A stretch of DNA of 64,000 bases from a virus (lineage: Duplodnaviria; Caudoviricetes). A program made the position numbers and the translations under genes. The DNA is taken from IMG/VR virus record IMGVR_UViG_3300031992_000012, positions 141,082-205,081 of that record. One strand, written 5' to 3'. A model generated the notes under the pieces. It saw only the letters and a program-made list of their open reading frames with translations, did no database searches and was not told where the DNA came from. How positions within the stretch are numbered: position 1 is the first letter of the stretch; each line of letters opens with the position of its first letter. Shown one piece after another: positions 1 through 64,000 of this stretch.

Positions 1-192
1 CGAAAGCCTTACTCCGTCGACGATAAGCCTGACGGCGGCCGCCGGAACAGGACGCTACCTCGCAGTGGCGGAAACCGGATGGGACGTCGACGCGGGAGGC
101 GATGGATGGATACGGCTCTCGGCCGACGGTTCGTCCGCCGAGGACATGAATATGATTAGTTTCGGGGTCAAGCTCGAATCCGTGGAGAACGA

Positions 193-1212
193 ATGATAAC
201 CGAGAACGTCCTTAAGGAATGGTATTCGGAGAACGCCTCAAGGCGCTTCCCCCTGGCCACGCCCGTGCCTGTTTCAGGCACTCGCCCCAGCGGTCTGGAC
301 GACAATGGAAAGGCCCTTCCAAACGCCTTGCTTGTCGGCATGCAGCTAACCGTTCCACGGACGATGCTTGCGACGCGCGACCTGGGCTCCGGGCTTCCTT
401 ACGACTCGCTGGCCAATACATACTGCATATATCTCAGCCGTGTCGTAATATCGCTGACACGGGTCGAACTGCTGTTCACCACGGTGTCCGGCGAGGACAT
501 AGCCACGGCCGTCTGGACTCCGGAAACGGAGATAGCCGGCCTGCCTGTGCATGGCGTGCCTATAACGCCCCTCCGTACCGACGACCCGAACATAGGCATA
601 AACAACGTGTTCGGGTACGTTTTCCTCGGCCCGGACTCCATGTGGTCCGCCCACACCGGAATCTACACGTATTCTGACGCCAACATCTACAACAGCATGG
701 TGTCGGAGTCTGTCATAGCCGTGGACGACGCCAACAGGGTAACAGGTCTTATCGTCAACGGCGAGAAGATGATTGGCGACATAACCTTCGTGGCGGGCGA
801 GAATGTGAAATTCAGCGTGGACACCGACAGCAACGAGTTCAAAGTTGACTTCGCGGGCGACCTGGACGACACGGGCATACAGAACCGCGAGGAGCTTATA
901 GAGGCCATAAAGGAGACTTACGGCGACCCCGTCATGTCGATTGACGGCGTTTTCGCCGACGGGGACGGCGAGTATACCATAGAGCCTGCCGACGAGTGCA
1001 TACACATATCCGCCGTTCAGCACGGCATAACGATAACGGCCGGATGCGGCGACAGTTGCTGCGACCGCTCCGTTATCAGCGGACTCTCCGGAAACGTCCA
1101 GGAACTTAATGTCAAAGTAGCCAGAATAGGAAGCTTCCAGCGGTCCGTGGCCGCCGCTGTCAACGCGCTTCAGAACGAACTGGCCTATCTGAAGATGGTG
1201 GCCAACCAATAA
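193..1212 (+). CDS. putative virion structural (baseplate/tail-associated) protein
   Basis: 339-aa ORF in a tightly coupled + strand run; beta-rich, acidic, C-terminal Cys cluster and coiled coil; function inferred from context only. Confidence 0.55.
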   Translation: MITENVLKEWYSENASRRFPLATPVPVSGTRPSGLDDNGKALPNALLVGMQLTVPRTMLATRDLGSGLPYDSLANTYCIYLSRVVISLTRVELLFTTVSGEDIATAVWTPETEIAGLPVHGVPITPLRTDDPNIGINNVFGYVFLGPDSMWSAHTGIYTYSDANIYNSMVSESVIAVDDANRVTGLIVNGEKMIGDITFVAGENVKFSVDTDSNEFKVDFAGDLDDTGIQNREELIEAIKETYGDPVMSIDGVFADGDGEYTIEPADECIHISAVQHGITITAGCGDSCCDRSVISGLSGNVQELNVKVARIGSFQRSVAAAVNALQNELAYLKMVANQ

Positions 1213-2948
1213 TGCCTACTTTCACTGTTAGAAATTCAGACGGCCAATTCACCTGGCATCCTATCGGGGACGTCAGGCTGAACGACAACTCGCTCGTGGA
1301 GTACGAGGTTGATCCCGTCAACAAGGCCGTCACGGTAAAATGCGCCGTGGAGGACGGGTACAAGAGCAAACTGTACCAGACGGAGTACGATTGCGTCGTA
1401 GCCCACAGCACGACAGAGGTAACTCCAATCGACTCTGCCGTGTCCGTGGATTTCACGCATTACGACACCGTTGTCGTCAGCAGCGCCGGCGGAACGTCGA
1501 ACGTAAAGCTTCCCGTCGACAGCCCGGGAAACCCGGACGGGTACTGGGTTGCCCAGATAAACAAGGTGAAACCGCTCAAGGGATGCCTTGACATAATAGG
1601 CGGCGACAGACTACGCTGGGAGGCAACCGGAAACGGCCTGTCCATCACCGACGTGTCACGCCCCTCCTTGGACTGTGTCGACTATGTTCGCGTGGCCGGG
1701 TACATAGCCTGCATAGAGGACAGTCTAAACGAGCTGGCTGCACAGTTGGCCGCTGAACCCGGAACAGTGGTGGACGAGCAGGAGATGTATGGCCTGTTCA
1801 TGCAGTACCAGTCCATGAGAAATCTCTGGAATTATCTGGTAATAAGAAACATGATTGCCTTTACCTCGGTATACCAGGGCGACACGGCGTATGTCCAGAG
1901 CAGGCTTACCAACAACACCGGTTCGGATTTGCATGTCGGCGACATAAAAATCGACTTCCCGACGGAAGGCATACCCGCCACCGGAGGTGAACGGGATTTG
2001 GACGCGACCTATGTCAGGTACACGTTTACGCAGAAGAATTCGTCCGGCCCGCAGCCAGCCTTCACCATGATTAACGGCGAGCGCCAGCCAATGGCCGGGG
2101 CGAGCTTCAAGCTGGAGGGTCCGGAGGGAGGTGTGACAATACCTCCTGGAGACTCCTGCGAGCTGACTGTCCAGTTCAAGGTCAGCGCCACCATTTCAGC
2201 CAACGACCCGATTGCTGTCGACGTGCAGCATCGTGACACGCCTTGGGCCGGGCAGTGGCCTACGTTCTCGAACGGAAAGATTGTCAAGCCGGGTCGGCTG
2301 AGCTACTACAATACGCACTTCAACCCTACGACCTACGGCTCCGTTACCCCCGCCAGCGTGCCTCCTGTCGGAGACGGCTGCGCCCTTCGTATGGCCCCGG
2401 GCACGGCTACTGTCGCCTGGAACGCCCAGGGACTGGCGAGATGCGTGCTCAGGCCTGAAGTCTACATAGGACTCACTTGCACGGCGGACGCCACAACGTC
2501 GGATTTCACATCCAATTTCAGCGGCGTAGTCGACTGCAACGATACAAGCGAGGGAACGTACTCCCTTTCATTCACGGCCACCACATGCTCGCTCATGCTT
2601 ACACCGGCCAGTGGAGGTGCGGCTTTCGAGGTTCTTGTCATAACGATGACAAACCGCCATTTCCATGAGGGCGACGGCATAGCTGTCGCCCTTCCCAAGA
2701 CCTGGTCCACTGCTTTCGCCGAGGCTGTACAGACAGGGCTGAACATCCCGGTTGAATGCACATGGGAGCTTCCCGCCAGCGAGGTGCTGCCTTCCAACTC
2801 CGAGGCCGGCAGTACGAAGATGCTGTTCATACCGCCGGAAGCGGTGGACAACAACAGCATGATAAAGCGAATCAAGCTTGACAGCCAGATGTACAAAGTC
2901 GACTCCGTTCGTGGCATCGACGTGTACGGCCAGACAGTAGAGGTGTAG
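1212..2948 (+). CDS. putative virion structural protein
   Basis: 578-aa ORF coupled to the previous gene (TAATG overlap); Thr/Ser/Gly-rich beta-type composition. Confidence 0.55.
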   Translation: MPTFTVRNSDGQFTWHPIGDVRLNDNSLVEYEVDPVNKAVTVKCAVEDGYKSKLYQTEYDCVVAHSTTEVTPIDSAVSVDFTHYDTVVVSSAGGTSNVKLPVDSPGNPDGYWVAQINKVKPLKGCLDIIGGDRLRWEATGNGLSITDVSRPSLDCVDYVRVAGYIACIEDSLNELAAQLAAEPGTVVDEQEMYGLFMQYQSMRNLWNYLVIRNMIAFTSVYQGDTAYVQSRLTNNTGSDLHVGDIKIDFPTEGIPATGGERDLDATYVRYTFTQKNSSGPQPAFTMINGERQPMAGASFKLEGPEGGVTIPPGDSCELTVQFKVSATISANDPIAVDVQHRDTPWAGQWPTFSNGKIVKPGRLSYYNTHFNPTTYGSVTPASVPPVGDGCALRMAPGTATVAWNAQGLARCVLRPEVYIGLTCTADATTSDFTSNFSGVVDCNDTSEGTYSLSFTATTCSLMLTPASGGAAFEVLVITMTNRHFHEGDGIAVALPKTWSTAFAEAVQTGLNIPVECTWELPASEVLPSNSEAGSTKMLFIPPEAVDNNSMIKRIKLDSQMYKVDSVRGIDVYGQTVEV

Positions 2949-2950
2949 CG

Positions 2951-3976
2951 ATGACGTTCATATTGGACAGACTTGATTCTCCAACCTGGCCTTTCGACAC
3001 GCCGATGGACGGTTTTCCGACTACGCTGTTCTGCGACGCCAACATAGTGTCCGCCGACAGGTGCGTGGTCACGTCCGTTCTTGTCGGTAACGGAGTAGTG
3101 TACGTCCAGGCGACATCATACCTGAACAACAATCCGGTAACACTTCACTCGAACGCGACAGGACTGGAGAGGGGAGGAAAGGTCTACCTGTACGACGATG
3201 ACGACAACTGTTTCGGTTGGCTTCTTATGGGATGGCCCCTGCCCGAGGCTTATACGGCCGACGGGATAAGCAGGGAGCTGTGCCGTTCCACATGCACCCC
3301 GTTCGGAGAGGTTCAATCGGTTAACCCTTCCGGAATGACAGGCGATTGGATGGTGGAAGGGCTCGACGGAATAGAGGTGACCCATGAGAACTCGGGCGGG
3401 ACAATGGTGATAAAATTCGACACGGACGAATCGTACTTCAATGTCCCTTCAGGCGACGAAGTTGATTACGGAAACGGAATAGGCATATACGCCATAAACA
3501 ACCAGCCAGGCCCGACCGTAGCCTTCGACATGGACGGGAACGGTGACATGTTCGCTGTCACCGCGACCGAGGACGGAGAGGAAGTACTCAAGGAAATAGT
3601 ACTCATCCCTGACATGTTTCTGGAGTATCCTTATTCCCCGCCGGGCACCGACCCCACGGAGGTCGTGGACAGGGAGGTGCGGACAATACAGTTCAGCGGA
3701 CCCACGCTTATCGGGGGCGACATAAACCACATACGCTGGAGCGGCTGGTATCTTCAGTACGAAGGCGCGTTCCTAGTAAGCACGCCCGAGTTCGGAGGGT
3801 ATGTCGATCTGAATGCTTACCCGACTGGAATCTACGGCCCGTCGCTTTACATAAAATGGCCCGCGTGCGTGCGAAGGGATTATGTAAGAAGCATAATAAA
3901 GACGTCTACCGAGGACGGGAGCTCCATTCCGTATCCTCTGGACAAGGTTCTGAACGACGATGGCTCAGGTAATTAA
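2951..3976 (+). CDS. hypothetical protein (structural module)
   Basis: 341-aa acidic ORF starting 2 nt after the previous stop. Confidence 0.55.
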   Translation: MTFILDRLDSPTWPFDTPMDGFPTTLFCDANIVSADRCVVTSVLVGNGVVYVQATSYLNNNPVTLHSNATGLERGGKVYLYDDDDNCFGWLLMGWPLPEAYTADGISRELCRSTCTPFGEVQSVNPSGMTGDWMVEGLDGIEVTHENSGGTMVIKFDTDESYFNVPSGDEVDYGNGIGIYAINNQPGPTVAFDMDGNGDMFAVTATEDGEEVLKEIVLIPDMFLEYPYSPPGTDPTEVVDREVRTIQFSGPTLIGGDINHIRWSGWYLQYEGAFLVSTPEFGGYVDLNAYPTGIYGPSLYIKWPACVRRDYVRSIIKTSTEDGSSIPYPLDKVLNDDGSGN

Positions 3977-4646
3977 CAAAAATTTCAAGGACTGGTCGGC
4001 CGGTAGGAAGTACCCGTTCGACGAGGAATGCGACCTCACCTGCACCGACGGCCGCCGTCTTCCCCTGTCCTATTTTGTAGACGCCGTCATCTATCCGGCG
4101 CTCGACGGGACGTTCGACATTACCCGCATAGACGCGGAAGGAATGGTCATATCGTCAACCAACTGGGAGGGCGAAGCGCTTTTCTCGAGCTACCAGAACG
4201 GCTGGATGCCTGTTATAAGAAGGGGAAGCATAGTGGGGAGCATAGTCCTTAACGACAACGACTACGCCTATGTCCTGGGGCTCGCGTCCGTTCACCCGAT
4301 GACGTTCCGCACCGGTCACCTTCGCTTCACCCCCGGTGTTGTGCGCTCCTTCTGTAAAAGGACGGAGAATCTCGAGGAGAAGCCTACATTCTTCGGCGAG
4401 GAAGTCGAGACGCTTGACGCCTCGCTTGACTCGGAGCGTTTCACCGTTCTCCAGGACTACACTGTGGACCTCGACCTGACCGTGACGGCCTACACGGTTC
4501 ATCAGCCGATAACGCATATATCGGTAAAGGGAGCAACATACGCCCTCGGCAAGAACGGCCATTTCATGATACGCACGCCAATATGGTGCGACGACCCGTT
4601 CATTTCCACAGGTGACGGCATTATACTGCACAGGAGGGGCGCATGA
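3960..4646 (+). CDS. hypothetical protein (structural module)
   Basis: 228 aa; N-terminal W-S-x-x-R-K-Y-P-F resembles the N-terminus of ORF 193 (WYSENASRRFPL). Confidence 0.55.
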   Translation: MAQVINKNFKDWSAGRKYPFDEECDLTCTDGRRLPLSYFVDAVIYPALDGTFDITRIDAEGMVISSTNWEGEALFSSYQNGWMPVIRRGSIVGSIVLNDNDYAYVLGLASVHPMTFRTGHLRFTPGVVRSFCKRTENLEEKPTFFGEEVETLDASLDSERFTVLQDYTVDLDLTVTAYTVHQPITHISVKGATYALGKNGHFMIRTPIWCDDPFISTGDGIILHRRGA

Positions 4647-5266
4647 CGTTTCAGCCAATGGACGTGCCGGTCTATGACATAGACTGGCCAATGCTTGAAG
4701 GCAAAGTCGTCGGACTGCACGACATAAAAGTCGTGGTGTACCGCCGGCCATCCGGGGCGCAGGTTCCCTGCGACGTCATCGTGACATCCGCATCCGCCGG
4801 CTCGCTTACCATAGCTTTGGCGGCAAGAGGCACGGGCACGCCGTACCAGGGCACGTACATGACAATGACCGGGCTGACAGGCACGGGCATATCAAGCGGA
4901 TTCGACAACGGATTCATGAGGGTCGACGTCACGACAGACGGACGCACGCTGTCGAAGGAAAGCGGAAACCTCAGAATAATGCCTACGTGCGTGTTCTGGC
5001 TATGCCCCGCACGCGAGGTGTTCGACCCGTCCAAGCTCCCTGTCCCCCACGAGGGGTGGACAAGGGAGGACGACTACGTCAACCGTAAAATCACCTACCG
5101 TGCCGACGAGACTACCACCACTCCGCCTACACCGAATAAATTAATGATGATAAACGGGCTCTCCCCTACAAATCTGACTATAATGTCCAACGGCGTTGCG
5201 GACATAGTCAGCGGCGGAGGCACTATAACTATTTCACCCTACACCAGAGACGATGAACAACAGTAG
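4643..5266 (+). CDS. hypothetical protein (structural module)
   Basis: 207 aa, ATGA-coupled to the previous gene. Confidence 0.5.
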   Translation: MTFQPMDVPVYDIDWPMLEGKVVGLHDIKVVVYRRPSGAQVPCDVIVTSASAGSLTIALAARGTGTPYQGTYMTMTGLTGTGISSGFDNGFMRVDVTTDGRTLSKESGNLRIMPTCVFWLCPAREVFDPSKLPVPHEGWTREDDYVNRKITYRADETTTTPPTPNKLMMINGLSPTNLTIMSNGVADIVSGGGTITISPYTRDDEQQ

Positions 5267-5921
5267 TTGGGAAAGTTGTCATGTTGATATAGACCAGCCG
5301 GGATTCTATGTATCAGACATAAGTGTCCTCGGGAGCGAGGTCACGCCCCTGATGGAGGACAGCCTGATACGCACGCTCCCGGAAGAGGTGGTCGTGTGGG
5401 ACTCCAAAATCGAGTACTACCCTGTATTCAGCGACGTTAGCTGGTCCGCGAAACCACCGGCGATATTCAACCCGGACCCGTACGATGGTGACGACCAGGA
5501 CCTCTACGACCCGGAGATAAGCTTGGGCATCCCGTTCCCGACGTCCATATACAACCCGTCGGTGAACGTCGAATTCCCTGGAGGGTTCCTGCGTCCGCCG
5601 ACTCCGAAAATAGAGTACCAGGTGAACCCGTACATGCCCCCGCTTAACCTCGACATACCTCCGCTCAGCCTTCCCGACATAAGCATTCCGTACCTGGCCC
5701 TTCCCGATCTTGACATAACAAACATCATCAGAAACGTTAAAGGACTGCGCACGGTAGAAATCAGCTTTCTCGGACCGTGCCTCGCTGCATCCAACAATTT
5801 CGACAGCACGTCCACGACCGAGACCATATTGGTGTCCTGGAACGCTCCGTCAACTGGCAGATACGCCCTGTTCTCCTCCAACGGGCAGTGCTACTGGCAG
5901 CCCATAAACGTCTGTCCTTAA
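5253..5921 (+). CDS. Pro-rich hypothetical protein
   Basis: 222 aa, overlapping start, last gene of the + strand run. Confidence 0.5.
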   Translation: MNNSSWESCHVDIDQPGFYVSDISVLGSEVTPLMEDSLIRTLPEEVVVWDSKIEYYPVFSDVSWSAKPPAIFNPDPYDGDDQDLYDPEISLGIPFPTSIYNPSVNVEFPGGFLRPPTPKIEYQVNPYMPPLNLDIPPLSLPDISIPYLALPDLDITNIIRNVKGLRTVEISFLGPCLAASNNFDSTSTTETILVSWNAPSTGRYALFSSNGQCYWQPINVCP

Positions 5922-6550
5922 AGATGTGACCGCCAGGTGTTTATATCCTCTACCAGGTGCGGGTATAAAAGCTTTCCGCGCGTGGTATAGGTCAGGATGT
6001 CAAGTTCAGGCTGCCCTGTCATGTCCTGCTCCTTCTCGAAGCAGGCGTCGACGCCGACGAATTTCGGCATCGGCGACCCAAGGTCCTTGTAGATGAACGG
6101 CGCCCCTTCCGTGCACGTCGCCTTTATCCTCATGAACGGACAGCTTTCGTCCGACTTCTTTATCGAGACGGGTCCGATTATCTCGCTCGGCGCGTTCTCA
6201 AGACTGTCCTCCATGAAAGTCATTAGGTCGACAAGCTTTGTCCTGCGCTCATCCAAGGTTCGCAGAAACTCCTTCATCCGGTATTCGTTGGAGAACATGA
6301 AGGAGGCCTTCCTGTCCCGGTACATTCCATGCGGCCTTTCTGGTGCTCCGAACTTGTACTCGACAAGCGAACATGGGTTGGCGAATGTCTCAAAGGCGGG
6401 AGGCGCCTTCCTGTTAAGCAGATTGGTCTTGGCGTGCAGAAGGAAGAAGCCGGGGTCGTCGAAACCTTCGCAGGCCGACACCCATACGTTAAGACGCCAT
6501 TTATTGAGCGCCACATGTTCCTGGGTATTGTCGAGTGTTATCGAATACAT
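5918..6550 (-). CDS. hypothetical protein
   Basis: 210-aa ORF convergent with the + strand run. Confidence 0.55.
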   Translation of the reverse strand: MYSITLDNTQEHVALNKWRLNVWVSACEGFDDPGFFLLHAKTNLLNRKAPPAFETFANPCSLVEYKFGAPERPHGMYRDRKASFMFSNEYRMKEFLRTLDERRTKLVDLMTFMEDSLENAPSEIIGPVSIKKSDESCPFMRIKATCTEGAPFIYKDLGSPMPKFVGVDACFEKEQDMTGQPELDILTYTTRGKLLYPHLVEDINTWRSHL

Positions 6551-6559
6551 CTGATTGTC

Positions 6560-6877
6560 CTATAGATAGAAAGATTCCGTGCCCATTATAAAACGACAGC
6601 GTGGAACGACAGACAGGCGCATTATCCGTTTCACGCTCTCCCTGACACTCTCGCGCATTTCCGGGGAAGCGGTGTTAAGCGCCCGGAACAGATGCGGGTA
6701 CTGCATCGTGGCCTCGACCTTCTGCTTGCACTTCCAGCATTTCGGAGGTCTTGCGTTCCTTGCATAGTTTGTTGCCAACGCGGCCACAGAAGGGTCGCCT
6801 AGCAGCCATCGGTAATTCGACGGGGTCACTGTTATTTCTGGGGTCATTCGCTTTTTCCTCAAGCGTTCTGCACGCAA
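6560..6877 (-). CDS. small hypothetical protein with CxxC (start may be the internal MTPEITV)
   Basis: ORF track; CWKC motif; in line with neighbouring minus-strand genes. Confidence 0.4.
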   Translation of the reverse strand: MRAERLRKKRMTPEITVTPSNYRWLLGDPSVAALATNYARNARPPKCWKCKQKVEATMQYPHLFRALNTASPEMRESVRESVKRIMRLSVVPRCRFIMGTESFYL

Positions 6878-7553
6878 TATATAGATTTTCCGGAAGCACG
6901 CCGCCCGTCGTGTCCAGCCAGGCGTTCACCTTTGTCCCGTGGCTTTCAAGCACATTCTTGAGACTCCTGGCGCCCAGGCATATGACATGCCTGTCGTAGA
7001 ATGTCAGGTCCGGCACCGGGGATTTCTTAATCGAGCCATGGCATGACGACCATGTCACGTCCGGCAGCCTTCCTTCCGCCCGCCAGTAAGCCTCCATGAC
7101 ACGTACGGCCGTCTTCGGGGAGTCGCAGGCGAATACTGTATCACGGTATTCGTTATGCAGCCATGTATGGAACAGCCGCATCGAGGACCGTGGCCGCCCT
7201 GTCGAGTCGCAGTCCAGCCATACCGGCTTGACGCCGTCGTGGTTCGGGCGGTATTCGACCAGCATCCGCTTCCCCGGAAGGGTTCCGTCGAACAATAAGA
7301 TACCCTCGCGCATGGCCACCCGGCCCTTAAGCAAATCCACGGGAAACCCGGTGTCCATGAAGGCGTTTCTCTTAAGCCATTTTTCAACGTCGTTCCTGCA
7401 CCTCCCCCACCACCAGTCGCTGAACCAGGGTCCGATGCGTTTTGTCTTGGCGTTTGTCCACCCGCACCTTAGACAAAAAAGGACGCAGGGTTTAATTTTG
7501 CAGGGAACGACTGTATATTCTTTTTTGCAGAAAGGACATTTCAGGTACAGCAT
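6675..7553 (-). CDS. zinc-ribbon protein
   Basis: N-terminal CPFC...CLRC zinc ribbon. Confidence 0.5.
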   Translation of the reverse strand: MLYLKCPFCKKEYTVVPCKIKPCVLFCLRCGWTNAKTKRIGPWFSDWWWGRCRNDVEKWLKRNAFMDTGFPVDLLKGRVAMREGILLFDGTLPGKRMLVEYRPNHDGVKPVWLDCDSTGRPRSSMRLFHTWLHNEYRDTVFACDSPKTAVRVMEAYWRAEGRLPDVTWSSCHGSIKKSPVPDLTFYDRHVICLGARSLKNVLESHGTKVNAWLDTTGGVLPENLYIACRTLEEKANDPRNNSDPVELPMAARRPFCGRVGNKLCKERKTSEMLEVQAEGRGHDAVPASVPGA

Positions 7554-7572
7554 TCAGGATTATTCCGTAATA

Positions 7573-8580
7573 ATGAGAAACGCCTATAACGACAGTTCCG
7601 CCCTGAGGCATGAGGAGATTTGCCGCCTCTACGGGCTTGATCCGACAGTCCATAATATAAAGGAAGCGGACGACTCTCCAAAGGCCCGCCATTTCGGGTG
7701 GCCGGCGGCCGAACGCTATCCCATTGACACACCGGAGAGGACAAGGCTCTCCTGGGCGTACGCCAGCGAGGACGCCACGGGCCCCATGCGCGACAGCATC
7801 CTCGGCGCAATCAAGAAAGCCGCCGATTTCTGGGGTATCGAGCTCCCCGTCCGCAAGGAGGAGGAGAAAGAGAAGTCCTATGTCATCAAAATCAGCGGGG
7901 AAGGCTGGTCCGACAGCTACGAAGTACGCAACCCGACGGAATTGAAGGCAATCGCGGAGCATGTCCGCAAGAACGCTTCCGACTTCTCTTATGACACCAA
8001 GCTACAGTTCGCCGACGGCATCGTCTCGGCTCCCCGTTTCCTCAAGGAAAGGCTGGACGATGAGGACGTCAACTGGCTCCGTCGTGTCCGTGGTGAATTC
8101 CTTACCGACGGAAACTGCGTGAAAAAGGCCTGCGACGCCCGTGCACGCCATATCGAGGACTGCAAGAAGCCCGAATTGGGTAAAATCATCCGTGATTTGG
8201 GTACGAAAGCGGCCAGCATGAGCGAAATGACTCCTGAATTGGTGCGTAAAGCCGCCTCCGCGTTCGATTTTGTCGACCGCGTGTGCGGTTTGACGCCTTT
8301 GTACGGCTCCAAAATGCTTAATTACCCGGAAATGTCCATTGAAGGCATGACTCCGGAAGCCCTGAAGTTCGCAACCGACAACGCGGTGTTCACTCCTACC
8401 GGTCGTATGACCTCCAGGACCAGGATTGCCGTCCGTCGTAATGACATCAACGCGTTTTTCAGCAAGGTTTCCGGCGAGGACACCAGCAAGCTGGACATAA
8501 ACGGCATCGTCACCCGCATGCACCGTATGACGCCTGTGGAAGCCGACGCCTTCGAGGCGCTTCTGGGGGACAAGCTCTGA
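7573..8580 (+). CDS. hypothetical phage protein
   Basis: Start moved to ATG 7573 (MRNAYND) because the upstream part of the ORF overlaps a minus-strand gene; contains RYPIDTPER. Confidence 0.6.
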   Translation: MRNAYNDSSALRHEEICRLYGLDPTVHNIKEADDSPKARHFGWPAAERYPIDTPERTRLSWAYASEDATGPMRDSILGAIKKAADFWGIELPVRKEEEKEKSYVIKISGEGWSDSYEVRNPTELKAIAEHVRKNASDFSYDTKLQFADGIVSAPRFLKERLDDEDVNWLRRVRGEFLTDGNCVKKACDARARHIEDCKKPELGKIIRDLGTKAASMSEMTPELVRKAASAFDFVDRVCGLTPLYGSKMLNYPEMSIEGMTPEALKFATDNAVFTPTGRMTSRTRIAVRRNDINAFFSKVSGEDTSKLDINGIVTRMHRMTPVEADAFEALLGDKL

Positions 8581-8581
8581 T

Positions 8582-9241
8582 ATGCGCAAACTCGATCTTT
8601 GGCAGAGCGACGAGGCGTTTGGTTCCTCCCTTCTTATTGCCTGCCTGGACGACTGGGGCTCCGAGTTCCTGAACTGGGAACCCGAGACCATGGAGATAAC
8701 GGTAAGGGAGAAGTACGGGAAAGACGTACGGGACGACAACATCCTGCGTCTTCTGGCGGCTGTCTCCGTGTTTACCTCCGAACTTTTCTATGTTGACCTG
8801 AACGCTTTCTGCGCAGCCTGCACGGTTCTGGATTTTGAACGTACATCTGTCGACAAATTCGTCCCGGCAGGGCTCGACGAGATAATGTGGGGGCTTACTG
8901 AGGCCCGCATGTTGCTCGGCGGGATAGACCAGAGGAAGTTTTCCGACGAGGTGGCCCTCTACACGGGCAAATTGCTTGAGGAGGAGGGCATCGAAAACCC
9001 GCCCGATGCGTTAAAGTATGCGAAGCGAGTCATGCAGGGCACCTCGGCGGACACGCTCGCCGACCTACCGGACCTGGCGCAGATGTTCCAGGAGGACCAG
9101 GAACTAACCAAGGAAGAGCTAGACCGTGGTGCCATGGAAAAGCTAGCAAGACTCCTTGACCAGATAAACGAACTCAAGCTGGACACATCCGACCTCTCTG
9201 AGTTCAAGGAAATGCTGAACCGGATGAAGGAAGGAAAATGA
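8582..9241 (+). CDS. hypothetical protein
   Basis: 219 aa, coupled to neighbours. Confidence 0.65.
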   Translation: MRKLDLWQSDEAFGSSLLIACLDDWGSEFLNWEPETMEITVREKYGKDVRDDNILRLLAAVSVFTSELFYVDLNAFCAACTVLDFERTSVDKFVPAGLDEIMWGLTEARMLLGGIDQRKFSDEVALYTGKLLEEEGIENPPDALKYAKRVMQGTSADTLADLPDLAQMFQEDQELTKEELDRGAMEKLARLLDQINELKLDTSDLSEFKEMLNRMKEGK

Positions 9242-9609
9242 GCCAGCCAGGGATGCAGATGATACCAGGTCAGCGGCCCGACCCGCTGGCGCAAGGCGAC
9301 TACCTGATGGACGGCGCCGGGCCTTTCGCAATGGCGGATGCAATGGCCGCCCAACAGGCGGAAGGCGGGCAGACAGCCGACCAGCAGGAGGCCGAAAAGC
9401 AGATTCTCGACCGTTTGAAGCAGGAGCAGGAGCGTCTGGGCAACTCCAACAAGATTAAGGAAATGTCCCTTAAACTTGTCGAGGAGATGCAGAAGGCGCA
9501 GGAGCTCGAAGCGAGGATGCAGGAGCACCCGGAAGTCGAGGATATGGTAATGCAGCTTCTTCAGGAACAGGACCAAGAAGATAACACAGAAGGAACGATT
9601 GAACAATGA
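9238..9609 (+). CDS. Gln/Glu-rich coiled-coil protein
   Basis: 123 aa, ATGA overlaps at both ends. Confidence 0.6.
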   Translation: MSQPGMQMIPGQRPDPLAQGDYLMDGAGPFAMADAMAAQQAEGGQTADQQEAEKQILDRLKQEQERLGNSNKIKEMSLKLVEEMQKAQELEARMQEHPEVEDMVMQLLQEQDQEDNTEGTIEQ

Positions 9610-10058
9610 ACGAGTTTTTCAATTTGGCGGCCAAAATCGCCTATGACAACAGAATCGCGGCCAAGGAAGCCGGTGAAAAGTGGGACAAAATCAAGGCCGC
9701 TGCCAGCAAGGCGGGAGAAAAGGCCAAGACCATCGCCAAAAACCCGCATTTCCAAAAGGGCGCTGCATCAGTGGCTGCCGGAACAACTGCCGGTGTAGCC
9801 GGAAAAATGCTTGGAATGAGTGGTAAGGGTGCTCTCGGTCTAGGTGCCGGCGTTGCTGCTGGTACTGAAGCGGGTCTCGAAGGCGGTCCTGCGCTTGTAA
9901 AAGCGATCAAAGACCGTATTAATAGTAAGAAATCCAAAGTCGACCCGACTCTGGGATTGAGAAAGGTTGAAGGAACAAATCTGACTACACACAAGGACTA
10001 CTTGGCGCCGGAAGCGAAGAAAGAAAAAAGACCCGGGCCTTTTAAAGAAAACCTTTAA
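9606..10058 (+). CDS. basic Gly/Ala-rich protein
   Basis: 150 aa with a Gly-zipper-like hydrophobic stretch; followed by a terminator. Confidence 0.55.
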   Translation: MNEFFNLAAKIAYDNRIAAKEAGEKWDKIKAAASKAGEKAKTIAKNPHFQKGAASVAAGTTAGVAGKMLGMSGKGALGLGAGVAAGTEAGLEGGPALVKAIKDRINSKKSKVDPTLGLRKVEGTNLTTHKDYLAPEAKKEKRPGPFKENL

Positions 10059-10071
10059 TAAGATGTAATAG

Positions 10072-10106
10072 AGCCCCCGGAGATTACTTCGGGGGCTTTA
10101 CTTTTT
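10072..10106 (+). terminator. intrinsic terminator
   Basis: agcccccg...cgggggct stem followed by a T-rich tract, between convergent genes. Confidence 0.7.
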
Positions 10107-10167
10107 ACAACGCGTTGGAAAATTGCCAAAATTGGCCGATTTTTGACCGAAAAATTGCCAAAAACGC

Positions 10168-10728
10168 CTATTCTTCTGATTTCGCGGCGTTTATAACCTT
10201 CTTATCGCGTTCTATTTGCGCTTTTTGAGCCTTTTTCTGGGCTTCGACGGCCGCTTCGACCTCTTTTTGGGCCAGTTCACTCTTGTTCATGGCCTCGTAA
10301 AGCTTTCTTTCTATCTCGATCAGCATCTCGCTGACCGATTTTTGGTCTTTCAGAGGCACTTTTTTGAGAACATAGCGCATCCGCATGAGTCTCGCGGCCA
10401 TTTCCTCGTACGTGAAGAACACGGAATCGCGTAAATCCGTCACAGAGGGCTTCAAATAGACCACAAAACCGATGCCGGTGTCCTCGATTGAGCGGATTCT
10501 GGTGTACTCCTGCTCCACCGAGCCCGTTTCTCTGGCGACGGAATCACCTTTAAGAGCCTCGTTTTGGGCAATTTCAGACGATCTGACCGTCTTTTTGCCG
10601 TCAGCACCAAGAATTTGCATGTAAAATCCTCCTTTTTGGCCTGAAAAGGCCCTTATTTCCAGTTTTCCCTGTTGTCGTAACGCGAAATAAGCGAGCCGAG
10701 TGACGGTCTGCGCTGATTTATGTACCAA
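10168..10728 (-). CDS. hypothetical protein downstream of terminase (true start probably MQILGAD)
   Basis: ORF track; C-terminal coiled coil. Confidence 0.5.
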   Translation of the reverse strand: MVHKSAQTVTRLAYFALRQQGKLEIRAFSGQKGGFYMQILGADGKKTVRSSEIAQNEALKGDSVARETGSVEQEYTRIRSIEDTGIGFVVYLKPSVTDLRDSVFFTYEEMAARLMRMRYVLKKVPLKDQKSVSEMLIEIERKLYEAMNKSELAQKEVEAAVEAQKKAQKAQIERDKKVINAAKSEE

Positions 10729-12395
10729 GCGGCGTTCGCCGCGAGGTTGATTGCATGCGCCGTATCGTCCGGATGGGTGCCCATTCGCGTTATAAGTCGT
10801 ATTTCGCCGCAGTTCTGAGTCTTTCTAATGTCCTCGCCGAGGGCAAGGAAGTCGTCAAGAAGGTCGGAGCACGTACTATACTCCGGCAACAGCAGTTGTT
10901 TTGCCTTGATTGCGCCTAAAGACAACGCTAGAGAGCGTGTTTTATCCAGTGTGTAATACCCCGAACGCCCTCCGGACGGCGGCATGAAGCGCAAAGTATC
11001 CTGTCTGGGCGCCCACATGTACACCAAAGGCACCGTTGTGATGCCTGTCCCGGACATTTCCTGTATCAGCATCTCCTCCTTCACCGCTCCGGCGCCCGTT
11101 CCGTCATGCGCTATGATGTCGCATCCGAATTCTCCGGCCAGAGATACCGCTTTTCCTATCTGTTCGGGCGTGGAAACGCCGAGGGGAACCTTATAGATGT
11201 ATAAAACTTCCATCGCTTCCCGCATCGGATGAATGCCAAGGACTGCCATGACAGTGAAAGACTCCCCATCAAGTCCGTATCCACCCCAGTCAACTCCTAG
11301 AATTCGTTGTGCAAAGGACTTTGTTACGCTCAAGGCAGCTTCCATTGTATTAGGACGACCAGTAGTTGCGCTTTCAAGGTCTCCTCGTGTAACAAGACGG
11401 ACGGCTTCATCACAAGGCTCGCCTAGACATTCGTTCTTGAACTGCGCCGATGGGTATTCCGCCATCTTTTTAAGCAGTTCCTGCCATTTGGCCTCCGATG
11501 TGCAATGTAGCGGGTGTGTAACCTGCGATAGATGGAACCCATCAAATGCCGCTCTACGTTCGGGATGCCGGAATGAAAAGTAGCTGTGTCTAACATCCAG
11601 GGGTTTTCCACATTTCGCGCAGACACATGTATGCTTTCCAATCATCCTCTGAAGGTCATATTCCAGCGAACCTATGTTTTCCTTGTGACAGTGTTCACAA
11701 CGAATAGTCACCTCTCCCATCGAGGATTTATTGAAATAATAGGGAAGCGTCCCGTCTGTAAGTTTAGGCGTTCCTGTAAACAGGTATGTACCGCCTTCGC
11801 GAACAGCGGACATTGTTTCCGCAGCGATGTTTATGACATCGACCTCCATGTCATCCGCTTCGTCACACACCATTAATTTCACACTGCTAACTCCGCGAAT
11901 ACGGCCAGCATCTGTGCCGATATACGCAAAATGAACGCGGCTTCCGGAGCAAAACTCACGAATGAGCATGGAGTTATTGCATTTGTTGTTTATGAAGTAG
12001 TTTGCTATGAAAGATTGCGCCACCATGTTTCGGAAGGTGATGTTGGATATGTTCCTGACCTGGGAAAACTGAGGTTCGCATATCATCATGTGGTTGTTAG
12101 GTATAAGCCCGCATCGCAGAATACAACTACTAACCAGCCCTTGTGACTTGCCGACCTGACGCCCTGTCATAAGCACCATGCGCCGTGGCATTCTCAGCCG
12201 GTACAGCGGTTCAAGCTGGAAATGGAACTTAAGGGAATACGGATGCCCCTCGAAGCGGAGAAGCGGCAGGAACGTCGCAAGAGTCGGTTCCTTGTCCCTT
12301 TTGCTGAGGGTTATGAGGTTCTTGACTATTTCCGGTACGCTCGCACCCACCTTTATGCCGGTGTCGCTCTCGCCCGGAACCCACAGGTCTTCCAT
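10653..12395 (-). CDS. terL: terminase large subunit (GpA-like)
   Basis: Walker A GRQVGKS, Walker B LMVCDEAD, TGTP coupling motif, CxxC pairs, nuclease motif GVDWG and C-terminal DD. Confidence 0.85.
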   Translation of the reverse strand: MEDLWVPGESDTGIKVGASVPEIVKNLITLSKRDKEPTLATFLPLLRFEGHPYSLKFHFQLEPLYRLRMPRRMVLMTGRQVGKSQGLVSSCILRCGLIPNNHMMICEPQFSQVRNISNITFRNMVAQSFIANYFINNKCNNSMLIREFCSGSRVHFAYIGTDAGRIRGVSSVKLMVCDEADDMEVDVINIAAETMSAVREGGTYLFTGTPKLTDGTLPYYFNKSSMGEVTIRCEHCHKENIGSLEYDLQRMIGKHTCVCAKCGKPLDVRHSYFSFRHPERRAAFDGFHLSQVTHPLHCTSEAKWQELLKKMAEYPSAQFKNECLGEPCDEAVRLVTRGDLESATTGRPNTMEAALSVTKSFAQRILGVDWGGYGLDGESFTVMAVLGIHPMREAMEVLYIYKVPLGVSTPEQIGKAVSLAGEFGCDIIAHDGTGAGAVKEEMLIQEMSGTGITTVPLVYMWAPRQDTLRFMPPSGGRSGYYTLDKTRSLALSLGAIKAKQLLLPEYSTCSDLLDDFLALGEDIRKTQNCGEIRLITRMGTHPDDTAHAINLAANAAWYINQRRPSLGSLISRYDNRENWK

Positions 12396-12576
12396 GTTGC
12401 CCTTTCCTTGTTATATTAGATAAAAACAGCAATAAAATGCGTAATAATGACTTGCGATTGCAAGTAGTCCCTAAAAGGGCTATTTGTGCTGACATCGCAA
12501 AACCAGAACCGTAAACCCGGTTCTTTTCTTTAGTACGTAAATTACAGCGGGTTCCACAGATGGCAAACCCGCCATA

Positions 12577-13405
12577 GGTTGTCGGGCTTCTTGAAGGCAT
12601 CCTTCAAGGCGGCGCATGCTGTTCACATCTCTGTCTTCTACAGCCGGCTGCGAGCCGGCTTCCGCAGATGGTTAAAGGACAACCGTTGATTTTGTTTAAA
12701 GCCGTAAATGATACCGTCACGGGAATCCCGTGACCGGCGTAGTGTTTCCTGGGGATTTTCATAAGCCCTTCCCCGGGTACCCGCCGTGAACCCCTCCCTT
12801 CGCTCCCGCTTCACGGCGGGTACCCGGGGAAGGGCTTTACTGTAAAGATTTCGGCATTGACTATAATTAAGGCATTGAAGAACGCCGGGGAATCCCCGGC
12901 GGGTGAAAAAGCCGGCCGCCATCAGATTCTCTTATCTGTAGGGACCGGCACTCCACGTTCGCCCGAACTTTATCCGGATTCCATCCGGAACAGTTCGAGG
13001 CTCAGTTACGGCTGGTCCCTACAGAACGCTCAAATGAAGAATGCCTTTTGGTTTAACACGAGTAGTTGGAAAAGCCACGGGCTGCCCGTGGCGCCGAAGA
13101 TGCCAGGTCCTAATGGCGCATCTTCACCCGCAACTCGAGCTGGAGCCGCCTCCTGGGGCAGGAGGCGGAGCCAGCTCGAGTGTCGGCTTACAGATGAGTA
13201 AAGAACTACTTGACGATGTTTGGGATTTGTCGCAGGCATCCTGCGACGCACAGATTGGTCGGTGGGAATTCAGTCCAGGCTCCACCAATCCGGATACCTT
13301 GAGGCAGGCTACGCGGCCAATCGCCTGTCTCCGTCAAGACAGGCACGGCCAGCTCGCCTGCCTCAAGGTATCGCTACTGGTTCCGTGTGTATAAGGAAAC
13401 ATCGT
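12577..13405 (+). ncRNA. array A: five tandem retron msr-msd-like ncRNA units (12577-12684, 12701-12855, 12869-13047, 13059-13212, 13213-13405)
   Basis: Each unit has closing inverted repeats (ggttgtc/gacaacc; gccg(t)aaat/atttcggc; aaggcatt/aatgcctt; cgagtagtt/aactacttg; acgatgttt/aaacatcgt), an 8-bp stem with 3-nt loop, a long hairpin, and AAAG/GAAG/AAGG before the 3' arm. Confidence 0.75.
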
Positions 13406-13422
13406 GTATATTTAATTTCTGC

Positions 13423-13499
13423 GCAGGCATGGCTGAGTGGTCAAAGGCGCCGGACTGCAAATCCGTTAGTCACTGGTTCAAATCCAGTTGCCTGCTCCA
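13423..13499 (+). tRNA. tRNA-Cys(GCA)
   Basis: Acceptor GCAGGCA/TGCCTGC, anticodon loop CT-GCA-AA, GGTTCAAATCC, encoded CCA. Confidence 0.9.
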
Positions 13500-13509
13500 A
13501 GCTCTTTTT

Positions 13510-13601
13510 GGTGGGTCTTCCCCTCGCCGGTCTGTAAAACCGGTGTCCATGAAACAGAGGGGTCAGTTTGACGAGTGGGGCGGAACCACGACCCGCCACC
13601 A
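13510..13601 (+). tRNA. atypical tRNA-Tyr(GTA)-like RNA
   Basis: Acceptor ggtgggtc/gacccgcc + ACCA, anticodon arm ccggt-CTGTAAA-accgg; D arm rearranged and T loop non-canonical. Confidence 0.55.
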
Positions 13602-13608
13602 TCTTTAC

Positions 13609-13681
13609 GGTTTCGTAGCTCAGTCGGTAGAGCAGCGGACTCTTAATCCGTCGGTCCTCGGTTCAAGCCCGAGCGAAGCCA
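13609..13681 (+). tRNA. tRNA-Lys(CTT)
   Basis: Canonical cloverleaf, loop CT-CTT-AA. Confidence 0.9.
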
Positions 13682-13688
13682 TCATATA

Positions 13689-13763
13689 GGCCTTGTAGTA
13701 CAGTGGTCAGTATGCGCGGCTGTCTACCGCGCGACATGGGTTCAAATCCCGTCAAGGTCGCCA
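13689..13763 (+). tRNA. tRNA-Asp(GTC)
   Basis: Canonical cloverleaf, loop CT-GTC-TA, CCA. Confidence 0.9.
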
Positions 13764-13772
13764 GTTTTATTT

Positions 13773-13859
13773 CGGCGAGTAAGCTCAGCGGTCTTATAAG
13801 CCGTGCGTTTATAATCGAGCAGCGGTTGCATGCAGGTCCGACTCCTGCCTCGCCGACCA
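13773..13859 (+). tRNA. atypical tRNA-Ile(TAT)-like RNA
   Basis: Acceptor cggcgag/ctcgccg + ACCA, T arm gcagg-TCCGACT-cctgc, anticodon arm gcggt-CTTATAA-gccgt located inside a split D stem (gctc...gagc). Confidence 0.55.
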
Positions 13860-13869
13860 AAGCTCTAGT

Positions 13870-13945
13870 TCCAGCGTAGCTCAGTTGGTAGAGTAAGTGG
13901 CCGTTAACCACAAGGTCGCAGGTTCAAAACCTGCCGCTGGAGCCA
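13870..13945 (+). tRNA. tRNA-Asn(GTT)
   Basis: Cloverleaf, loop CC-GTT-AA, CCA. Confidence 0.85.
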
Positions 13946-14054
13946 GTTTGTCCCCCGTCCGTGTTTCCCTTTGTTTGACGATTCAAAAAGTAAACGTGCC
14001 TGTTTATCTCTGAATTGGTGGTTGATGTTAGTTCCCGGACGGGGGACTTTTCAA

Positions 14055-14144
14055 GGAAGGATGCCGGAGTTGGTCTAACGGAACGGACTGCTAATCCGTG
14101 GGGATTCAATGCCCGCCTGAGTTCGAATCTCAGTCCTTCCGCCA
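14055..14144 (+). tRNA. tRNA-Ser(GCT)
   Basis: Long variable arm, loop CT-GCT-AA, GCCA end. Confidence 0.9.
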
Positions 14145-14154
14145 TTCGTTTACC

Positions 14155-14226
14155 GCCTTCGTAGCACAGCGGCAGTGCAGGCGCCTTGTAAGCGCCAGGT
14201 CCTCGGTTCAAATCCGAGCGAAGGCT
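14155..14226 (+). tRNA. tRNA-Thr(TGT)
   Basis: Cloverleaf, loop CT-TGT-AA. Confidence 0.9.
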
Positions 14227-14230
14227 TCAT

Positions 14231-14321
14231 GGAGGGATGCAGGAGTGGTTTATCTGGCCGGTCCCGAAAACCGGTGTGCGCCTCAAAACGCCCCTGGGTT
14301 CGAATCCCAGTCCCTCCGCCA
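14231..14321 (+). tRNA. tRNA-Ser(CGA)
   Basis: Long variable arm, loop CC-CGA-AA, GCCA end. Confidence 0.88.
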
Positions 14322-14579
14322 TAGATTTCATCACAAGCAGGAAAGGGTTCTTTTTACCTCTCTTCAATCTCATCTGTTTTTGAACCTCTTGACTGTTTGA
14401 CGATGAAAAAGAAAGCAGGCTTAATGGGAGAGGCGAGCTCCCCTGCGTTCCCGTGGTAACAGCGGGGCAACGTGGTAGTTTAAATTGCGTAAAGAACGCC
14501 TGCGGGCATTTCCGCCGTACGCATAAGGGAGTCCCGTCATACCTCCTCCCGCAGCGCAACCTTCGGCGGCTTTTGCGAC

Positions 14580-14613
14580 GACCCGTCCATCAGAAACGAG
14601 GACGGGTCTTTTT
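14580..14613 (+). terminator. intrinsic terminator after the tRNA cluster
   Basis: gacccgtcc...ggacgggtc stem followed by TTTTT. Confidence 0.65.
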
Positions 14614-14672
14614 GTACGAATGGCTACGACCGGCCTTCGTGATATTCCGATGAACCCACATATGTCCGACGC

Positions 14673-14701
14673 TTGATTGACAGGTCGTCCCGATGTAGAA
14701 T
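14673..14701 (+). promoter_or_regulatory. candidate sigma70-type promoter
   Basis: TTGATT-17 bp-TAGAAT just after the terminator and upstream of two small ORFs and array B. Confidence 0.4.
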
Positions 14702-14746
14702 AAGCTCCACTGAGTCGAAACAGACGTAACAAGGAGCGCAATCAAC

Positions 14747-14896
14747 ATGACAAGGGCAGACGACTATTTGGCGGCGAAAGGACATAGGACACTCCTCCTG
14801 AACGGCGGTGAAACTTCGTATACGAGCGGAAACGTCCGTTCACTCGGAGTAAAGAGGAAGACTGTGAAAGATGGGGTCAAAGGAAGACAGGATTGA
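14747..14896 (+). CDS. 49-aa small protein (not in ORF track)
   Basis: AAGGAG RBS, then MTRADDYLAAKGHRTLLL... Confidence 0.45.
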   Translation: MTRADDYLAAKGHRTLLLNGGETSYTSGNVRSLGVKRKTVKDGVKGRQD

Positions 14897-15008
14897 ATTC
14901 AATGTGCCAGGAGTGGTCGTGCTTCTGGCGCTTGCGCTGTTCTTCCCGGTGGAAACGCTGCTGATGTGTGCGTTGGCCGGGTTGCTGTGGCGCGCGATGG
15001 GCGATTAG
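14871..15008 (+). CDS. 45-aa membrane peptide (not in ORF track)
   Basis: MGSKEDRIEFNVPGVVVLLALALFFPVETLLMCALAGLLWRAMGD; long hydrophobic stretch. Confidence 0.45.
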   Translation: MGSKEDRIEFNVPGVVVLLALALFFPVETLLMCALAGLLWRAMGD

Positions 15009-15023
15009 GAAAGATGTCGCCCT

Positions 15024-16445
15024 CTGGGTTTTGAGGAACACCGGGGATTCCCCGGTGGACGCGCAAAGGCGGTTGGAATTGCAGAAGCCTTACGGACTTC
15101 AGCTTATGAAGAGTACACCCGGAAAGAATATGTCATCCAAGGCTTTGTATGACATCCTTTCCGAGTCCACTCCTCACCGCTGAAGACCGACGGCTTCCCG
15201 TATTAAGAACACCCAGGAAAAACTTCGTGACTGGTATCCTGCTCGATGCTTCCCTATCGGGTTGTGAGCCCTGAAGACGGCAATGGCGCATTTGTGGCCA
15301 TTACCGTGCCCGCGACAGGGGTTTTGTTTGATTTTACCCTGTCCCTGCCTGCCTGTGAGCAGCCATCCATTGAGGGGGCCTGCTCGGTCGCCGCTGGCCG
15401 AAACTCCACAGCTAGTAGAAGGCGGCGATCGTCCCCGAGGCGCGTCATAGGGGAGTATCGCAGGCAAACGCGTCCTTTGATTAATCTGGAGTAAGCTTGA
15501 ACTTCGCCAGGGCAACCCTGGCGTGTCGCACTTGCATGTGACATTCAACGGCTTTTCCAGAAGAACGTATTCGCGTCTCAAGTCGCCGATCGATAGACGA
15601 ACACGCTGCACTCGTTCATCTCTCGATCGGCGACCAACCGTCGCGATACTTACTTCTGGATTAAGCTCTAAAGAAGCCCCTACCCTTTAATACAATGTTT
15701 GGACATGCCATGGCATCCATGGCGGTTCCCGTCGGAACAGTCAATACGGCGAGCGCACTACGGACCTAGTCCGGAAGCTTCACGTTATTTAACACGGAAG
15801 TTAAATAACCTTCCAGCTTCCGGACTCAGTCCACCGTGCTTGCCCATTTCAAAGAAACATTCAAAAGCGTTTTGGACCATGTCCGGGAACTCCGGACGAC
15901 TCGTAAAAGGAGAAAGGAATCTAGTTACCTTGACGCGGCCGTAGCAGCGCGCACAGACCAGCATCCACTTCGGTAGCTGCTAGGTCTGATGTCGCGCTGC
16001 TACGGCCGCGTCCTCGTTTCAACAAAAGGAAAACGCAATCAAATTTCCCGAAGGACATTCGGACACCGGCCGGGAATCCTGGCCGTCTCTGAAAGGGACA
16101 GAGAATAATGGAATCTTAAACCAGGTGCACCCATGCTCCAGCTACGGGATGGCGCCACACGCCGTACGCGTCGTGCCGGCGCCATCCCACGCTTACGCGG
16201 GTACACCGATGGTTTACCATTCCCATAAAAGGAATGTCAACGTCACCATAAAGCATTCGACTAAGGGCGAGGTACCCTCGCCGTGTTCCATTTGGAACAG
16301 GGAATTCACGGGACTCGCGCAGCCCAGCGCTGTGCGTGCCCTATGACGACTAATTCCCTGGCAGAAATATGAATGCCAGGCAATTCGTCAGCCACAGTGC
16401 CCGCACAGCGCTGGGCTGCTCTCGTCACCACAAAGGGAATGCTTT
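15024..16445 (+). ncRNA. array B: six clear retron msr-msd-like ncRNA units (15024-15216, 15495-15677, 15694-15861, 15867-16036, 16054-16238, 16250-16445) plus one atypical structured segment
   Basis: Closing arms ctgggt/acccag, gctt/aagc, aatgttt/aaacatt, gcgtttt/aaaacgc, gacattc/gaatgtc, aaagcattc/gaatgcttt; GGAC/GAAC/GAC after the 5' arm; 7-8-bp stem with 3-nt loop; long hairpin; AAAG/AAGG/TAAG before the 3' arm. Confidence 0.78.
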
Positions 16446-16488
16446 CCGCACGGCCGCCAGAACGGGTTTTCAACCATACAGGTATGAA

Positions 16489-17052
16489 ATGAAGATTCTA
16501 GCAATGGACCCCGCCCTGCGGCACACCGGCATAGTCCTCTTCGAAGACGGAAACCCTGTCTATGCAGACGTCCTCACCACCAAGCCGAACAAGCAGAAGT
16601 GGATGACGGTCGCCGAAAAAGACCAGGGTGACATGTCAGACTGGGCAAGGACGATTCGCCGGATAATCAGGGAGAAGCAACCGGACATCATCTGCTGTGA
16701 GCAGAGTCTGGGTGGTGGCCAGAGCGCGAGCTCCGTCAAGGCTCTCGCTCTGGTCAACGGCGCGATGTATGCGATGTCGACGGAAGACGCGATGCCACCG
16801 TGGATTTTCACGAGAGTGCACGATGCCAAGAAAGCCGTCACGGGGAAGACAACCGCTTCGAAAAACGAAATGATCGAAGGCGCTGTCAAGATGTTCCCCT
16901 CAATTCGCAAACGTCTCGTGTCGGTCAAATCGGCCGACGGATGGACAGGCGACGCAGAGCATATAGCCGATGCGTGCGCGTCCTATCTTGTCTGTGTGAA
17001 CTCCCCCGCAGTCAGAGTATTGCTGAATCCGAAAGGAAGATGCAAAGAATAA
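16489..17052 (+). CDS. ruvC: RuvC-like Holliday junction resolvase
   Basis: MKILAMDPALRHTG, CCEQ, KKAVTGKTTASK, HIADA motifs; start moved to ATG 16489. Confidence 0.85.
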   Translation: MKILAMDPALRHTGIVLFEDGNPVYADVLTTKPNKQKWMTVAEKDQGDMSDWARTIRRIIREKQPDIICCEQSLGGGQSASSVKALALVNGAMYAMSTEDAMPPWIFTRVHDAKKAVTGKTTASKNEMIEGAVKMFPSIRKRLVSVKSADGWTGDAEHIADACASYLVCVNSPAVRVLLNPKGRCKE

Positions 17053-17564
17053 TTGGCTGCACTCATTTTGACGATGAGAACATGGCCTCTATCAGGGGGT
17101 TCGCCTCCGTGTCCGAAATGGACAGCATGATGGAGGCCATGTGGAACTCGGCCGTATCTGAAGATGACTTGATCTACGTGCTTGGCGACTTTGCGGTACG
17201 TAGGCCGGCATACTGGAATGAACGGCTGAAGGGAAGGAAAATCCTGATACTCGGAAACCATGACGGTTTCATGGCGAAGGAGGCGGGATTTATTTCGGTA
17301 CAGGAAACACTGATGGTCAACGTAAGGCTTCAACGCGACACCCAGGCATGCTTCCTGTCGCACTACCCGTTTCTAAGCTGGCCGGAGCGAGGGAACGGAA
17401 GTGTGCATCTGCATGCCCACTGCCACGGAAGACAGCCCGCGTCGCTGCCCGGAATGCCGGGGCCTGCACGTTTGGACATGAGCGCCGAACTGTGGAGGTT
17501 CCAGCCTGTGCCACTCGAACAAGCAATCAACAAAGCAAAAGAAAAGGAAGAAAAACATGGCTAA
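17040..17564 (+). CDS. calcineurin-like metallophosphoesterase
   Basis: THF, LGDFA, GNHD, LSHYP, HLHAHCH motifs. Confidence 0.85.
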   Translation: MQRIIGCTHFDDENMASIRGFASVSEMDSMMEAMWNSAVSEDDLIYVLGDFAVRRPAYWNERLKGRKILILGNHDGFMAKEAGFISVQETLMVNVRLQRDTQACFLSHYPFLSWPERGNGSVHLHAHCHGRQPASLPGMPGPARLDMSAELWRFQPVPLEQAINKAKEKEEKHG

Positions 17565-17796
17565 CAATATCACGATTTGTGTCCGCGTTAACAACGACGA
17601 TGTGTACCTCACCTCCGGCGACGTCCACCACAGCTTCACCGCCGGCGAACTCCGCCGCGCCGCCGCCGCGTACGGCATCTCCATCAACGACGCCAAGCTG
17701 ATTCGCAATGGCCAGACCATCTCCGACGGCGAAATCGTCAACGACGGCGATGTCATCCGCACGCATTTCGGCAAGGGTGAGGACGGCCTCCGCTAA
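17557..17796 (+). CDS. ubiquitin-like (beta-grasp) protein
   Basis: 79 aa; NG...DGD.I pattern and C-terminal KGEDG-LR; next to E2-like, JAB and E1 genes. Confidence 0.65.
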   Translation: MANNITICVRVNNDDVYLTSGDVHHSFTAGELRRAAAAYGISINDAKLIRNGQTISDGEIVNDGDVIRTHFGKGEDGLR

Positions 17797-17820
17797 TCCG
17801 CTGGCCTGACTAATCCCATC

Positions 17821-17860
17821 GGGCCGGTGCAGCAATATCCAAGCTGCACCGGCCCGTTTC
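17821..17860 (+). terminator. strong hairpin / terminator after the Ubl gene
   Basis: 13-bp perfect stem gggccggtgcagc/gctgcaccggccc followed by T-rich sequence. Confidence 0.65.
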
Positions 17861-17891
17861 CTTATTTTTTTATTAGCAATCAGGAGAACCG

Positions 17892-18671
17892 ATGAACAAA
17901 GAGCTGGAACCAGAATTGCTTATCGTGGGGAACACCATTCACAAAGTGAGAAGAACCATTGAAGAATCCGCGTCGTTCGACGACCTGGTTGCGCAGGTTC
18001 GTGTCGAGCGCGGCGACAACCTCACGATGACACCTCCTCTCCCCGCCGCCGACGGCGCCTGCCGAATCTACGCCGAGCGCGGCAAGTATCGCGGGATGCT
18101 CATACAGAACAACCCGTGCGTGCGCAAGATCAATTATCACGACATCACCGACGACAGGCAGCCCGAGAAGACCTTCGAGGTATCTCTGCCATGGGTATGG
18201 GTGATGTGCGTATTCCAGGAAACGAACAAGAACAAGTTCGAGTGGATCAACTGCTACTTGTGCGCGACCTACCAGAACATCGTACAGAACGACCTGTCCG
18301 AGCCTGTCTTCCGCGTCCCTCTCCCGAATCAATGGGGAGCGGGACAGGGAAAGATGTGCACGGGCAGCGCTTTCCGTGGCATGGACACGTCCATGGCCCT
18401 CACGGCTGGACGCTGGATTACCTGTCTCTGGGACTCGACCTTCAACGGCGACCTGGAGCCAAGCGTCCCCTCATCCCTCAGCTCCGCCTGGCGCGCGCCC
18501 CGTGGCGATGTCCATCGAACCGTCCGCATCATGTCCATGCTCCGCAAGTGGGAGGAGATGACCAAGGAGAACAAGGTCTGCTCCCTCAGCCGTGAATTCG
18601 GCCTTCAGGAATACGGATGCAACATCGGCGGATTCATACAGCACGCGTTCTCAGGTCGTGACCACCTGTAA
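17892..18671 (+). CDS. prokaryotic E2-like (family D-type) protein
   Basis: LPW...PLPNQWGAGQGKMCTG...W.S.FN.D pattern with a candidate catalytic Cys; operon context. Confidence 0.6.
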   Translation: MNKELEPELLIVGNTIHKVRRTIEESASFDDLVAQVRVERGDNLTMTPPLPAADGACRIYAERGKYRGMLIQNNPCVRKINYHDITDDRQPEKTFEVSLPWVWVMCVFQETNKNKFEWINCYLCATYQNIVQNDLSEPVFRVPLPNQWGAGQGKMCTGSAFRGMDTSMALTAGRWITCLWDSTFNGDLEPSVPSSLSSAWRAPRGDVHRTVRIMSMLRKWEEMTKENKVCSLSREFGLQEYGCNIGGFIQHAFSGRDHL

Positions 18672-18680
18672 GGAGGAGTC

Positions 18681-19010
18681 ATGAACCAGGAATACGTGAA
18701 AATCGAAACCGAGAAGGAGCTAAAGCAGAGCTTCTTCGAAGCGTTCCAGCGTGCCCGCAGGACACCAGTACCAAACCACCCGTTTGTTGTGGTAGCCGAG
18801 ATTTTCCGGCAGCGCAACATTCCGACCGAATGGATGACAGACGGTCAGCTTATCCAGGACGACGTCAAACGTCTCCTGATGAGACTTGAGATGAACGGGC
18901 TTCCTGTGGCCACCTCATACCGGCCGCTTGTCGGAAGCCCGTTCGCCAAATTGTTTCGTCCAGCAAATCTGCCGTCCGAAGGTGACGACGGCGACGACCA
19001 GTTGATTTAA
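18681..19010 (+). CDS. hypothetical protein
   Basis: 109 aa, strong AGGAGG RBS. Confidence 0.6.
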   Translation: MNQEYVKIETEKELKQSFFEAFQRARRTPVPNHPFVVVAEIFRQRNIPTEWMTDGQLIQDDVKRLLMRLEMNGLPVATSYRPLVGSPFAKLFRPANLPSEGDDGDDQLI

Positions 19011-19023
19011 ATGGAGAACCAGC

Positions 19024-20835
19024 ATGAAGAGAATCGAAGAAATTACCGGACTCACCGGTATGCCTGTGTATCTCAACGAGGCGCCCGCAGAAGGCGAGCA
19101 GCCCGCAGCACCCACAGACAGCAATTGTTTCATTATTTGTTCGGATGGCGTTTATCGTTACGTACGGAATGACTATATGACAAGCACAATCAAACTCGAA
19201 GGTGGCATCCCGAGCGGTGCCGTGGCGAAAGGCGGCGAAACGATTTTCTGGACGGGCCCGAAACTGTCGGTCGAAGACTTCCACTTCGTCCGCAAGATTT
19301 TCGTCGGCGTGTACGACAAAATCAAGGCCGAATGCGATGTCCAGCTCGAGTGGTCGCCCTCGCTTGGCAAGTTCATCATCCGCCTACCGCACCAGACCGT
19401 TTCCGGCGCGTCCGTCCACTGGGAGACAGCCGACGACGACCCGTGCTGGATTGACCGCAAGCTCTGCCAGGCAAAGGACCTTCCCGAGGACGCGTTCCAC
19501 ATGGGGCGCATCCATTCCCACAACGTCATGAACGCGTTCTGGTCAGGTGTCGACACCGGCGACCAGGAACGCCAGGAATGGGGCATTCAGATTGTCATGG
19601 GCCATATCACCACGGACTGCGAGTACAAATGCCGTATCTGCAACTGCGGCCGCTATATCGACGTTGAACTGGAGGACGTCGTCGATTTCCCTCCGGTGGA
19701 GCGACTCGAAATCCCGGATGGCATTATCAAGCAGGCTGCTGCGACGACATTCTACAACGGTTCGACCTGGGGAAGCTCATATTATCAAAAGGGTTCGGGA
19801 TACTATCAAGGAAGCAACTACGGCGGCTCGAGCGCAGGCAGCGAAAACTTCAAAGGCAAGCACTGGAACGGGAAAGAGTGGGTGTACGACAAACCCGCAA
19901 CTACGGGTACGGCGACAACGCCTACGACGACTGGGGCCGCCCAGCCGACCGGGGAGGCCGCCGCAAACGGCGGTAGCTTTCCGGGAGCCGACGACGAAGC
20001 CGACTACGCGGGAGTTGAGGAAGATTACTATCGGCATGGAGGGTCAGACCGCCCTTTTGCCCGTGACGGCCGCGCAACCGGTGAAGCGGATAAAACCGTC
20101 AAGACAGCCGGACAACGCAGAAGAGGGCGCCCTCGGAAAAACGCTGACAGCGCTTCTACGGGGAGTGGAGTGGCTCCTGCTGGGGCAGTGACGGAACGGG
20201 ACATCGCCCCGATTCTGTATCTGACCTCGCAGGTTGTCATTCCTCCGTGCATTGACCGTTACAGTCCAGAATACCTGAGAAACCTGCTGAAGAACGAGCC
20301 GAGCCAACTGGCCGTCGAAGTGTGCCGCCACTCGCTTGGTGACGATGAACTCAAACGGTTCATGACGTTTTACACGTTCTACAAGGCCGTAGGTTTCCCG
20401 GACGACCAGATCAAGGGAATCGTCATCCCTCCTGATTGGATGAAGAAACTGGAGCCGTGGATTATCCACGGACAGGACCCCCGCAACTGCATCGACGAGG
20501 AGGGAATGCGAATCCTGCTCCAGGACGTCGGTGTGAATTTCGACGCTTTCCTGAACAGTTTTTCGGTCCGGTATCCCGTCCTCTCGACCACATTCAAAAA
20601 GGAGTTCTACTCCAAGCGCAAGGTCTCGATGGCGGACGTCTACAAGGACTTCGTCTGGGACCCCGAGACAGACCACTCAACAACGGGAATCAACTCGGCC
20701 GTCGACGCGCTTTGCCAGCTTGCGAAGACGACCGAGGAAAGCTTGATTCCGTTGCCGGCCTATCTCCTGACACAATTTTTCAAGTCACCTGAAGCCAAAC
20801 GCGATTGGCTTCTTCATTCGTTGTTGATGTACTAA
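19024..20835 (+). CDS. JAB/MPN-domain metalloprotease with long C-terminal extension
   Basis: E...PHQTVSGASV...IHSHNVMNAFWSGVDTGD JAMM-type motif, then a low-complexity linker. Confidence 0.8.
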   Translation: MKRIEEITGLTGMPVYLNEAPAEGEQPAAPTDSNCFIICSDGVYRYVRNDYMTSTIKLEGGIPSGAVAKGGETIFWTGPKLSVEDFHFVRKIFVGVYDKIKAECDVQLEWSPSLGKFIIRLPHQTVSGASVHWETADDDPCWIDRKLCQAKDLPEDAFHMGRIHSHNVMNAFWSGVDTGDQERQEWGIQIVMGHITTDCEYKCRICNCGRYIDVELEDVVDFPPVERLEIPDGIIKQAAATTFYNGSTWGSSYYQKGSGYYQGSNYGGSSAGSENFKGKHWNGKEWVYDKPATTGTATTPTTTGAAQPTGEAAANGGSFPGADDEADYAGVEEDYYRHGGSDRPFARDGRATGEADKTVKTAGQRRRGRPRKNADSASTGSGVAPAGAVTERDIAPILYLTSQVVIPPCIDRYSPEYLRNLLKNEPSQLAVEVCRHSLGDDELKRFMTFYTFYKAVGFPDDQIKGIVIPPDWMKKLEPWIIHGQDPRNCIDEEGMRILLQDVGVNFDAFLNSFSVRYPVLSTTFKKEFYSKRKVSMADVYKDFVWDPETDHSTTGINSAVDALCQLAKTTEESLIPLPAYLLTQFFKSPEAKRDWLLHSLLMY

Positions 20836-20855
20836 CCGGAGATCGAGACCAGTCA

Positions 20856-22427
20856 ATGAAAGAAATTAACATCATCATCGTGGGTCTGGGTGGCATCGGA
20901 AACATCGTGGCCGACGCCCTGTATCCATTTCTTCGCGGAACTGTCCGCGACGCACGTCTGAGACGCCTTGTCTTCATCGACAAGGACGTCTACGAAGTGT
21001 CCAACGTACCTCGCCAGAAGGCGGCCGCCTCCATGCTCGGCATGAACAAGGCGGCCGCCTGGGAGCACATCTACTCCCGGAGCAAGTACAACAATGTCCA
21101 GGCGACATTCTCCTCAATCCGTGAATGGATTACGCCGGCGACCGTGTCTACGTGTTTCGACGAAACCGTCGACAACGGCCCGACCATCATCATGAGCTGC
21201 GTGGACAACCACCCCGCACGCCTTCTCATGTCACGGTACTTGCAGCAGCGCGTCGAGACGCACAACGACCTGGTGCTCATCCAGGGCGGCTGTTCGCGCA
21301 ACCGCGCAACCACCGACATCTTCGGCAAATGGAACGGAACGATGGTCGGCACCCCAATCGAGGTCAACCATCCTGAAGTCCTTGAAGCCAAGAACGGCGA
21401 CCGCAACGGAATCTCCTGCGAGGAACTGGCGAACTCCTCGTCAGGCGACCAGACCTACGTCGAAAACTTCATGGCCGGGACCATGATGATGAACCTCATG
21501 TTCACCCTTCTGACGTCCCCGGCCGCTCTTACGAGCTTCATTGAAGAATTCTACGACATCGAGACGCACTACTACCTATGCGACAAGCGCCGCCCGGCCC
21601 CTCCTCCGGGAATGCGCCGCCAAGGCGCCACCCCTGCGGCTGTGTCCGTCGACGGCGAAGCCCCTTCCGGGGGCGCACCTGCGCCGGCAACCACGCCGGA
21701 GTTCGAACACGCCGTGTCGGTGGCGCGTGACAACCACGCCGCGATGCCTTTGCTGGCCTCGCTGGTTGTCGTGACGTCCGGCAACGGCAAGTCCGGCAAC
21801 ATAGCGGGCATCGCCGAAGCAAACGACGTCGGGGCGTTCCTGATGGACCTCCGTCGCCGCCGTCTTGAGCAGACCGTCATCAGCCGTACACTCAATGCGT
21901 ACGCCAAGGACGGTGTCGCCCTGATGAAGGCGTGCGTCGACGTGGCCGCAGTCGTTCCGGACATGCCCGGGCGTACGACGCGTGAGAAGCTCCTTGCGCT
22001 GGCCTCGGCCGCGCAGGGTTCCGACAAGGCGTCTGAAACGGCCCGCGACATGTGCCTGGCCGAGGCGCTGTGCGACGAAGACTTCAACAAGGCCCGCGAC
22101 GTCTACGCCGCATATGCGACCGACGGTGATTTCAACTGGAGCCTGGTTCTAGGCGACAAGACCGACGACGCCCTGGCGTTCGAAGTCAAGCCGAAGGAAG
22201 GTCCGGCCGCTACGCCGCCGGACGAAGAATCGGCGCCGCCCGCCGCCGAAGGCGAAGAGCACATCCCGATGCCGGGTGACTTCGGCGAAGACGAGGATGT
22301 CCCGTTCATCCCCGACGAAGAGTGTGAAGCAATGTCAGACGAGGCGCTGGCCAACTATGTTGTCGCCGTCGCCCGTCAAGCAAGAAGGAAAAGACAACAG
22401 GCACGTGCCGCACAACCAACAGCCTAA
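20856..22427 (+). CDS. ThiF/E1-like activating enzyme
   Basis: VGLGGIG, IDKD, SNVPRQ, NKA, CVDN..AR motifs; SCEE candidate active Cys. Confidence 0.85.
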   Translation: MKEINIIIVGLGGIGNIVADALYPFLRGTVRDARLRRLVFIDKDVYEVSNVPRQKAAASMLGMNKAAAWEHIYSRSKYNNVQATFSSIREWITPATVSTCFDETVDNGPTIIMSCVDNHPARLLMSRYLQQRVETHNDLVLIQGGCSRNRATTDIFGKWNGTMVGTPIEVNHPEVLEAKNGDRNGISCEELANSSSGDQTYVENFMAGTMMMNLMFTLLTSPAALTSFIEEFYDIETHYYLCDKRRPAPPPGMRRQGATPAAVSVDGEAPSGGAPAPATTPEFEHAVSVARDNHAAMPLLASLVVVTSGNGKSGNIAGIAEANDVGAFLMDLRRRRLEQTVISRTLNAYAKDGVALMKACVDVAAVVPDMPGRTTREKLLALASAAQGSDKASETARDMCLAEALCDEDFNKARDVYAAYATDGDFNWSLVLGDKTDDALAFEVKPKEGPAATPPDEESAPPAAEGEEHIPMPGDFGEDEDVPFIPDEECEAMSDEALANYVVAVARQARRKRQQARAAQPTA

Positions 22428-23324
22428 TTGATGTCAACCAGACAGTATACAGAAACTACATACATATCCCGTACTGATTGGCCCGCCCGTGCGTGCAAAA
22501 TCAAAGAGGATGTGTTTCTTCATGCGAAACGCCTGGCGCTGACGGCCGGTTCGGCCACAGCGCTGGCGTATCTGCGCATGAAGGGCCTGCCGGACACTAC
22601 GGACACCGACGATGAATTCTTGATGCGCCTGGCGCAGTCATGCAATCGCGACGACCTGAAGATGTCCAAGTGCGCCCACTGTGCTTTCCGTAAGAAGTGC
22701 TGCGGAACGCCGGTGGGCTGCCGGTCGGCCATCGACGACAGAACTCCCATATGGAAGGTTGCGTTCACTTTCTACGCCGCCCCCGGGAGATTGAGCAGGG
22801 ATTGGAAATGGATGACCTGCTACGACAGAGGATGGGCCAAATATTGCGACGGGGAGATCAGGCAGGTCTCCCTGTCCGATATGGATTTGTTCCCGGTTTG
22901 CTCCACCTTGATGTCCGATGTCTTTATCAACTACGACGGAATCCATATCACACGCGTCAGCCCCGGCTCGCTTGACCTGGTCAGGTGCGGGGTGCTTCCG
23001 CTGAAAGGCGAAACGTATGATGGGTACCTGGCCCGTATCGAGGAGATAAGGCAGACAATTGCGTCAAAGGACAGAAAGAAGGAGGATACCGGGAGGCCCG
23101 TCGAAGAAAGGCTTCACGCGATTTTCGTCGGAATCGGACAAGGGGACGCCCTGACCTCGCTATACGGCAACGACGCCGTGGCGATGGCCAGGGACTACTT
23201 CCCGGGAATGAAGCCGGAGGAAATAGCGAACCAATACCGTGTATCCACAGTAAAGGTGAGTGAAGAAGACGTAAGGAAGGCGGCGATAGAACAGCGCAAG
23301 GCCGCCGGGGGAGGCGGTAAATGA
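22428..23324 (+). CDS. Cys-rich hypothetical protein coupled to the retron-type RT
   Basis: CAHCAFRKKCCGTPVGC cluster; ATGA overlap with the RT start. Confidence 0.6.
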   Translation: MMSTRQYTETTYISRTDWPARACKIKEDVFLHAKRLALTAGSATALAYLRMKGLPDTTDTDDEFLMRLAQSCNRDDLKMSKCAHCAFRKKCCGTPVGCRSAIDDRTPIWKVAFTFYAAPGRLSRDWKWMTCYDRGWAKYCDGEIRQVSLSDMDLFPVCSTLMSDVFINYDGIHITRVSPGSLDLVRCGVLPLKGETYDGYLARIEEIRQTIASKDRKKEDTGRPVEERLHAIFVGIGQGDALTSLYGNDAVAMARDYFPGMKPEEIANQYRVSTVKVSEEDVRKAAIEQRKAAGGGGK

Positions 23325-24679
23325 GTTATTCCGTCAGAACAATAGATGTCCGTACCACGGCTTCGCATGTGGTCCGTTCCCTGTACGCTCCGAAAGGCAG
23401 CGGGAATACAAGGACGCGTCTGGCATACACCGATCTAGGCTACATGAGGAACGGCGGGGTATACGAATGTCTCTGCAAGGTAGGTGACAAGTACAAGCCG
23501 GATGCCCCGTGGGCCACAGAAAGGACGATCATTACGCTTGACATGGTCTCCTCCATCACAATCGCGTTCCTCAAGGAATGCACGATACCGGGAATGACAG
23601 ACAGGTATCTGTCGAGCATAGTGAACGAGTCCCTGCATTCTCCTGAAAAGATGCACCGCCACTACGCCGTGTTCGAGATTCCGAAGAAGTCAGGCGGAAC
23701 CCGTGTAATCGAAGCCCCGGACGACAAACTGAAGACGCTGCAAAGGGCGATACTCCATAACGCGTGGTATTCGCTCGGCGGCCTCCGCACATGCGTCCAG
23801 GGATTCGTTCCGGGTCGCGGAACCAAGACAAACGCGGAAATGCACTTCAACCCTGCCTTCGCAAGAAAGCAGTTCCTGTTGAAGAGCGACTTCCGCGACT
23901 TCTTCCCGTCAGTAACGTCAATCAACTTCTACGACAAGCTGATTACACTGACGAACCAGCGCCGGGTGCGCGGCACCTTCTTCAAGGTTCCCCCGAAGAT
24001 GATTGCGGCGCTGAAGCGCAACAACGAGCTGTTCCCGACTGTACGTCCGTACATCGACAATATGCCGAATGACGGAATTTGGGCGAAGGACATGGCGGAC
24101 ACGGAAACCTCGCGGGAAGAGAGAAAAATAGCCGAAGGGCTGTTCATACTTCTTCTGTGGGGGCTGATTTCACTGTGTTCGATGGACGGACGGATGCCCC
24201 AGGGCAGCCCGTGCAGTCCAGCCATGACCAATCTATACCTGGACGCTTTCCATACCTCGGCGATGTGCTGCGCCAGGATGGTCAGCGAGAGAAACGACGA
24301 CAACGTCGTGTATACAATCTTCGCCGACGACATGTGCGTTACCGCCAACAAGATCGACAGCGTGCTGCAGATGCAGGGAATGCTTCGCGGGCTCGTCCGT
24401 GGCTATCCAGACATCAGCATGAACGAGGCGAAGACAGGTATATTCAAATGCGGTCAGCCACAGAAGGTGACAGGCGTCTGCATAACAGACCGCATCTCCA
24501 TATCCCGCCAGACGAGGGACGTGGTCAGGGCCGAGCTTCATAATGCCGCGACAGGCAGGAAGACGCTCGACGAGAAAGACAAGATGCGTCTCAAGGGCAT
24601 GCGGGCGCATATAATCGGAATAGACCCTGAAGGCTGGAACAAACGCTGCGAGCCGCTGTTCCGACAGGTGTTCGGATGA
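23321..24679 (+). CDS. retron-type reverse transcriptase
   Basis: IPKKSGGTRVIEAP, GFVPGR, retron signature NAEMH (NAxxH), DFRDFFPS, PQGSPCSP, FADD, retron VTG motif (QKVTGV). Confidence 0.9.
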   Translation: MSYSVRTIDVRTTASHVVRSLYAPKGSGNTRTRLAYTDLGYMRNGGVYECLCKVGDKYKPDAPWATERTIITLDMVSSITIAFLKECTIPGMTDRYLSSIVNESLHSPEKMHRHYAVFEIPKKSGGTRVIEAPDDKLKTLQRAILHNAWYSLGGLRTCVQGFVPGRGTKTNAEMHFNPAFARKQFLLKSDFRDFFPSVTSINFYDKLITLTNQRRVRGTFFKVPPKMIAALKRNNELFPTVRPYIDNMPNDGIWAKDMADTETSREERKIAEGLFILLLWGLISLCSMDGRMPQGSPCSPAMTNLYLDAFHTSAMCCARMVSERNDDNVVYTIFADDMCVTANKIDSVLQMQGMLRGLVRGYPDISMNEAKTGIFKCGQPQKVTGVCITDRISISRQTRDVVRAELHNAATGRKTLDEKDKMRLKGMRAHIIGIDPEGWNKRCEPLFRQVFG

Positions 24680-25686
24680 TACACATAGCCGCCGACCTGC
24701 ATTTGCGTCCATGCATCTGGAAAGGCCACCCTGAAATATCGGGTGACCAGTACAGGGCGTGGGCGCAGCTTTGCAACGCGGTGGCCGAGGACCCGGACGG
24801 GGTGCTTATCCTGGCCGGCGACACGTTCGATACGCCATGCCCTTCCGGCGAGACCGAGTATGTCTTCCGGAAGGGCATGGATTTACTGCGAAGCAAAGGA
24901 AGACGCTGCCTGTTCATTTCCGGCAACCACGACATCGAGGGTATTCCCAGGCCGGTTCTCTTCGGCGCGGAGCCGCTGGACGAGCCAAGGGACATATTGG
25001 GGATGAAGGCGGCCGGCGTCCATTTCACAAGAAGTTCCACTGAGTTGCACAACACGATAGAATCGTTCCCTCCGCTCGACATCCTTGTCCTGCACACTGG
25101 TTTCCGGCATCTTCTAGGTTTCAACGAGACATGGCAGATAAGCAAGGAGGACATCCCCGATTCAATAGGGATGGTGTTCTCAGGGCATGTTCATGTCCAC
25201 TCCGAGGAAGGGAAGGTATATTCACCAGGCAGCCTGGCCCTGCACAGGGCGGACGAGATAGACAAAGGCCACGGGTGGTTCATTGTAAACCCGGCCGACG
25301 GGTCCGTCACGTGGAGGGAGGTCATGACACGTATGTTCGTGTCCGTTGATGTGGACGCGGGGTTCAGCCTCGACTCGCTGAATCCCCTCGTCGGCAGAAC
25401 GGGGGAAAAACCAGTCGTTCTTCTTAATTATCAAAATTCGGACCTGGCATTGGCCGACGCGGTCATAGACAGGTTCAAGGAAAGCCTGTTTTTCGTAAGA
25501 AACGCCCGCGCGGCCGAAAAGGCGCAGGTAATTGAGGACACGGAGGCGACGGCGTTCGACCCGTCGGTCGTTGCCACGGACTATTTCACAAAAAAACTGA
25601 GCACGGAGCAACGGGAGCTGGCGGTGGAGATGATGACCGCCAACGATCCGGCGTCCGTACTTGCAAGATTCATCGAAAGGGGATGA
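24676..25686 (+). CDS. SbcD/Mre11-like nuclease
   Basis: ADLH, AGDTFD, GNHD, GHVH, YSPGS motifs. Confidence 0.88.
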   Translation: MIHIAADLHLRPCIWKGHPEISGDQYRAWAQLCNAVAEDPDGVLILAGDTFDTPCPSGETEYVFRKGMDLLRSKGRRCLFISGNHDIEGIPRPVLFGAEPLDEPRDILGMKAAGVHFTRSSTELHNTIESFPPLDILVLHTGFRHLLGFNETWQISKEDIPDSIGMVFSGHVHVHSEEGKVYSPGSLALHRADEIDKGHGWFIVNPADGSVTWREVMTRMFVSVDVDAGFSLDSLNPLVGRTGEKPVVLLNYQNSDLALADAVIDRFKESLFFVRNARAAEKAQVIEDTEATAFDPSVVATDYFTKKLSTEQRELAVEMMTANDPASVLARFIERG

Positions 25687-25687
25687 C

Positions 25688-26074
25688 ATGGATATCAAAT
25701 TTACAAAAACGCATCTATGGGTACGCGAGCTTGAGGGGGGAGTGCTGCTGATGGGTCTTAGCGGACACGCTGTCATGTCCCTCGAAAGGGTCGAGTACAT
25801 AGACACGGAGATTTTACAACGCGTTGTAAAATCGGGCGAGGACATGGGCAGCGTGGAATCCACAAAAACCGCAAGCTCAATAGTTTGCCCATTCGACCTT
25901 GAGATTCTGGACAAACGTGACGGGACGGAGATAGACCTTGACAAGTTCAACGAGAACCCGGAAAGCGAGGACAACTGGCTCTACAAGGTTTCACCGAAAG
26001 GCGACTACAAGGAAGCCCTTATGAGCGCGGAAGACTACGCAAAGACGCTGGGCATGCCCGATGAAACTGCTTGA
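25688..26074 (+). CDS. glycine cleavage system H-like (lipoyl carrier) protein
   Basis: FTKTHLWV, VESTKTAS with the lipoylation-site Lys, N..P...WLYKV. Confidence 0.8.
   Translation: MDIKFTKTHLWVRELEGGVLLMGLSGHAVMSLERVEYIDTEILQRVVKSGEDMGSVESTKTASSIVCPFDLEILDKRDGTEIDLDKFNENPESEDNWLYKVSPKGDYKEALMSAEDYAKTLGMPDETA
25810..25833. promoter_or_regulatory. 24-bp perfect palindrome, recurrent operator/parS-like site
   Basis: GATTTTACAACGCGTTGTAAAATC; near copies at 10103-10122 and 52592-52615. Confidence 0.55.
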
Positions 26075-27704
26075 CATCAAGCTAGAGAACTTCAAGAGGC
26101 ACAGGAAGCTGGAGGTCCCGATACGCCCGGGTCTTGTCGGGCTAGTCGGGTCCAACGGCTCCGGGAAGTCATCGTTCCTGTCCAGCATGGCCTTCGCCAT
26201 AACCGGGACCGCACTCAACGACGACACACGGGACAAGATGATAACCTGGGGTGAGAAGAACGGAAGCGTCACGCTGACGTTCGATCACAACGGGAAGGAA
26301 TTCGTCGTCACCCGCCAGTTGGGGAAGCTCAACGCCACGTTGGAAGGAGAAGATGTGTCGATAAAGGGGGTGAACCCGGTCAACGCCGAAATGCAGCGGA
26401 TGGCCGGCACACCGTTTGACTTGTTCAAGGGCGTCATGTTTGTCGCGCAGGCGGCGCTTGACACACCGCTTCGCGGAACAGAGGCATCAAGAAAGGAGGC
26501 CTTCGGCAGACTGTTCGACTGCCAGCGTTTCGACCGGCTGCGTGATGTGCTGCAGGAGGGAATATCCCGGCTGCAGGGTCAATGCTCGTCGATCAACGCG
26601 GGAACCATGGATGAACTCAACCGGAGGGTCTCGGAGACCGAAGCCTCGTTACAGAGCGTGAACAAGGAGATAGAAGACCTGAAGGCAGAACTGGCGGATT
26701 TCGATCTGCCTGCGCTGTACAAGGTTATGAATTCCGTGGCCAAGGATGAGGCAACATTGGCCAAGGTAAGGAACGACCTGCGGAGATTCGAGGAGTCTCT
26801 GAAGGCGTTCGAGGACTGCGACGTCGGCAAATGGGACGCCGCAAAGAACGCCAGGGAAACGGCATGGTACGACTCCATACTGAAATTCCACGACACAGGC
26901 GTCTGCCCGATGTGTAAACGCCCGGCCGAGAAGCCTCCAATCCCGAAGGAGGAGGCGCTTGCCCGTAAGGACGAGCTTGTAGCGGAGAAAGTAAGGATGG
27001 AGGACAAAATCAGGCTTCTAAAAATGCACGCGGAGGCGTCCGACTGGCTTAGAAGGCTGGAAAGCGCGGAACACACGCAGGAGGAGATAACCCAGGCGTC
27101 AAACAGAATAAGACAACACACGCAGTTGGAATGCGAACTGCGGGAAAAGATGTCGAGAAGGGGCTGGTGCGAAGGGACGCTAGCCGATACGAGAAGGGCG
27201 ATAGAGGACGCCGGGAGAAAGCTGGAGGCTACGGAAAGAGCCCGTCGGAGTATAGAAACTCTGGAAGCCGTGCGGAACGCCTTCCACCGTGACTGTGTCC
27301 AGAAAGCGATACGGTCGTACGGTGCGAGACAGATAAACGACAGGCTCGCCGGGTATCTGGCAATCTTCAGCCTACCCTATCTACCATCGTTCGACGACGA
27401 CGGTCTGCTCAGGTTCATGGACCCGGCGTCCAAGACGACGCACGAATTCGCGGATTTGAGTGGCGGCCAGGGGAACCTGGTCGCACTGGCGTACCGCCTT
27501 GCGCTCATGCAGATGTTTTCGGGAAACGTCCGCGTGGCGATTCTCGACGAACCAACCTACGGGGTCGACAAGCAGAACCTTGAGGCTATGTGCGAGTCGT
27601 TCAAGGCGCTGTCCGAATACGCCGGGCAGCGGGGCTTGAGCATATTCGTCGCAACGCACGAGGAGGCGCTGTTTCCCTCGTTCGACCAGGTAATCCAACT
27701 ATGA
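26061..27704 (+). CDS. SbcC/Rad50-like ATPase
   Basis: GSNGSGKS, coiled coils, CPMC zinc hook, LSGGQ, ILDEP, ATH. Confidence 0.9.
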   Translation: MKLLDIKLENFKRHRKLEVPIRPGLVGLVGSNGSGKSSFLSSMAFAITGTALNDDTRDKMITWGEKNGSVTLTFDHNGKEFVVTRQLGKLNATLEGEDVSIKGVNPVNAEMQRMAGTPFDLFKGVMFVAQAALDTPLRGTEASRKEAFGRLFDCQRFDRLRDVLQEGISRLQGQCSSINAGTMDELNRRVSETEASLQSVNKEIEDLKAELADFDLPALYKVMNSVAKDEATLAKVRNDLRRFEESLKAFEDCDVGKWDAAKNARETAWYDSILKFHDTGVCPMCKRPAEKPPIPKEEALARKDELVAEKVRMEDKIRLLKMHAEASDWLRRLESAEHTQEEITQASNRIRQHTQLECELREKMSRRGWCEGTLADTRRAIEDAGRKLEATERARRSIETLEAVRNAFHRDCVQKAIRSYGARQINDRLAGYLAIFSLPYLPSFDDDGLLRFMDPASKTTHEFADLSGGQGNLVALAYRLALMQMFSGNVRVAILDEPTYGVDKQNLEAMCESFKALSEYAGQRGLSIFVATHEEALFPSFDQVIQL

Positions 27705-28132
27705 TTGACTTAGCGATGCCCGGAGGAAGGTACGTCGTCAAGCACGAAATGGAAGCGCAAGACTTAAAGACAAGAATGTCCCATATGAACGATTTGTTCA
27801 GGCAGGACAACACTGAGCAGGTGGCAGAAAGCACGCCTCGGGTTCAGGAGACAAAAAAGAAGACTCAGGAACCAAAGGAAGAGGCCACTATGAGCAAACA
27901 AGAAGCAAAGGAAGAAAGAAGCGAACGAGACATCCTGTTTGAAAACATCCAACAGGACCTCAGCAACCTGTCCGTTGATTTCGACAGGGTGAAGGAATTG
28001 ATGACCGGCGTCGGCGACGGCGAAGAGGTCAAGAAGCTTGAAGCGGAGAACGAGGAACTGAAAAAGCAGATTGCCGAGCTCAAGGTCAAGGCCGACAAGC
28101 TCGACGCTTTGATGTCCATAATGGGTCGCTGA
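27701..28132 (+). CDS. coiled-coil hypothetical protein
   Basis: ATGA-coupled; charged heptad-rich C-terminus. Confidence 0.55.
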   Translation: MIDLAMPGGRYVVKHEMEAQDLKTRMSHMNDLFRQDNTEQVAESTPRVQETKKKTQEPKEEATMSKQEAKEERSERDILFENIQQDLSNLSVDFDRVKELMTGVGDGEEVKKLEAENEELKKQIAELKVKADKLDALMSIMGR

Positions 28133-28133
28133 T

Positions 28134-29591
28134 TTGATGACCCCCGGGAAGTTCTCCGTGGTATTGCGGAGGGACAGCGACAGCCCGTTAATCGAGCTGT
28201 CGCCCTGGTACCCCCCTCTTGAACGGATACTCGTATATGAAACTCAGACCTTCGACCCCCGCAACAGGTATCCCGTCGTTGAGAAGAAGGCGTTGTTCTA
28301 CAAGACAGACAAGGACGGAATGACCGTCGGGTACTTCCCGGCGGGCATGCTACGCCGGGTGGTCAAGTGTCTTCGTGACGCCGGATGCGAAATGACGGCA
28401 ATCGACGACAGGGACCGCTCAAGGTATTTCCCGGAGCCAGACTTGTCCGCCGCAGGTGAACTGCGCGAGGGGCAGCAGGAGGTGCTGGACGCCATAATCA
28501 AGTCCGACGTTGGCATGATAGTGTGTAGCACCGGTTTCGGGAAGAGTTTCATAATCTCCGCCTTGACAATGATTTACAAAAAGTCAAGGTTTCTCATAAT
28601 AGCCCCTGGCATTGCAGAGACTGAAAATCTGTACAGCAGGATAGCCAAGCTGACCAACGACGTAAGCATGCTTGGAGGAGGAAGCCCGGGAAGCCTTGAC
28701 GCGCGGATAATAGTGTCCACGAGCAAGTCCTTCCACAAGGTGGACATGTCCAAGATTGACTTTGTGCTGTTCGACGAGGCGCACGGATGCGGCAACAACA
28801 AGGTGTCGCAGACGCTGCTGGACAATATCAGGGGAAGCAGGATATTCGGCTTCACGGCCTCCCCGAAGGGAAGGTCGGACAAGGCCGACATGGTCATGGA
28901 GGCGTTATTCGGTCCCCCGATAATCGACTTTACTTACCAGGACACGCAGGCGATGGGAAACGTCACGCCCATCGAGGTGCAGTTGTGGGACGTTCCTGGC
29001 GAAATACCCAGCAGCAAGTCGAGGTTCGGGAACGCGATGACGCAGAACAGGCGCCGGTTCTACTGGAACAACGCGGAGCGCAACAGGCTTATAAAGGCCA
29101 TTGCCGACTCTGTCCCGGAGGACGAGCAGGTTCTTGTCATGGTCGACACGGTGGAGCACCTCATCCGGCTGGGCAGCACGATGCCGGATTTCGCCTTGAT
29201 ATGCGGGGACGGCAACGACCTCGCCGCCGAGGCGAAAGCGAGAAAGCTTCCGTTGACCAACCGACTTGGGGACACCAAGGAGGAGTACGAGAAACTTGTG
29301 GATGAGTTCAGGACAGGGAAGCTAAGACGGGCCATTTCCACATTCCGGTGGAAGCAAGCCGTCGACTTTCCTGAACTGAGCGTGCTGATAAGGGGCGACG
29401 GCTCCAAGTCGGCAATCCTCGCCACGCAGGTGCCTGGGCGGCTGTCAAGACTGTCCCCGGGCAAGGAGCGTGGTCTGCTTGTAGATTTCATCGACAGGTT
29501 CAACCCCTCCGCCATGCGAAAGTCACTGGCGCGAATAAGGGAATACAAAGAAAAAGGATGGACCATAAACAGAATGGGCGTGTTCAAGTAG
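28134..29591 (+). CDS. superfamily 2 helicase (UvsW-like)
   Basis: STGFGKS, DEAH, TAS, Q..GRLSR motifs. Confidence 0.88.
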   Translation: MMTPGKFSVVLRRDSDSPLIELSPWYPPLERILVYETQTFDPRNRYPVVEKKALFYKTDKDGMTVGYFPAGMLRRVVKCLRDAGCEMTAIDDRDRSRYFPEPDLSAAGELREGQQEVLDAIIKSDVGMIVCSTGFGKSFIISALTMIYKKSRFLIIAPGIAETENLYSRIAKLTNDVSMLGGGSPGSLDARIIVSTSKSFHKVDMSKIDFVLFDEAHGCGNNKVSQTLLDNIRGSRIFGFTASPKGRSDKADMVMEALFGPPIIDFTYQDTQAMGNVTPIEVQLWDVPGEIPSSKSRFGNAMTQNRRRFYWNNAERNRLIKAIADSVPEDEQVLVMVDTVEHLIRLGSTMPDFALICGDGNDLAAEAKARKLPLTNRLGDTKEEYEKLVDEFRTGKLRRAISTFRWKQAVDFPELSVLIRGDGSKSAILATQVPGRLSRLSPGKERGLLVDFIDRFNPSAMRKSLARIREYKEKGWTINRMGVFK

Positions 29592-30094
29592 TCTTCGGGG
29601 AGTTGGCCGGGAAGCTTCTCGGGGACGCGGCACGCCCGCTGACGCCGGAATCGCTGTCACACATAAAGCAGTTGTGCGACAGCAGGGGCGTCGGGAATGA
29701 GTCCTACGCACGCTGGTGGCTTGAGACAAACGGCCGTGCACGCATGTTCAGGAACATAGTCATGTCTACAAAGACCGACTCGTCGTTCCTTGAATGGGTG
29801 GACAGCCAGCGTCTCATGTCGCCGGTGATGATTAAATTGCAGCTCGACGAGTTGCAGGTGGCTGTCAAGACGTCGTATCTACCGCCGGAGAAGTTGTTTT
29901 CCAGGCGTGTGAGAGGGGTGTCCCCCCTTGTCCAATACACGATGGCGAGATATCTTGGCTACCCGAACTCGGTTGAGTGGCTCCAGCAGGAGGCTTCTGA
30001 GGAAGCTTCGGCAAAGCCATGGCTTGCCGAGCAACTGACGAAGTTCAAGGAACCACCGGAGCAGAAAGAAAATGCCGACAAAGGACGAAGCTGA
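29558..30094 (+). CDS. hypothetical protein
   Basis: 178 aa within the replication operon. Confidence 0.5.
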   Translation: MDHKQNGRVQVVFGELAGKLLGDAARPLTPESLSHIKQLCDSRGVGNESYARWWLETNGRARMFRNIVMSTKTDSSFLEWVDSQRLMSPVMIKLQLDELQVAVKTSYLPPEKLFSRRVRGVSPLVQYTMARYLGYPNSVEWLQQEASEEASAKPWLAEQLTKFKEPPEQKENADKGRS

Positions 30095-31568
30095 CTATCT
30101 CGTAGCGTCACTGGCGCTTTTCGCACCATTGCGTCTAAGCGCCATAATGCGATGCGGGGACCTGCAGCTATTCGACCCGCTCGTGTTCCCCGCCCAGGCG
30201 ATGATCTGGGAGGTGATAACACGGATGAACGATGTCTCGCCCGATAAAATCGGCGTTGTTGCCATTGCCTGTGAACTGAAAAGCAGGAACAACCAGTCTG
30301 CCGACCACGAGGCTCTGGAGGAGGCGCTGAACCTCCTGAACGAGATGCTCGAGCTGGCCGACGACGCCTTCATAGAGGCATATGCTGAAAAGATTCTGTC
30401 CGCCTTCCTGGCACAGGCCAAGAAAGCGGACATAGTCAAACGACTGCAGGAGGCCAAGAACATCGACGAGCTGTCCAGGGCGGTGAACGACTCCGCCGAG
30501 GACGTGGCAGGCATGATGACCGAGGGAGAGCCGGACATAGAGATGCCGCTGCTGGACCCGGACACGTACATGCCCCAGTTGGAGAAGATACCGACCGGCG
30601 TCGACTGGATTGACTACCTGTCAGGCGGAGGGCACTGCCCAGGCGAAATGATTGGCATACTTGGACCACAGGGCGGCGGAAAGACACTGACCGCCACCAG
30701 CATACTTGTGGCCCAGGCGAAGCGCGAACGCAACGCGCTGTTGATAACCTACGAGCAAGGAACCCCCGGCGACGTGTCCCACCGTCTTTTCACAAGACTG
30801 CTGGACGACGCCGACGGCGACCTGCTTCGGGACTACAACGGCTCCCTCTACCCGGAACTGAGGGGCAAGCGTGTGGACGTCAGCTTCTTCCGCAAATACA
30901 ACAGAAGGCAATGGCCGCAGGCTGTTACCGACCGCTACAACGAGCTGATTGGAAGATACGGGCGGTATGTGACGACGCTCGACTTCTCCAAGGCCATCGA
31001 CCCGCGTTCCAACAAGCTGAACGGAACAAAAGGCGTCGCGGACATAGACGCCGCCGTGCAGTGGTACAGGAACCACGACAGGAAGGTGACCTATCTCATC
31101 ATAGACTGGCTGTGGCCGGCGGTCACCCGCTGGTTCTACAACCAGAGCGACAAGCGGCTTAGCGACGAACTCAAGTGCGCCACGCAGTTTGTCTACAATC
31201 TCAAGCAGTTGACTGAGCGCGAGGGGCTTATAACCATCGTGTTCCATCAGCTAGACAACGAGCACGCTCGTGCGGCGCCAAACGTGCAACCCAATGTCAC
31301 GCACGCCCTCAACATGCACTCGTTCTCGCAGGTGATGCAGCATTGCTACGTCATCGGGAACAGGGACAAGGAGACGGACGTGATGTGGCTGGGAAACGAC
31401 AAGGCCAGGACAGGCGTGCCACAATACATACTTGGAAAGATGGACGGCGCGATGGGTGTCATCGAACGCACCGACGGCTATGAGCTGTCTCGCGGCCGCT
31501 TCCTTCCCAAGGACAGCATAGTAAGCGAGGAGCCCGAATCGGAGGCTCCCGTGAACAGGTACCTATAA
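30072..31568 (+). CDS. DnaB-like replicative helicase
   Basis: IPTG, GPQGGGKT, TYEQ, IIDW, HQL, KAR motifs. Confidence 0.8.
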   Translation: MPTKDEADYLVASLALFAPLRLSAIMRCGDLQLFDPLVFPAQAMIWEVITRMNDVSPDKIGVVAIACELKSRNNQSADHEALEEALNLLNEMLELADDAFIEAYAEKILSAFLAQAKKADIVKRLQEAKNIDELSRAVNDSAEDVAGMMTEGEPDIEMPLLDPDTYMPQLEKIPTGVDWIDYLSGGGHCPGEMIGILGPQGGGKTLTATSILVAQAKRERNALLITYEQGTPGDVSHRLFTRLLDDADGDLLRDYNGSLYPELRGKRVDVSFFRKYNRRQWPQAVTDRYNELIGRYGRYVTTLDFSKAIDPRSNKLNGTKGVADIDAAVQWYRNHDRKVTYLIIDWLWPAVTRWFYNQSDKRLSDELKCATQFVYNLKQLTEREGLITIVFHQLDNEHARAAPNVQPNVTHALNMHSFSQVMQHCYVIGNRDKETDVMWLGNDKARTGVPQYILGKMDGAMGVIERTDGYELSRGRFLPKDSIVSEEPESEAPVNRYL

Positions 31569-32626
31569 TGCTCAACAGGCAGTTATACGAAGCCCTTCAT
31601 AGAGAGTTCGGGAATGTGCACATATACTCGGCGGAGGAACCCGCCATGTTCACCGTGCGCAGACGGACTGTCCTGGACAGAGGGGGCAAGGACTGGGGAG
31701 AGAACGTTAAAGGGGGAGAGCATTACGCTGTCAGATGCCCTTTCTGCGGATACCCGACCCTTTGGTTCTCGTACCTCGCCGGAGCCGTAATGGACGTCGC
31801 CAGCGGCGAGCCAATATGGTTCCCAAGGGGACTCATGATTTGCTACCACTGCCTCGAGACGAACAAGAAGGAAAAACGTGAGGAAATATGGAAACGGTTG
31901 CAGAAGGAGGGCGAGGTATTCAGGGTCAAGGAGGGTGCGGGCGACAAATTTGCTGCACTCGACTCTGGACTGCCTGGTGAAACTGGTCCTGCTCCTGCTA
32001 TCGCTTTTCCGGCTGGCTGTGGAATCGCTTCTAGCGGCGTGCCGGAAAAAGTCAGGGAATACCTCAGGGAGAGAGACGTAGACCCGGTCGAGCTCCAAAG
32101 GGAGTGCGCCGCCTGCTGGTGTGAAAACGCGGCGGGCGACGGTGTCGGCCGAATCACGTTCCCGGTCTACAAGAACAGCCAACTGGTTGGATGGCAGGGC
32201 CGCGCCTTGCCTGAAGACGTGTCCAGGGGGAAACCCAAGTACTGGACATGCGGCAGCAAAGCCGGTTGGCTGTTCAACATGGACAGGGCCCGCTGGTTCC
32301 CTTTCGGCGTCCTCGTGGAGGGCGTCTTCGATTGCTTCCGGGTAGGCGTGCAAGGGGTATGCCGCTTCGGAAAGACCACCAGCATAGCGCAGCTCAGGAT
32401 GCTCCGGAGTTTCTGGGGCGACCAGGGGCTTGTGATATTGCCGGACATGAACGACCCTTCCGCGTGGGACGACGCCGACAAGGAGGCCACCGAGTGGAAC
32501 GCCCGTGGCCTCTTCAAGGACGGCGTGAAGCTTGTCAGGCTGCCGGCCGGGAGAGACCCCGGTTCAATGAAGCACTCCGAGCTGGCTGCCCTGATAAAGG
32601 AGCAGACGGGGAGGGAGCTTGCATGA
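31568..32626 (+). CDS. DNA primase (zinc finger + TOPRIM)
   Basis: CPFC...CYHC, RITFPV, GWQGR, PKY, VEGVFD, DPG. Confidence 0.85.
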   Translation: MLNRQLYEALHREFGNVHIYSAEEPAMFTVRRRTVLDRGGKDWGENVKGGEHYAVRCPFCGYPTLWFSYLAGAVMDVASGEPIWFPRGLMICYHCLETNKKEKREEIWKRLQKEGEVFRVKEGAGDKFAALDSGLPGETGPAPAIAFPAGCGIASSGVPEKVREYLRERDVDPVELQRECAACWCENAAGDGVGRITFPVYKNSQLVGWQGRALPEDVSRGKPKYWTCGSKAGWLFNMDRARWFPFGVLVEGVFDCFRVGVQGVCRFGKTTSIAQLRMLRSFWGDQGLVILPDMNDPSAWDDADKEATEWNARGLFKDGVKLVRLPAGRDPGSMKHSELAALIKEQTGRELA

Positions 32627-32880
32627 AATGGCAGAAGGAGCTTTCACAGTTAATCTCATGCGGATGGGAGCCGTTGTTTGAACAAGGGAGGTTCGCGATC
32701 CGTTCAAAGTCGAGAACCCCGACCATTACGCTGTATCCGCCGCAAGGCATATACGGAACATGGTTTGTCAGACTTATTAAATCACCGGATTCCGACACAG
32801 GAGTATATATGGCCGGTGATGACGCGTTTGACCTATTGCAAGGGCTGGGCCAGGCGATTGACAGGGATACACACCCATAA
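32623..32880 (+). CDS. small hypothetical protein
   Basis: ATGA-coupled, MKWQKELSQ... Confidence 0.5.
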   Translation: MKWQKELSQLISCGWEPLFEQGRFAIRSKSRTPTITLYPPQGIYGTWFVRLIKSPDSDTGVYMAGDDAFDLLQGLGQAIDRDTHP

Positions 32881-32904
32881 TTTTACGAAGGAAAAGGAAA
32901 GAAA

Positions 32905-33492
32905 ATGAATAAACCTAATTCTCCAGCTCAGTGGTTTGCCCGCTGCCGGTCACTGGGTTGGTCAACAACAAACAGCGGAGGAACAATAACGGCAACGTCA
33001 CCACGGAAGACGGTGATTACATACGATACAAAGAAAGGAAAATTCACATCAGGTTCGATTGTCGAAGGGGATTTTGTAAGATTAATAAATCTGCTCATAG
33101 ACGTCTACGGACGGGCTAGCCATGAGCATCGCAAGAACCTGCAGAACGCCAAGATGGATACGAAGGAGCTTTTCGCCCTGCTGGACATCTGCCAGCAGAA
33201 GGAGGAGAAGACTCCGTTCGATTCCTGGAAGCCTGCGGGCGACGGCCGGCTCTGCCTGGATTACAGCATAGGTCCGCTGGTCGTGTCGGCGACGGTGAAC
33301 GATGACTGCTCGTGGACAGTGTCGATGAGCGACGGCGGTCCGTGCGACAGGACCGAGACCGGTAAAGCCGACAGTTTCATGAACGCCAAGCTCCAGGTGG
33401 ACGAGATGCTGCTTGAATGGACGGATGAAGTCATCTGTACAGGAAAGTACGCTCTTAAGCTGAACTCAAGGATAAAGGGGGTAATTGAATGA
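32905..33492 (+). CDS. hypothetical protein
   Basis: 195 aa, purine-rich RBS. Confidence 0.55.
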   Translation: MNKPNSPAQWFARCRSLGWSTTNSGGTITATSPRKTVITYDTKKGKFTSGSIVEGDFVRLINLLIDVYGRASHEHRKNLQNAKMDTKELFALLDICQQKEEKTPFDSWKPAGDGRLCLDYSIGPLVVSATVNDDCSWTVSMSDGGPCDRTETGKADSFMNAKLQVDEMLLEWTDEVICTGKYALKLNSRIKGVIE

Positions 33493-34175
33493 AACAACCT
33501 CTCAACGCCCTCGAAGCCAAGACCGAGGAGGGCGGCCTTGTCGGTTATGTCGAATTCTGTAACGCCATGGGGCAGGAGCTCGACATAATAAACGCGGCGC
33601 GGGAATGCAGGGGCGGCCACTACGACGAACTGAGCGAGAACGCCGTGAAACTTCTTGGCGCGCTCCTGGAGCACGAACACATGTCCGTGTTCGAACACGC
33701 CATCGTGGCCTACCGAATAACGTGCCCGATATTCACAAGAACACACCTGTTCCGGTACAGGACAGCCTCCGTGACAGAATTGTCAGGCCGCATAAAGCAC
33801 GACAGCATAGACGTCTGGATACCCGACGAGTTCCGTAACAAGAACGAGGTCGACGCGGGACGCAAGCAGCAGTTGCGAGCCCTGTATCTCAGTGCGGTTC
33901 ATACTTCCGTGGCGGCCTACAAGACCATGATTGACGGAGGCGTCCCGGCCGAGCAGGCCCGTGCAGTGCTTCCTCAGGGAATGTTCACGACGTTCCGGTA
34001 CACCATCGACCTGCGCAATTTCATACACATATGGAATGAGCGCACAGCCAACGGTGTCCAATCGGAGACGAAGGCGGTGGTAATGGCGATGGCAGAATGC
34101 GCGCGTCGCCGTTTCCCGAACATAGGCTGGATGCTTGGATGGCCGGAACCGCGAGAGAGCAAAGAGGAAGAATGA
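33489..34175 (+). CDS. thyX: flavin-dependent thymidylate synthase
   Basis: HMSVFEH, RYRTASVTELSGR (variant of RHRx7SxR), EQARAVLP, LRNF. Confidence 0.88.
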   Translation: MKQPLNALEAKTEEGGLVGYVEFCNAMGQELDIINAARECRGGHYDELSENAVKLLGALLEHEHMSVFEHAIVAYRITCPIFTRTHLFRYRTASVTELSGRIKHDSIDVWIPDEFRNKNEVDAGRKQQLRALYLSAVHTSVAAYKTMIDGGVPAEQARAVLPQGMFTTFRYTIDLRNFIHIWNERTANGVQSETKAVVMAMAECARRRFPNIGWMLGWPEPRESKEEE

Positions 34176-34930
34176 GAATACTTGCATTGGCGGACCTTCA
34201 CTCCACGCCCGGGAACGAAAAAGCCATGCGGCAGGCGGCGGAGGAAAGCAAAAAGGACGACATAGACGTCGTGGTCATAGCCGGGGACATATCCGACTGG
34301 GGCATAGGGTATGCGTTCGAAAGCCTGCATAACCTGTTCGACGTCCCTGTCGTCTTCTGCCTCGGCAACCACGAGTTCGCACGGCGCACTGTGGCGGATG
34401 TGATGAAAAGATGCAACCAGCAGCAGGGGTTGTATTTTGGCAAGAACATCTACTGCCTTGACGTCGTGCGGACCGTTACCATAAAAGGCGTCACATTTGG
34501 CGGCAACGTGTTGTGGTACGATGGTTCACTCAGCAACATGGATGAAGAATCCAAGAGAAAGGCGGTTGAACACATCAACCCCCACTGGCTGGACGCGTCA
34601 ATCAAGGACTTCGACGTATTGTCCGAGAACAGGCTGTGCGTCGAAAGAATAATGCACCTTAAAGAGGCCGACGGTCCGAAGGTGCTGGTTACACACACCG
34701 TGCCCCATAAGGAGCTTAACTGGTTTGAGACAAACATGCCGGACAGCCCCTTCAACATCTACTCAGGAATGGCTGACCTTATATCGAAGGTCCAGCCCGA
34801 CGTGGCCATTTGCGGCCATACGCACAAACGTGTCATAGCCCGTATTGGTGATTGTCGCTGCTTCAACATAGGCAACGACTACTCCTATCGGGACGGATGG
34901 GTACTTCAAAAGGATATAATCGAACTGTGA
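34172..34930 (+). CDS. metallophosphoesterase
   Basis: ADLH, AGDI, GNHE, THTVP, GHTH. Confidence 0.85.
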   Translation: MRILALADLHSTPGNEKAMRQAAEESKKDDIDVVVIAGDISDWGIGYAFESLHNLFDVPVVFCLGNHEFARRTVADVMKRCNQQQGLYFGKNIYCLDVVRTVTIKGVTFGGNVLWYDGSLSNMDEESKRKAVEHINPHWLDASIKDFDVLSENRLCVERIMHLKEADGPKVLVTHTVPHKELNWFETNMPDSPFNIYSGMADLISKVQPDVAICGHTHKRVIARIGDCRCFNIGNDYSYRDGWVLQKDIIEL

Positions 34931-35541
34931 AACTGCACATGTGCCCTTGTGGCGCCCAGCCCAGCGTGATGAAATTCGGGCAGAGCTGGATTGTTGAGTG
35001 CTCCAGTTGCGCACAGAACTCGGGCGCCTTCTCCACGCCCGAGCTTGCCGTGTCACGCTGGAACAAAATGGTTGCCGCCATCGACGGCATCGTGGAAGTT
35101 AGGGTCAAGCGACTGCGCGAGAACGCAAAGCTGCCCGAAAGAAAACACCCCGGGGACATCGGGCTGGACCTGTACGCCTCGGAGGTCGTCAACTACGGAA
35201 ACATCCTGTACGTCGGCGCGGGAATCGCCGTCGAGCTTGGCGGGATACCCGTGTACGGATACCAGCTCCGTCCAAGGAGCTCGATAATCTACACGGGGCT
35301 GTTCATGCCCAACTCGCCGGGGACAATCGAGCGGACGTACCGTGGCGAACTGGCCGTCAACTTCATGATTGGACCGAAGCCTGCCATCGAAAAGGCGCGG
35401 GGAATCTATGAAGTCGGCGACTGCTTCTGCCAGTTGTGTTTCCCTGAGACAATAGACCCCGCCAAGATAAAGGTAATGGAGGTCGACCGCCTTTCGGAGA
35501 GCGAAAGGGGGACTGACGGATTCGGCTCGACGAACAAATGA
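34927..35541 (+). CDS. dut: dUTPase with N-terminal zinc-ribbon domain
   Basis: GLDL, RSS, GTIERTYRGE, RGTDGFGST; N-terminal CPCG...CSSC...WN. Confidence 0.85.
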   Translation: MKLHMCPCGAQPSVMKFGQSWIVECSSCAQNSGAFSTPELAVSRWNKMVAAIDGIVEVRVKRLRENAKLPERKHPGDIGLDLYASEVVNYGNILYVGAGIAVELGGIPVYGYQLRPRSSIIYTGLFMPNSPGTIERTYRGELAVNFMIGPKPAIEKARGIYEVGDCFCQLCFPETIDPAKIKVMEVDRLSESERGTDGFGSTNK

Positions 35542-36932
35542 CGTCGAGGACATTCACGGTGGAAAAGGTCGGGCGGTGCGTCAAGGGCGTCGTGTGGCGC
35601 CCCGGCATGCCCGTCAGGTCCATCGGTCGCTGGACCGCCGTCGACACCGAGACGCTGATGATTGACGAGAACAAGCCGGGGAGCGTCCCCGAGCTCGTCC
35701 TTCTGACGGCGTACGGTGGCGGCGACACGGTAGAACTTGTCTGGTGGTACGACGTGGACGTGTATCTGGCCAGCCTGATGAACTCGGGAACGACTTTCGT
35801 TTTCCACAACGCGCCATTCGACATGAACGTAACGGGCATGGACAAATGGCTGCCGGTGGTGGACAACGACAAGGTCGTGGACACCGGTATCCAATGGGTG
35901 CTTCACAAGATGGCCACAATCGGTTTGTCCGACGAGGCCGACGAATATCCGAAGCTTGCCCGTGTGGTGCAGGACGTCCTCGGCGAGACGCTCGAGAAGG
36001 ACGGCGAAGTCAGATGCACGTTCACCCGCGACATGGAGCTTGACGACGAGCACGCCATATACGCCTGCGGCGATGCCGTGGCCACCTGGCTGGCGGCGTT
36101 CACCATGTCGCCGGCGTTCGTCATGCCACCGACAATGGCAACCCAGATAAAGGGGTTCATAAGTCTCGACAGCATAAGCCGAAACGGAATCCTTGTCGAT
36201 CGGGACTGGATGGACAACCTGAGAAACGAGTATCTCGCAAAGAAGGACGAGCTGAAACTGACGCTCGCCGACTACGGGATAAACGTTGACAAGGAGCTTG
36301 AGACACGGGAGATAATCTCGTACCTTCAATCCACCATCCTTCCCACGCTGCCCGACAATCCGCTTGCCGACGACTATCGTACGGCGCTTGTCTGGCTTGG
36401 CAAAGGCGAGGATACGGAATGGCCTGTGTTCGGGCAGAAGGGGAAGATAAACCCCGCCGTGACGGAATGGAAGAACGGCCCGCCGTTCAACCTTCCGCTC
36501 AAGGCGACGCCCAAGCAGATGGTCAACGTCCTGTGGAAAATCGCCATGAACATCGAGGCCGGCCGGGAAAAGGACGACGGCCTGCAGGAATGGTGGGAGA
36601 AGCACGACGGATGGCCCCCGGGCTACAAGCAGGAGGGCAAGACGAAACAGCTTCAAAGGCTGATGGCGGAATCGGAGAAGTTCTGCAGCCAGCCGTTCCC
36701 GAAGACCAAAAGCGGTCTGTACGCGCTCGACGACAAGGCGCTCGAGCAGATACCGACCCAGGACATCGAACGCCTGAAGTTCCTTAAGGCGCTCAAGGAG
36801 TACAACCATGCCGAGAAGATGGCTTCTACGTATCTGGACTCCGACAAGCTGATAAGGGCCGACGGGCGTGTGCATCCTAGATACATACCAGTAAAAAGTA
36901 CTGGTAGAACGAGTTGCAAAAATCCGAATGTT
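35538..36932 (+). CDS. polA: DNA polymerase family A, exon 1 (3'-5' exonuclease and start of polymerase)
   Basis: VDTET, FHNAPFD, YACGDA; ends TGRTSCKNPNV. Confidence 0.88.
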
Positions 36933-38275
36933 TGAACCTTCCTTGATTATACAAAAAGGGTGTATATTAAGAGGTGGGAAAGGGATAAATACAAATAATC
37001 AAGGAAACAACAATGCCGAGACATGCAGTAACTACACCATGTAGTATGTGTGGCGCACCAGTTAGCGCAAAAAGAAAAAGAGTATGTGTTATAAAAGGCT
37101 TTCCTATTACGTGTGTCCCTTGTGGGGAAACGCTAATAGTAGAGAGAAGAAAAGTTAGAGCCAGAGAAAAAGCAGAGCGCAAAGACAAGGAGTTAAATCT
37201 TCATTGTGCTGTGTGTGGTAAAGCTATTCCTTGGAAACCCGTATATTCCTGTGCAGCGAGAATACCTAAAACGTGTTCTAGGAGCTGTGGAGCTAAGCTT
37301 GGTATGAAGGACAGGAAGTATACGAAAGAAGCTTTTATTGATAAGTTGACTTCGTATATCAAAAGTGTGGGGCATCGAATGACTTATAAAGAGATAATAG
37401 AGGGATGTGGCGTAAAAACGACAATCCTTCAAAAATTCGGAATAAGCCTTCTTGCCTTGCAAAAAGAGATATTCGGGCTGCAGTGCGATCGTGTTCATCA
37501 CATGTCTTCAGATGGAAGTTTGTCTTCCCAAGCAGAGGACAGTGACTATGTAGAGATAAGAGATGCTATAAAAAGCAAACAGAACGACGAGATCGTACTG
37601 GCGGCAATAAGGAAGTGCATAAGTAAAAACGGACGGTACACCGGAATAGTCGAACTTATGAAGAAAACAGGATTAAGTTTCGAACCTCTCCATAGGTACG
37701 ATATTCAGGGGATAAATACAAGTCTAGGGTATGAGAACGAACGCCGTTCCTGTGCTGAGGATGACCTGTACTTATTGCTAGTGGAACGTTTTGGAAAAGA
37801 CGCTGTTAGTCGTGAGCATACATTCATGGATTGTCGAAGCGTAAAGGGCTGGCCTTTACGCTTCGACTTCTATATTCCGACATACTCCGCACTGATAGAA
37901 CTTGACGGGGTTAGTCACGACACGAATAACCCCATACACGGGCTATGCGTTGATGAAAACCGTAAAATCAAGGAAGCTTATGCAAAAGAACACGGGATGC
38001 GACTTTTCGTATACACATATAAGGATATAACAGAAATACCGGCATTGCTCGAAAGAATAGTTTTGGACATTCTAAAACCGGTTGAACTGCTGGAACCCCC
38101 TAGCGGGCAATCAGCAACCAAGCCGACAGAGATGTCGGAAGGCTCAGAGACCATCGAAAGGCACAGCGATGTGAACCAAGTAGAGTAGGAAAGTCGTCGT
38201 TCCCAAGCGGCCGGCATGACGTATATCATGAAGATATGGTCCGACACTCTCAGCAATGGGAGATAACAAGCAGAG
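36933..38275 (+). mobile_element. group I intron (IA2-like) in the DNA polymerase gene
   Basis: Exon ends in U and intron ends in G; removal joins NPNV to QNLPR in frame; core elements gaactgctggaa, aatcagcaa, ctcagagacca, aagatatggtcc. Confidence 0.88.
37013..38188 (+). CDS. intron-encoded homing endonuclease (zinc fingers + PD-(D/E)xK/Vsr-like domain)
   Basis: CxxC repeats; LRFDFYIP...LIELDG..H; low GC; C-terminus runs into the intron core. Confidence 0.8.
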   Translation: MPRHAVTTPCSMCGAPVSAKRKRVCVIKGFPITCVPCGETLIVERRKVRAREKAERKDKELNLHCAVCGKAIPWKPVYSCAARIPKTCSRSCGAKLGMKDRKYTKEAFIDKLTSYIKSVGHRMTYKEIIEGCGVKTTILQKFGISLLALQKEIFGLQCDRVHHMSSDGSLSSQAEDSDYVEIRDAIKSKQNDEIVLAAIRKCISKNGRYTGIVELMKKTGLSFEPLHRYDIQGINTSLGYENERRSCAEDDLYLLLVERFGKDAVSREHTFMDCRSVKGWPLRFDFYIPTYSALIELDGVSHDTNNPIHGLCVDENRKIKEAYAKEHGMRLFVYTYKDITEIPALLERIVLDILKPVELLEPPSGQSATKPTEMSEGSETIERHSDVNQVE

Positions 38276-39316
38276 CAAAACTTGCCTCGCGACGACCGTA
38301 TCCGTAGTTGCTATGTTGCTGACCCCGGATACGTACTGTGCTCCTGTGACTATAATCAGCAGGAGCTTATATCGTTAGCACAAATCACATTCACGCGATT
38401 TGGTCATTCGCTAATGCGAGACCTTATCAATAACGACATCGACATCCATGGGTATATGGGGACAACCATTAGAGGCTTGTTCCGAGGTCTTCCCAAATTC
38501 GATGTAACCAACCCTGAAATTGTAGCGATGTATGTTACTACAATAAAAGGGTTCAAAGCCAACGAACCCGACGAGTATAAGAAATTACGCCAACTAGCGA
38601 AAGCGTTAGATTTTGGCCTACCGGGCGGGCTCGGATACCGCTCCTTCGTGGTCTACGCCAGAAACTATGGTGTTGAACTAAGGGAGGAGGAAGCAGCGCC
38701 TCTCTGCAAACTGTGGAAGGACACATTCCCTGAGACGTACAACTATCTTGAGGACCCAGGTCCGGAGTTAGATGAAAACGCTCCGAGAATACTTCCATCT
38801 GATTCAGATGAGGTAAGAAGATTAAAGAACATATATCGGTACAAGTGCGTTACCTTAACGGGACGCGTGCGTGCGAGATGTAGCTTCACCCAGGCGAGCA
38901 ACACCGGTTTCCAGGCGCTCTCCTCGGACTGTAGTAAGTTGGCAATGTGGAACTTATACAAAGCAGGGTATGTAATGCAGAATATGATCCATGACGAGAC
39001 CATCACATTACTCCCGTTTGACGAGTATACGACCGACCGCGCCGCGCACATCGAGAAGATAATGGTCCAGAGCATGCAGACTATCACGCCTGACGTAAAG
39101 GTCAAGGCCGAGCCTGCGCTTATGTACAGATGGCAGAAATCCGCAGAACCCTATTTCGCCGACGGGATACTGCTCCCATGGGAGCTTGTTCCGAAGGACA
39201 GTAAGGGGAAGGCGGTTGCATGGGATACCCTGCCTGGTGGTGCTCGCCAGGCGATAAAGGACAGGTTGTTGTATCTGAGAGATGAAGCTGCGAGACTTAG
39301 AGCGTCATGTGCTTGA
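38276..39316 (+). CDS. polA: DNA polymerase family A, exon 2
   Basis: QNLPR, motif A CDYNQQEL, motif B RQLAKALDFG, motif C IHDE. Confidence 0.9.
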   Translation, partial: QNLPRDDRIRSCYVADPGYVLCSCDYNQQELISLAQITFTRFGHSLMRDLINNDIDIHGYMGTTIRGLFRGLPKFDVTNPEIVAMYVTTIKGFKANEPDEYKKLRQLAKALDFGLPGGLGYRSFVVYARNYGVELREEEAAPLCKLWKDTFPETYNYLEDPGPELDENAPRILPSDSDEVRRLKNIYRYKCVTLTGRVRARCSFTQASNTGFQALSSDCSKLAMWNLYKAGYVMQNMIHDETITLLPFDEYTTDRAAHIEKIMVQSMQTITPDVKVKAEPALMYRWQKSAEPYFADGILLPWELVPKDSKGKAVAWDTLPGGARQAIKDRLLYLRDEAARLRASCA

Positions 39317-39586
39317 TGACCTGAACCTCGTCAAGGCTGAGTTCAGCAACCTGGATGAGAAGGGCGACGGAATCATAGTCGCTTTGAACTGCAACCTCTG
39401 GCGTGCATGGCGCGTCAGGGGCGGCAGGAAAGCCACCCCGTCGTCCGGTTGGTGGGTCAAGGCTGGAGATGCCGTGAAGGCGCTTGACACCGACGAGTGA
39501 ACACGTATTGTATTGCCTGCCCGCTGAGACAATGGTGTCGCTATTAGGGCGCAAGGCAAAGAGCACAAATAAAAAGAAGGAAAGAA

Positions 39587-40777
39587 ATGCCGTTTTTTCA
39601 AACGTCCGGAGGAAGTGGCCGGAGCGGTAACGAGTATGACAATACGCTCGCTACCAACTGCCGTCACTTTTTGTACAATCTCTCAAAGGAAGGCGCGACT
39701 GAAATTCGGGTCGTGCCGGCTTTGGTGAACGGGGCGCCGGAGCCCCTCCTGAACACGGAATACGGAAGCACGCTGCAGGAAGCGCTTACTTCTGCTTTCG
39801 CAGTCGTGGACGTGGTCCGTTTCCTCGGGCCGAACAAGGCCAGCATGATTTGCCCGCCTCCTGTCGAGGGCGAGCGCAAGGGCCCTGTCCACTATTTCAT
39901 AGACACAATCCTTGACTCCGCCGAGAACGACCCGAAGGGGTGCCCAGACGACTGGCTGAGATGGTGCGGCAAGGGCCGCGACCGTCCGAAGGCCGTCATC
40001 CAGCGCCCGCAGCAGATTGTGATGATGCAGGGATTCCTGTATTCCCACAAGGGCCACCCGTGCGTCGACAAGGAGAACCGTCCCATTGTGAGAAGCCCGG
40101 TTGTCCTCATGCTCAACCGCTCGGCGACGAACGACCTACTTGAGAAACTGAGCAAGCCGGCGGACGCCAACGGCGCCTGGGGTTCGGACAACAACAAGCT
40201 GGGCGACCCGGTCGACCTGACCCATGGACGCATCATGAAGTTCTCCCCGTATCCAAAGGAGTTCAACAACCAGATGCAGACTTGGTACATGGCCGAACTG
40301 GCCGACGAAGTCCCGCTGACAATCGAGGACGCCGCGTCGGTATGGCAGCCCTGGGAGCAGGTGCTCAACTACAATCCGACGCTCGCTGAAATCGGAATGT
40401 GGCTGACAAAGGCGTTCAACGCCGAGACAGTCGTCCGCGTCTTCGAGAACCACCCGGTGTACAACCAGTGCATCACGGAGTCAATCCGCCGCATGGTCGG
40501 GGCGCCCAGCGCTCCAGTGCAAGGGTATTCGATGCCGGCGTACAATCCGCCCGAAAGCCTGAGGACAACCCAGGATATCCAGGTCGGGTACACGCCCACG
40601 GCGCGTCCTGCTGTTTCCCGACCGGAACCGTATCCTCCTGTTCCGGAAGCGTACAATGCGGCGGCGCCTGCCACAGACGACCAGTTGGACGACGACGCGC
40701 TCCCTTTTGACCAGCACGCGAGGCGTGATGTGAGCATCACGCCGAGGACGATTGAACGGAGGGCGCCCAGACAATGA
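39587..40777 (+). CDS. hypothetical protein, possibly ssDNA-binding/annealing
   Basis: 396 aa between pol and RecA-like genes; acidic DDDALPF near the C-terminus. Confidence 0.45.
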   Translation: MPFFQTSGGSGRSGNEYDNTLATNCRHFLYNLSKEGATEIRVVPALVNGAPEPLLNTEYGSTLQEALTSAFAVVDVVRFLGPNKASMICPPPVEGERKGPVHYFIDTILDSAENDPKGCPDDWLRWCGKGRDRPKAVIQRPQQIVMMQGFLYSHKGHPCVDKENRPIVRSPVVLMLNRSATNDLLEKLSKPADANGAWGSDNNKLGDPVDLTHGRIMKFSPYPKEFNNQMQTWYMAELADEVPLTIEDAASVWQPWEQVLNYNPTLAEIGMWLTKAFNAETVVRVFENHPVYNQCITESIRRMVGAPSAPVQGYSMPAYNPPESLRTTQDIQVGYTPTARPAVSRPEPYPPVPEAYNAAAPATDDQLDDDALPFDQHARRDVSITPRTIERRAPRQ

Positions 40778-42078
40778 CAGCCAGAGCAATTCCGGCGGTG
40801 GCGACCGACCCGGCTGACGACTTCTTCGGTTCGATGATTACAAGCATTCAGAACCGCAGGGGCGCTACCGGGGCGTTCATGGCCTCCGACTTCGGCAAAT
40901 ACCAGCAGGGCATTCCGATACCCCATCTGATGATGGAGTACATTTTCGGACTGAACGTTATACCGATGCCCAGCCTGATTGAGTTCGCCGGCCCTCCCGG
41001 GTCGTGCAAGTCCGCGTTCCTCCAGTACATCATGAGCATATTCGCAGCGCTGAACATGCGCGGGGTGTATGTGGAGACGGAGAACAAGGCGTCGAACACG
41101 CTGCTCGAATCGTTCCTCGGAGAGGAGGGAAGCAAGCGCGTCCTGTTCATCCCGGGGCCCATGACAATGGAGGACTGGGAAGCCGAAATTCTCAACGCGT
41201 TGAAAAATTACAGGGCGGCCTACGCCGCCAGTGTCACAAGACACGCGAAGAACGCAATCTGCCCCGTCCTGCCTCCGTTGTGCCTCGGCCTTGACTCGCT
41301 CACAGGAGGCTCCTCCAAGGAGTCGATTGCGGCGACCGACAAGGACGGCAAGACAGGAAGGTCGTATCCTGTGGAGGCTTTGATATTGTCGAAGTTCTTC
41401 CCGCAGATACCTACAAGGATGAGGGACCTTCCGATGGTGTTCATATACACGAACCATGAACAGCAGCGCATGGAGGAGAAGAAAGGGCCGTTCACCGTCC
41501 AGGGTCCGAGAAGGAGCCAGGGCGGACAGCGCCCGGACTTCTACTGCGGCATAAGGATGTTCTTCGAGCAGGAAAACAAGCCGGAAAGGCTTGCCGGAAA
41601 CGTGAAGAAGCAGCGCGTCGTCATTGAGGTTGGAAAGAACTCGTTCAATGAGTCGCGCCAGCGCATCAGTCTGCCTATGTACTGGGAGACGACGGTCAAC
41701 GATGACAACAACGAGTCCACCCAGCGGACATGGTTCGGCTGGGAGGAGGCGCTCGCTGAATTCCTCGCACCGGACAAAGGAGGTCCCAAGTACGACAGCG
41801 CGGCGGTCAAACGTTTCCTCAACGTCAAGCGTGAAAGCGCCACTGCGTTCTCATGCCGGGAGCTGGGGCTTGTTCGTGTAAGTCCCGAGGAGCTCGGCAA
41901 AGCCATAGAGGCGGACACGGAGCTTGTAGCAAAGCTCCGTCCGTACCTTGGCGTCAAGTCCTGGAAAGTATGGGACGGCAACCCGGTCTCCGCCAATGTG
42001 GAGGCCGAACTCGACCTGCCTGACCCGGAGCCTGTTGAAATACCGGCGACCGAGGAGGCCGATGATACAGAGGGCTGA
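40774..42078 (+). CDS. RecA/UvsX-like recombinase
   Basis: EFAGPPGSCKS Walker A, VETE, LDSL, GG..P.FY, KN. Confidence 0.8.
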   Translation: MTARAIPAVATDPADDFFGSMITSIQNRRGATGAFMASDFGKYQQGIPIPHLMMEYIFGLNVIPMPSLIEFAGPPGSCKSAFLQYIMSIFAALNMRGVYVETENKASNTLLESFLGEEGSKRVLFIPGPMTMEDWEAEILNALKNYRAAYAASVTRHAKNAICPVLPPLCLGLDSLTGGSSKESIAATDKDGKTGRSYPVEALILSKFFPQIPTRMRDLPMVFIYTNHEQQRMEEKKGPFTVQGPRRSQGGQRPDFYCGIRMFFEQENKPERLAGNVKKQRVVIEVGKNSFNESRQRISLPMYWETTVNDDNNESTQRTWFGWEEALAEFLAPDKGGPKYDSAAVKRFLNVKRESATAFSCRELGLVRVSPEELGKAIEADTELVAKLRPYLGVKSWKVWDGNPVSANVEAELDLPDPEPVEIPATEEADDTEG

Positions 42079-42080
42079 GC

Positions 42081-42590
42081 ATGGTGCTGGGCCCTGGCGA
42101 TTTCGGTGAACTGTTCGGGGGGGACCCCGGACAGGGAATCAGGAAACGCGCTGAGGTTCGTTGGAAAATCGACGTGTGGAAAAAGCTCGCCAGAGGATAC
42201 AACGAACCTCTTGCCGTTTTGAACCCGTTGCGGGAAGACGGAGACGACAACGCCGAGGACGCAATCAGGCTTGCCTGTTCGTCCGAGGAGATGTCGAGGA
42301 TGTACCCGCACAAGGCGAACGTCAATTTGCAGGACCTCCTCCTGCGACCGCTCACGACCCCTGCGGCGAAGACGCTAATGGAGCTTCCGTGCAAGTGGTG
42401 GATTGACGGCGCCGGTGTTGTATTCCCGGTCATCAACTACGGCGACTGGATAATGCATACGTTCGGCCATCCGGAAGGAACGCTGGACGGAAAGGCAGTG
42501 ATAGTAGTTTACGCAAAGAAAGCAGAGGACCGCGACATAATAACAGAACCGTTGTCGCAATTCATTCAGACAAGAAATGGCAGAGACTGA
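42081..42590 (+). CDS. hypothetical protein
   Basis: 169 aa in operon. Confidence 0.55.
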   Translation: MVLGPGDFGELFGGDPGQGIRKRAEVRWKIDVWKKLARGYNEPLAVLNPLREDGDDNAEDAIRLACSSEEMSRMYPHKANVNLQDLLLRPLTTPAAKTLMELPCKWWIDGAGVVFPVINYGDWIMHTFGHPEGTLDGKAVIVVYAKKAEDRDIITEPLSQFIQTRNGRD

Positions 42591-43437
42591 AGAAGTGATG
42601 GTCATGGGTCCGAACGGCACGCTGGTGCCGAGAGAACTGGGCGTCGATTTCGGCGTCGAGAACTACGAGACCTATGAAGAGGCAATTGACGCTCTTTCGG
42701 AGCAGCAGACCGCTGCGGAAAAGCAGACAATCGAAGTGAACTGGAACATTGGCCGTCAGGCCTGGATTGTGTCGGCTGGCGCGAAGTACGGAAGCCACAG
42801 CATAGAGGAGTTCGCCAAGGACCTCGACATGTCTATGAGCTCCGTGTACACGGCCAGGAACTTCTACTCGAAGTACTCCCTTGACGCCGTCCACCGCCTT
42901 ATCGACAACAACCTGTCATATAGGAAGATTGTCATGCTGCTCGGGTGCAACGACGAACTTGAGCGTGACAAGTTGGAAGACGCGCTGAAGGAATTCAGAA
43001 TCGGCGAAGAGCCTCTGAAACTGATGGTGGCCGCAGCCAACGAGGGCGTGGTTATGCCGGAGGACCCTGCCGGCATGAGGGCGTACGTCGACATGTGCAA
43101 GGAAGGCACAAAGCCTGGGGTTGATGAAGAAGCCGAGGACGACGAGGAAGATGAGGAAGAGGAAACGGTTCCAACCGACCCCGTCGAGAAGCTTCGCGCG
43201 CAGATGCAGACGTCGTGCGACGAGCTGTCTCTTGCCATATCCGCCCTCGACCAGAAGGTAAGCGCCTTCTCGAATTTCCTCAAAGGCGACCTTTGGGGCA
43301 GTATCGACGCCGAGACAAAGGCGTCGTTCAACGGCATGCTGTCCGGACTTGCCACTGAAATCTCCGACAGCTCGAGGAAGACATGGCAGCTCCAGCGGAT
43401 GCTCCCGGCGCCGGCGACAAAAGAAGCCGACAAGTAG
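42577..43437 (+). CDS. acidic hypothetical protein, possible HTH/DNA-binding
   Basis: NWNIG...KYG..SIEEFAKDL....SSVYTARNF pattern. Confidence 0.55.
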   Translation: MAETEEVMVMGPNGTLVPRELGVDFGVENYETYEEAIDALSEQQTAAEKQTIEVNWNIGRQAWIVSAGAKYGSHSIEEFAKDLDMSMSSVYTARNFYSKYSLDAVHRLIDNNLSYRKIVMLLGCNDELERDKLEDALKEFRIGEEPLKLMVAAANEGVVMPEDPAGMRAYVDMCKEGTKPGVDEEAEDDEEDEEEETVPTDPVEKLRAQMQTSCDELSLAISALDQKVSAFSNFLKGDLWGSIDAETKASFNGMLSGLATEISDSSRKTWQLQRMLPAPATKEADK

Positions 43438-44327
43438 AAGAGACCCCTTCCGCCGGAAGGATATGGGAAAAGGAGGCGGCGATATTCGCCGACAGATGGA
43501 GTCCTGTCATATCAGGTTCGCCTAATATGGCCGCCACCTGCAAGCTGGCGTTCGCCATAGGTAAGGAGCTAGGTTTCGGAATGCGCGAATCCGGACTCCT
43601 TGCCGAAACCCTTGAACTCCTGTTCGAACAGGAGGGGTACACGCCCCGCTCGTTGTTTCGGGCGGGGCTTAACATATTGACCAACAGGTCCGTGTACAAA
43701 GCCGGAAAGAAGCCGGTGGCGGACCTCAACAGCGGCATATGGGCCGTGCTGCACGTCACGGACATGATTCCCGCAGGAAGGAATTCCAAGGGTAGGAAGC
43801 TGTGGAACGTGTGCTGTCTTGTCCTTAGCGGGCCGATGGCCGGCAAGGAGTTCACGACGGCCATAACAGACAGCTACATGGCGTCCATAGTGCGCGTGAT
43901 AAGCAGCGCCAGGCGTTCCGTCAATGTTGCCGGATGCGACGCGTTCGGAATGAGGATGCTCGCCAGGATAGGCAAGATAAAGGGGAATCTGGCCATACTT
44001 GCCGTCAAGGAGGACTGGGCCAAAGGAAAGGCCCATAACAGCGAATTGAGGAAGAAGCGCGAGGACTGCCCGAAGGGGCCGTGCGACCGCTGTTTGAAAG
44101 GACTGGACAAATGTCCGTATGCGATAAGGAGGATTAGCCTTGGAAGAAAAGAAGAGACCGCACATGGAGTTCCGCCGGGTGGGGGAACAGGACTTCATGT
44201 CGAAGGAAAGGGACCTGAACTATTGGTTCCAGCCGATGGTCCGGGCGGCCCTGGTGTCGACGGAGAACGCCCTGCCGGGCGAAATGACGGAGGAAACGGC
44301 TCGCGAGAAGTTCGGATGGATGATTGA
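43383..44327 (+). CDS. hypothetical protein with C-terminal Cys cluster (start uncertain)
   Basis: CPKGPCDRC...CPY. Confidence 0.45.
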   Translation: MAAPADAPGAGDKRSRQVEETPSAGRIWEKEAAIFADRWSPVISGSPNMAATCKLAFAIGKELGFGMRESGLLAETLELLFEQEGYTPRSLFRAGLNILTNRSVYKAGKKPVADLNSGIWAVLHVTDMIPAGRNSKGRKLWNVCCLVLSGPMAGKEFTTAITDSYMASIVRVISSARRSVNVAGCDAFGMRMLARIGKIKGNLAILAVKEDWAKGKAHNSELRKKREDCPKGPCDRCLKGLDKCPYAIRRISLGRKEETAHGVPPGGGTGLHVEGKGPELLVPADGPGGPGVDGERPAGRNDGGNGSREVRMDD

Positions 44328-44682
44328 GAACCTGAGGGACTTCTACGGCTCCATAATGACAGTCGACGCCTCCGCCGACGAGCTTGTGTCGCTGTTCCTG
44401 ACAAGAATGTGCGAGGACGACACAGGAAAAATATTCATGCTGATGTTCGCCCGCTTGGTGTTCATCATGTATGTGGACAGCGTTAGACGCGCAGTGCAGA
44501 AGCCTGGTCTGTCGAAGGACGAGATAGAAGGCAGTCTGAAGGCCGTCAATATCCTGTCCAGTCTGCCGAAAGGTCTGGCCGACCAGGTCCGTCCTTATTT
44601 GAAAGTGGCTGAGGGATTCGGCTCCTTCGTGCCGGGAATGTTCAAGAAAGAGGTAAAGGAAGATGAAGGAACAGAAAGTTGA
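44140..44682 (+). CDS. hypothetical protein
   Basis: ORF track; likely start MEFRRV. Confidence 0.5.
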   Translation: MEEKKRPHMEFRRVGEQDFMSKERDLNYWFQPMVRAALVSTENALPGEMTEETAREKFGWMIENLRDFYGSIMTVDASADELVSLFLTRMCEDDTGKIFMLMFARLVFIMYVDSVRRAVQKPGLSKDEIEGSLKAVNILSSLPKGLADQVRPYLKVAEGFGSFVPGMFKKEVKEDEGTES

Positions 44683-44794
44683 GGAGCCGTACAAATGCCC
44701 GTGGTGCGGCAAGAGGTTCAAGGAAAGGGCAAAGGCAGAGAAGCATGAACAGGAATGCCCCAAGAGGCCGGTGAAGTATGCGCCGGATAAGTGA
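44663..44794 (+). CDS. 43-aa C2HC zinc-finger peptide (not in ORF track)
   Basis: MKEQKVEEPYKCPWCGKRFKERAKAEKHEQEC; overlaps both neighbours. Confidence 0.6.
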   Translation: MKEQKVEEPYKCPWCGKRFKERAKAEKHEQECPKRPVKYAPDK

Positions 44795-45419
44795 GGTGTT
44801 CTGCGACATCGGCGTCGACCCCGAGGACATAAGGGTCGTAATGCCGTTGACGACAGGGTTGCATGTCAACGCCCCCGAGGATGTAATAGGTTTTGCGTGG
44901 ACGAGTCTGTCAAAGCAGGTGCCCTCGATTGTTACATTCCCGGACAGGGAGTGGGAGCTTTCGCAGGACTACACCGGATTGACGCAGACGACGTATCAGC
45001 AGAACCTGGTGCAGAACTTCCTGGGCAGCCGTGAGGCGGACGAACTAAGGACGAGTCCGGTAGTCGCGTTCTCCAGCGGGATAACCGTTGCGGCCCTGTC
45101 CGCCATGCTGCATCCGGCTCCGTCGCCTTATGTCATCTGCCTTGGAAACGCACTGGCCACCGCGTGCGCCCCTCAGCGTTATCCGCTGAAGGGTGCGCCG
45201 AGGGACCCGGACGAGATAGGCAGATGGCTTAACAAAGGCGCGCAGTTACGCCTTGGCGGCAGAAGGACGCTCCTTGATAACATGAACCTGCATGTCGATG
45301 AAAGAATCGGCATGCCCAAGCTGGGGTGGAACCTGGCTGTCGACTGCACCCTATGGCGTGAGGTGCTGAACGGAAAATGCAATGAGATGGAGGAAGAGGA
45401 CGATGAACTTAAATTCTAG
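44778..45419 (+). CDS. hypothetical protein, weak DnaQ-like exonuclease resemblance
   Basis: TTGL...VIG...YTGLT spacing, but catalytic acidic residues are not evident. Confidence 0.4.
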   Translation: MRRISEVFCDIGVDPEDIRVVMPLTTGLHVNAPEDVIGFAWTSLSKQVPSIVTFPDREWELSQDYTGLTQTTYQQNLVQNFLGSREADELRTSPVVAFSSGITVAALSAMLHPAPSPYVICLGNALATACAPQRYPLKGAPRDPDEIGRWLNKGAQLRLGGRRTLLDNMNLHVDERIGMPKLGWNLAVDCTLWREVLNGKCNEMEEEDDELKF

Positions 45420-45649
45420 TTCATCCCTTGTTTGAGTTCCTGCATGGATATGACCCGAAGGCCGCGTTCGCGGAAGCGCGGGCTGGTCTTGCACTTCGGG
45501 CAGATTCTGTTTCCAGCCCAGGACGAAAGGAACTCCTTGCCGCAGGAAAGGCAGGTTCTCATTTTTTCTTCATTTCTGTCAGACATGTTTCCCTCACGGA
45601 GTATATGTAAATTAAAATGATGACGACGGATAAATAATCTATCACCAAA

Positions 45650-46135
45650 ATGAAATGCTACTCTGTGAAAAACAATGAAATCAGCGAGGGTATAGATGTC
45701 GCGGGACTGCCTTGCGACGCCTCGCTTGTCGGGGCCGGCATAGTTCCGGCCGTTATGGTCAACGCCGGCATACCTGAACGTGACGGCGTGTACCCTGAGC
45801 AGGTCTTCCAGGACAGCCTGGAGTCAGCCATGGCCTGCAGCAGGGTTGTATTCTCAAAAGCCGAAGAGGACACCGAAGGAAGGTTCATACTTGCCTACGA
45901 CCCGCGCGAGTGGATTCCCGACAGGGAGTCAGGCAGCAGGCTCGTGATTGTGTACCGTAGCAGGGAGAGGTTTCTTGCGATGTCCCTTGAGGATGGACAC
46001 TTCAAAATGAAAAACATCAGGACAAGCCAGTCAATCGTCGACAAGGAAGGAAGGCCGGAAATCGTCGAGACAAAGGACGAGCCGGTCGAGCTTCCGGACC
46101 CGGAGGACGGCTGGTTCTGGGCCACAATGCAGTAA
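45650..46135 (+). CDS. hypothetical protein
   Basis: 161 aa; N-terminus MKCYSV...GI resembles the next gene's MKCFTV...GI. Confidence 0.55.
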   Translation: MKCYSVKNNEISEGIDVAGLPCDASLVGAGIVPAVMVNAGIPERDGVYPEQVFQDSLESAMACSRVVFSKAEEDTEGRFILAYDPREWIPDRESGSRLVIVYRSRERFLAMSLEDGHFKMKNIRTSQSIVDKEGRPEIVETKDEPVELPDPEDGWFWATMQ

Positions 46136-46138
46136 CAA

Positions 46139-46678
46139 ATGAAATGCTTTACAGTCTACAGGCATCCCGGGGGCGCCATAAAGTGCGAACCCGGGATTTC
46201 TGTTGTCAGGACATTCCACTTCAACGGACGCCCGTGCGTGCGCCTGGGGATGAACGGCTATCTGTCCTGCGAAAACATCATCGAACTTGGAATGGGCAAG
46301 AGGACGCCTGCCATACACGACTGGCGCAACGACCTCCAGGTAATCTACGACGCGTTTCCTGTCGAGACATCGGCCGGAAGCATCTCGCACCGTTGGACGC
46401 TGTGCAAGCCGTCAAGGGACGACGACTCCGTCTCTCTTGTAAGGCTCAACTTCGGCGCCCAGGTTCCCGAACAATGCAGGTGCGACGTGTTCCCTGAATC
46501 GGGTTCTTCGTCCCCTGTCGGCATCGCTTTCGCGGCGGTCAACAAAAGGCCCTGGCCGTCGTTCTGCATCGACGGGATATGGATTGTATCCGTCGGTGAC
46601 GTCTTTTGTGCAAGGCCGGTGCAGAAACCCGGCATCCGTCTGGTAATGGGACCTGACGGTATGGAAATGGAACAGTAG
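46139..46678 (+). CDS. hypothetical protein
   Basis: 179 aa. Confidence 0.55.
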   Translation: MKCFTVYRHPGGAIKCEPGISVVRTFHFNGRPCVRLGMNGYLSCENIIELGMGKRTPAIHDWRNDLQVIYDAFPVETSAGSISHRWTLCKPSRDDDSVSLVRLNFGAQVPEQCRCDVFPESGSSSPVGIAFAAVNKRPWPSFCIDGIWIVSVGDVFCARPVQKPGIRLVMGPDGMEMEQ

Positions 46679-46695
46679 AAGAAAAGGAAAGATTT

Positions 46696-47865
46696 ATGGC
46701 AACAACAGAAGAAGTCGGAATTTTGCTTCTGGACGGTACGAAGGCGAGCTTCGTCAACGACCGGGTGGCAGACGTGGTGAGGACGATATACGGCTCCGAA
46801 ATGACGGACAACATCCTCCAGACAATCGGAAAGCGCAAGCCAACGTTCAAACGCTGGGTTGCAGACAGGCAGTTCGGTCGCGACTCCAGCGTCAACAACC
46901 GCTCGCCGCTCCACGCCGTCATCCGTGCCTGCATCCTTGTGGACAAGGCGTCCACGGCGCCTGAGCTGTACGACCTGCCAGCAGACCTGAACTGGCAGAT
47001 TGTGTTCATTATCTGCAAGGGTTTCCCAAGCCTTGTGAAGCCAATGCTGGACAAGATAATCACCTCCAAGAACGTTGTGTGGACACCCGGAATCCTTGCC
47101 GCACTGACATCCGTCATACGCGAGTTCGCGTGGATGGAGCTAGACAAGGCGACAATCCAGGCGTTCTACAAGAAGGCGAAGGAGCTGCTGGCAAGACGCG
47201 AGAACACCAATACTGGTACAGACGCGTCCGCCAGCGGGACAATCCTCGGCGCGCTCATTCTCAATCTACTGTCCATGACCCTGCTGATGAAGTATGAAGG
47301 GGAGGCCGGCGGGAATAAAATCGGTCATGGCCTGGCAAACGTCCATGACGCCGATTATTCCGAATGCGCCACTTTCATCCAGAACATGCGTCGTCCGTAC
47401 GCCTACGACATCAACTTCCTGGCACCCTATGCGAGAAGCGCTGTCCGCGACACGTTCCCGTTCGCGCTGCCGAATTCCCTTGACCTCGACCGATATTCCC
47501 CTGAGGAGAACATCCACCGGGCCGGTCGTGTGGCCGAGGAATGGCGCTCAGGGGGGCGTTCGCTGATTGTCTCGGAGGCGTCGCGCATAATAGGGAAGGT
47601 GTGCGACATCCTGTCCGACAGCATGCCTGAGAAACGCCAGATTGAAGGCGACCTCGTCAAACTGCGCGAATTCTCGCTGTTCGCCCCCGACCCGGTGAAG
47701 GCGTTCACAATGTTCGCGCAATACACCTATCATCCCGGTGACGGTGTCATCCAGTTGTTCTCGAGCTCACGCGACACCCTCGAAACAATCCAGGCAATCT
47801 CCGCCTGGTGCGAGGAAAACAACGTAACGCTGAGTCTTGACAATATTCGTGCTCTGACGTATTGA
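46696..47865 (+). CDS. hypothetical helical protein
   Basis: 389 aa, good RBS and codon usage. Confidence 0.65.
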   Translation: MATTEEVGILLLDGTKASFVNDRVADVVRTIYGSEMTDNILQTIGKRKPTFKRWVADRQFGRDSSVNNRSPLHAVIRACILVDKASTAPELYDLPADLNWQIVFIICKGFPSLVKPMLDKIITSKNVVWTPGILAALTSVIREFAWMELDKATIQAFYKKAKELLARRENTNTGTDASASGTILGALILNLLSMTLLMKYEGEAGGNKIGHGLANVHDADYSECATFIQNMRRPYAYDINFLAPYARSAVRDTFPFALPNSLDLDRYSPEENIHRAGRVAEEWRSGGRSLIVSEASRIIGKVCDILSDSMPEKRQIEGDLVKLREFSLFAPDPVKAFTMFAQYTYHPGDGVIQLFSSSRDTLETIQAISAWCEENNVTLSLDNIRALTY

Positions 47866-47988
47866 TTTTTTGCGACGCGACCCTATTGTAAAAGGCTGGC
47901 GGATAATATCTAAAAGGGAACGCGTCCTGACCCGGCGCTAACCGGCTGCAGGTTGCCGCCAGCCAGCAACCACAGGGTCGCGATACAA

Positions 47989-48531
47989 ATGCAGACTTCG
48001 ATTAGTGTTCACATCGACGCGGATGGCGTAAACTGCGGTCTTGACTGCGAGTACCTTGATTTGTTCGGCGTGTCGCCGACTTCCGACGAGCCTGTACCTA
48101 GATGCTGCCTGTGCAGGCAGTTCCTCAACCAGGACAACGGAATGGTGCTTCGCTGCTGCAACTGCCTCGACATGGAACGCAGGTTCGTGGAGGAGGCGAG
48201 AAGGAAGGCGATGCGCGACAAGGTGCAGAACAAACCGCTGGCCGTCTCCCTCCTCGAGCAGACGGACTATCGGGTAGACCTTGGCTCGTTCGCCAACGTC
48301 ACCGATATGATTGAGTACCTTGTAAAGCACGAACGTATCTCAAAGACCTATCTGCAGAAGGAGCTGGGGTTGAGCCAGCCGGACTTCCAGCGGCTCCTGG
48401 ACGGGAACCCGTTCCCGTACATAGTCGCGGAGGTGCAGCGTCACATGGGGGTTCCGATGCCAGTGCACATAACGGCGCAGGACGAGCTCGAAAGAGCCAA
48501 GAAGTCCCTTCACTGGTCGGAGTCGGAATAA
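47989..48531 (+). CDS. Cys-rich protein with C-terminal HTH-like segment
   Basis: C..C clusters; ISKTYLQKELGLSQPDFQRLLDG resembles an XRE-type HTH. Confidence 0.55.
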   Translation: MQTSISVHIDADGVNCGLDCEYLDLFGVSPTSDEPVPRCCLCRQFLNQDNGMVLRCCNCLDMERRFVEEARRKAMRDKVQNKPLAVSLLEQTDYRVDLGSFANVTDMIEYLVKHERISKTYLQKELGLSQPDFQRLLDGNPFPYIVAEVQRHMGVPMPVHITAQDELERAKKSLHWSESE

Positions 48532-48544
48532 ACGGTAGACAACG

Positions 48545-48586
48545 GAAAGGCCCGGATGATGAAAGTCGTCCGGGCTTTCTTTTTTT
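48545..48586 (+). terminator. intrinsic terminator
   Basis: gaaaggcccggatgat-gaaa-gtcgtccgggctttc followed by a T run. Confidence 0.7.
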
Positions 48587-48597
48587 GAGGAAGAGCA

Positions 48598-48840
48598 ATG
48601 CAGGATTTGTATTTTGACACAATCACAAGCGCGGAAATAATAGACGGCGTCGTGAAGATGGACGCCGGCGTGACCCTCCGCGACGGAGTGGAGCAGACAG
48701 TCAGGCTTCGCATCCCCCTGATGGCTTTCCAGGGGATAGCGCAGGGCTTCCGTGAAGCGCTGGTGTCCTTCATGAAGCAAGGGTATTACGGAGAGCAAGG
48801 AAAGACGGCGGCAGGAAATTTGAAAGGAGCCAAGCAATGA
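48598..48840 (+). CDS. small hypothetical protein
   Basis: 80 aa, GAGG RBS. Confidence 0.55.
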   Translation: MQDLYFDTITSAEIIDGVVKMDAGVTLRDGVEQTVRLRIPLMAFQGIAQGFREALVSFMKQGYYGEQGKTAAGNLKGAKQ

Positions 48841-49298
48841 TTAATGAAGCATGCAACGAGGTCTGGAACGGAACTTATCAGACAGAGAACTTTATTTTCA
48901 TGAACCCGCTTCAGGGTTCGTTCGACGGTGGTGAATCGGCCACCCAGAACGCGATTACCCGCCAGTATCTGGAGTATCCGGTGATGTCACGCTACCTCCG
49001 CCAGTACGGCGTCTGCCCGAACAACCGGGTGTTCTCGTCGCTGGTGGGCTGGCTTGCAAGTATTCGCAAGGACGGTTCGAGAGCCGCCTATCGCAACACG
49101 AGCCTTACAGGAAAGGGCTGGGGCGACCGGTTGTCGGACGTCAAGCTGATGTCCAACATCAATTGCCCGTACGTCCACATGCCCGAACGGTGGGTGGATT
49201 TGATTCTGGAAAACGTCATGTACTCCAACGGAGCCGGGGCGAGAACAAAAGCCCTGTGGCAAAAAGCGTACGTCGAATCTCTTTCATTGAAAGCGTAA
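48837..49298 (+). CDS. hypothetical protein
   Basis: 153 aa, ATGA-coupled, AAGGAG RBS. Confidence 0.6.
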   Translation: MINEACNEVWNGTYQTENFIFMNPLQGSFDGGESATQNAITRQYLEYPVMSRYLRQYGVCPNNRVFSSLVGWLASIRKDGSRAAYRNTSLTGKGWGDRLSDVKLMSNINCPYVHMPERWVDLILENVMYSNGAGARTKALWQKAYVESLSLKA

Positions 49299-49700
49299 AA
49301 GAATTCAGCGGTGAATTGCATTAAAGGAAACACCTGTTGCACAGATATGCCTCGACCACCTGCCCACACGTCCCGTGCGCACGCGTATAGGCGAGCGTCA
49401 AGGAGGCGATTCCGGCAGGCCTTGGGGGCGTGTCGAAGGCCTGTGTCTCCAGAAACGCGCAGAAAGGCCCCTACGGGGCGTTTTGACGGAAGACCCCACC
49501 ATCGACACCCCCTGACGGCGGAAAACGGCTCTGAAGGGCCTTTCTGCGCGTTTCCGGGGGTGTCAGCGACACAGGAGGGTTTCGGGACAGACGACGGAGG
49601 GGTGTTTCGGGGTGATTCGGCGACATGGATGCTTCGGGTCCCTTTTCGTTCCCTCGCTCCCCTTCCGTCCCTGCCCCAAAATCGCAAGGGTCGTCTTCAT

Positions 49701-50020
49701 GTATTTTGATTTTATATTTTTTTAATTTTTATTTTTTAAGAGATAAAAATTAAAAAAATTAATAAAATACAAAATACGGGACCCTCAGCGGAGGTTTTAT
49801 AATTCAAAACAACGCCTTAAGGTATCACATAACATGTGATACCTTAAGGCGTTTTCAGGTAAATCATACCTGGCGTACTCAGAACTGCCCGAATCACACC
49901 CTGTGACCGGCAGTTTGCCCGAAGATACCCCTTCTGGACGTTTCGTTTTTTTGGGTTAAAACCGTGTCAAGGTCTTAACTACGTTAAGACCTTGACACGG
50001 TTTTAACCCAAAAAAACGAA
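49701..50020. repeat. AT-rich cluster of long inverted repeats (candidate origin / genome-end or packaging site)
   Basis: Imperfect AT-rich IR ~49701-49777; perfect 20-bp IR 49811-49853 (loop AAC); perfect 38-bp IR 49942-50020 (loop TAC). Confidence 0.75.
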
Positions 50021-50319
50021 GTTGCCTAACGAAGGAAATCAGCGTTTAATGCCTGCAGATTTTCCAACGCTTTTTACAACGGTCTCTTTTTCTTAGCCGG
50101 TAAAACCCTTGCAACGCTTGCTCCGGCATAACGTCCATCTAATGTTTCACCTTTTTGAGGAAAGACCCAAGTTTCTTCCGGAGGAATACTTTTATATGAA
50201 TACCATTTTATCACTTTTATTCCTTATTACAGGTGACCGTCTTGACTCCGACTCACCCCAATGTTATCTTTCTGTTTGACTATTGCCCTTTAACACTAAG
50301 TAAAAGACGCAGAAACCAG

Positions 50320-50928
50320 ATGCAGCTTCACTACATAAACACAGACACAGGGTTGTTTGTCACGCCGAACGACGTATCGACGCCGACCTCCCGCAACCCG
50401 GTGATTCCGATAGACTCCCCTCCTGTCCTGAGGCTCTGCTTCCTTGACGGCGACGGCGACCCGTATACATTCACCGCCCGGTCGACCTTTTCCTTCACGC
50501 TGACCTTCGACGGAGCTGTCGTTATGACAGTCCCTTCCGGCGCCATACGTCCCGTCGACCCGCTGGCCGGCAGAATCGACATCCTGCCCGCCAGAGTCGA
50601 CGGCGTGGAAATCTCCGAAGGCGCCGGGCAGATTACGGCGGTCATAGACGGGAGGACGGTCCTCAACGACGCGGTGCTTTTCACGACAGGCGGCGACGTC
50701 GTGCTTCCTTCGAAGACAAAGCCGCGCGACTTCACCGGCCTGCGTGTCATAACGCTTTACGAGGAGCCTTCGGAGGAGAACGTCGGGGACTATGTCCTCT
50801 ACCTCGGCCCCGAGGGTCTGATGAACAACGGTTTCTTCTACCAATGCGTGCTGTCCGACGGTTCCTACTCCTGGCAGCCCGAAACGCCGGAATATGTCAC
50901 GGCCTGGAGGTGGCATGAGCATGTATGA
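50320..50928 (+). CDS. tail/baseplate-associated protein (putative)
   Basis: Beta-rich; first gene of the tail-fibre module; start moved to MQLHYIN. Confidence 0.5.
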   Translation: MQLHYINTDTGLFVTPNDVSTPTSRNPVIPIDSPPVLRLCFLDGDGDPYTFTARSTFSFTLTFDGAVVMTVPSGAIRPVDPLAGRIDILPARVDGVEISEGAGQITAVIDGRTVLNDAVLFTTGGDVVLPSKTKPRDFTGLRVITLYEEPSEENVGDYVLYLGPEGLMNNGFFYQCVLSDGSYSWQPETPEYVTAWRWHEHV

Positions 50929-51661
50929 TGATTTCATAGAAAGGGGCGACCGCGTGTACTTCTTCGACACCGACCGCCGAATGCTGGTGGACGAGCAGAA
51001 CACGATGGCGCCGATACCGGCAGCCGAAGTTCCCTGGTTCTCGACACGCTACCCGGTCAAGCTGGTGCTGCAGCCGATAACGGAGGGGGCGCCGTCGGCA
51101 ATCGCCCAGACGCCCTGCAACGTGAAGCTGTACAGGGGCTCGTCGGTCTTCGGAAACGTGACCGCCGTCGGAAGCTGGAAAATCGTGTGCGTCATTCCGC
51201 GAATGGACGTGACGCCGGGAGCAATAGACGTGGACATGACGGACGGTCTGGGAAACACGGTGCTGGCGTTCCGGACAGTCGTCGTCGACGCTATCCCGGA
51301 GCGTCCTGGCCGCATACCTCTTATATATTCAAACCCGAACAGCGAGCGGACGAACGACAACGGCGAGCGCGTAATACGCCAGCCGTCCGACAGGGTGATA
51401 CGCCTTCAGCGCGACCCTTCGGCGTTCATCATAAACATCCCGGAGGGAACGGCCGGCTGGAACATCGCGCTCGACTTCTGCTCGCTGCCGCTCGGCATCT
51501 ACAACGCCTGCAACAGGCTTGTGGTGCATTGCAGCTCCGCTCTGGAGATAACTTCGGACGACGCTTCGCTAAGCACATCCTCCCTGTCCGCCGGATGGCA
51601 TGAGGCAAGGGTGTCCGTGATGCCCGACGGCAATTCAATCATAACCTTCGAGGAGCCTTGA
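50915..51661 (+). CDS. tail-associated protein (putative)
   Basis: GGAGG RBS; coupled to neighbours. Confidence 0.5.
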   Translation: MSMYDDFIERGDRVYFFDTDRRMLVDEQNTMAPIPAAEVPWFSTRYPVKLVLQPITEGAPSAIAQTPCNVKLYRGSSVFGNVTAVGSWKIVCVIPRMDVTPGAIDVDMTDGLGNTVLAFRTVVVDAIPERPGRIPLIYSNPNSERTNDNGERVIRQPSDRVIRLQRDPSAFIINIPEGTAGWNIALDFCSLPLGIYNACNRLVVHCSSALEITSDDASLSTSSLSAGWHEARVSVMPDGNSIITFEEP

Positions 51662-52590
51662 CAATGCCGGAATTCATAATAACAGGATACGCCAAGCCCT
51701 ACTGGCTTACGCTGGCGCAGTACAAGGCGCTTCAGGAGAAGGACGCCTACGGCATCTACTTCATTATCGACTGCAACAGGATTTACCGTGGCGGCAAGGA
51801 GCTGCTCGACGCGTTCAAGATAGTGGACGAGTACCCGACGCCGTATATCGGCGACATAAGGACCGACACTCTTTGCTTCAGGAAGACGTTCGACGACGGA
51901 CGTACAATCCTTGAGGCCAGGCTGCTGGACGAGAACCTCGAATGGCAGACTGTACTCCCGCCGGTCGTGACGGTCGTGGACAAGGAGAACCCCGGCGACA
52001 ATCTTCCTACCGAGGGCGCCATAGTCACATACGTCGGGGCGGAGATAGCGTCGCTCAAGGAATACGTCGACGCCATATACGCAAGGATGGAGTCGACGCT
52101 TGAAGAGGCCGTGTCCGCCCAGGCCTCCGCCGAAGCCGCCGCCAGCGACGCGGTGGCGGCCGCCGAGAGGAGCGTCGACAACAGCGAGCTTGCCCGGTCA
52201 TACGCCCGTGGCGGTACTGGCGCACGCCCTTTCGAGGATACCGACAATGCGAAGTACTACATGGAACAGGCGGCGGCCATAGTGGCAACGAGCAACCGCG
52301 TCGTGTCGGTTTTCGCCGACGAGGCGCATGTCCGGCTCCAGGAGTGCATCCAGACGCATGTCCCTAATTACAACAGCGACTACACACTCCCCGCCGTAAC
52401 CGATACCTCCGTTTTACACAAGTGCGTTCTTGAGGTATTGTTTTCCACAGCGAGTGAAGCTGACTTCAAGAATGCCGACGGAGTTGTATTTAAACACGTC
52501 GAGCCGGCCCACGGGGCAGCCGTTAGATTCACATGCACCTGGTCGAATATTTTGTCGGCGTGGGTGATTGAGACCCTTGTGATGAACTGA
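51658..52590 (+). CDS. tail-fibre-associated protein
   Basis: Shares the SYAxGGTxxRxxEDTDNAKYYM motif with the large fibre gene. Confidence 0.6.
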   Translation: MTMPEFIITGYAKPYWLTLAQYKALQEKDAYGIYFIIDCNRIYRGGKELLDAFKIVDEYPTPYIGDIRTDTLCFRKTFDDGRTILEARLLDENLEWQTVLPPVVTVVDKENPGDNLPTEGAIVTYVGAEIASLKEYVDAIYARMESTLEEAVSAQASAEAAASDAVAAAERSVDNSELARSYARGGTGARPFEDTDNAKYYMEQAAAIVATSNRVVSVFADEAHVRLQECIQTHVPNYNSDYTLPAVTDTSVLHKCVLEVLFSTASEADFKNADGVVFKHVEPAHGAAVRFTCTWSNILSAWVIETLVMN

Positions 52591-52644
52591 AGATTTTACG
52601 ACGCGTTGTAAAATCATCCAATAACTAAAAGAATAGGAAAAACC

Positions 52645-55600
52645 ATGTCCTTCGTTGTAAAAGCCATTGTCTATATGACGGCCTCCGAGTTCGACGCCGT
52701 CGAAGTGAAGCGCGGAGATATCTTGTACGTCGTCGATTATGGCGACCGCCTGCGCTCCTACCTCGGCGACATACCTGTTGAGTCCCTGACATTCTCCGAC
52801 TTCACGCAGGACCAGATAGACGAGATTAAGTCTGCGGCCCAGGAGGCCGCCGAGGCTTCCGCCGCCGTGGCCGTGCAGGCGGCGGAAGCGGCCAGCGCGT
52901 CCGAGAACGCTACGAAGGGGTACATGGACAATGCCAAGGTCTACGCCGACAAGGCTGCCTTGGCCGAGGGATACGATGAAAGCGCCAGGAAGGCGGCCGT
53001 CAGCGCGCTGAACGCTGCCACATCGGCCAACACATCGTTGCTGCGTACAATTGCGGAACGTGTTCTAGCGCAGTCATATGCGATTGGCGGTACGAACACG
53101 CGCCCTGGCGAGGACACTGACAATGCCAAGTATTATATGAGGCGTGCTCAGGCTGCTGCTGAAGGCGTTGATCAGGACTTCTCCTATATCGAAAGTATTA
53201 AGGACCATGTAGACGAACAATCGGCACATGTTGACGATGTCGCGCAGACAACTGAAGGCTACATGGATGCCGCCGAGGCATCCAAGCAGGCTGCTGAAAC
53301 AGCGCAAGGCAAAGCTGAAACCGCCCAGGGCAAGGCGGAGGACGCGCAGGGCGCAGCAGAGGCGGCGCAGCAGGCTGCGGAGACAGCGCAGGGCAAGGCC
53401 GAGGATGCGCAACAGGCTGCTGAGACTGCACAGGGCAAGGCGGAGGATGCGCAGAGCAAGGCCGAAATTGCGCAGGGAAAGGCGGAGGACGCGCAACAGG
53501 CTGCCGAGACTGCTCAAGCTGCGGCGGAAACCGCTCAAGGAAAAGCGGAAGATGCGCAGGACGCGGCCGAGGGAGCTCAAACGGCAGCGGAGACTGCACA
53601 GGGAAAAGCCGAAGACGCTCAAATGGCAGCGGAGACTGCTCAGGGCAAGGCCGAGGATGCCCAGCAAGCCGCCGAGACCGCCAAGAGTTTGGCTGAGACA
53701 GCGCAGGGAAAGGCTGAAGATGCCCAGCAAGCCGCCGAGACCGCTAATAGTTTGGCTGAGACCGCCCAGGGCAAGGCTGAAGACGCCAAGCAGGCTGCTG
53801 AGGACGCTCAAGGCGCTGCTGAGGACGCTCAAGGCGCTGCCGAGACAGCACAGGGTAAAGCCGAAGATGCTCAACAGGCTGCTGAGACAGCGCAGGGAGA
53901 AGCGGACGGGTCTGCTACAGCAGCGGCCGCCAGCGCGAAGTTGTCTGAAAGCTGGGCCGTGGGCGGCACCGGCGTGAGGGACGGCGAGAACACCAACAAC
54001 GCAGCATACTGGGCGGAGGAGGCCAGGAAGCTCTCCCCAGACGGGAAGGCCGACAAGGTGCTGGGAGGCGACACCGACGGAATGGTTGCCGGGCTGGACG
54101 CCACGGGCAACCTGACAAACACCGAGATTCCCTCCGGCAACGTCGCGCAGAAGGACGGCTACTACGGCAAGGAGGGCCTTGGCGCCGCGACCGCCGAGAA
54201 CCTCATCGACCCGAACGCCACGCCAGAACCCGCGACGTTCGGATTCAGGACAGCCGCCGGCGACCTGTCCATCACGGACGGCAAGGGCGTCGTGCACACC
54301 CAGTTCGGCTCCACGGAGATTGTCAACCAGATTGTCGCGCCGTCCAGCGTGAAGACCGTCCAGGGCGAGGGCGTCGTGCAGGTCGCGGACGCGGTCGGCG
54401 GGCAGGTGAAGGGCCTGGCGCTGACGGCCCCGAGGAGCGTCGTGCTGAACCAGCAGGCCACGGCCACTCAGGATGTCACGGCCACGGGCGATGGGGTTGC
54501 GCAGCTTGAGAACGCCGCTGCGGGGAACGCGACTGCTCTGAGGATGACCGCGCCGAGGTCAGTGGTGGTGAACCAGCTCGTCCAGAACGGTGATTTCAGC
54601 AATGGGACGACAGGATGGGATGGTGTTGGTTACGGTACGTTGTCAGTGTCTAATAATGTCTGTTATTTCACATTAGTGTCTAATGCATTGGCCGCTAGAC
54701 TTCAGTGTCCTATTAATGTACTTAAGGGACATACTTATATTATTCAATTAACCATAAAAGCTGCAAAAGATACATCAATACTTATTGGTGTATCTTCAAA
54801 TCTTAGTGCCTTCGGCTACCAAAGTATATCAGCAGGCGTTACAACAACTTATTCTAATAGAGTCACAATAACTGATAATGCAGATTTGCTATATTTATAT
54901 TGCAACCGCTCACAAACTCTTGAAGTCGGAGATATAGTTGAATACAGCAACATCATGCTCGTCGACCTCACACAGTATTTCAACGGCGACCAGACCCTCA
55001 TCGACAGCATCACCTCTTGGGACGACCTTGTCGCCTACGACCCGCGCTTCGCTAGTTACGTGGAGTACAACACGGGGACGGTCGAGGGGGTTCAGCCGAC
55101 GGTGAAGGTGAGCGGGAAGAACCTGTTTGACCAGTCACGCTTCCTTACAGAAGTTACTAGATGCACTTTAACACAGGATGGATATTATACCGCGCCTACG
55201 GCTAATTTCTATGCTATATATTATATAAACAATGGTTCGCTACTGCCTTCTAGCGCATTTAAACAAGGTGTTCAATATACTGTCAGAGCATTAGGATATG
55301 GTAATAGAACTGACGGCGCGAACTTCTACATCACTATCTTCCACACGGATGGTACACATGTGAACTCTCCGGGAACAACAAGCACCGCCACCGAAATTAC
55401 AATTACATCAACACAAGGAAAAACTGTAAACAGGATATGTTTTACATGGGGCGGCGGAAATACGTCTTACATCAAGGATGTCCAGATTGAGATTGCAAGC
55501 TCCGCCACCCCCTACGAGCCTTACTACGCCGGCGGCACGGTCCAAGCCCCCGCCCCGCTTTTCGCTGTCGGTACGGCTGCGGACGAGTTCGAGGCGGTGT

Positions 55601-58600
55601 CAGGGGTGACGACGAGAAACGCCCGACAGGTTACTCTACCCGCAACTGGATGGAACACGTACGGCTTTAGTACGTGGAAAGGCTTCAGCTGCCTCAATGT
55701 CCTGCCAGTGGCCGAGAACAGACCGTTCTACATCAGCTCCAACAGCATGATACCGGGCATCCCGAAAGGTACGACGCATACACCGAACAACATAGTGCAC
55801 GCATGGATTGGCGTGAACGGCACGACGAGTGTGTTCGTGGCCTGGAACGAGAACGTGACGCCTCCAGCAGCATGGCTCACGGACGGTGAACCAGACGTCA
55901 ACAAGTTCATGACATGGCTTGCTGCAAATCCAGTCACTCTATGCTACGCGACATCGTCTCCCACCACCTCCCAGTCCACCCCCACGCAAATCTCCCTCCA
56001 AGCTGGCTCCAACGTTGCCATGCAGACCGACGGCGGGCGCACCGCATCGCTGTCCGCCACGTACCCAGCCACGGTGTACGACAAGGCCATCCTGCCGTCC
56101 CGCACGTATCTCCACAAGCACGGCTCGACTGTCGTGAAGATATCCAGCCAGTCCACCGTCACGCTCGACGGCTCAGACCAGCTGGTGGACCTGACGCAGC
56201 TGTTCAACAACGACACAACGACCGTGGCAGCTGTGAACACCTGGGACGACCTCGTGGCGCGTGTTCCCGCGTACGCCGCTACGATGGCGTACAATCCCGG
56301 CGCGGTGACGGGGACCGTGCCCGCCGTGAGGGTGACGGGGAAAAATCTGCTGAACATAAACAGGCCTGTAGGAACCCTGACAAGTGGAGCCAGCCCGACA
56401 AACCGCAGCGAGCTATCAGATGACTATGTATATCTAGGACTGACCTTTGGAAACCATTATTATCCAAATAGAGTTGCATCCTACACCATTGGCGCGGATA
56501 CTTGTTCAGGAGTAACTGGTTCCCCTGCAAACTGTGGTTTGTCTTATCCAGTTAGGGTCAAAGCAAACACCCAATATACCATATCCTGCTTGTCGTTGAA
56601 TGGGAAGGTCAGGATGTCGTTCTATACAAGCAGTGGGGTGTATATCACGACAAACGAGATATCCATTCCTGCAAATGTTACTTATACAACATTCACAACG
56701 CCTGTTGACTGTTCGATTGTCCTTGTAACAATGTACTCGTCAGAAGTCAATACTGCGTGGGAGGTTGTCAAACCTCAGCTAGAGCTCGGCTCCGTCGCCA
56801 CCGCCTACGAGCCCTACCACGACGGCGGGACTGCCACATCCCCCAGCGAGCTGTTCGCTGTCGGCTCGGCGGCGGACGAGTTCGAGGCGGTCAGCGGGAA
56901 GCTGACGCATAAATTCAAGTCTGTTGATATGGGAACCTTGAATTGGTATGATAACTCTACTTATGGTGGATTCTATGCTTATCTGAATACAGATGCACTG
57001 AGTCGCGGTGAGATGATTTGCCCCAAGTATGTCTATGTCGGTATTTTCAACAATCTTGCGGATAAGACACTCGCATACATCTATACACGCGCTGTGATTG
57101 TGCAGGATAGTGCATATTCCGATGCTGCCACCTTCAAAACAGCCATGTCGGGTGTTATGCTCTACTACGAACTCGCCACCCCCACCGAGGAGTCCTCCAC
57201 CCCGCAGCCCGTCTCCTTCCAGCAGGGGAACAACGTCATCGCTCAATCCTCACAGGACCTCCCCGGCGTCGCCATATCTGCCGGCTACGACGGCACGGAG
57301 TACGACCTCAAGCTGGTCAACGGCTCCAAGTACGTCATCGTCGACAACGGCGTCGCCGCCTACAGGACGGCCTCCAGCAGCAACAACACGTTGCCCGTCC
57401 ACGGCGGCTCCACGATGGTCCACAACCTAACCCAGTGGTTCGGCAAGGGATACGAGCCTGTCTCTGTCGACGCCTTCTATTCCCGCTACCCGAGCCTCAA
57501 GGGATACGCCATGCCATATAACCGTGGAAGCGTCCTCAACTACAAGGGCACTGCGGTGCGCACCGAGGGCTTCAACTTCTACAACCCAGCGACAGGCACT
57601 GCGCGTCTGCTGGGCGGCCACCAGTACCAGATATGCGGGACGTACGCCTCCTGCTCCTATGCGGACAGGTGGGGGAACGCCGAGGAGCTGGACATCGACG
57701 AGGAGGGAATCTTCACGCCGGTCAACAACGGCACGCTGACGGTGGTCGGCGGCAACGCCACGGACACCTGCGTCCACCTGACGTGGAGCGGCTACAGGAA
57801 TTTCGGCAAGGACGAGTACCAGTGGGAGCCCTTCTGGCAGGTCACTACGCCGCTGAATGTCCTCGATAGCTTCCCCGAGGGGATGAACGGGATACAGAAC
57901 AAGGGCACAGGCACTACCGATGTTAACGTCCGGGATGAACTGACAGTTACCGGATATGTCAAGCGCATAGAAGTTGTCGATGGCGGTGATTTGACATACA
58001 ACAATTACAACGATGGTTCGGCAGCCCCCGCGGCTTATCCGTGGGGTTACTGTAGCTTCGGCATTCCCGGCAAGAAGGCCGGGGATATGAACATGCAGTG
58101 TCCATACTACACTCCAGTGACGACCTTTACCAGTCAGAATAAGTCGATACTCGCGACACGGACCAACACTACCTGCTATATTGTAGACTCCTCCTTCATC
58201 GGCCTCACCGGCGAGCAGATAAAGGAGCGCATGACCGGCGTCAAGATTTATTTTGAGACGGCAACGCCAGTCTCCGTCACCTTCCCCGAGACCCGCCTCA
58301 TCACCTACCCGGTCTCCGACTTCGGCACCGAGGAGCTGCTCCCGGCCGACGACGAGCCCGGCATCCCGTCCACCACATGGCTGGACGGCCTAATCCAGTA
58401 CGAGCAGGACTTCCTGCGGCTGCTCATAAACTTCTCGAAGATATACTCCGTGCTGAAGCACATCGCCGACAACGCGGACCATATCGTGTACGACGACGAC
58501 ACCGCGCCCAACCTCATCGCGGGCAACGCCTGGAACCTCATCGACCGCGAGGCGCGGGGCACCATGCGCGAGTTCAGCTACGACTCCGTCAACGGCACCA

Positions 58601-61600
58601 ACGACGTGACGGACGGCACGGCCATCGCGCAGTCCGTCCAAGGCCAGACGCTCATGGCGAACCAGCTCGTGCAGGACTCCGTCGTGAAGACGGCGCAGGG
58701 CACGGGCCAGGTCGAGGTCGAGGACGCCGTGGCGGGCGACATCAGCTCCCTCGTGGTCGAGGGCAGGAGCCTGGTGAAGAACCAGCTCGTGCCGCCCACG
58801 ATGACGAACACGAAGAACAGCTCTAACGGCAGGCTAGGAATCACCGACGGCGTGGCAGGGAACGCGGTCGGCGTCACGCTGCGCGGCGGATGTGTCGTCC
58901 ATAACCAGCTCGTGAAGGAGTCCGTGGAGAAGATCGTCACGGGCACTGGACGGCTAGGATGCGAGGACGGCGTGGCTGGCGACGCGAAGTCGCTGGTGAT
59001 GACGGCTCCGAGGTCAGTGGTGATGAACCAGCTCGTAACACCGCGTGCATCTGCTGAGGAAGTATATGGCTTGACCCGAGTAAATAATAACAATGGTTCG
59101 ATTAGAATATATGGAACATGTACTAGCAGGGATAACTTTACGTTGACTATAAACTTCCCCGTTATACAGAATCATGTGTATGCTGCCTTTTTCATGGGAG
59201 CATCTTCATATACCAATGGGTTAATAGTTTTTTTGGCGCAAGTTTCATCAACTTATTTTGTAAAGGTTACAGCAAATAATAGCTTGTCTTCATCTATTGC
59301 TCTGCAAGTTACCAATGGGGATACCATTGACTTGACAATATTCCCGATGTGTGTCGACCTCACCCAATATTTCAACGGCGACACCGCTCGCATCAACTCC
59401 ATCCAGACATGGGACGACCTGGTCGCCTACGACAGCTCCTTCGCCTCCTACGTCCCGTACAACACCGGCACAGTCCAGGGCGTCACACCGTCTGTCAAGG
59501 TGAACCATGCCACCGACGTGGCGTGCCCCGTGGAGTTGTTTGGGGTAGACGACACGGTTGGGGACAGTTTCGACGGAGTGTCAGGTGTGGTGACGAGGAG
59601 AATCGGTGTCGTGGACTTGGGGACGCTGAAGTGGGAAGGTTATCATGAACCGTCCGATAACTATCCAAATGGATACACCACTACTATACTGCTGTCCAAA
59701 CAGTCAGGTACCACAAATTTCATATGCCCAGTTTATCCTTATAGTACATCTGGAAGCGCTAACAAGGTTATACGCGGAAATTCTAGCAATGGTAGAATAA
59801 TAATTCAGGATTCGGCCTTGTTGAACAAGACATCAGAAGAGCTTACATCGGCACTCTCTGGTATCATGCTCTACTACGAACTCGCTACTCCGACCACTGA
59901 GCAGTACACCCCGACGACCATCCCCACGGTGGACATCTACAACTGCGCCATCCAGACGGCTGGCACGCGCCAGTGCTCGCTTTCCCTCACCTACGACGGC
60001 AGGGAGCAGACCATCGCCCTCGATCCGACCCACACATACGTCTTCCTGGACAACATGACGGACTCCTCCCTTATCACGGAGCAGTCCTCCATCGACGCGG
60101 TCGGCGGCGAGGACATGCTGGTGGACGTCACGCAGCTCTACAACGGGGACTCGACGAAAATCTCGCAGATTAAACGGTGGGCCTCCCTCTCCACGCGGTT
60201 CCACCGCTACAGGGAGCTCCTCCCATACAACCCGGGCACGGTCGAGCCCGACACGCCCGTCGTGCGGGTCTTCCCGAACGAGCACGCCTACGGCGCGGTC
60301 TACGACCCGTCCCTGTCCTCCCCGACCCTTAAGTGGGTCGAGCTGAACAACGGCGTCATCACCGAGAAGGCCTCCTTCGAGGAGTTCTCCTCCACGCCCT
60401 GCCACGACATCTGGCGGTGCGTCATGGACGACCTGGCCACCCGCCACGTCAACTACTACCTCGACGACAACGACTCCGACAAGAAGTACAACGGCACGCG
60501 GCTAGGCGTCACCTCCGACGGCTCCGCATCCGTCCTGACGGGCGAGGACGGCGACGTCATGTCCCGCTTCCCCGTGAGCCACTGGTACATGGACGAGGAC
60601 TACGAGGGCGAGGGCAAGGTGCTGTGGCTCATATCCGACAGGCCGTTCATGGGCACATGGGCGCCGTCAGAGATACACGACTTCTTCTATGTCGGCTCCG
60701 GCGGAAGCACTCCCAGCGACCAGTTCGTCGGCTCCTTCAAGGCCGTCGTCTGCGACGAGGACGGCGTAGCTCTCAACACGACCGAGGGAGCCTTGGCCCA
60801 GGCCACCGGCACGGCCGCCACGAACAAGGTCCGCTCCGTGGCCGGCGCCCTTCCGTACGTCAACGCCAACCTGGACACCATGGAGACTCGCGCCAGGCGC
60901 AATGGCGGCCACATGACGAACACCAAGTTCCTGCAGTGGCTGACGCTGCTGATGGTCATCGAGGAAGGCACGCTGAACACGCAGGCCGAGCACGCGGGGT
61001 ACTCGAACGGCATCAATAACGCCTTCTGCTTCTGGAGGAAGTCCGGACGGGTCAACGCCGGCAACGGGACAGCCGAGATATTCGCCGAAGAGGATTCGCA
61101 GGACATGGACAACTTCCAGTCGCTCAAGGTGGGCTCCACCACTGTCCAGCGCGACACCCTGATGGACGCCGACGGCAGGTACGCCTGGAGCATCTACAAC
61201 AGGGGCGCGTCATCCACGAGGTACTTTACGGACAGCCCGACGCCCGCCAACGGCGACACGGTCTATTCGGAATCCACTGGCGACACGACGGCCGGGACGG
61301 TGTCCTCCTACACAATCAGGGCCGCCTCGGCACGCGCCATCCAGTTCCAGTACAGGGGCATCGAGAACCCCTTCGGCGAGACCTGGACCTTCGAGCATGG
61401 CATCCAGGTGTACAACGACGCCGCGCTGTCCGTCATCAGGGTGGACAACGTGAACTACACGCGCGACCCGTCCATGGACGGACCGGCCTCCAGGGCGTTC
61501 GTCCACGAAGGCGAGTATAGATGGGTCGGGCTGACGCTGCCCAGCAACGCGCACGCCTTCCTGGACGCGGACCTCACGCAGGACTCCGGATATGTCGCTA

Positions 61601-64000: not shown

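Follow-up and report, generated by a model that had tools for sequence, protein, structure and literature searches.

A probable ubiquitin-like conjugation pathway encoded in the early/replication block of a phage genome

The 64,000-nucleotide stretch of viral DNA analysed here, referred to as the window, carries at 17557-22427, on the + strand and in this order, a ubiquitin-like protein (Ubl) gene, a hairpin, and genes for an E2-like protein, a 109-aa protein, a JAMM/JAB metallopeptidase and a ThiF-type E1 enzyme. We consider it likely that, with this cassette, the phage encodes a self-contained pathway for ubiquitin-like conjugation. Its features are as follows:

17557..17796, + strand: Ubl precursor, 79 aa (open reading frame, beta-grasp model, family profile)
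17820..17871, + strand: terminator-like hairpin and U-rich tract (folding, shuffles, inverted-repeat scan)
17892..18671, + strand: E2-like carrier enzyme, 259 aa, Prok-E2_D type (Pfam, alignment, AlphaFold model)
18681..19010, + strand: 109-aa protein (positional counterpart in related cassettes; no family match)
19024..20835, + strand: JAMM/JAB metallopeptidase, 603 aa (invariant JAMM residues, PRTRC_A match)
20856..22427, + strand: ThiF-type E1, 523 aa (PF00899, PRTRC_ThiF, invariant residues)

The cassette and its distribution among phages

The phage origin of the cassette, asserted in the preliminary description, held up, because terminase, DNA polymerase, helicases and UvsX are all encoded within the window, which lies in a 205-kb virus record with an estimated completeness of 94%. 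The cassette is part of a dense, co-directional and translationally coupled block of early/replication genes, and its GC content is about that of the rest of the window. A tRNA cluster is located 3 kb upstream, and a retron-type reverse transcriptase is encoded at 23321-24679, 0.9 kb downstream.

At least 13 other phage contigs and three cultured Bacillus jumbo phages carry distant versions of the cassette. Ubl, E2, JAB and E1 are all present in 11 IMG/VR phage contigs: L002 (192 kb) and L003 (185 kb) have the window's order, with the small protein between E2 and JAB, and nine smaller contigs (L004, L005, L007, L009, L010, L012-L015) follow the order Ubl, E2, small protein, E1 and JAB. Two more (L008 and L011) end at the contig edge, before the position of JAB. 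Relatives of E2, JAB and E1 are also all present in one ENA contig of 9,781 bp, and the closest relatives are found in contigs of 209.5 kb (E1 78% identical), 19.9 kb and 9.8 kb. Bacillus phage Edson encodes a poly-Ubl, a Prok-E2_D protein (40.1 bits, above the cut-off), a Prok-JAB and a ThiF protein, and two further cultured Bacillus jumbo phages carry at least the E2; in all these phages the proteins are annotated as hypothetical. Recurrence in 11 IMG/VR phage contigs and one cultured phage shows that the gene set is not a chance grouping. It is also kept in complete, lytic-looking phage genomes of 40-42 kb that have terminal repeats, and it fills about one tenth of such a genome. Our literature search found no paper describing a phage-borne Ubl cassette.

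The reverse transcriptase flanking the cassette in the window's genome might indicate that the cassette works jointly with a retron-like system made up of this enzyme and an RNA array on the upstream side. This is very improbable, since an RVT_1 match was found in none of five related phage records with the cassette, four of them at least 90% complete, and neither a 298-aa protein nor the reverse transcriptase has a counterpart in L002-L015. Moreover, being neighbours says little when the genes all belong to one long co-directional run.

The modifier and the enzymes

The 79-aa protein, the putative modifier of the pathway, had been described from the start as beta-grasp-like, and structure comparison bore this out. 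For this exact sequence, the ESM Atlas model (pLDDT 0.69) matches beta-grasp families only (ubiquitin, RnfH, ThiS, MoaD and SAMP2; TM 0.67-0.75), and the phage Ubl family profile ranks ubiquitin first in the PDB, with E-values of 0.005-0.03 for single ubiquitin, those for polyubiquitin being inflated by the repeats. In family searches the window's own Ubl had no match by sequence. AlphaFold modelling, suggested in the preliminary description, was favourable for the E2-like protein (see below) and poor for the Ubl (pLDDT 47, from two sequences): the latter model shows the order beta-beta-alpha-beta-beta, and nearly all of its best Foldseek hits are ubiquitin, with E-values of 1 or above, which are not significant.

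The Ubl ends in Gly-Glu-Asp-Gly-Leu-Arg, in which Gly77 is the predicted reactive residue, followed by a Leu-Arg tail. The same tail is present in a relative with 90% identity, and relatives in general stop exactly at the Gly/Ala aligned with Gly77 or add 1-4 residues. From the conserved Asp65 to Gly77 there are 13 residues, and every relative has the same spacing up to its last Gly/Ala; apart from a 4-residue tail after that Gly, the Ubls of L004 and L005 do not differ. The poly-Ubl of Edson consists of five head-to-tail 57-aa repeats plus a tail, every repeat ending in the same Lys-Gly motif, and repeats in this arrangement must be cut apart. Comparison supports the earlier proposal that JAB would trim Leu-Arg and so expose Gly77: the C-terminal register is conserved, the tails of the relatives vary and Edson encodes a poly-Ubl. 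Pre-processing of the Ubl by JAB enzymes has been shown for Bil (PMC10557695).

The hairpin after the Ubl gene is intrinsic-terminator-like. It has a perfect 14-bp stem (arms 17820-17833 and 17843-17856) and a 9-nt loop, folds at -32.5 kcal/mol (z -5.4; 0 of 200 shuffles fold as well), is followed by a U-rich tract and lies 35 nt before the E2 start. It is the sole perfect intergenic inverted repeat within 16.3-26.2 kb, and five distant relatives (L002, L003, L009, L011 and L014) have a GC hairpin plus U-tract of unrelated sequence 3' of the Ubl gene. Since this terminator-like element separates the Ubl and E2 genes and there is no room for a new promoter, production of the Ubl probably exceeds that of the enzymes; the initial suggestion of excess expression thus finds support in the conservation of the hairpin.

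The E2-like protein had been recognized by a PN...C motif, which is invariant across 33 sequences; the invariant positions of this alignment are P51, P100, N146, C156, G158 and D187, and Asn146 and Cys156 form the putative active site. Its match to Prok-E2_D (PF14460; E 1.2e-4, 22.2 bits) is below the cut-off of 25 bits, and 24 of its 33 homologues match this family. With the AlphaFold model (pLDDT 88.6), 23 of the 24 best VIA-align rows were UBC/E2-fold chains at Z 4.0-5.3, a range that VIA-align itself calls common for chance and that is telling only through the uniformity of the matches. The 109-aa protein encoded next had no match in family and PADLOC searches, and an Atlas search with its low-confidence model (pLDDT 0.41) gave no informative match. 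In L002-L015 an ORF of about 96-115 aa fills the same slot after the E2 gene, with weak mutual sequence similarity; the 109-aa protein is the positional counterpart of this fast-evolving small protein common to all related cassettes.

The peptidase has the full JAMM motif expected from its first assignment, with Glu103, His164, His166, Ser174 and Asp177 invariant in 10 relatives (identity down to 20%, one cultured phage included). It matches PRTRC_A (E 8e-7, NCBIfam) and, weakly, DUF2016 and AT_hook (Pfam). An N-terminal domain and the JAB domain occupy about residues 1-230. Further parts are a linker rich in Gly/Ser/Tyr, in which the stretch Arg-Gly-Arg-Pro-Arg-Lys resembles an AT-hook, and a domain of about 200 aa at the C-terminus, without assigned function; two relatives have comparable length. 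The family of the E1 likewise stood (ThiF PF00899, E 2.4e-13, Pfam; PRTRC_ThiF, E 7.5e-9, NCBIfam), the nearest solved structure by sequence being UBA5 (E 6e-4). Its first-described start, TTG 20805, did not stand: the most likely start is ATG 20856 (523 aa), because all homologues start there. The adenylation domain (about residues 1-245), with GxGG, NxxRQ and VDN motifs intact, is followed by a variable acidic/basic C-terminal extension. Invariant in 13 relatives (identity down to 21%) are G10, G12, G13, D44, N50, R53, K65, V116-D117-N118, R122, P173, C188, Q199 and N204; Cys188 (numbered from ATG 20856) is the single invariant Cys and, by its conservation, the putative catalytic cysteine.

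ThiF-type E1 enzymes do sulfur transfer in cells, and the Ubl might be a ThiS/MoaD/TtuB-type sulfur carrier for thiolation of tRNA or nucleotides and not a protein tag, in line with the nearby tRNA cluster and with one positional relative that weakly matches ThiS (E 0.0075). We consider this extremely improbable. A sulfur relay has no place for JAB or for an E2 whose Cys is invariant, the E1 lacks a rhodanese domain, and neither rhodanese nor PP-loop thiolase was found in the 205-kb genome, although the controls were positive in 13 and in 14 of the 14 genomes. In addition, a poly-Ubl precursor such as that of Edson suits a modifier, not a carrier.

Relation to known conjugation systems

The closest known kind is class 6d of Iyer et al. 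2006 (Prok-E2_D, PRTRC-like; PMC1779556). It unites a Ubl and an E2-like protein with an alpha-helical protein that diverges rapidly, an E1, and a JAB bearing an N-terminal domain; a hallmark is an invariant His after the E2 Cys. This class corresponds to Pfam Prok-E2_D, Prok_Ub and Prok-JAB and to TIGRFAM PRTRC A, B, C and ThiF. The cassette shares with it the five-part content, small fast-evolving protein included, an E2 in or beside Prok-E2_D, PRTRC_A and PRTRC_ThiF as best or near-best NCBIfam matches of JAB and E1, and a standalone Ubl with a predicted reactive C-terminal Gly. Of 14 control genomes, that of Bacteroides thetaiotaomicron, a 6d species, was the only one to score with either Prok-E2_D or PRTRC_B, and it scored with both. 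However, class 6d is found on plasmids or conjugative elements, whereas the cassette is on lytic-looking phages; its E2 family has an invariant Asn/Asp pair instead of an invariant His after the Cys, and its JAB and E1 have long extra C-terminal regions. The cassette was not assigned to PRTRC proper; the NCBIfam scores are far under the curated cut-offs, and no ParB was found in the genome carrying it. The preliminary description had counted PRTRC-like operons among the established conjugators; this part could not be retained, our literature search having found no experimental study of class 6d/PRTRC-like operons or of the cassette itself.

Bil types I and II consist of BilA (Ubl), BilB (E2), BilC (JAB) and BilD (E1) (Chambers et al., PMC10557695). 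The cassette has the same gene order, Ubl-E2-peptidase-E1, and a Cys in both E1 and E2, thioester-competent in Bil and conserved here; by analogy, its JAB would be expected both to trim the Ubl beforehand and to undo conjugation. It was not assigned to Bil, since the type II E2 signature Cys-Glu-His-His is missing and no Bil chain appeared in the PDB profile search. Bil is also bacterial and defensive, and BilD is multidomain with a separate Cys domain, whereas the cassette E1 is minimal with a loop Cys. Bub (formerly 6E) is another ubiquitination-like operon of E1, E2, Ubl and peptidase, which forms oxyesters (E1 Tyr, E2 Ser) and has no catalytic cysteines and a DUF6527 serine protease (Ye et al., PMC11601596). 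A BubB chain is among the VIA-align fold matches of the E2 (Z 3.4), but Bub was rejected as the cassette has both cysteines invariant and a JAMM peptidase. Type II CBASS (Cap2, an E2-E1 fusion; Cap3, a JAB) shares the E1/E2/JAB triad and a weak PADLOC E1-E2 match; it was rejected because here the E2 and E1 genes are separate, the Ubl is dedicated and the cluster has no CD-NTase, and the cassette modifier is not the C-terminus of an enzyme. As to eukaryotic systems, the Edson repeats and tail resemble polyubiquitin, whereas the Ubl of the window has one domain and a tail of two residues, and the E1 is nearest to the UBA5-type minimal E1; the similarity to these systems is very distant.

Possible roles of the pathway

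We infer the following course for the pathway. The Ubl would be made as a precursor, probably exceeding the enzymes in amount, and JAB would cut off the C-terminal Leu-Arg and expose Gly77. The E1 would adenylate Gly77, and the Ubl would be loaded onto E1 Cys188 and handed to E2 Cys156. The E2 would then join it to lysines of target proteins, acting alone or under the guidance of the 109-aa protein or of the JAB/E1 C-terminal extensions, and JAB could also undo the tagging. No E3-like protein and no tagging target were identified in this analysis.

The peptidase could alternatively serve counter-defence, as had been offered initially. It would strip host Ubl or CD-NTase conjugates of Bil or type II CBASS, and Ubl, E1 and E2 would act as decoy or competitor. 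JAB, which is larger than the other proteins of the cassette and has additional domains, has its catalytic residues intact, and Bil and CBASS JAB enzymes cleave conjugates (PMC10557695). We regard this role as improbable: a peptidase alone would suffice, whereas even very distant relatives conserve the Ubl and the Cys of both E2 and E1, and JAB matches PRTRC_A and Prok-JAB, not Cap3/BilC, with no Cap3/BilC chain in the PDB profile search.

Another reading, which we hold to be possible but unlikely, is a phage-carried anti-phage or superinfection-exclusion system that, like Bil, would tag structural proteins of co-infecting competitor phages. The order Ubl-E2-JAB-E1 is identical to that of Bil, and retron-type reverse transcriptases, such as the one downstream, are usually tied to defence. 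Furthermore, the characterised prokaryotic Ubl-E1-E2-peptidase operons are all antiviral, namely type II CBASS, Bil and probably Bub (PMC11601596, PMC10557695). Against this, PADLOC gave no match for Ubl, E2, 109-aa protein or JAB, and weak Cap2-type matches for the nucleotide-binding region of the E1; the 40-42-kb genomes keep the cassette at about one tenth of their length, and in the window it has ordinary GC and belongs to the translationally coupled early/replication block.

We tentatively favour a pro-viral use as the most likely one, in which host or phage proteins may be tagged during takeover, because the cassette lies inside the early/replication block and is kept in complete lytic-looking genomes. 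Kits of this type have been studied so far only as bacterial anti-phage defences; here, such a kit is carried by a phage.

Setting of the cassette in the phage genome

The virus record that contains the window is 205,081 bp long, with a completeness estimate of 94%. Its source is clearly a tailed phage, as the window carries genes for a large terminase, two helicases, a DNA polymerase, a UvsX-like recombinase and SbcCD. The putative conjugation cassette, with genes for a ubiquitin-like protein (Ubl), an E2-like protein, a JAB peptidase and an E1 enzyme, has a GC content of 0.55-0.59, like the remainder of the window. Its genes and their flanks are all on the + strand and closely spaced.

Features of the cassette and its flanks (window coordinates)
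16369-17052, +, RuvC-like gene, 5' of the cassette
end at 17564, +, metallophosphoesterase gene, directly 5' of Ubl, with an 8-bp overlap with the Ubl start
17557-17796, +, Ubl, 79 aa
17820-17856, +, perfect hairpin with a 14-bp stem and a 9-nt loop, in the 95-nt spacer after Ubl, adjoined by a U-rich tract
17892-18671, +, E2-like protein
18681-19010, +, 109-aa protein
19024-20835, +, JAB peptidase, 603 aa
20856-22427 (predicted ATG start), +, ThiF-type E1, 523 aa
22431-23324, +, 298-aa protein with no family match, 3' of E1, with a 4-bp overlap with the reverse transcriptase start
23321-24679, +, retron-type reverse transcriptase (retron St85 family, E 7.8e-46; PADLOC retron RT models)
3' of the reverse transcriptase, +, SbcD, then SbcC

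Other features of the window were recorded as well. A 137-aa ORF without a PHROG match (25661-26074) lies between the SbcD-like and SbcC-like genes. Upstream of the cassette, seven tRNA genes (Cys, Lys, Asp, Asn, Ser, Thr, Ser) are clustered at 13423-14321, and long ORFs are absent from the next 2 kb or so (14321-16369). At 38036-38263 a group I intron (Rfam RF00028, 57.2 bits) adjoins an HNH homing-endonuclease ORF (37013-38188), and this region (37013-38263) is directly 3' of a DNA polymerase fragment at 35538-36935; the DNA polymerase gene appears to be split by an intron. Finally, a single ORF of 3,103 aa occupies 52645-61956 on the + strand.

Related cassettes in other phages

A scan of IMG/VR with an E1 profile returned 14 loci, in which the remaining genes were located with profiles built for the purpose. 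In two jumbo-phage contigs, of 192 and 185 kb, the order is Ubl, E2, small protein, JAB, E1, identical to that of the window. The order Ubl, E2, small protein, E1, JAB is found in nine smaller contigs, among them complete genomes of 40-82 kb that have terminal repeats and encode a DNA polymerase of T7 type. At loci L008 and L011 the genes for Ubl, E2, the small protein and E1 were found and the contig stops at the expected JAB position; L006 showed E1 only. Relatives of E2, JAB and E1 also occur together on a 9.8-kb ENA contig, and the longest contigs with other E2 relatives are of 97-188 kb. The closest relatives further include an E1 of 78% identity, on a contig of 209.5 kb, and a contig of 19.9 kb. 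In the 40-kb podovirus-like carriers (L007-L015, e.g. L011:5941-6165) the cassette is located just 3' of a small sigma-70 region 4-like protein, and a lysozyme-like protein and a T7-type DNA polymerase are 3' of the cassette.

Other searches were negative. With the cluster as query, blastn against the GenBank phages gave no relative, and neither did IMG/VR scans with single proteins and the E2 profile or a JGI metagenome scan. There was likewise no match in tblastn searches of 50,697 GenBank phages with the window E1, the window E2 and the E2 proteins of L002 and L011, or of 72,556 plasmids with the window E2 and one distant E2.

Bacillus phage Edson, which is cultured and has a genome of 233.8 kb, was reached only through the distant E2 homologue P0013. 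It has genes for a five-repeat Prok_Ub protein (E 1e-27), a Prok-E2_D protein (40.1 bits, above the cut-off), a Prok-JAB protein and a ThiF protein, all of them annotated as hypothetical. The first of these is as follows.

L017:2979-3878 (PV796108.1 176629-177528), poly-Ubl of Edson: five head-to-tail 57-aa Prok_Ub repeats and a 15-residue tail

Each repeat ends in the same Lys-Gly motif, directly joined to the next repeat. The predicted product resembles a polyubiquitin precursor, here in a cultured phage, and, as read from these junctions, must be cut after each Gly. Cutting of Ubl precursors has been shown for the JAB enzymes of Bil, a bacterial antiviral conjugation system (PMC10557695). 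The poly-Ubl gene is followed by those for uncharacterised proteins of 124 and 512 aa and then by E2, JAB and ThiF, with a SPFH/Band 7 protein nearby. The E2 protein is also present in the Bacillus jumbo phages vB_BceM_WH1 (LC597490.1) and vB_BauM_KLEB27-3 (OM634661.1), and in all three phages the cassette relatives are annotated only as hypothetical.

For the 109-aa and 298-aa proteins of the window, BLAST found no counterpart in the related loci, and an ESM Atlas search with the former was uninformative. As counterparts of the 298-aa protein and the reverse transcriptase are lacking in the related loci, neither is considered part of the Ubl cassette. A coupling of the cassette to the retron-type reverse transcriptase as a general rule was also rejected, since all five related phage records surveyed for it are without a reverse transcriptase.

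Predicted enzymes and predicted Ubl precursor

The E1 protein matches Pfam ThiF (PF00899) with 50.2 bits against a cut-off of 28.1 bits. In an alignment of 13 sequences, extending to 21% identity and including one cultured-phage member, the Gly-rich nucleotide loop, the Arg finger NxxRQ and the Mg site VDN are all invariant. The same alignment indicates Cys188, 15 residues past a conserved His-Pro-Glu, as the sole invariant Cys; a second Cys that seemed conserved in close relatives is lost in the wider family. E1 enzymes that form a thioester have a conserved catalytic Cys, located in the crossover loop or in a Cys domain, and Cys188 is the candidate for it here. The nearest solved structure by sequence is UBA5, a minimal E1. 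The conserved portion comprises about 245 aa and the remainder is variable, with no BLAST counterpart of the C-terminal extension found in the related loci. The preliminary description implied a start at TTG 20805. However, the 523-aa form is the one picked by gene callers in other databases, and eight of eight homologues start at the equivalent Met; the start is thus most likely ATG 20856.

Only 37 homologues of the E2-like protein were retrieved when 1.84 billion representative proteins were searched. Across 33 of these, in an alignment, Pro-Asn146, Cys156-x-Gly158 and a later Asn-x-Asp pair are invariant; after Cys156, the residues that are invariant or nearly so are Gly158, Asn185, Asp187, Leu188 and Trp220, and an invariant Glu or His is absent. 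Pfam Prok-E2_D (PF14460) matches 24 of the 33 (best E 2.8e-9) and gives the window protein 22.2 bits (E 1.2e-4), below the gathering cut-off of 25 bits, so that the latter is best treated as a putative distant member of Prok-E2_D. Its AlphaFold model (pLDDT 88.6) has strands in residues 57-126 and a helix at 168-181, with Asn146 and Cys156 on the loop between them. This modelled order of beta-meander, Asn/Cys loop and helix would be like that of E2 enzymes. In an exhaustive VIA-align search, 23 of the 24 top rows were E2 or E2-variant chains; as the scores are low (Z 4.0-5.3), the weight of this result is in the uniformity of the E2 rows and not in the scores. A Foldseek search of the model against the PDB gave no significant match, and a PDB profile search with the E2 alignment returned nothing useful.

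The JAB protein has a complete JAMM motif (Glu ... His-x-His-x7-Ser-x2-Asp) formed by Glu103, His164, His166, Ser174 and Asp177, which are invariant across 10 relatives down to 20% identity. Its best family match is PRTRC protein A, and Prok-JAB is that of the JABs of the relatives. The N-terminal region of about 100 aa shows a weak match to DUF2016 (E 0.035), and the alignment of the 10 relatives has no invariant Trp. The catalytic half is followed by a low-complexity linker, in which there is an AT-hook-like stretch, and then by a C-terminal domain some 200 aa long, which is common only to the window JAB and its closest relative and for which BLAST showed no counterpart at the related loci. 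A PDB profile search with the JAB alignment produced nothing useful.

By sequence the Ubl protein has a single relative, which shares the C-terminus and is 90% identical, and it has no match to a Ubl family of Pfam or NCBIfam. Three independent and individually modest lines point to a beta-grasp fold. First, the ESM Atlas model of the exact protein (pLDDT 0.69) matches only clusters of ubiquitin, RnfH, ThiS, MoaD and SAMP2 (TM 0.67-0.75). Second, when the PDB is searched with a profile of Ubl and its positional counterparts in other phages, ubiquitin is found, with single-chain E-values of 0.005-0.03; the much lower values for polyubiquitin are sums over repeats and are not quoted. Third, one of the counterparts weakly matches ThiS. 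A two-sequence AlphaFold model is unreliable (pLDDT 47), with the expected strand-helix order and with ubiquitin dominating non-significant fold matches. Between the window Ubl and the other phage Ubls hhalign reached just 62% probability over 34 columns, and phmmer found no match to the Edson poly-Ubl. The case for homology to Prok_Ub is therefore built, for the window Ubl, on its position and length, on the C-terminal register and on the fold evidence.

The C-terminal register is well kept. From the nearly invariant Asp65 to Gly77, the predicted reactive C-terminal Gly, there are 13 residues, and the spacing to the final Gly or Ala is the same in every relative, beyond which 0, 1, 2 or 4 residues follow. 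The Ubls at loci L004 (3628-3852) and L005 (8567-8779) are identical apart from a four-residue tail after the terminal Gly in one of them, and this pair provides a natural test case for JAB processing. The earlier proposal that trimming of the final Leu-Arg would expose Gly77 gains support from this register, from the tail difference between the two loci and from the Edson repeats.

It was also proposed that the hairpin after the Ubl gene would favour excess Ubl expression. This hairpin has a folding energy of -32.5 kcal/mol (z -5.4), and a GC-rich hairpin of 12-15 bp with a U-tract is found directly 3' of the Ubl gene at L002, L003, L011, L009 and L014, with sequences unrelated to that of the window; at L004 it is less clear. 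The retention of hairpin and U-tract in five relatives lends support to the proposed effect. Since the E2 start follows the hairpin after just 35 nt in the window, the enzymes are probably translated from read-through transcripts. Such read-through would supply more tag than enzymes, and an over-expressed Ubl precursor followed by a terminator, as a conserved design, may set the ratio of tag to enzyme.

Comparison with known systems and possible role

The closest known kind to the cassette, as far as gene content and sequence can tell, is class 6d, an uncharacterised PRTRC-like (ParB-related, ThiF-related cassette) operon class with a Prok-E2_D protein. Five proteins make up its operons: a small Ubl that ends in Gly, a protein resembling E2, a helical protein that diverges rapidly, a JAB to which an N-terminal domain is added, and an E1 (Iyer et al. 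2006, PMC1779556). This five-gene content is matched by the genes at 17557-22427, where the 109-aa protein is the putative counterpart of the helical one and E1 is without a rhodanese domain. However, in the class 6d E2 a His on the C-terminal side of the Cys is absolutely conserved, whereas no such invariant His is present in the E2 family of the cassette. The class 6d JAB has an N-terminal alpha+beta domain with conserved Arg and Trp; the cassette JAB has an N-terminal region of about 100 aa with the weak DUF2016 match, and no Trp is invariant across its 10 relatives. Prok-E2_D scores in one of 14 control genomes, that of Bacteroides thetaiotaomicron, in which PRTRC protein B also scores; this is a listed class 6d species (Iyer et al. 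2006, PMC1779556).

PRTRC proper (TIGR03734-03742) was rejected for the cassette, as ParB is lacking and all PRTRC scores are far under their cut-offs. ParB (ParB_N) has no match in the 205-kb genome, whereas it scored in 11 of the 14 controls; PRTRC_B and PRTRC_C have no match at E <= 0.1, and the scores are 28.8 against 101.8 bits for PRTRC_A with the JAB and 35.3 against 144.75 bits for PRTRC_ThiF with the E1.

The cassette differs from the bacterial antiviral conjugation systems. Type II Bil has a Cys-Glu-His-His signature in its E2 and a multidomain E1 with a Cys domain, both absent from the cassette. In Bub, E1 and E2 are without catalytic Cys (oxyester chemistry) and the protease is a DUF6527 serine protease (PMC11601596), whereas in the cassette the Cys of E1 and E2 are invariant and the peptidase is a JAMM enzyme. 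Type II CBASS has Cap2, an E2-E1 fusion acting on a CD-NTase, whereas the E2 and E1 of the cassette are separate, with two genes between them, and the CD-NTase family has no match within the cluster. In the literature we found neither experimental work on class 6d or PRTRC or on the mechanisms of Prok-E2 and Prok_Ub nor a paper describing a Ubl-E1-E2 cassette encoded by a phage; such a cassette also goes unmentioned in a comparative review that covers 224 jumbo phages.

A relay of thioesters from E1 to E2, with JAB acting in maturation and reversal, is the best-supported chemistry and probably the one used. A sulfur-carrier role is unlikely, since the genome has neither a rhodanese nor a PP-loop thiolase and since E2 and JAB have no part in sulfur transfer. 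As to the biological role, known defence families gave no match for the cassette except generic E1 similarity. This, the retention of the cassette in small complete phage genomes and its place in an early/replication block lead us to favour, tentatively, a pro-viral role. Action against competing phages in the manner of Bil is a serious rival, though we regard it as rather improbable. Within a pro-viral role, it is plausible, if somewhat less likely than not, that phages of several unrelated lineages (jumbo, 40-kb podovirus-like and cultured Bacillus jumbo phages) use a complete Ubl conjugation pathway of their own offensively, by early tagging of host defence, proteolysis or DNA-metabolism proteins or of their own replication proteins.

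The cassette offers testable handles, namely a two-residue tail to trim and a single invariant Cys in E1 and in E2. In mass spectrometry, modified lysines would be marked by the Gly-Glu-Asp-Gly remnant left by trypsin (calculated mass about 358.1 Da). The relatives in the three cultured Bacillus jumbo phages would provide the first tractable models for class 6d (Prok-E2_D). Manipulation of ubiquitin by eukaryotic viruses has long been known. To our knowledge, it is only since 2022-2024 that prokaryotic Ubl conjugation (CBASS Cap2, Bil, Bub) has grown into a major theme, always as a weapon of the host against phages. A conserved kit on the virus side, catalytically intact as judged by sequence, would mean that phages use the same chemistry, and an offensive pathway of this kind, if true, would mirror Bil and would be, in viruses of prokaryotes, the counterpart of ubiquitin manipulation by eukaryotic viruses.
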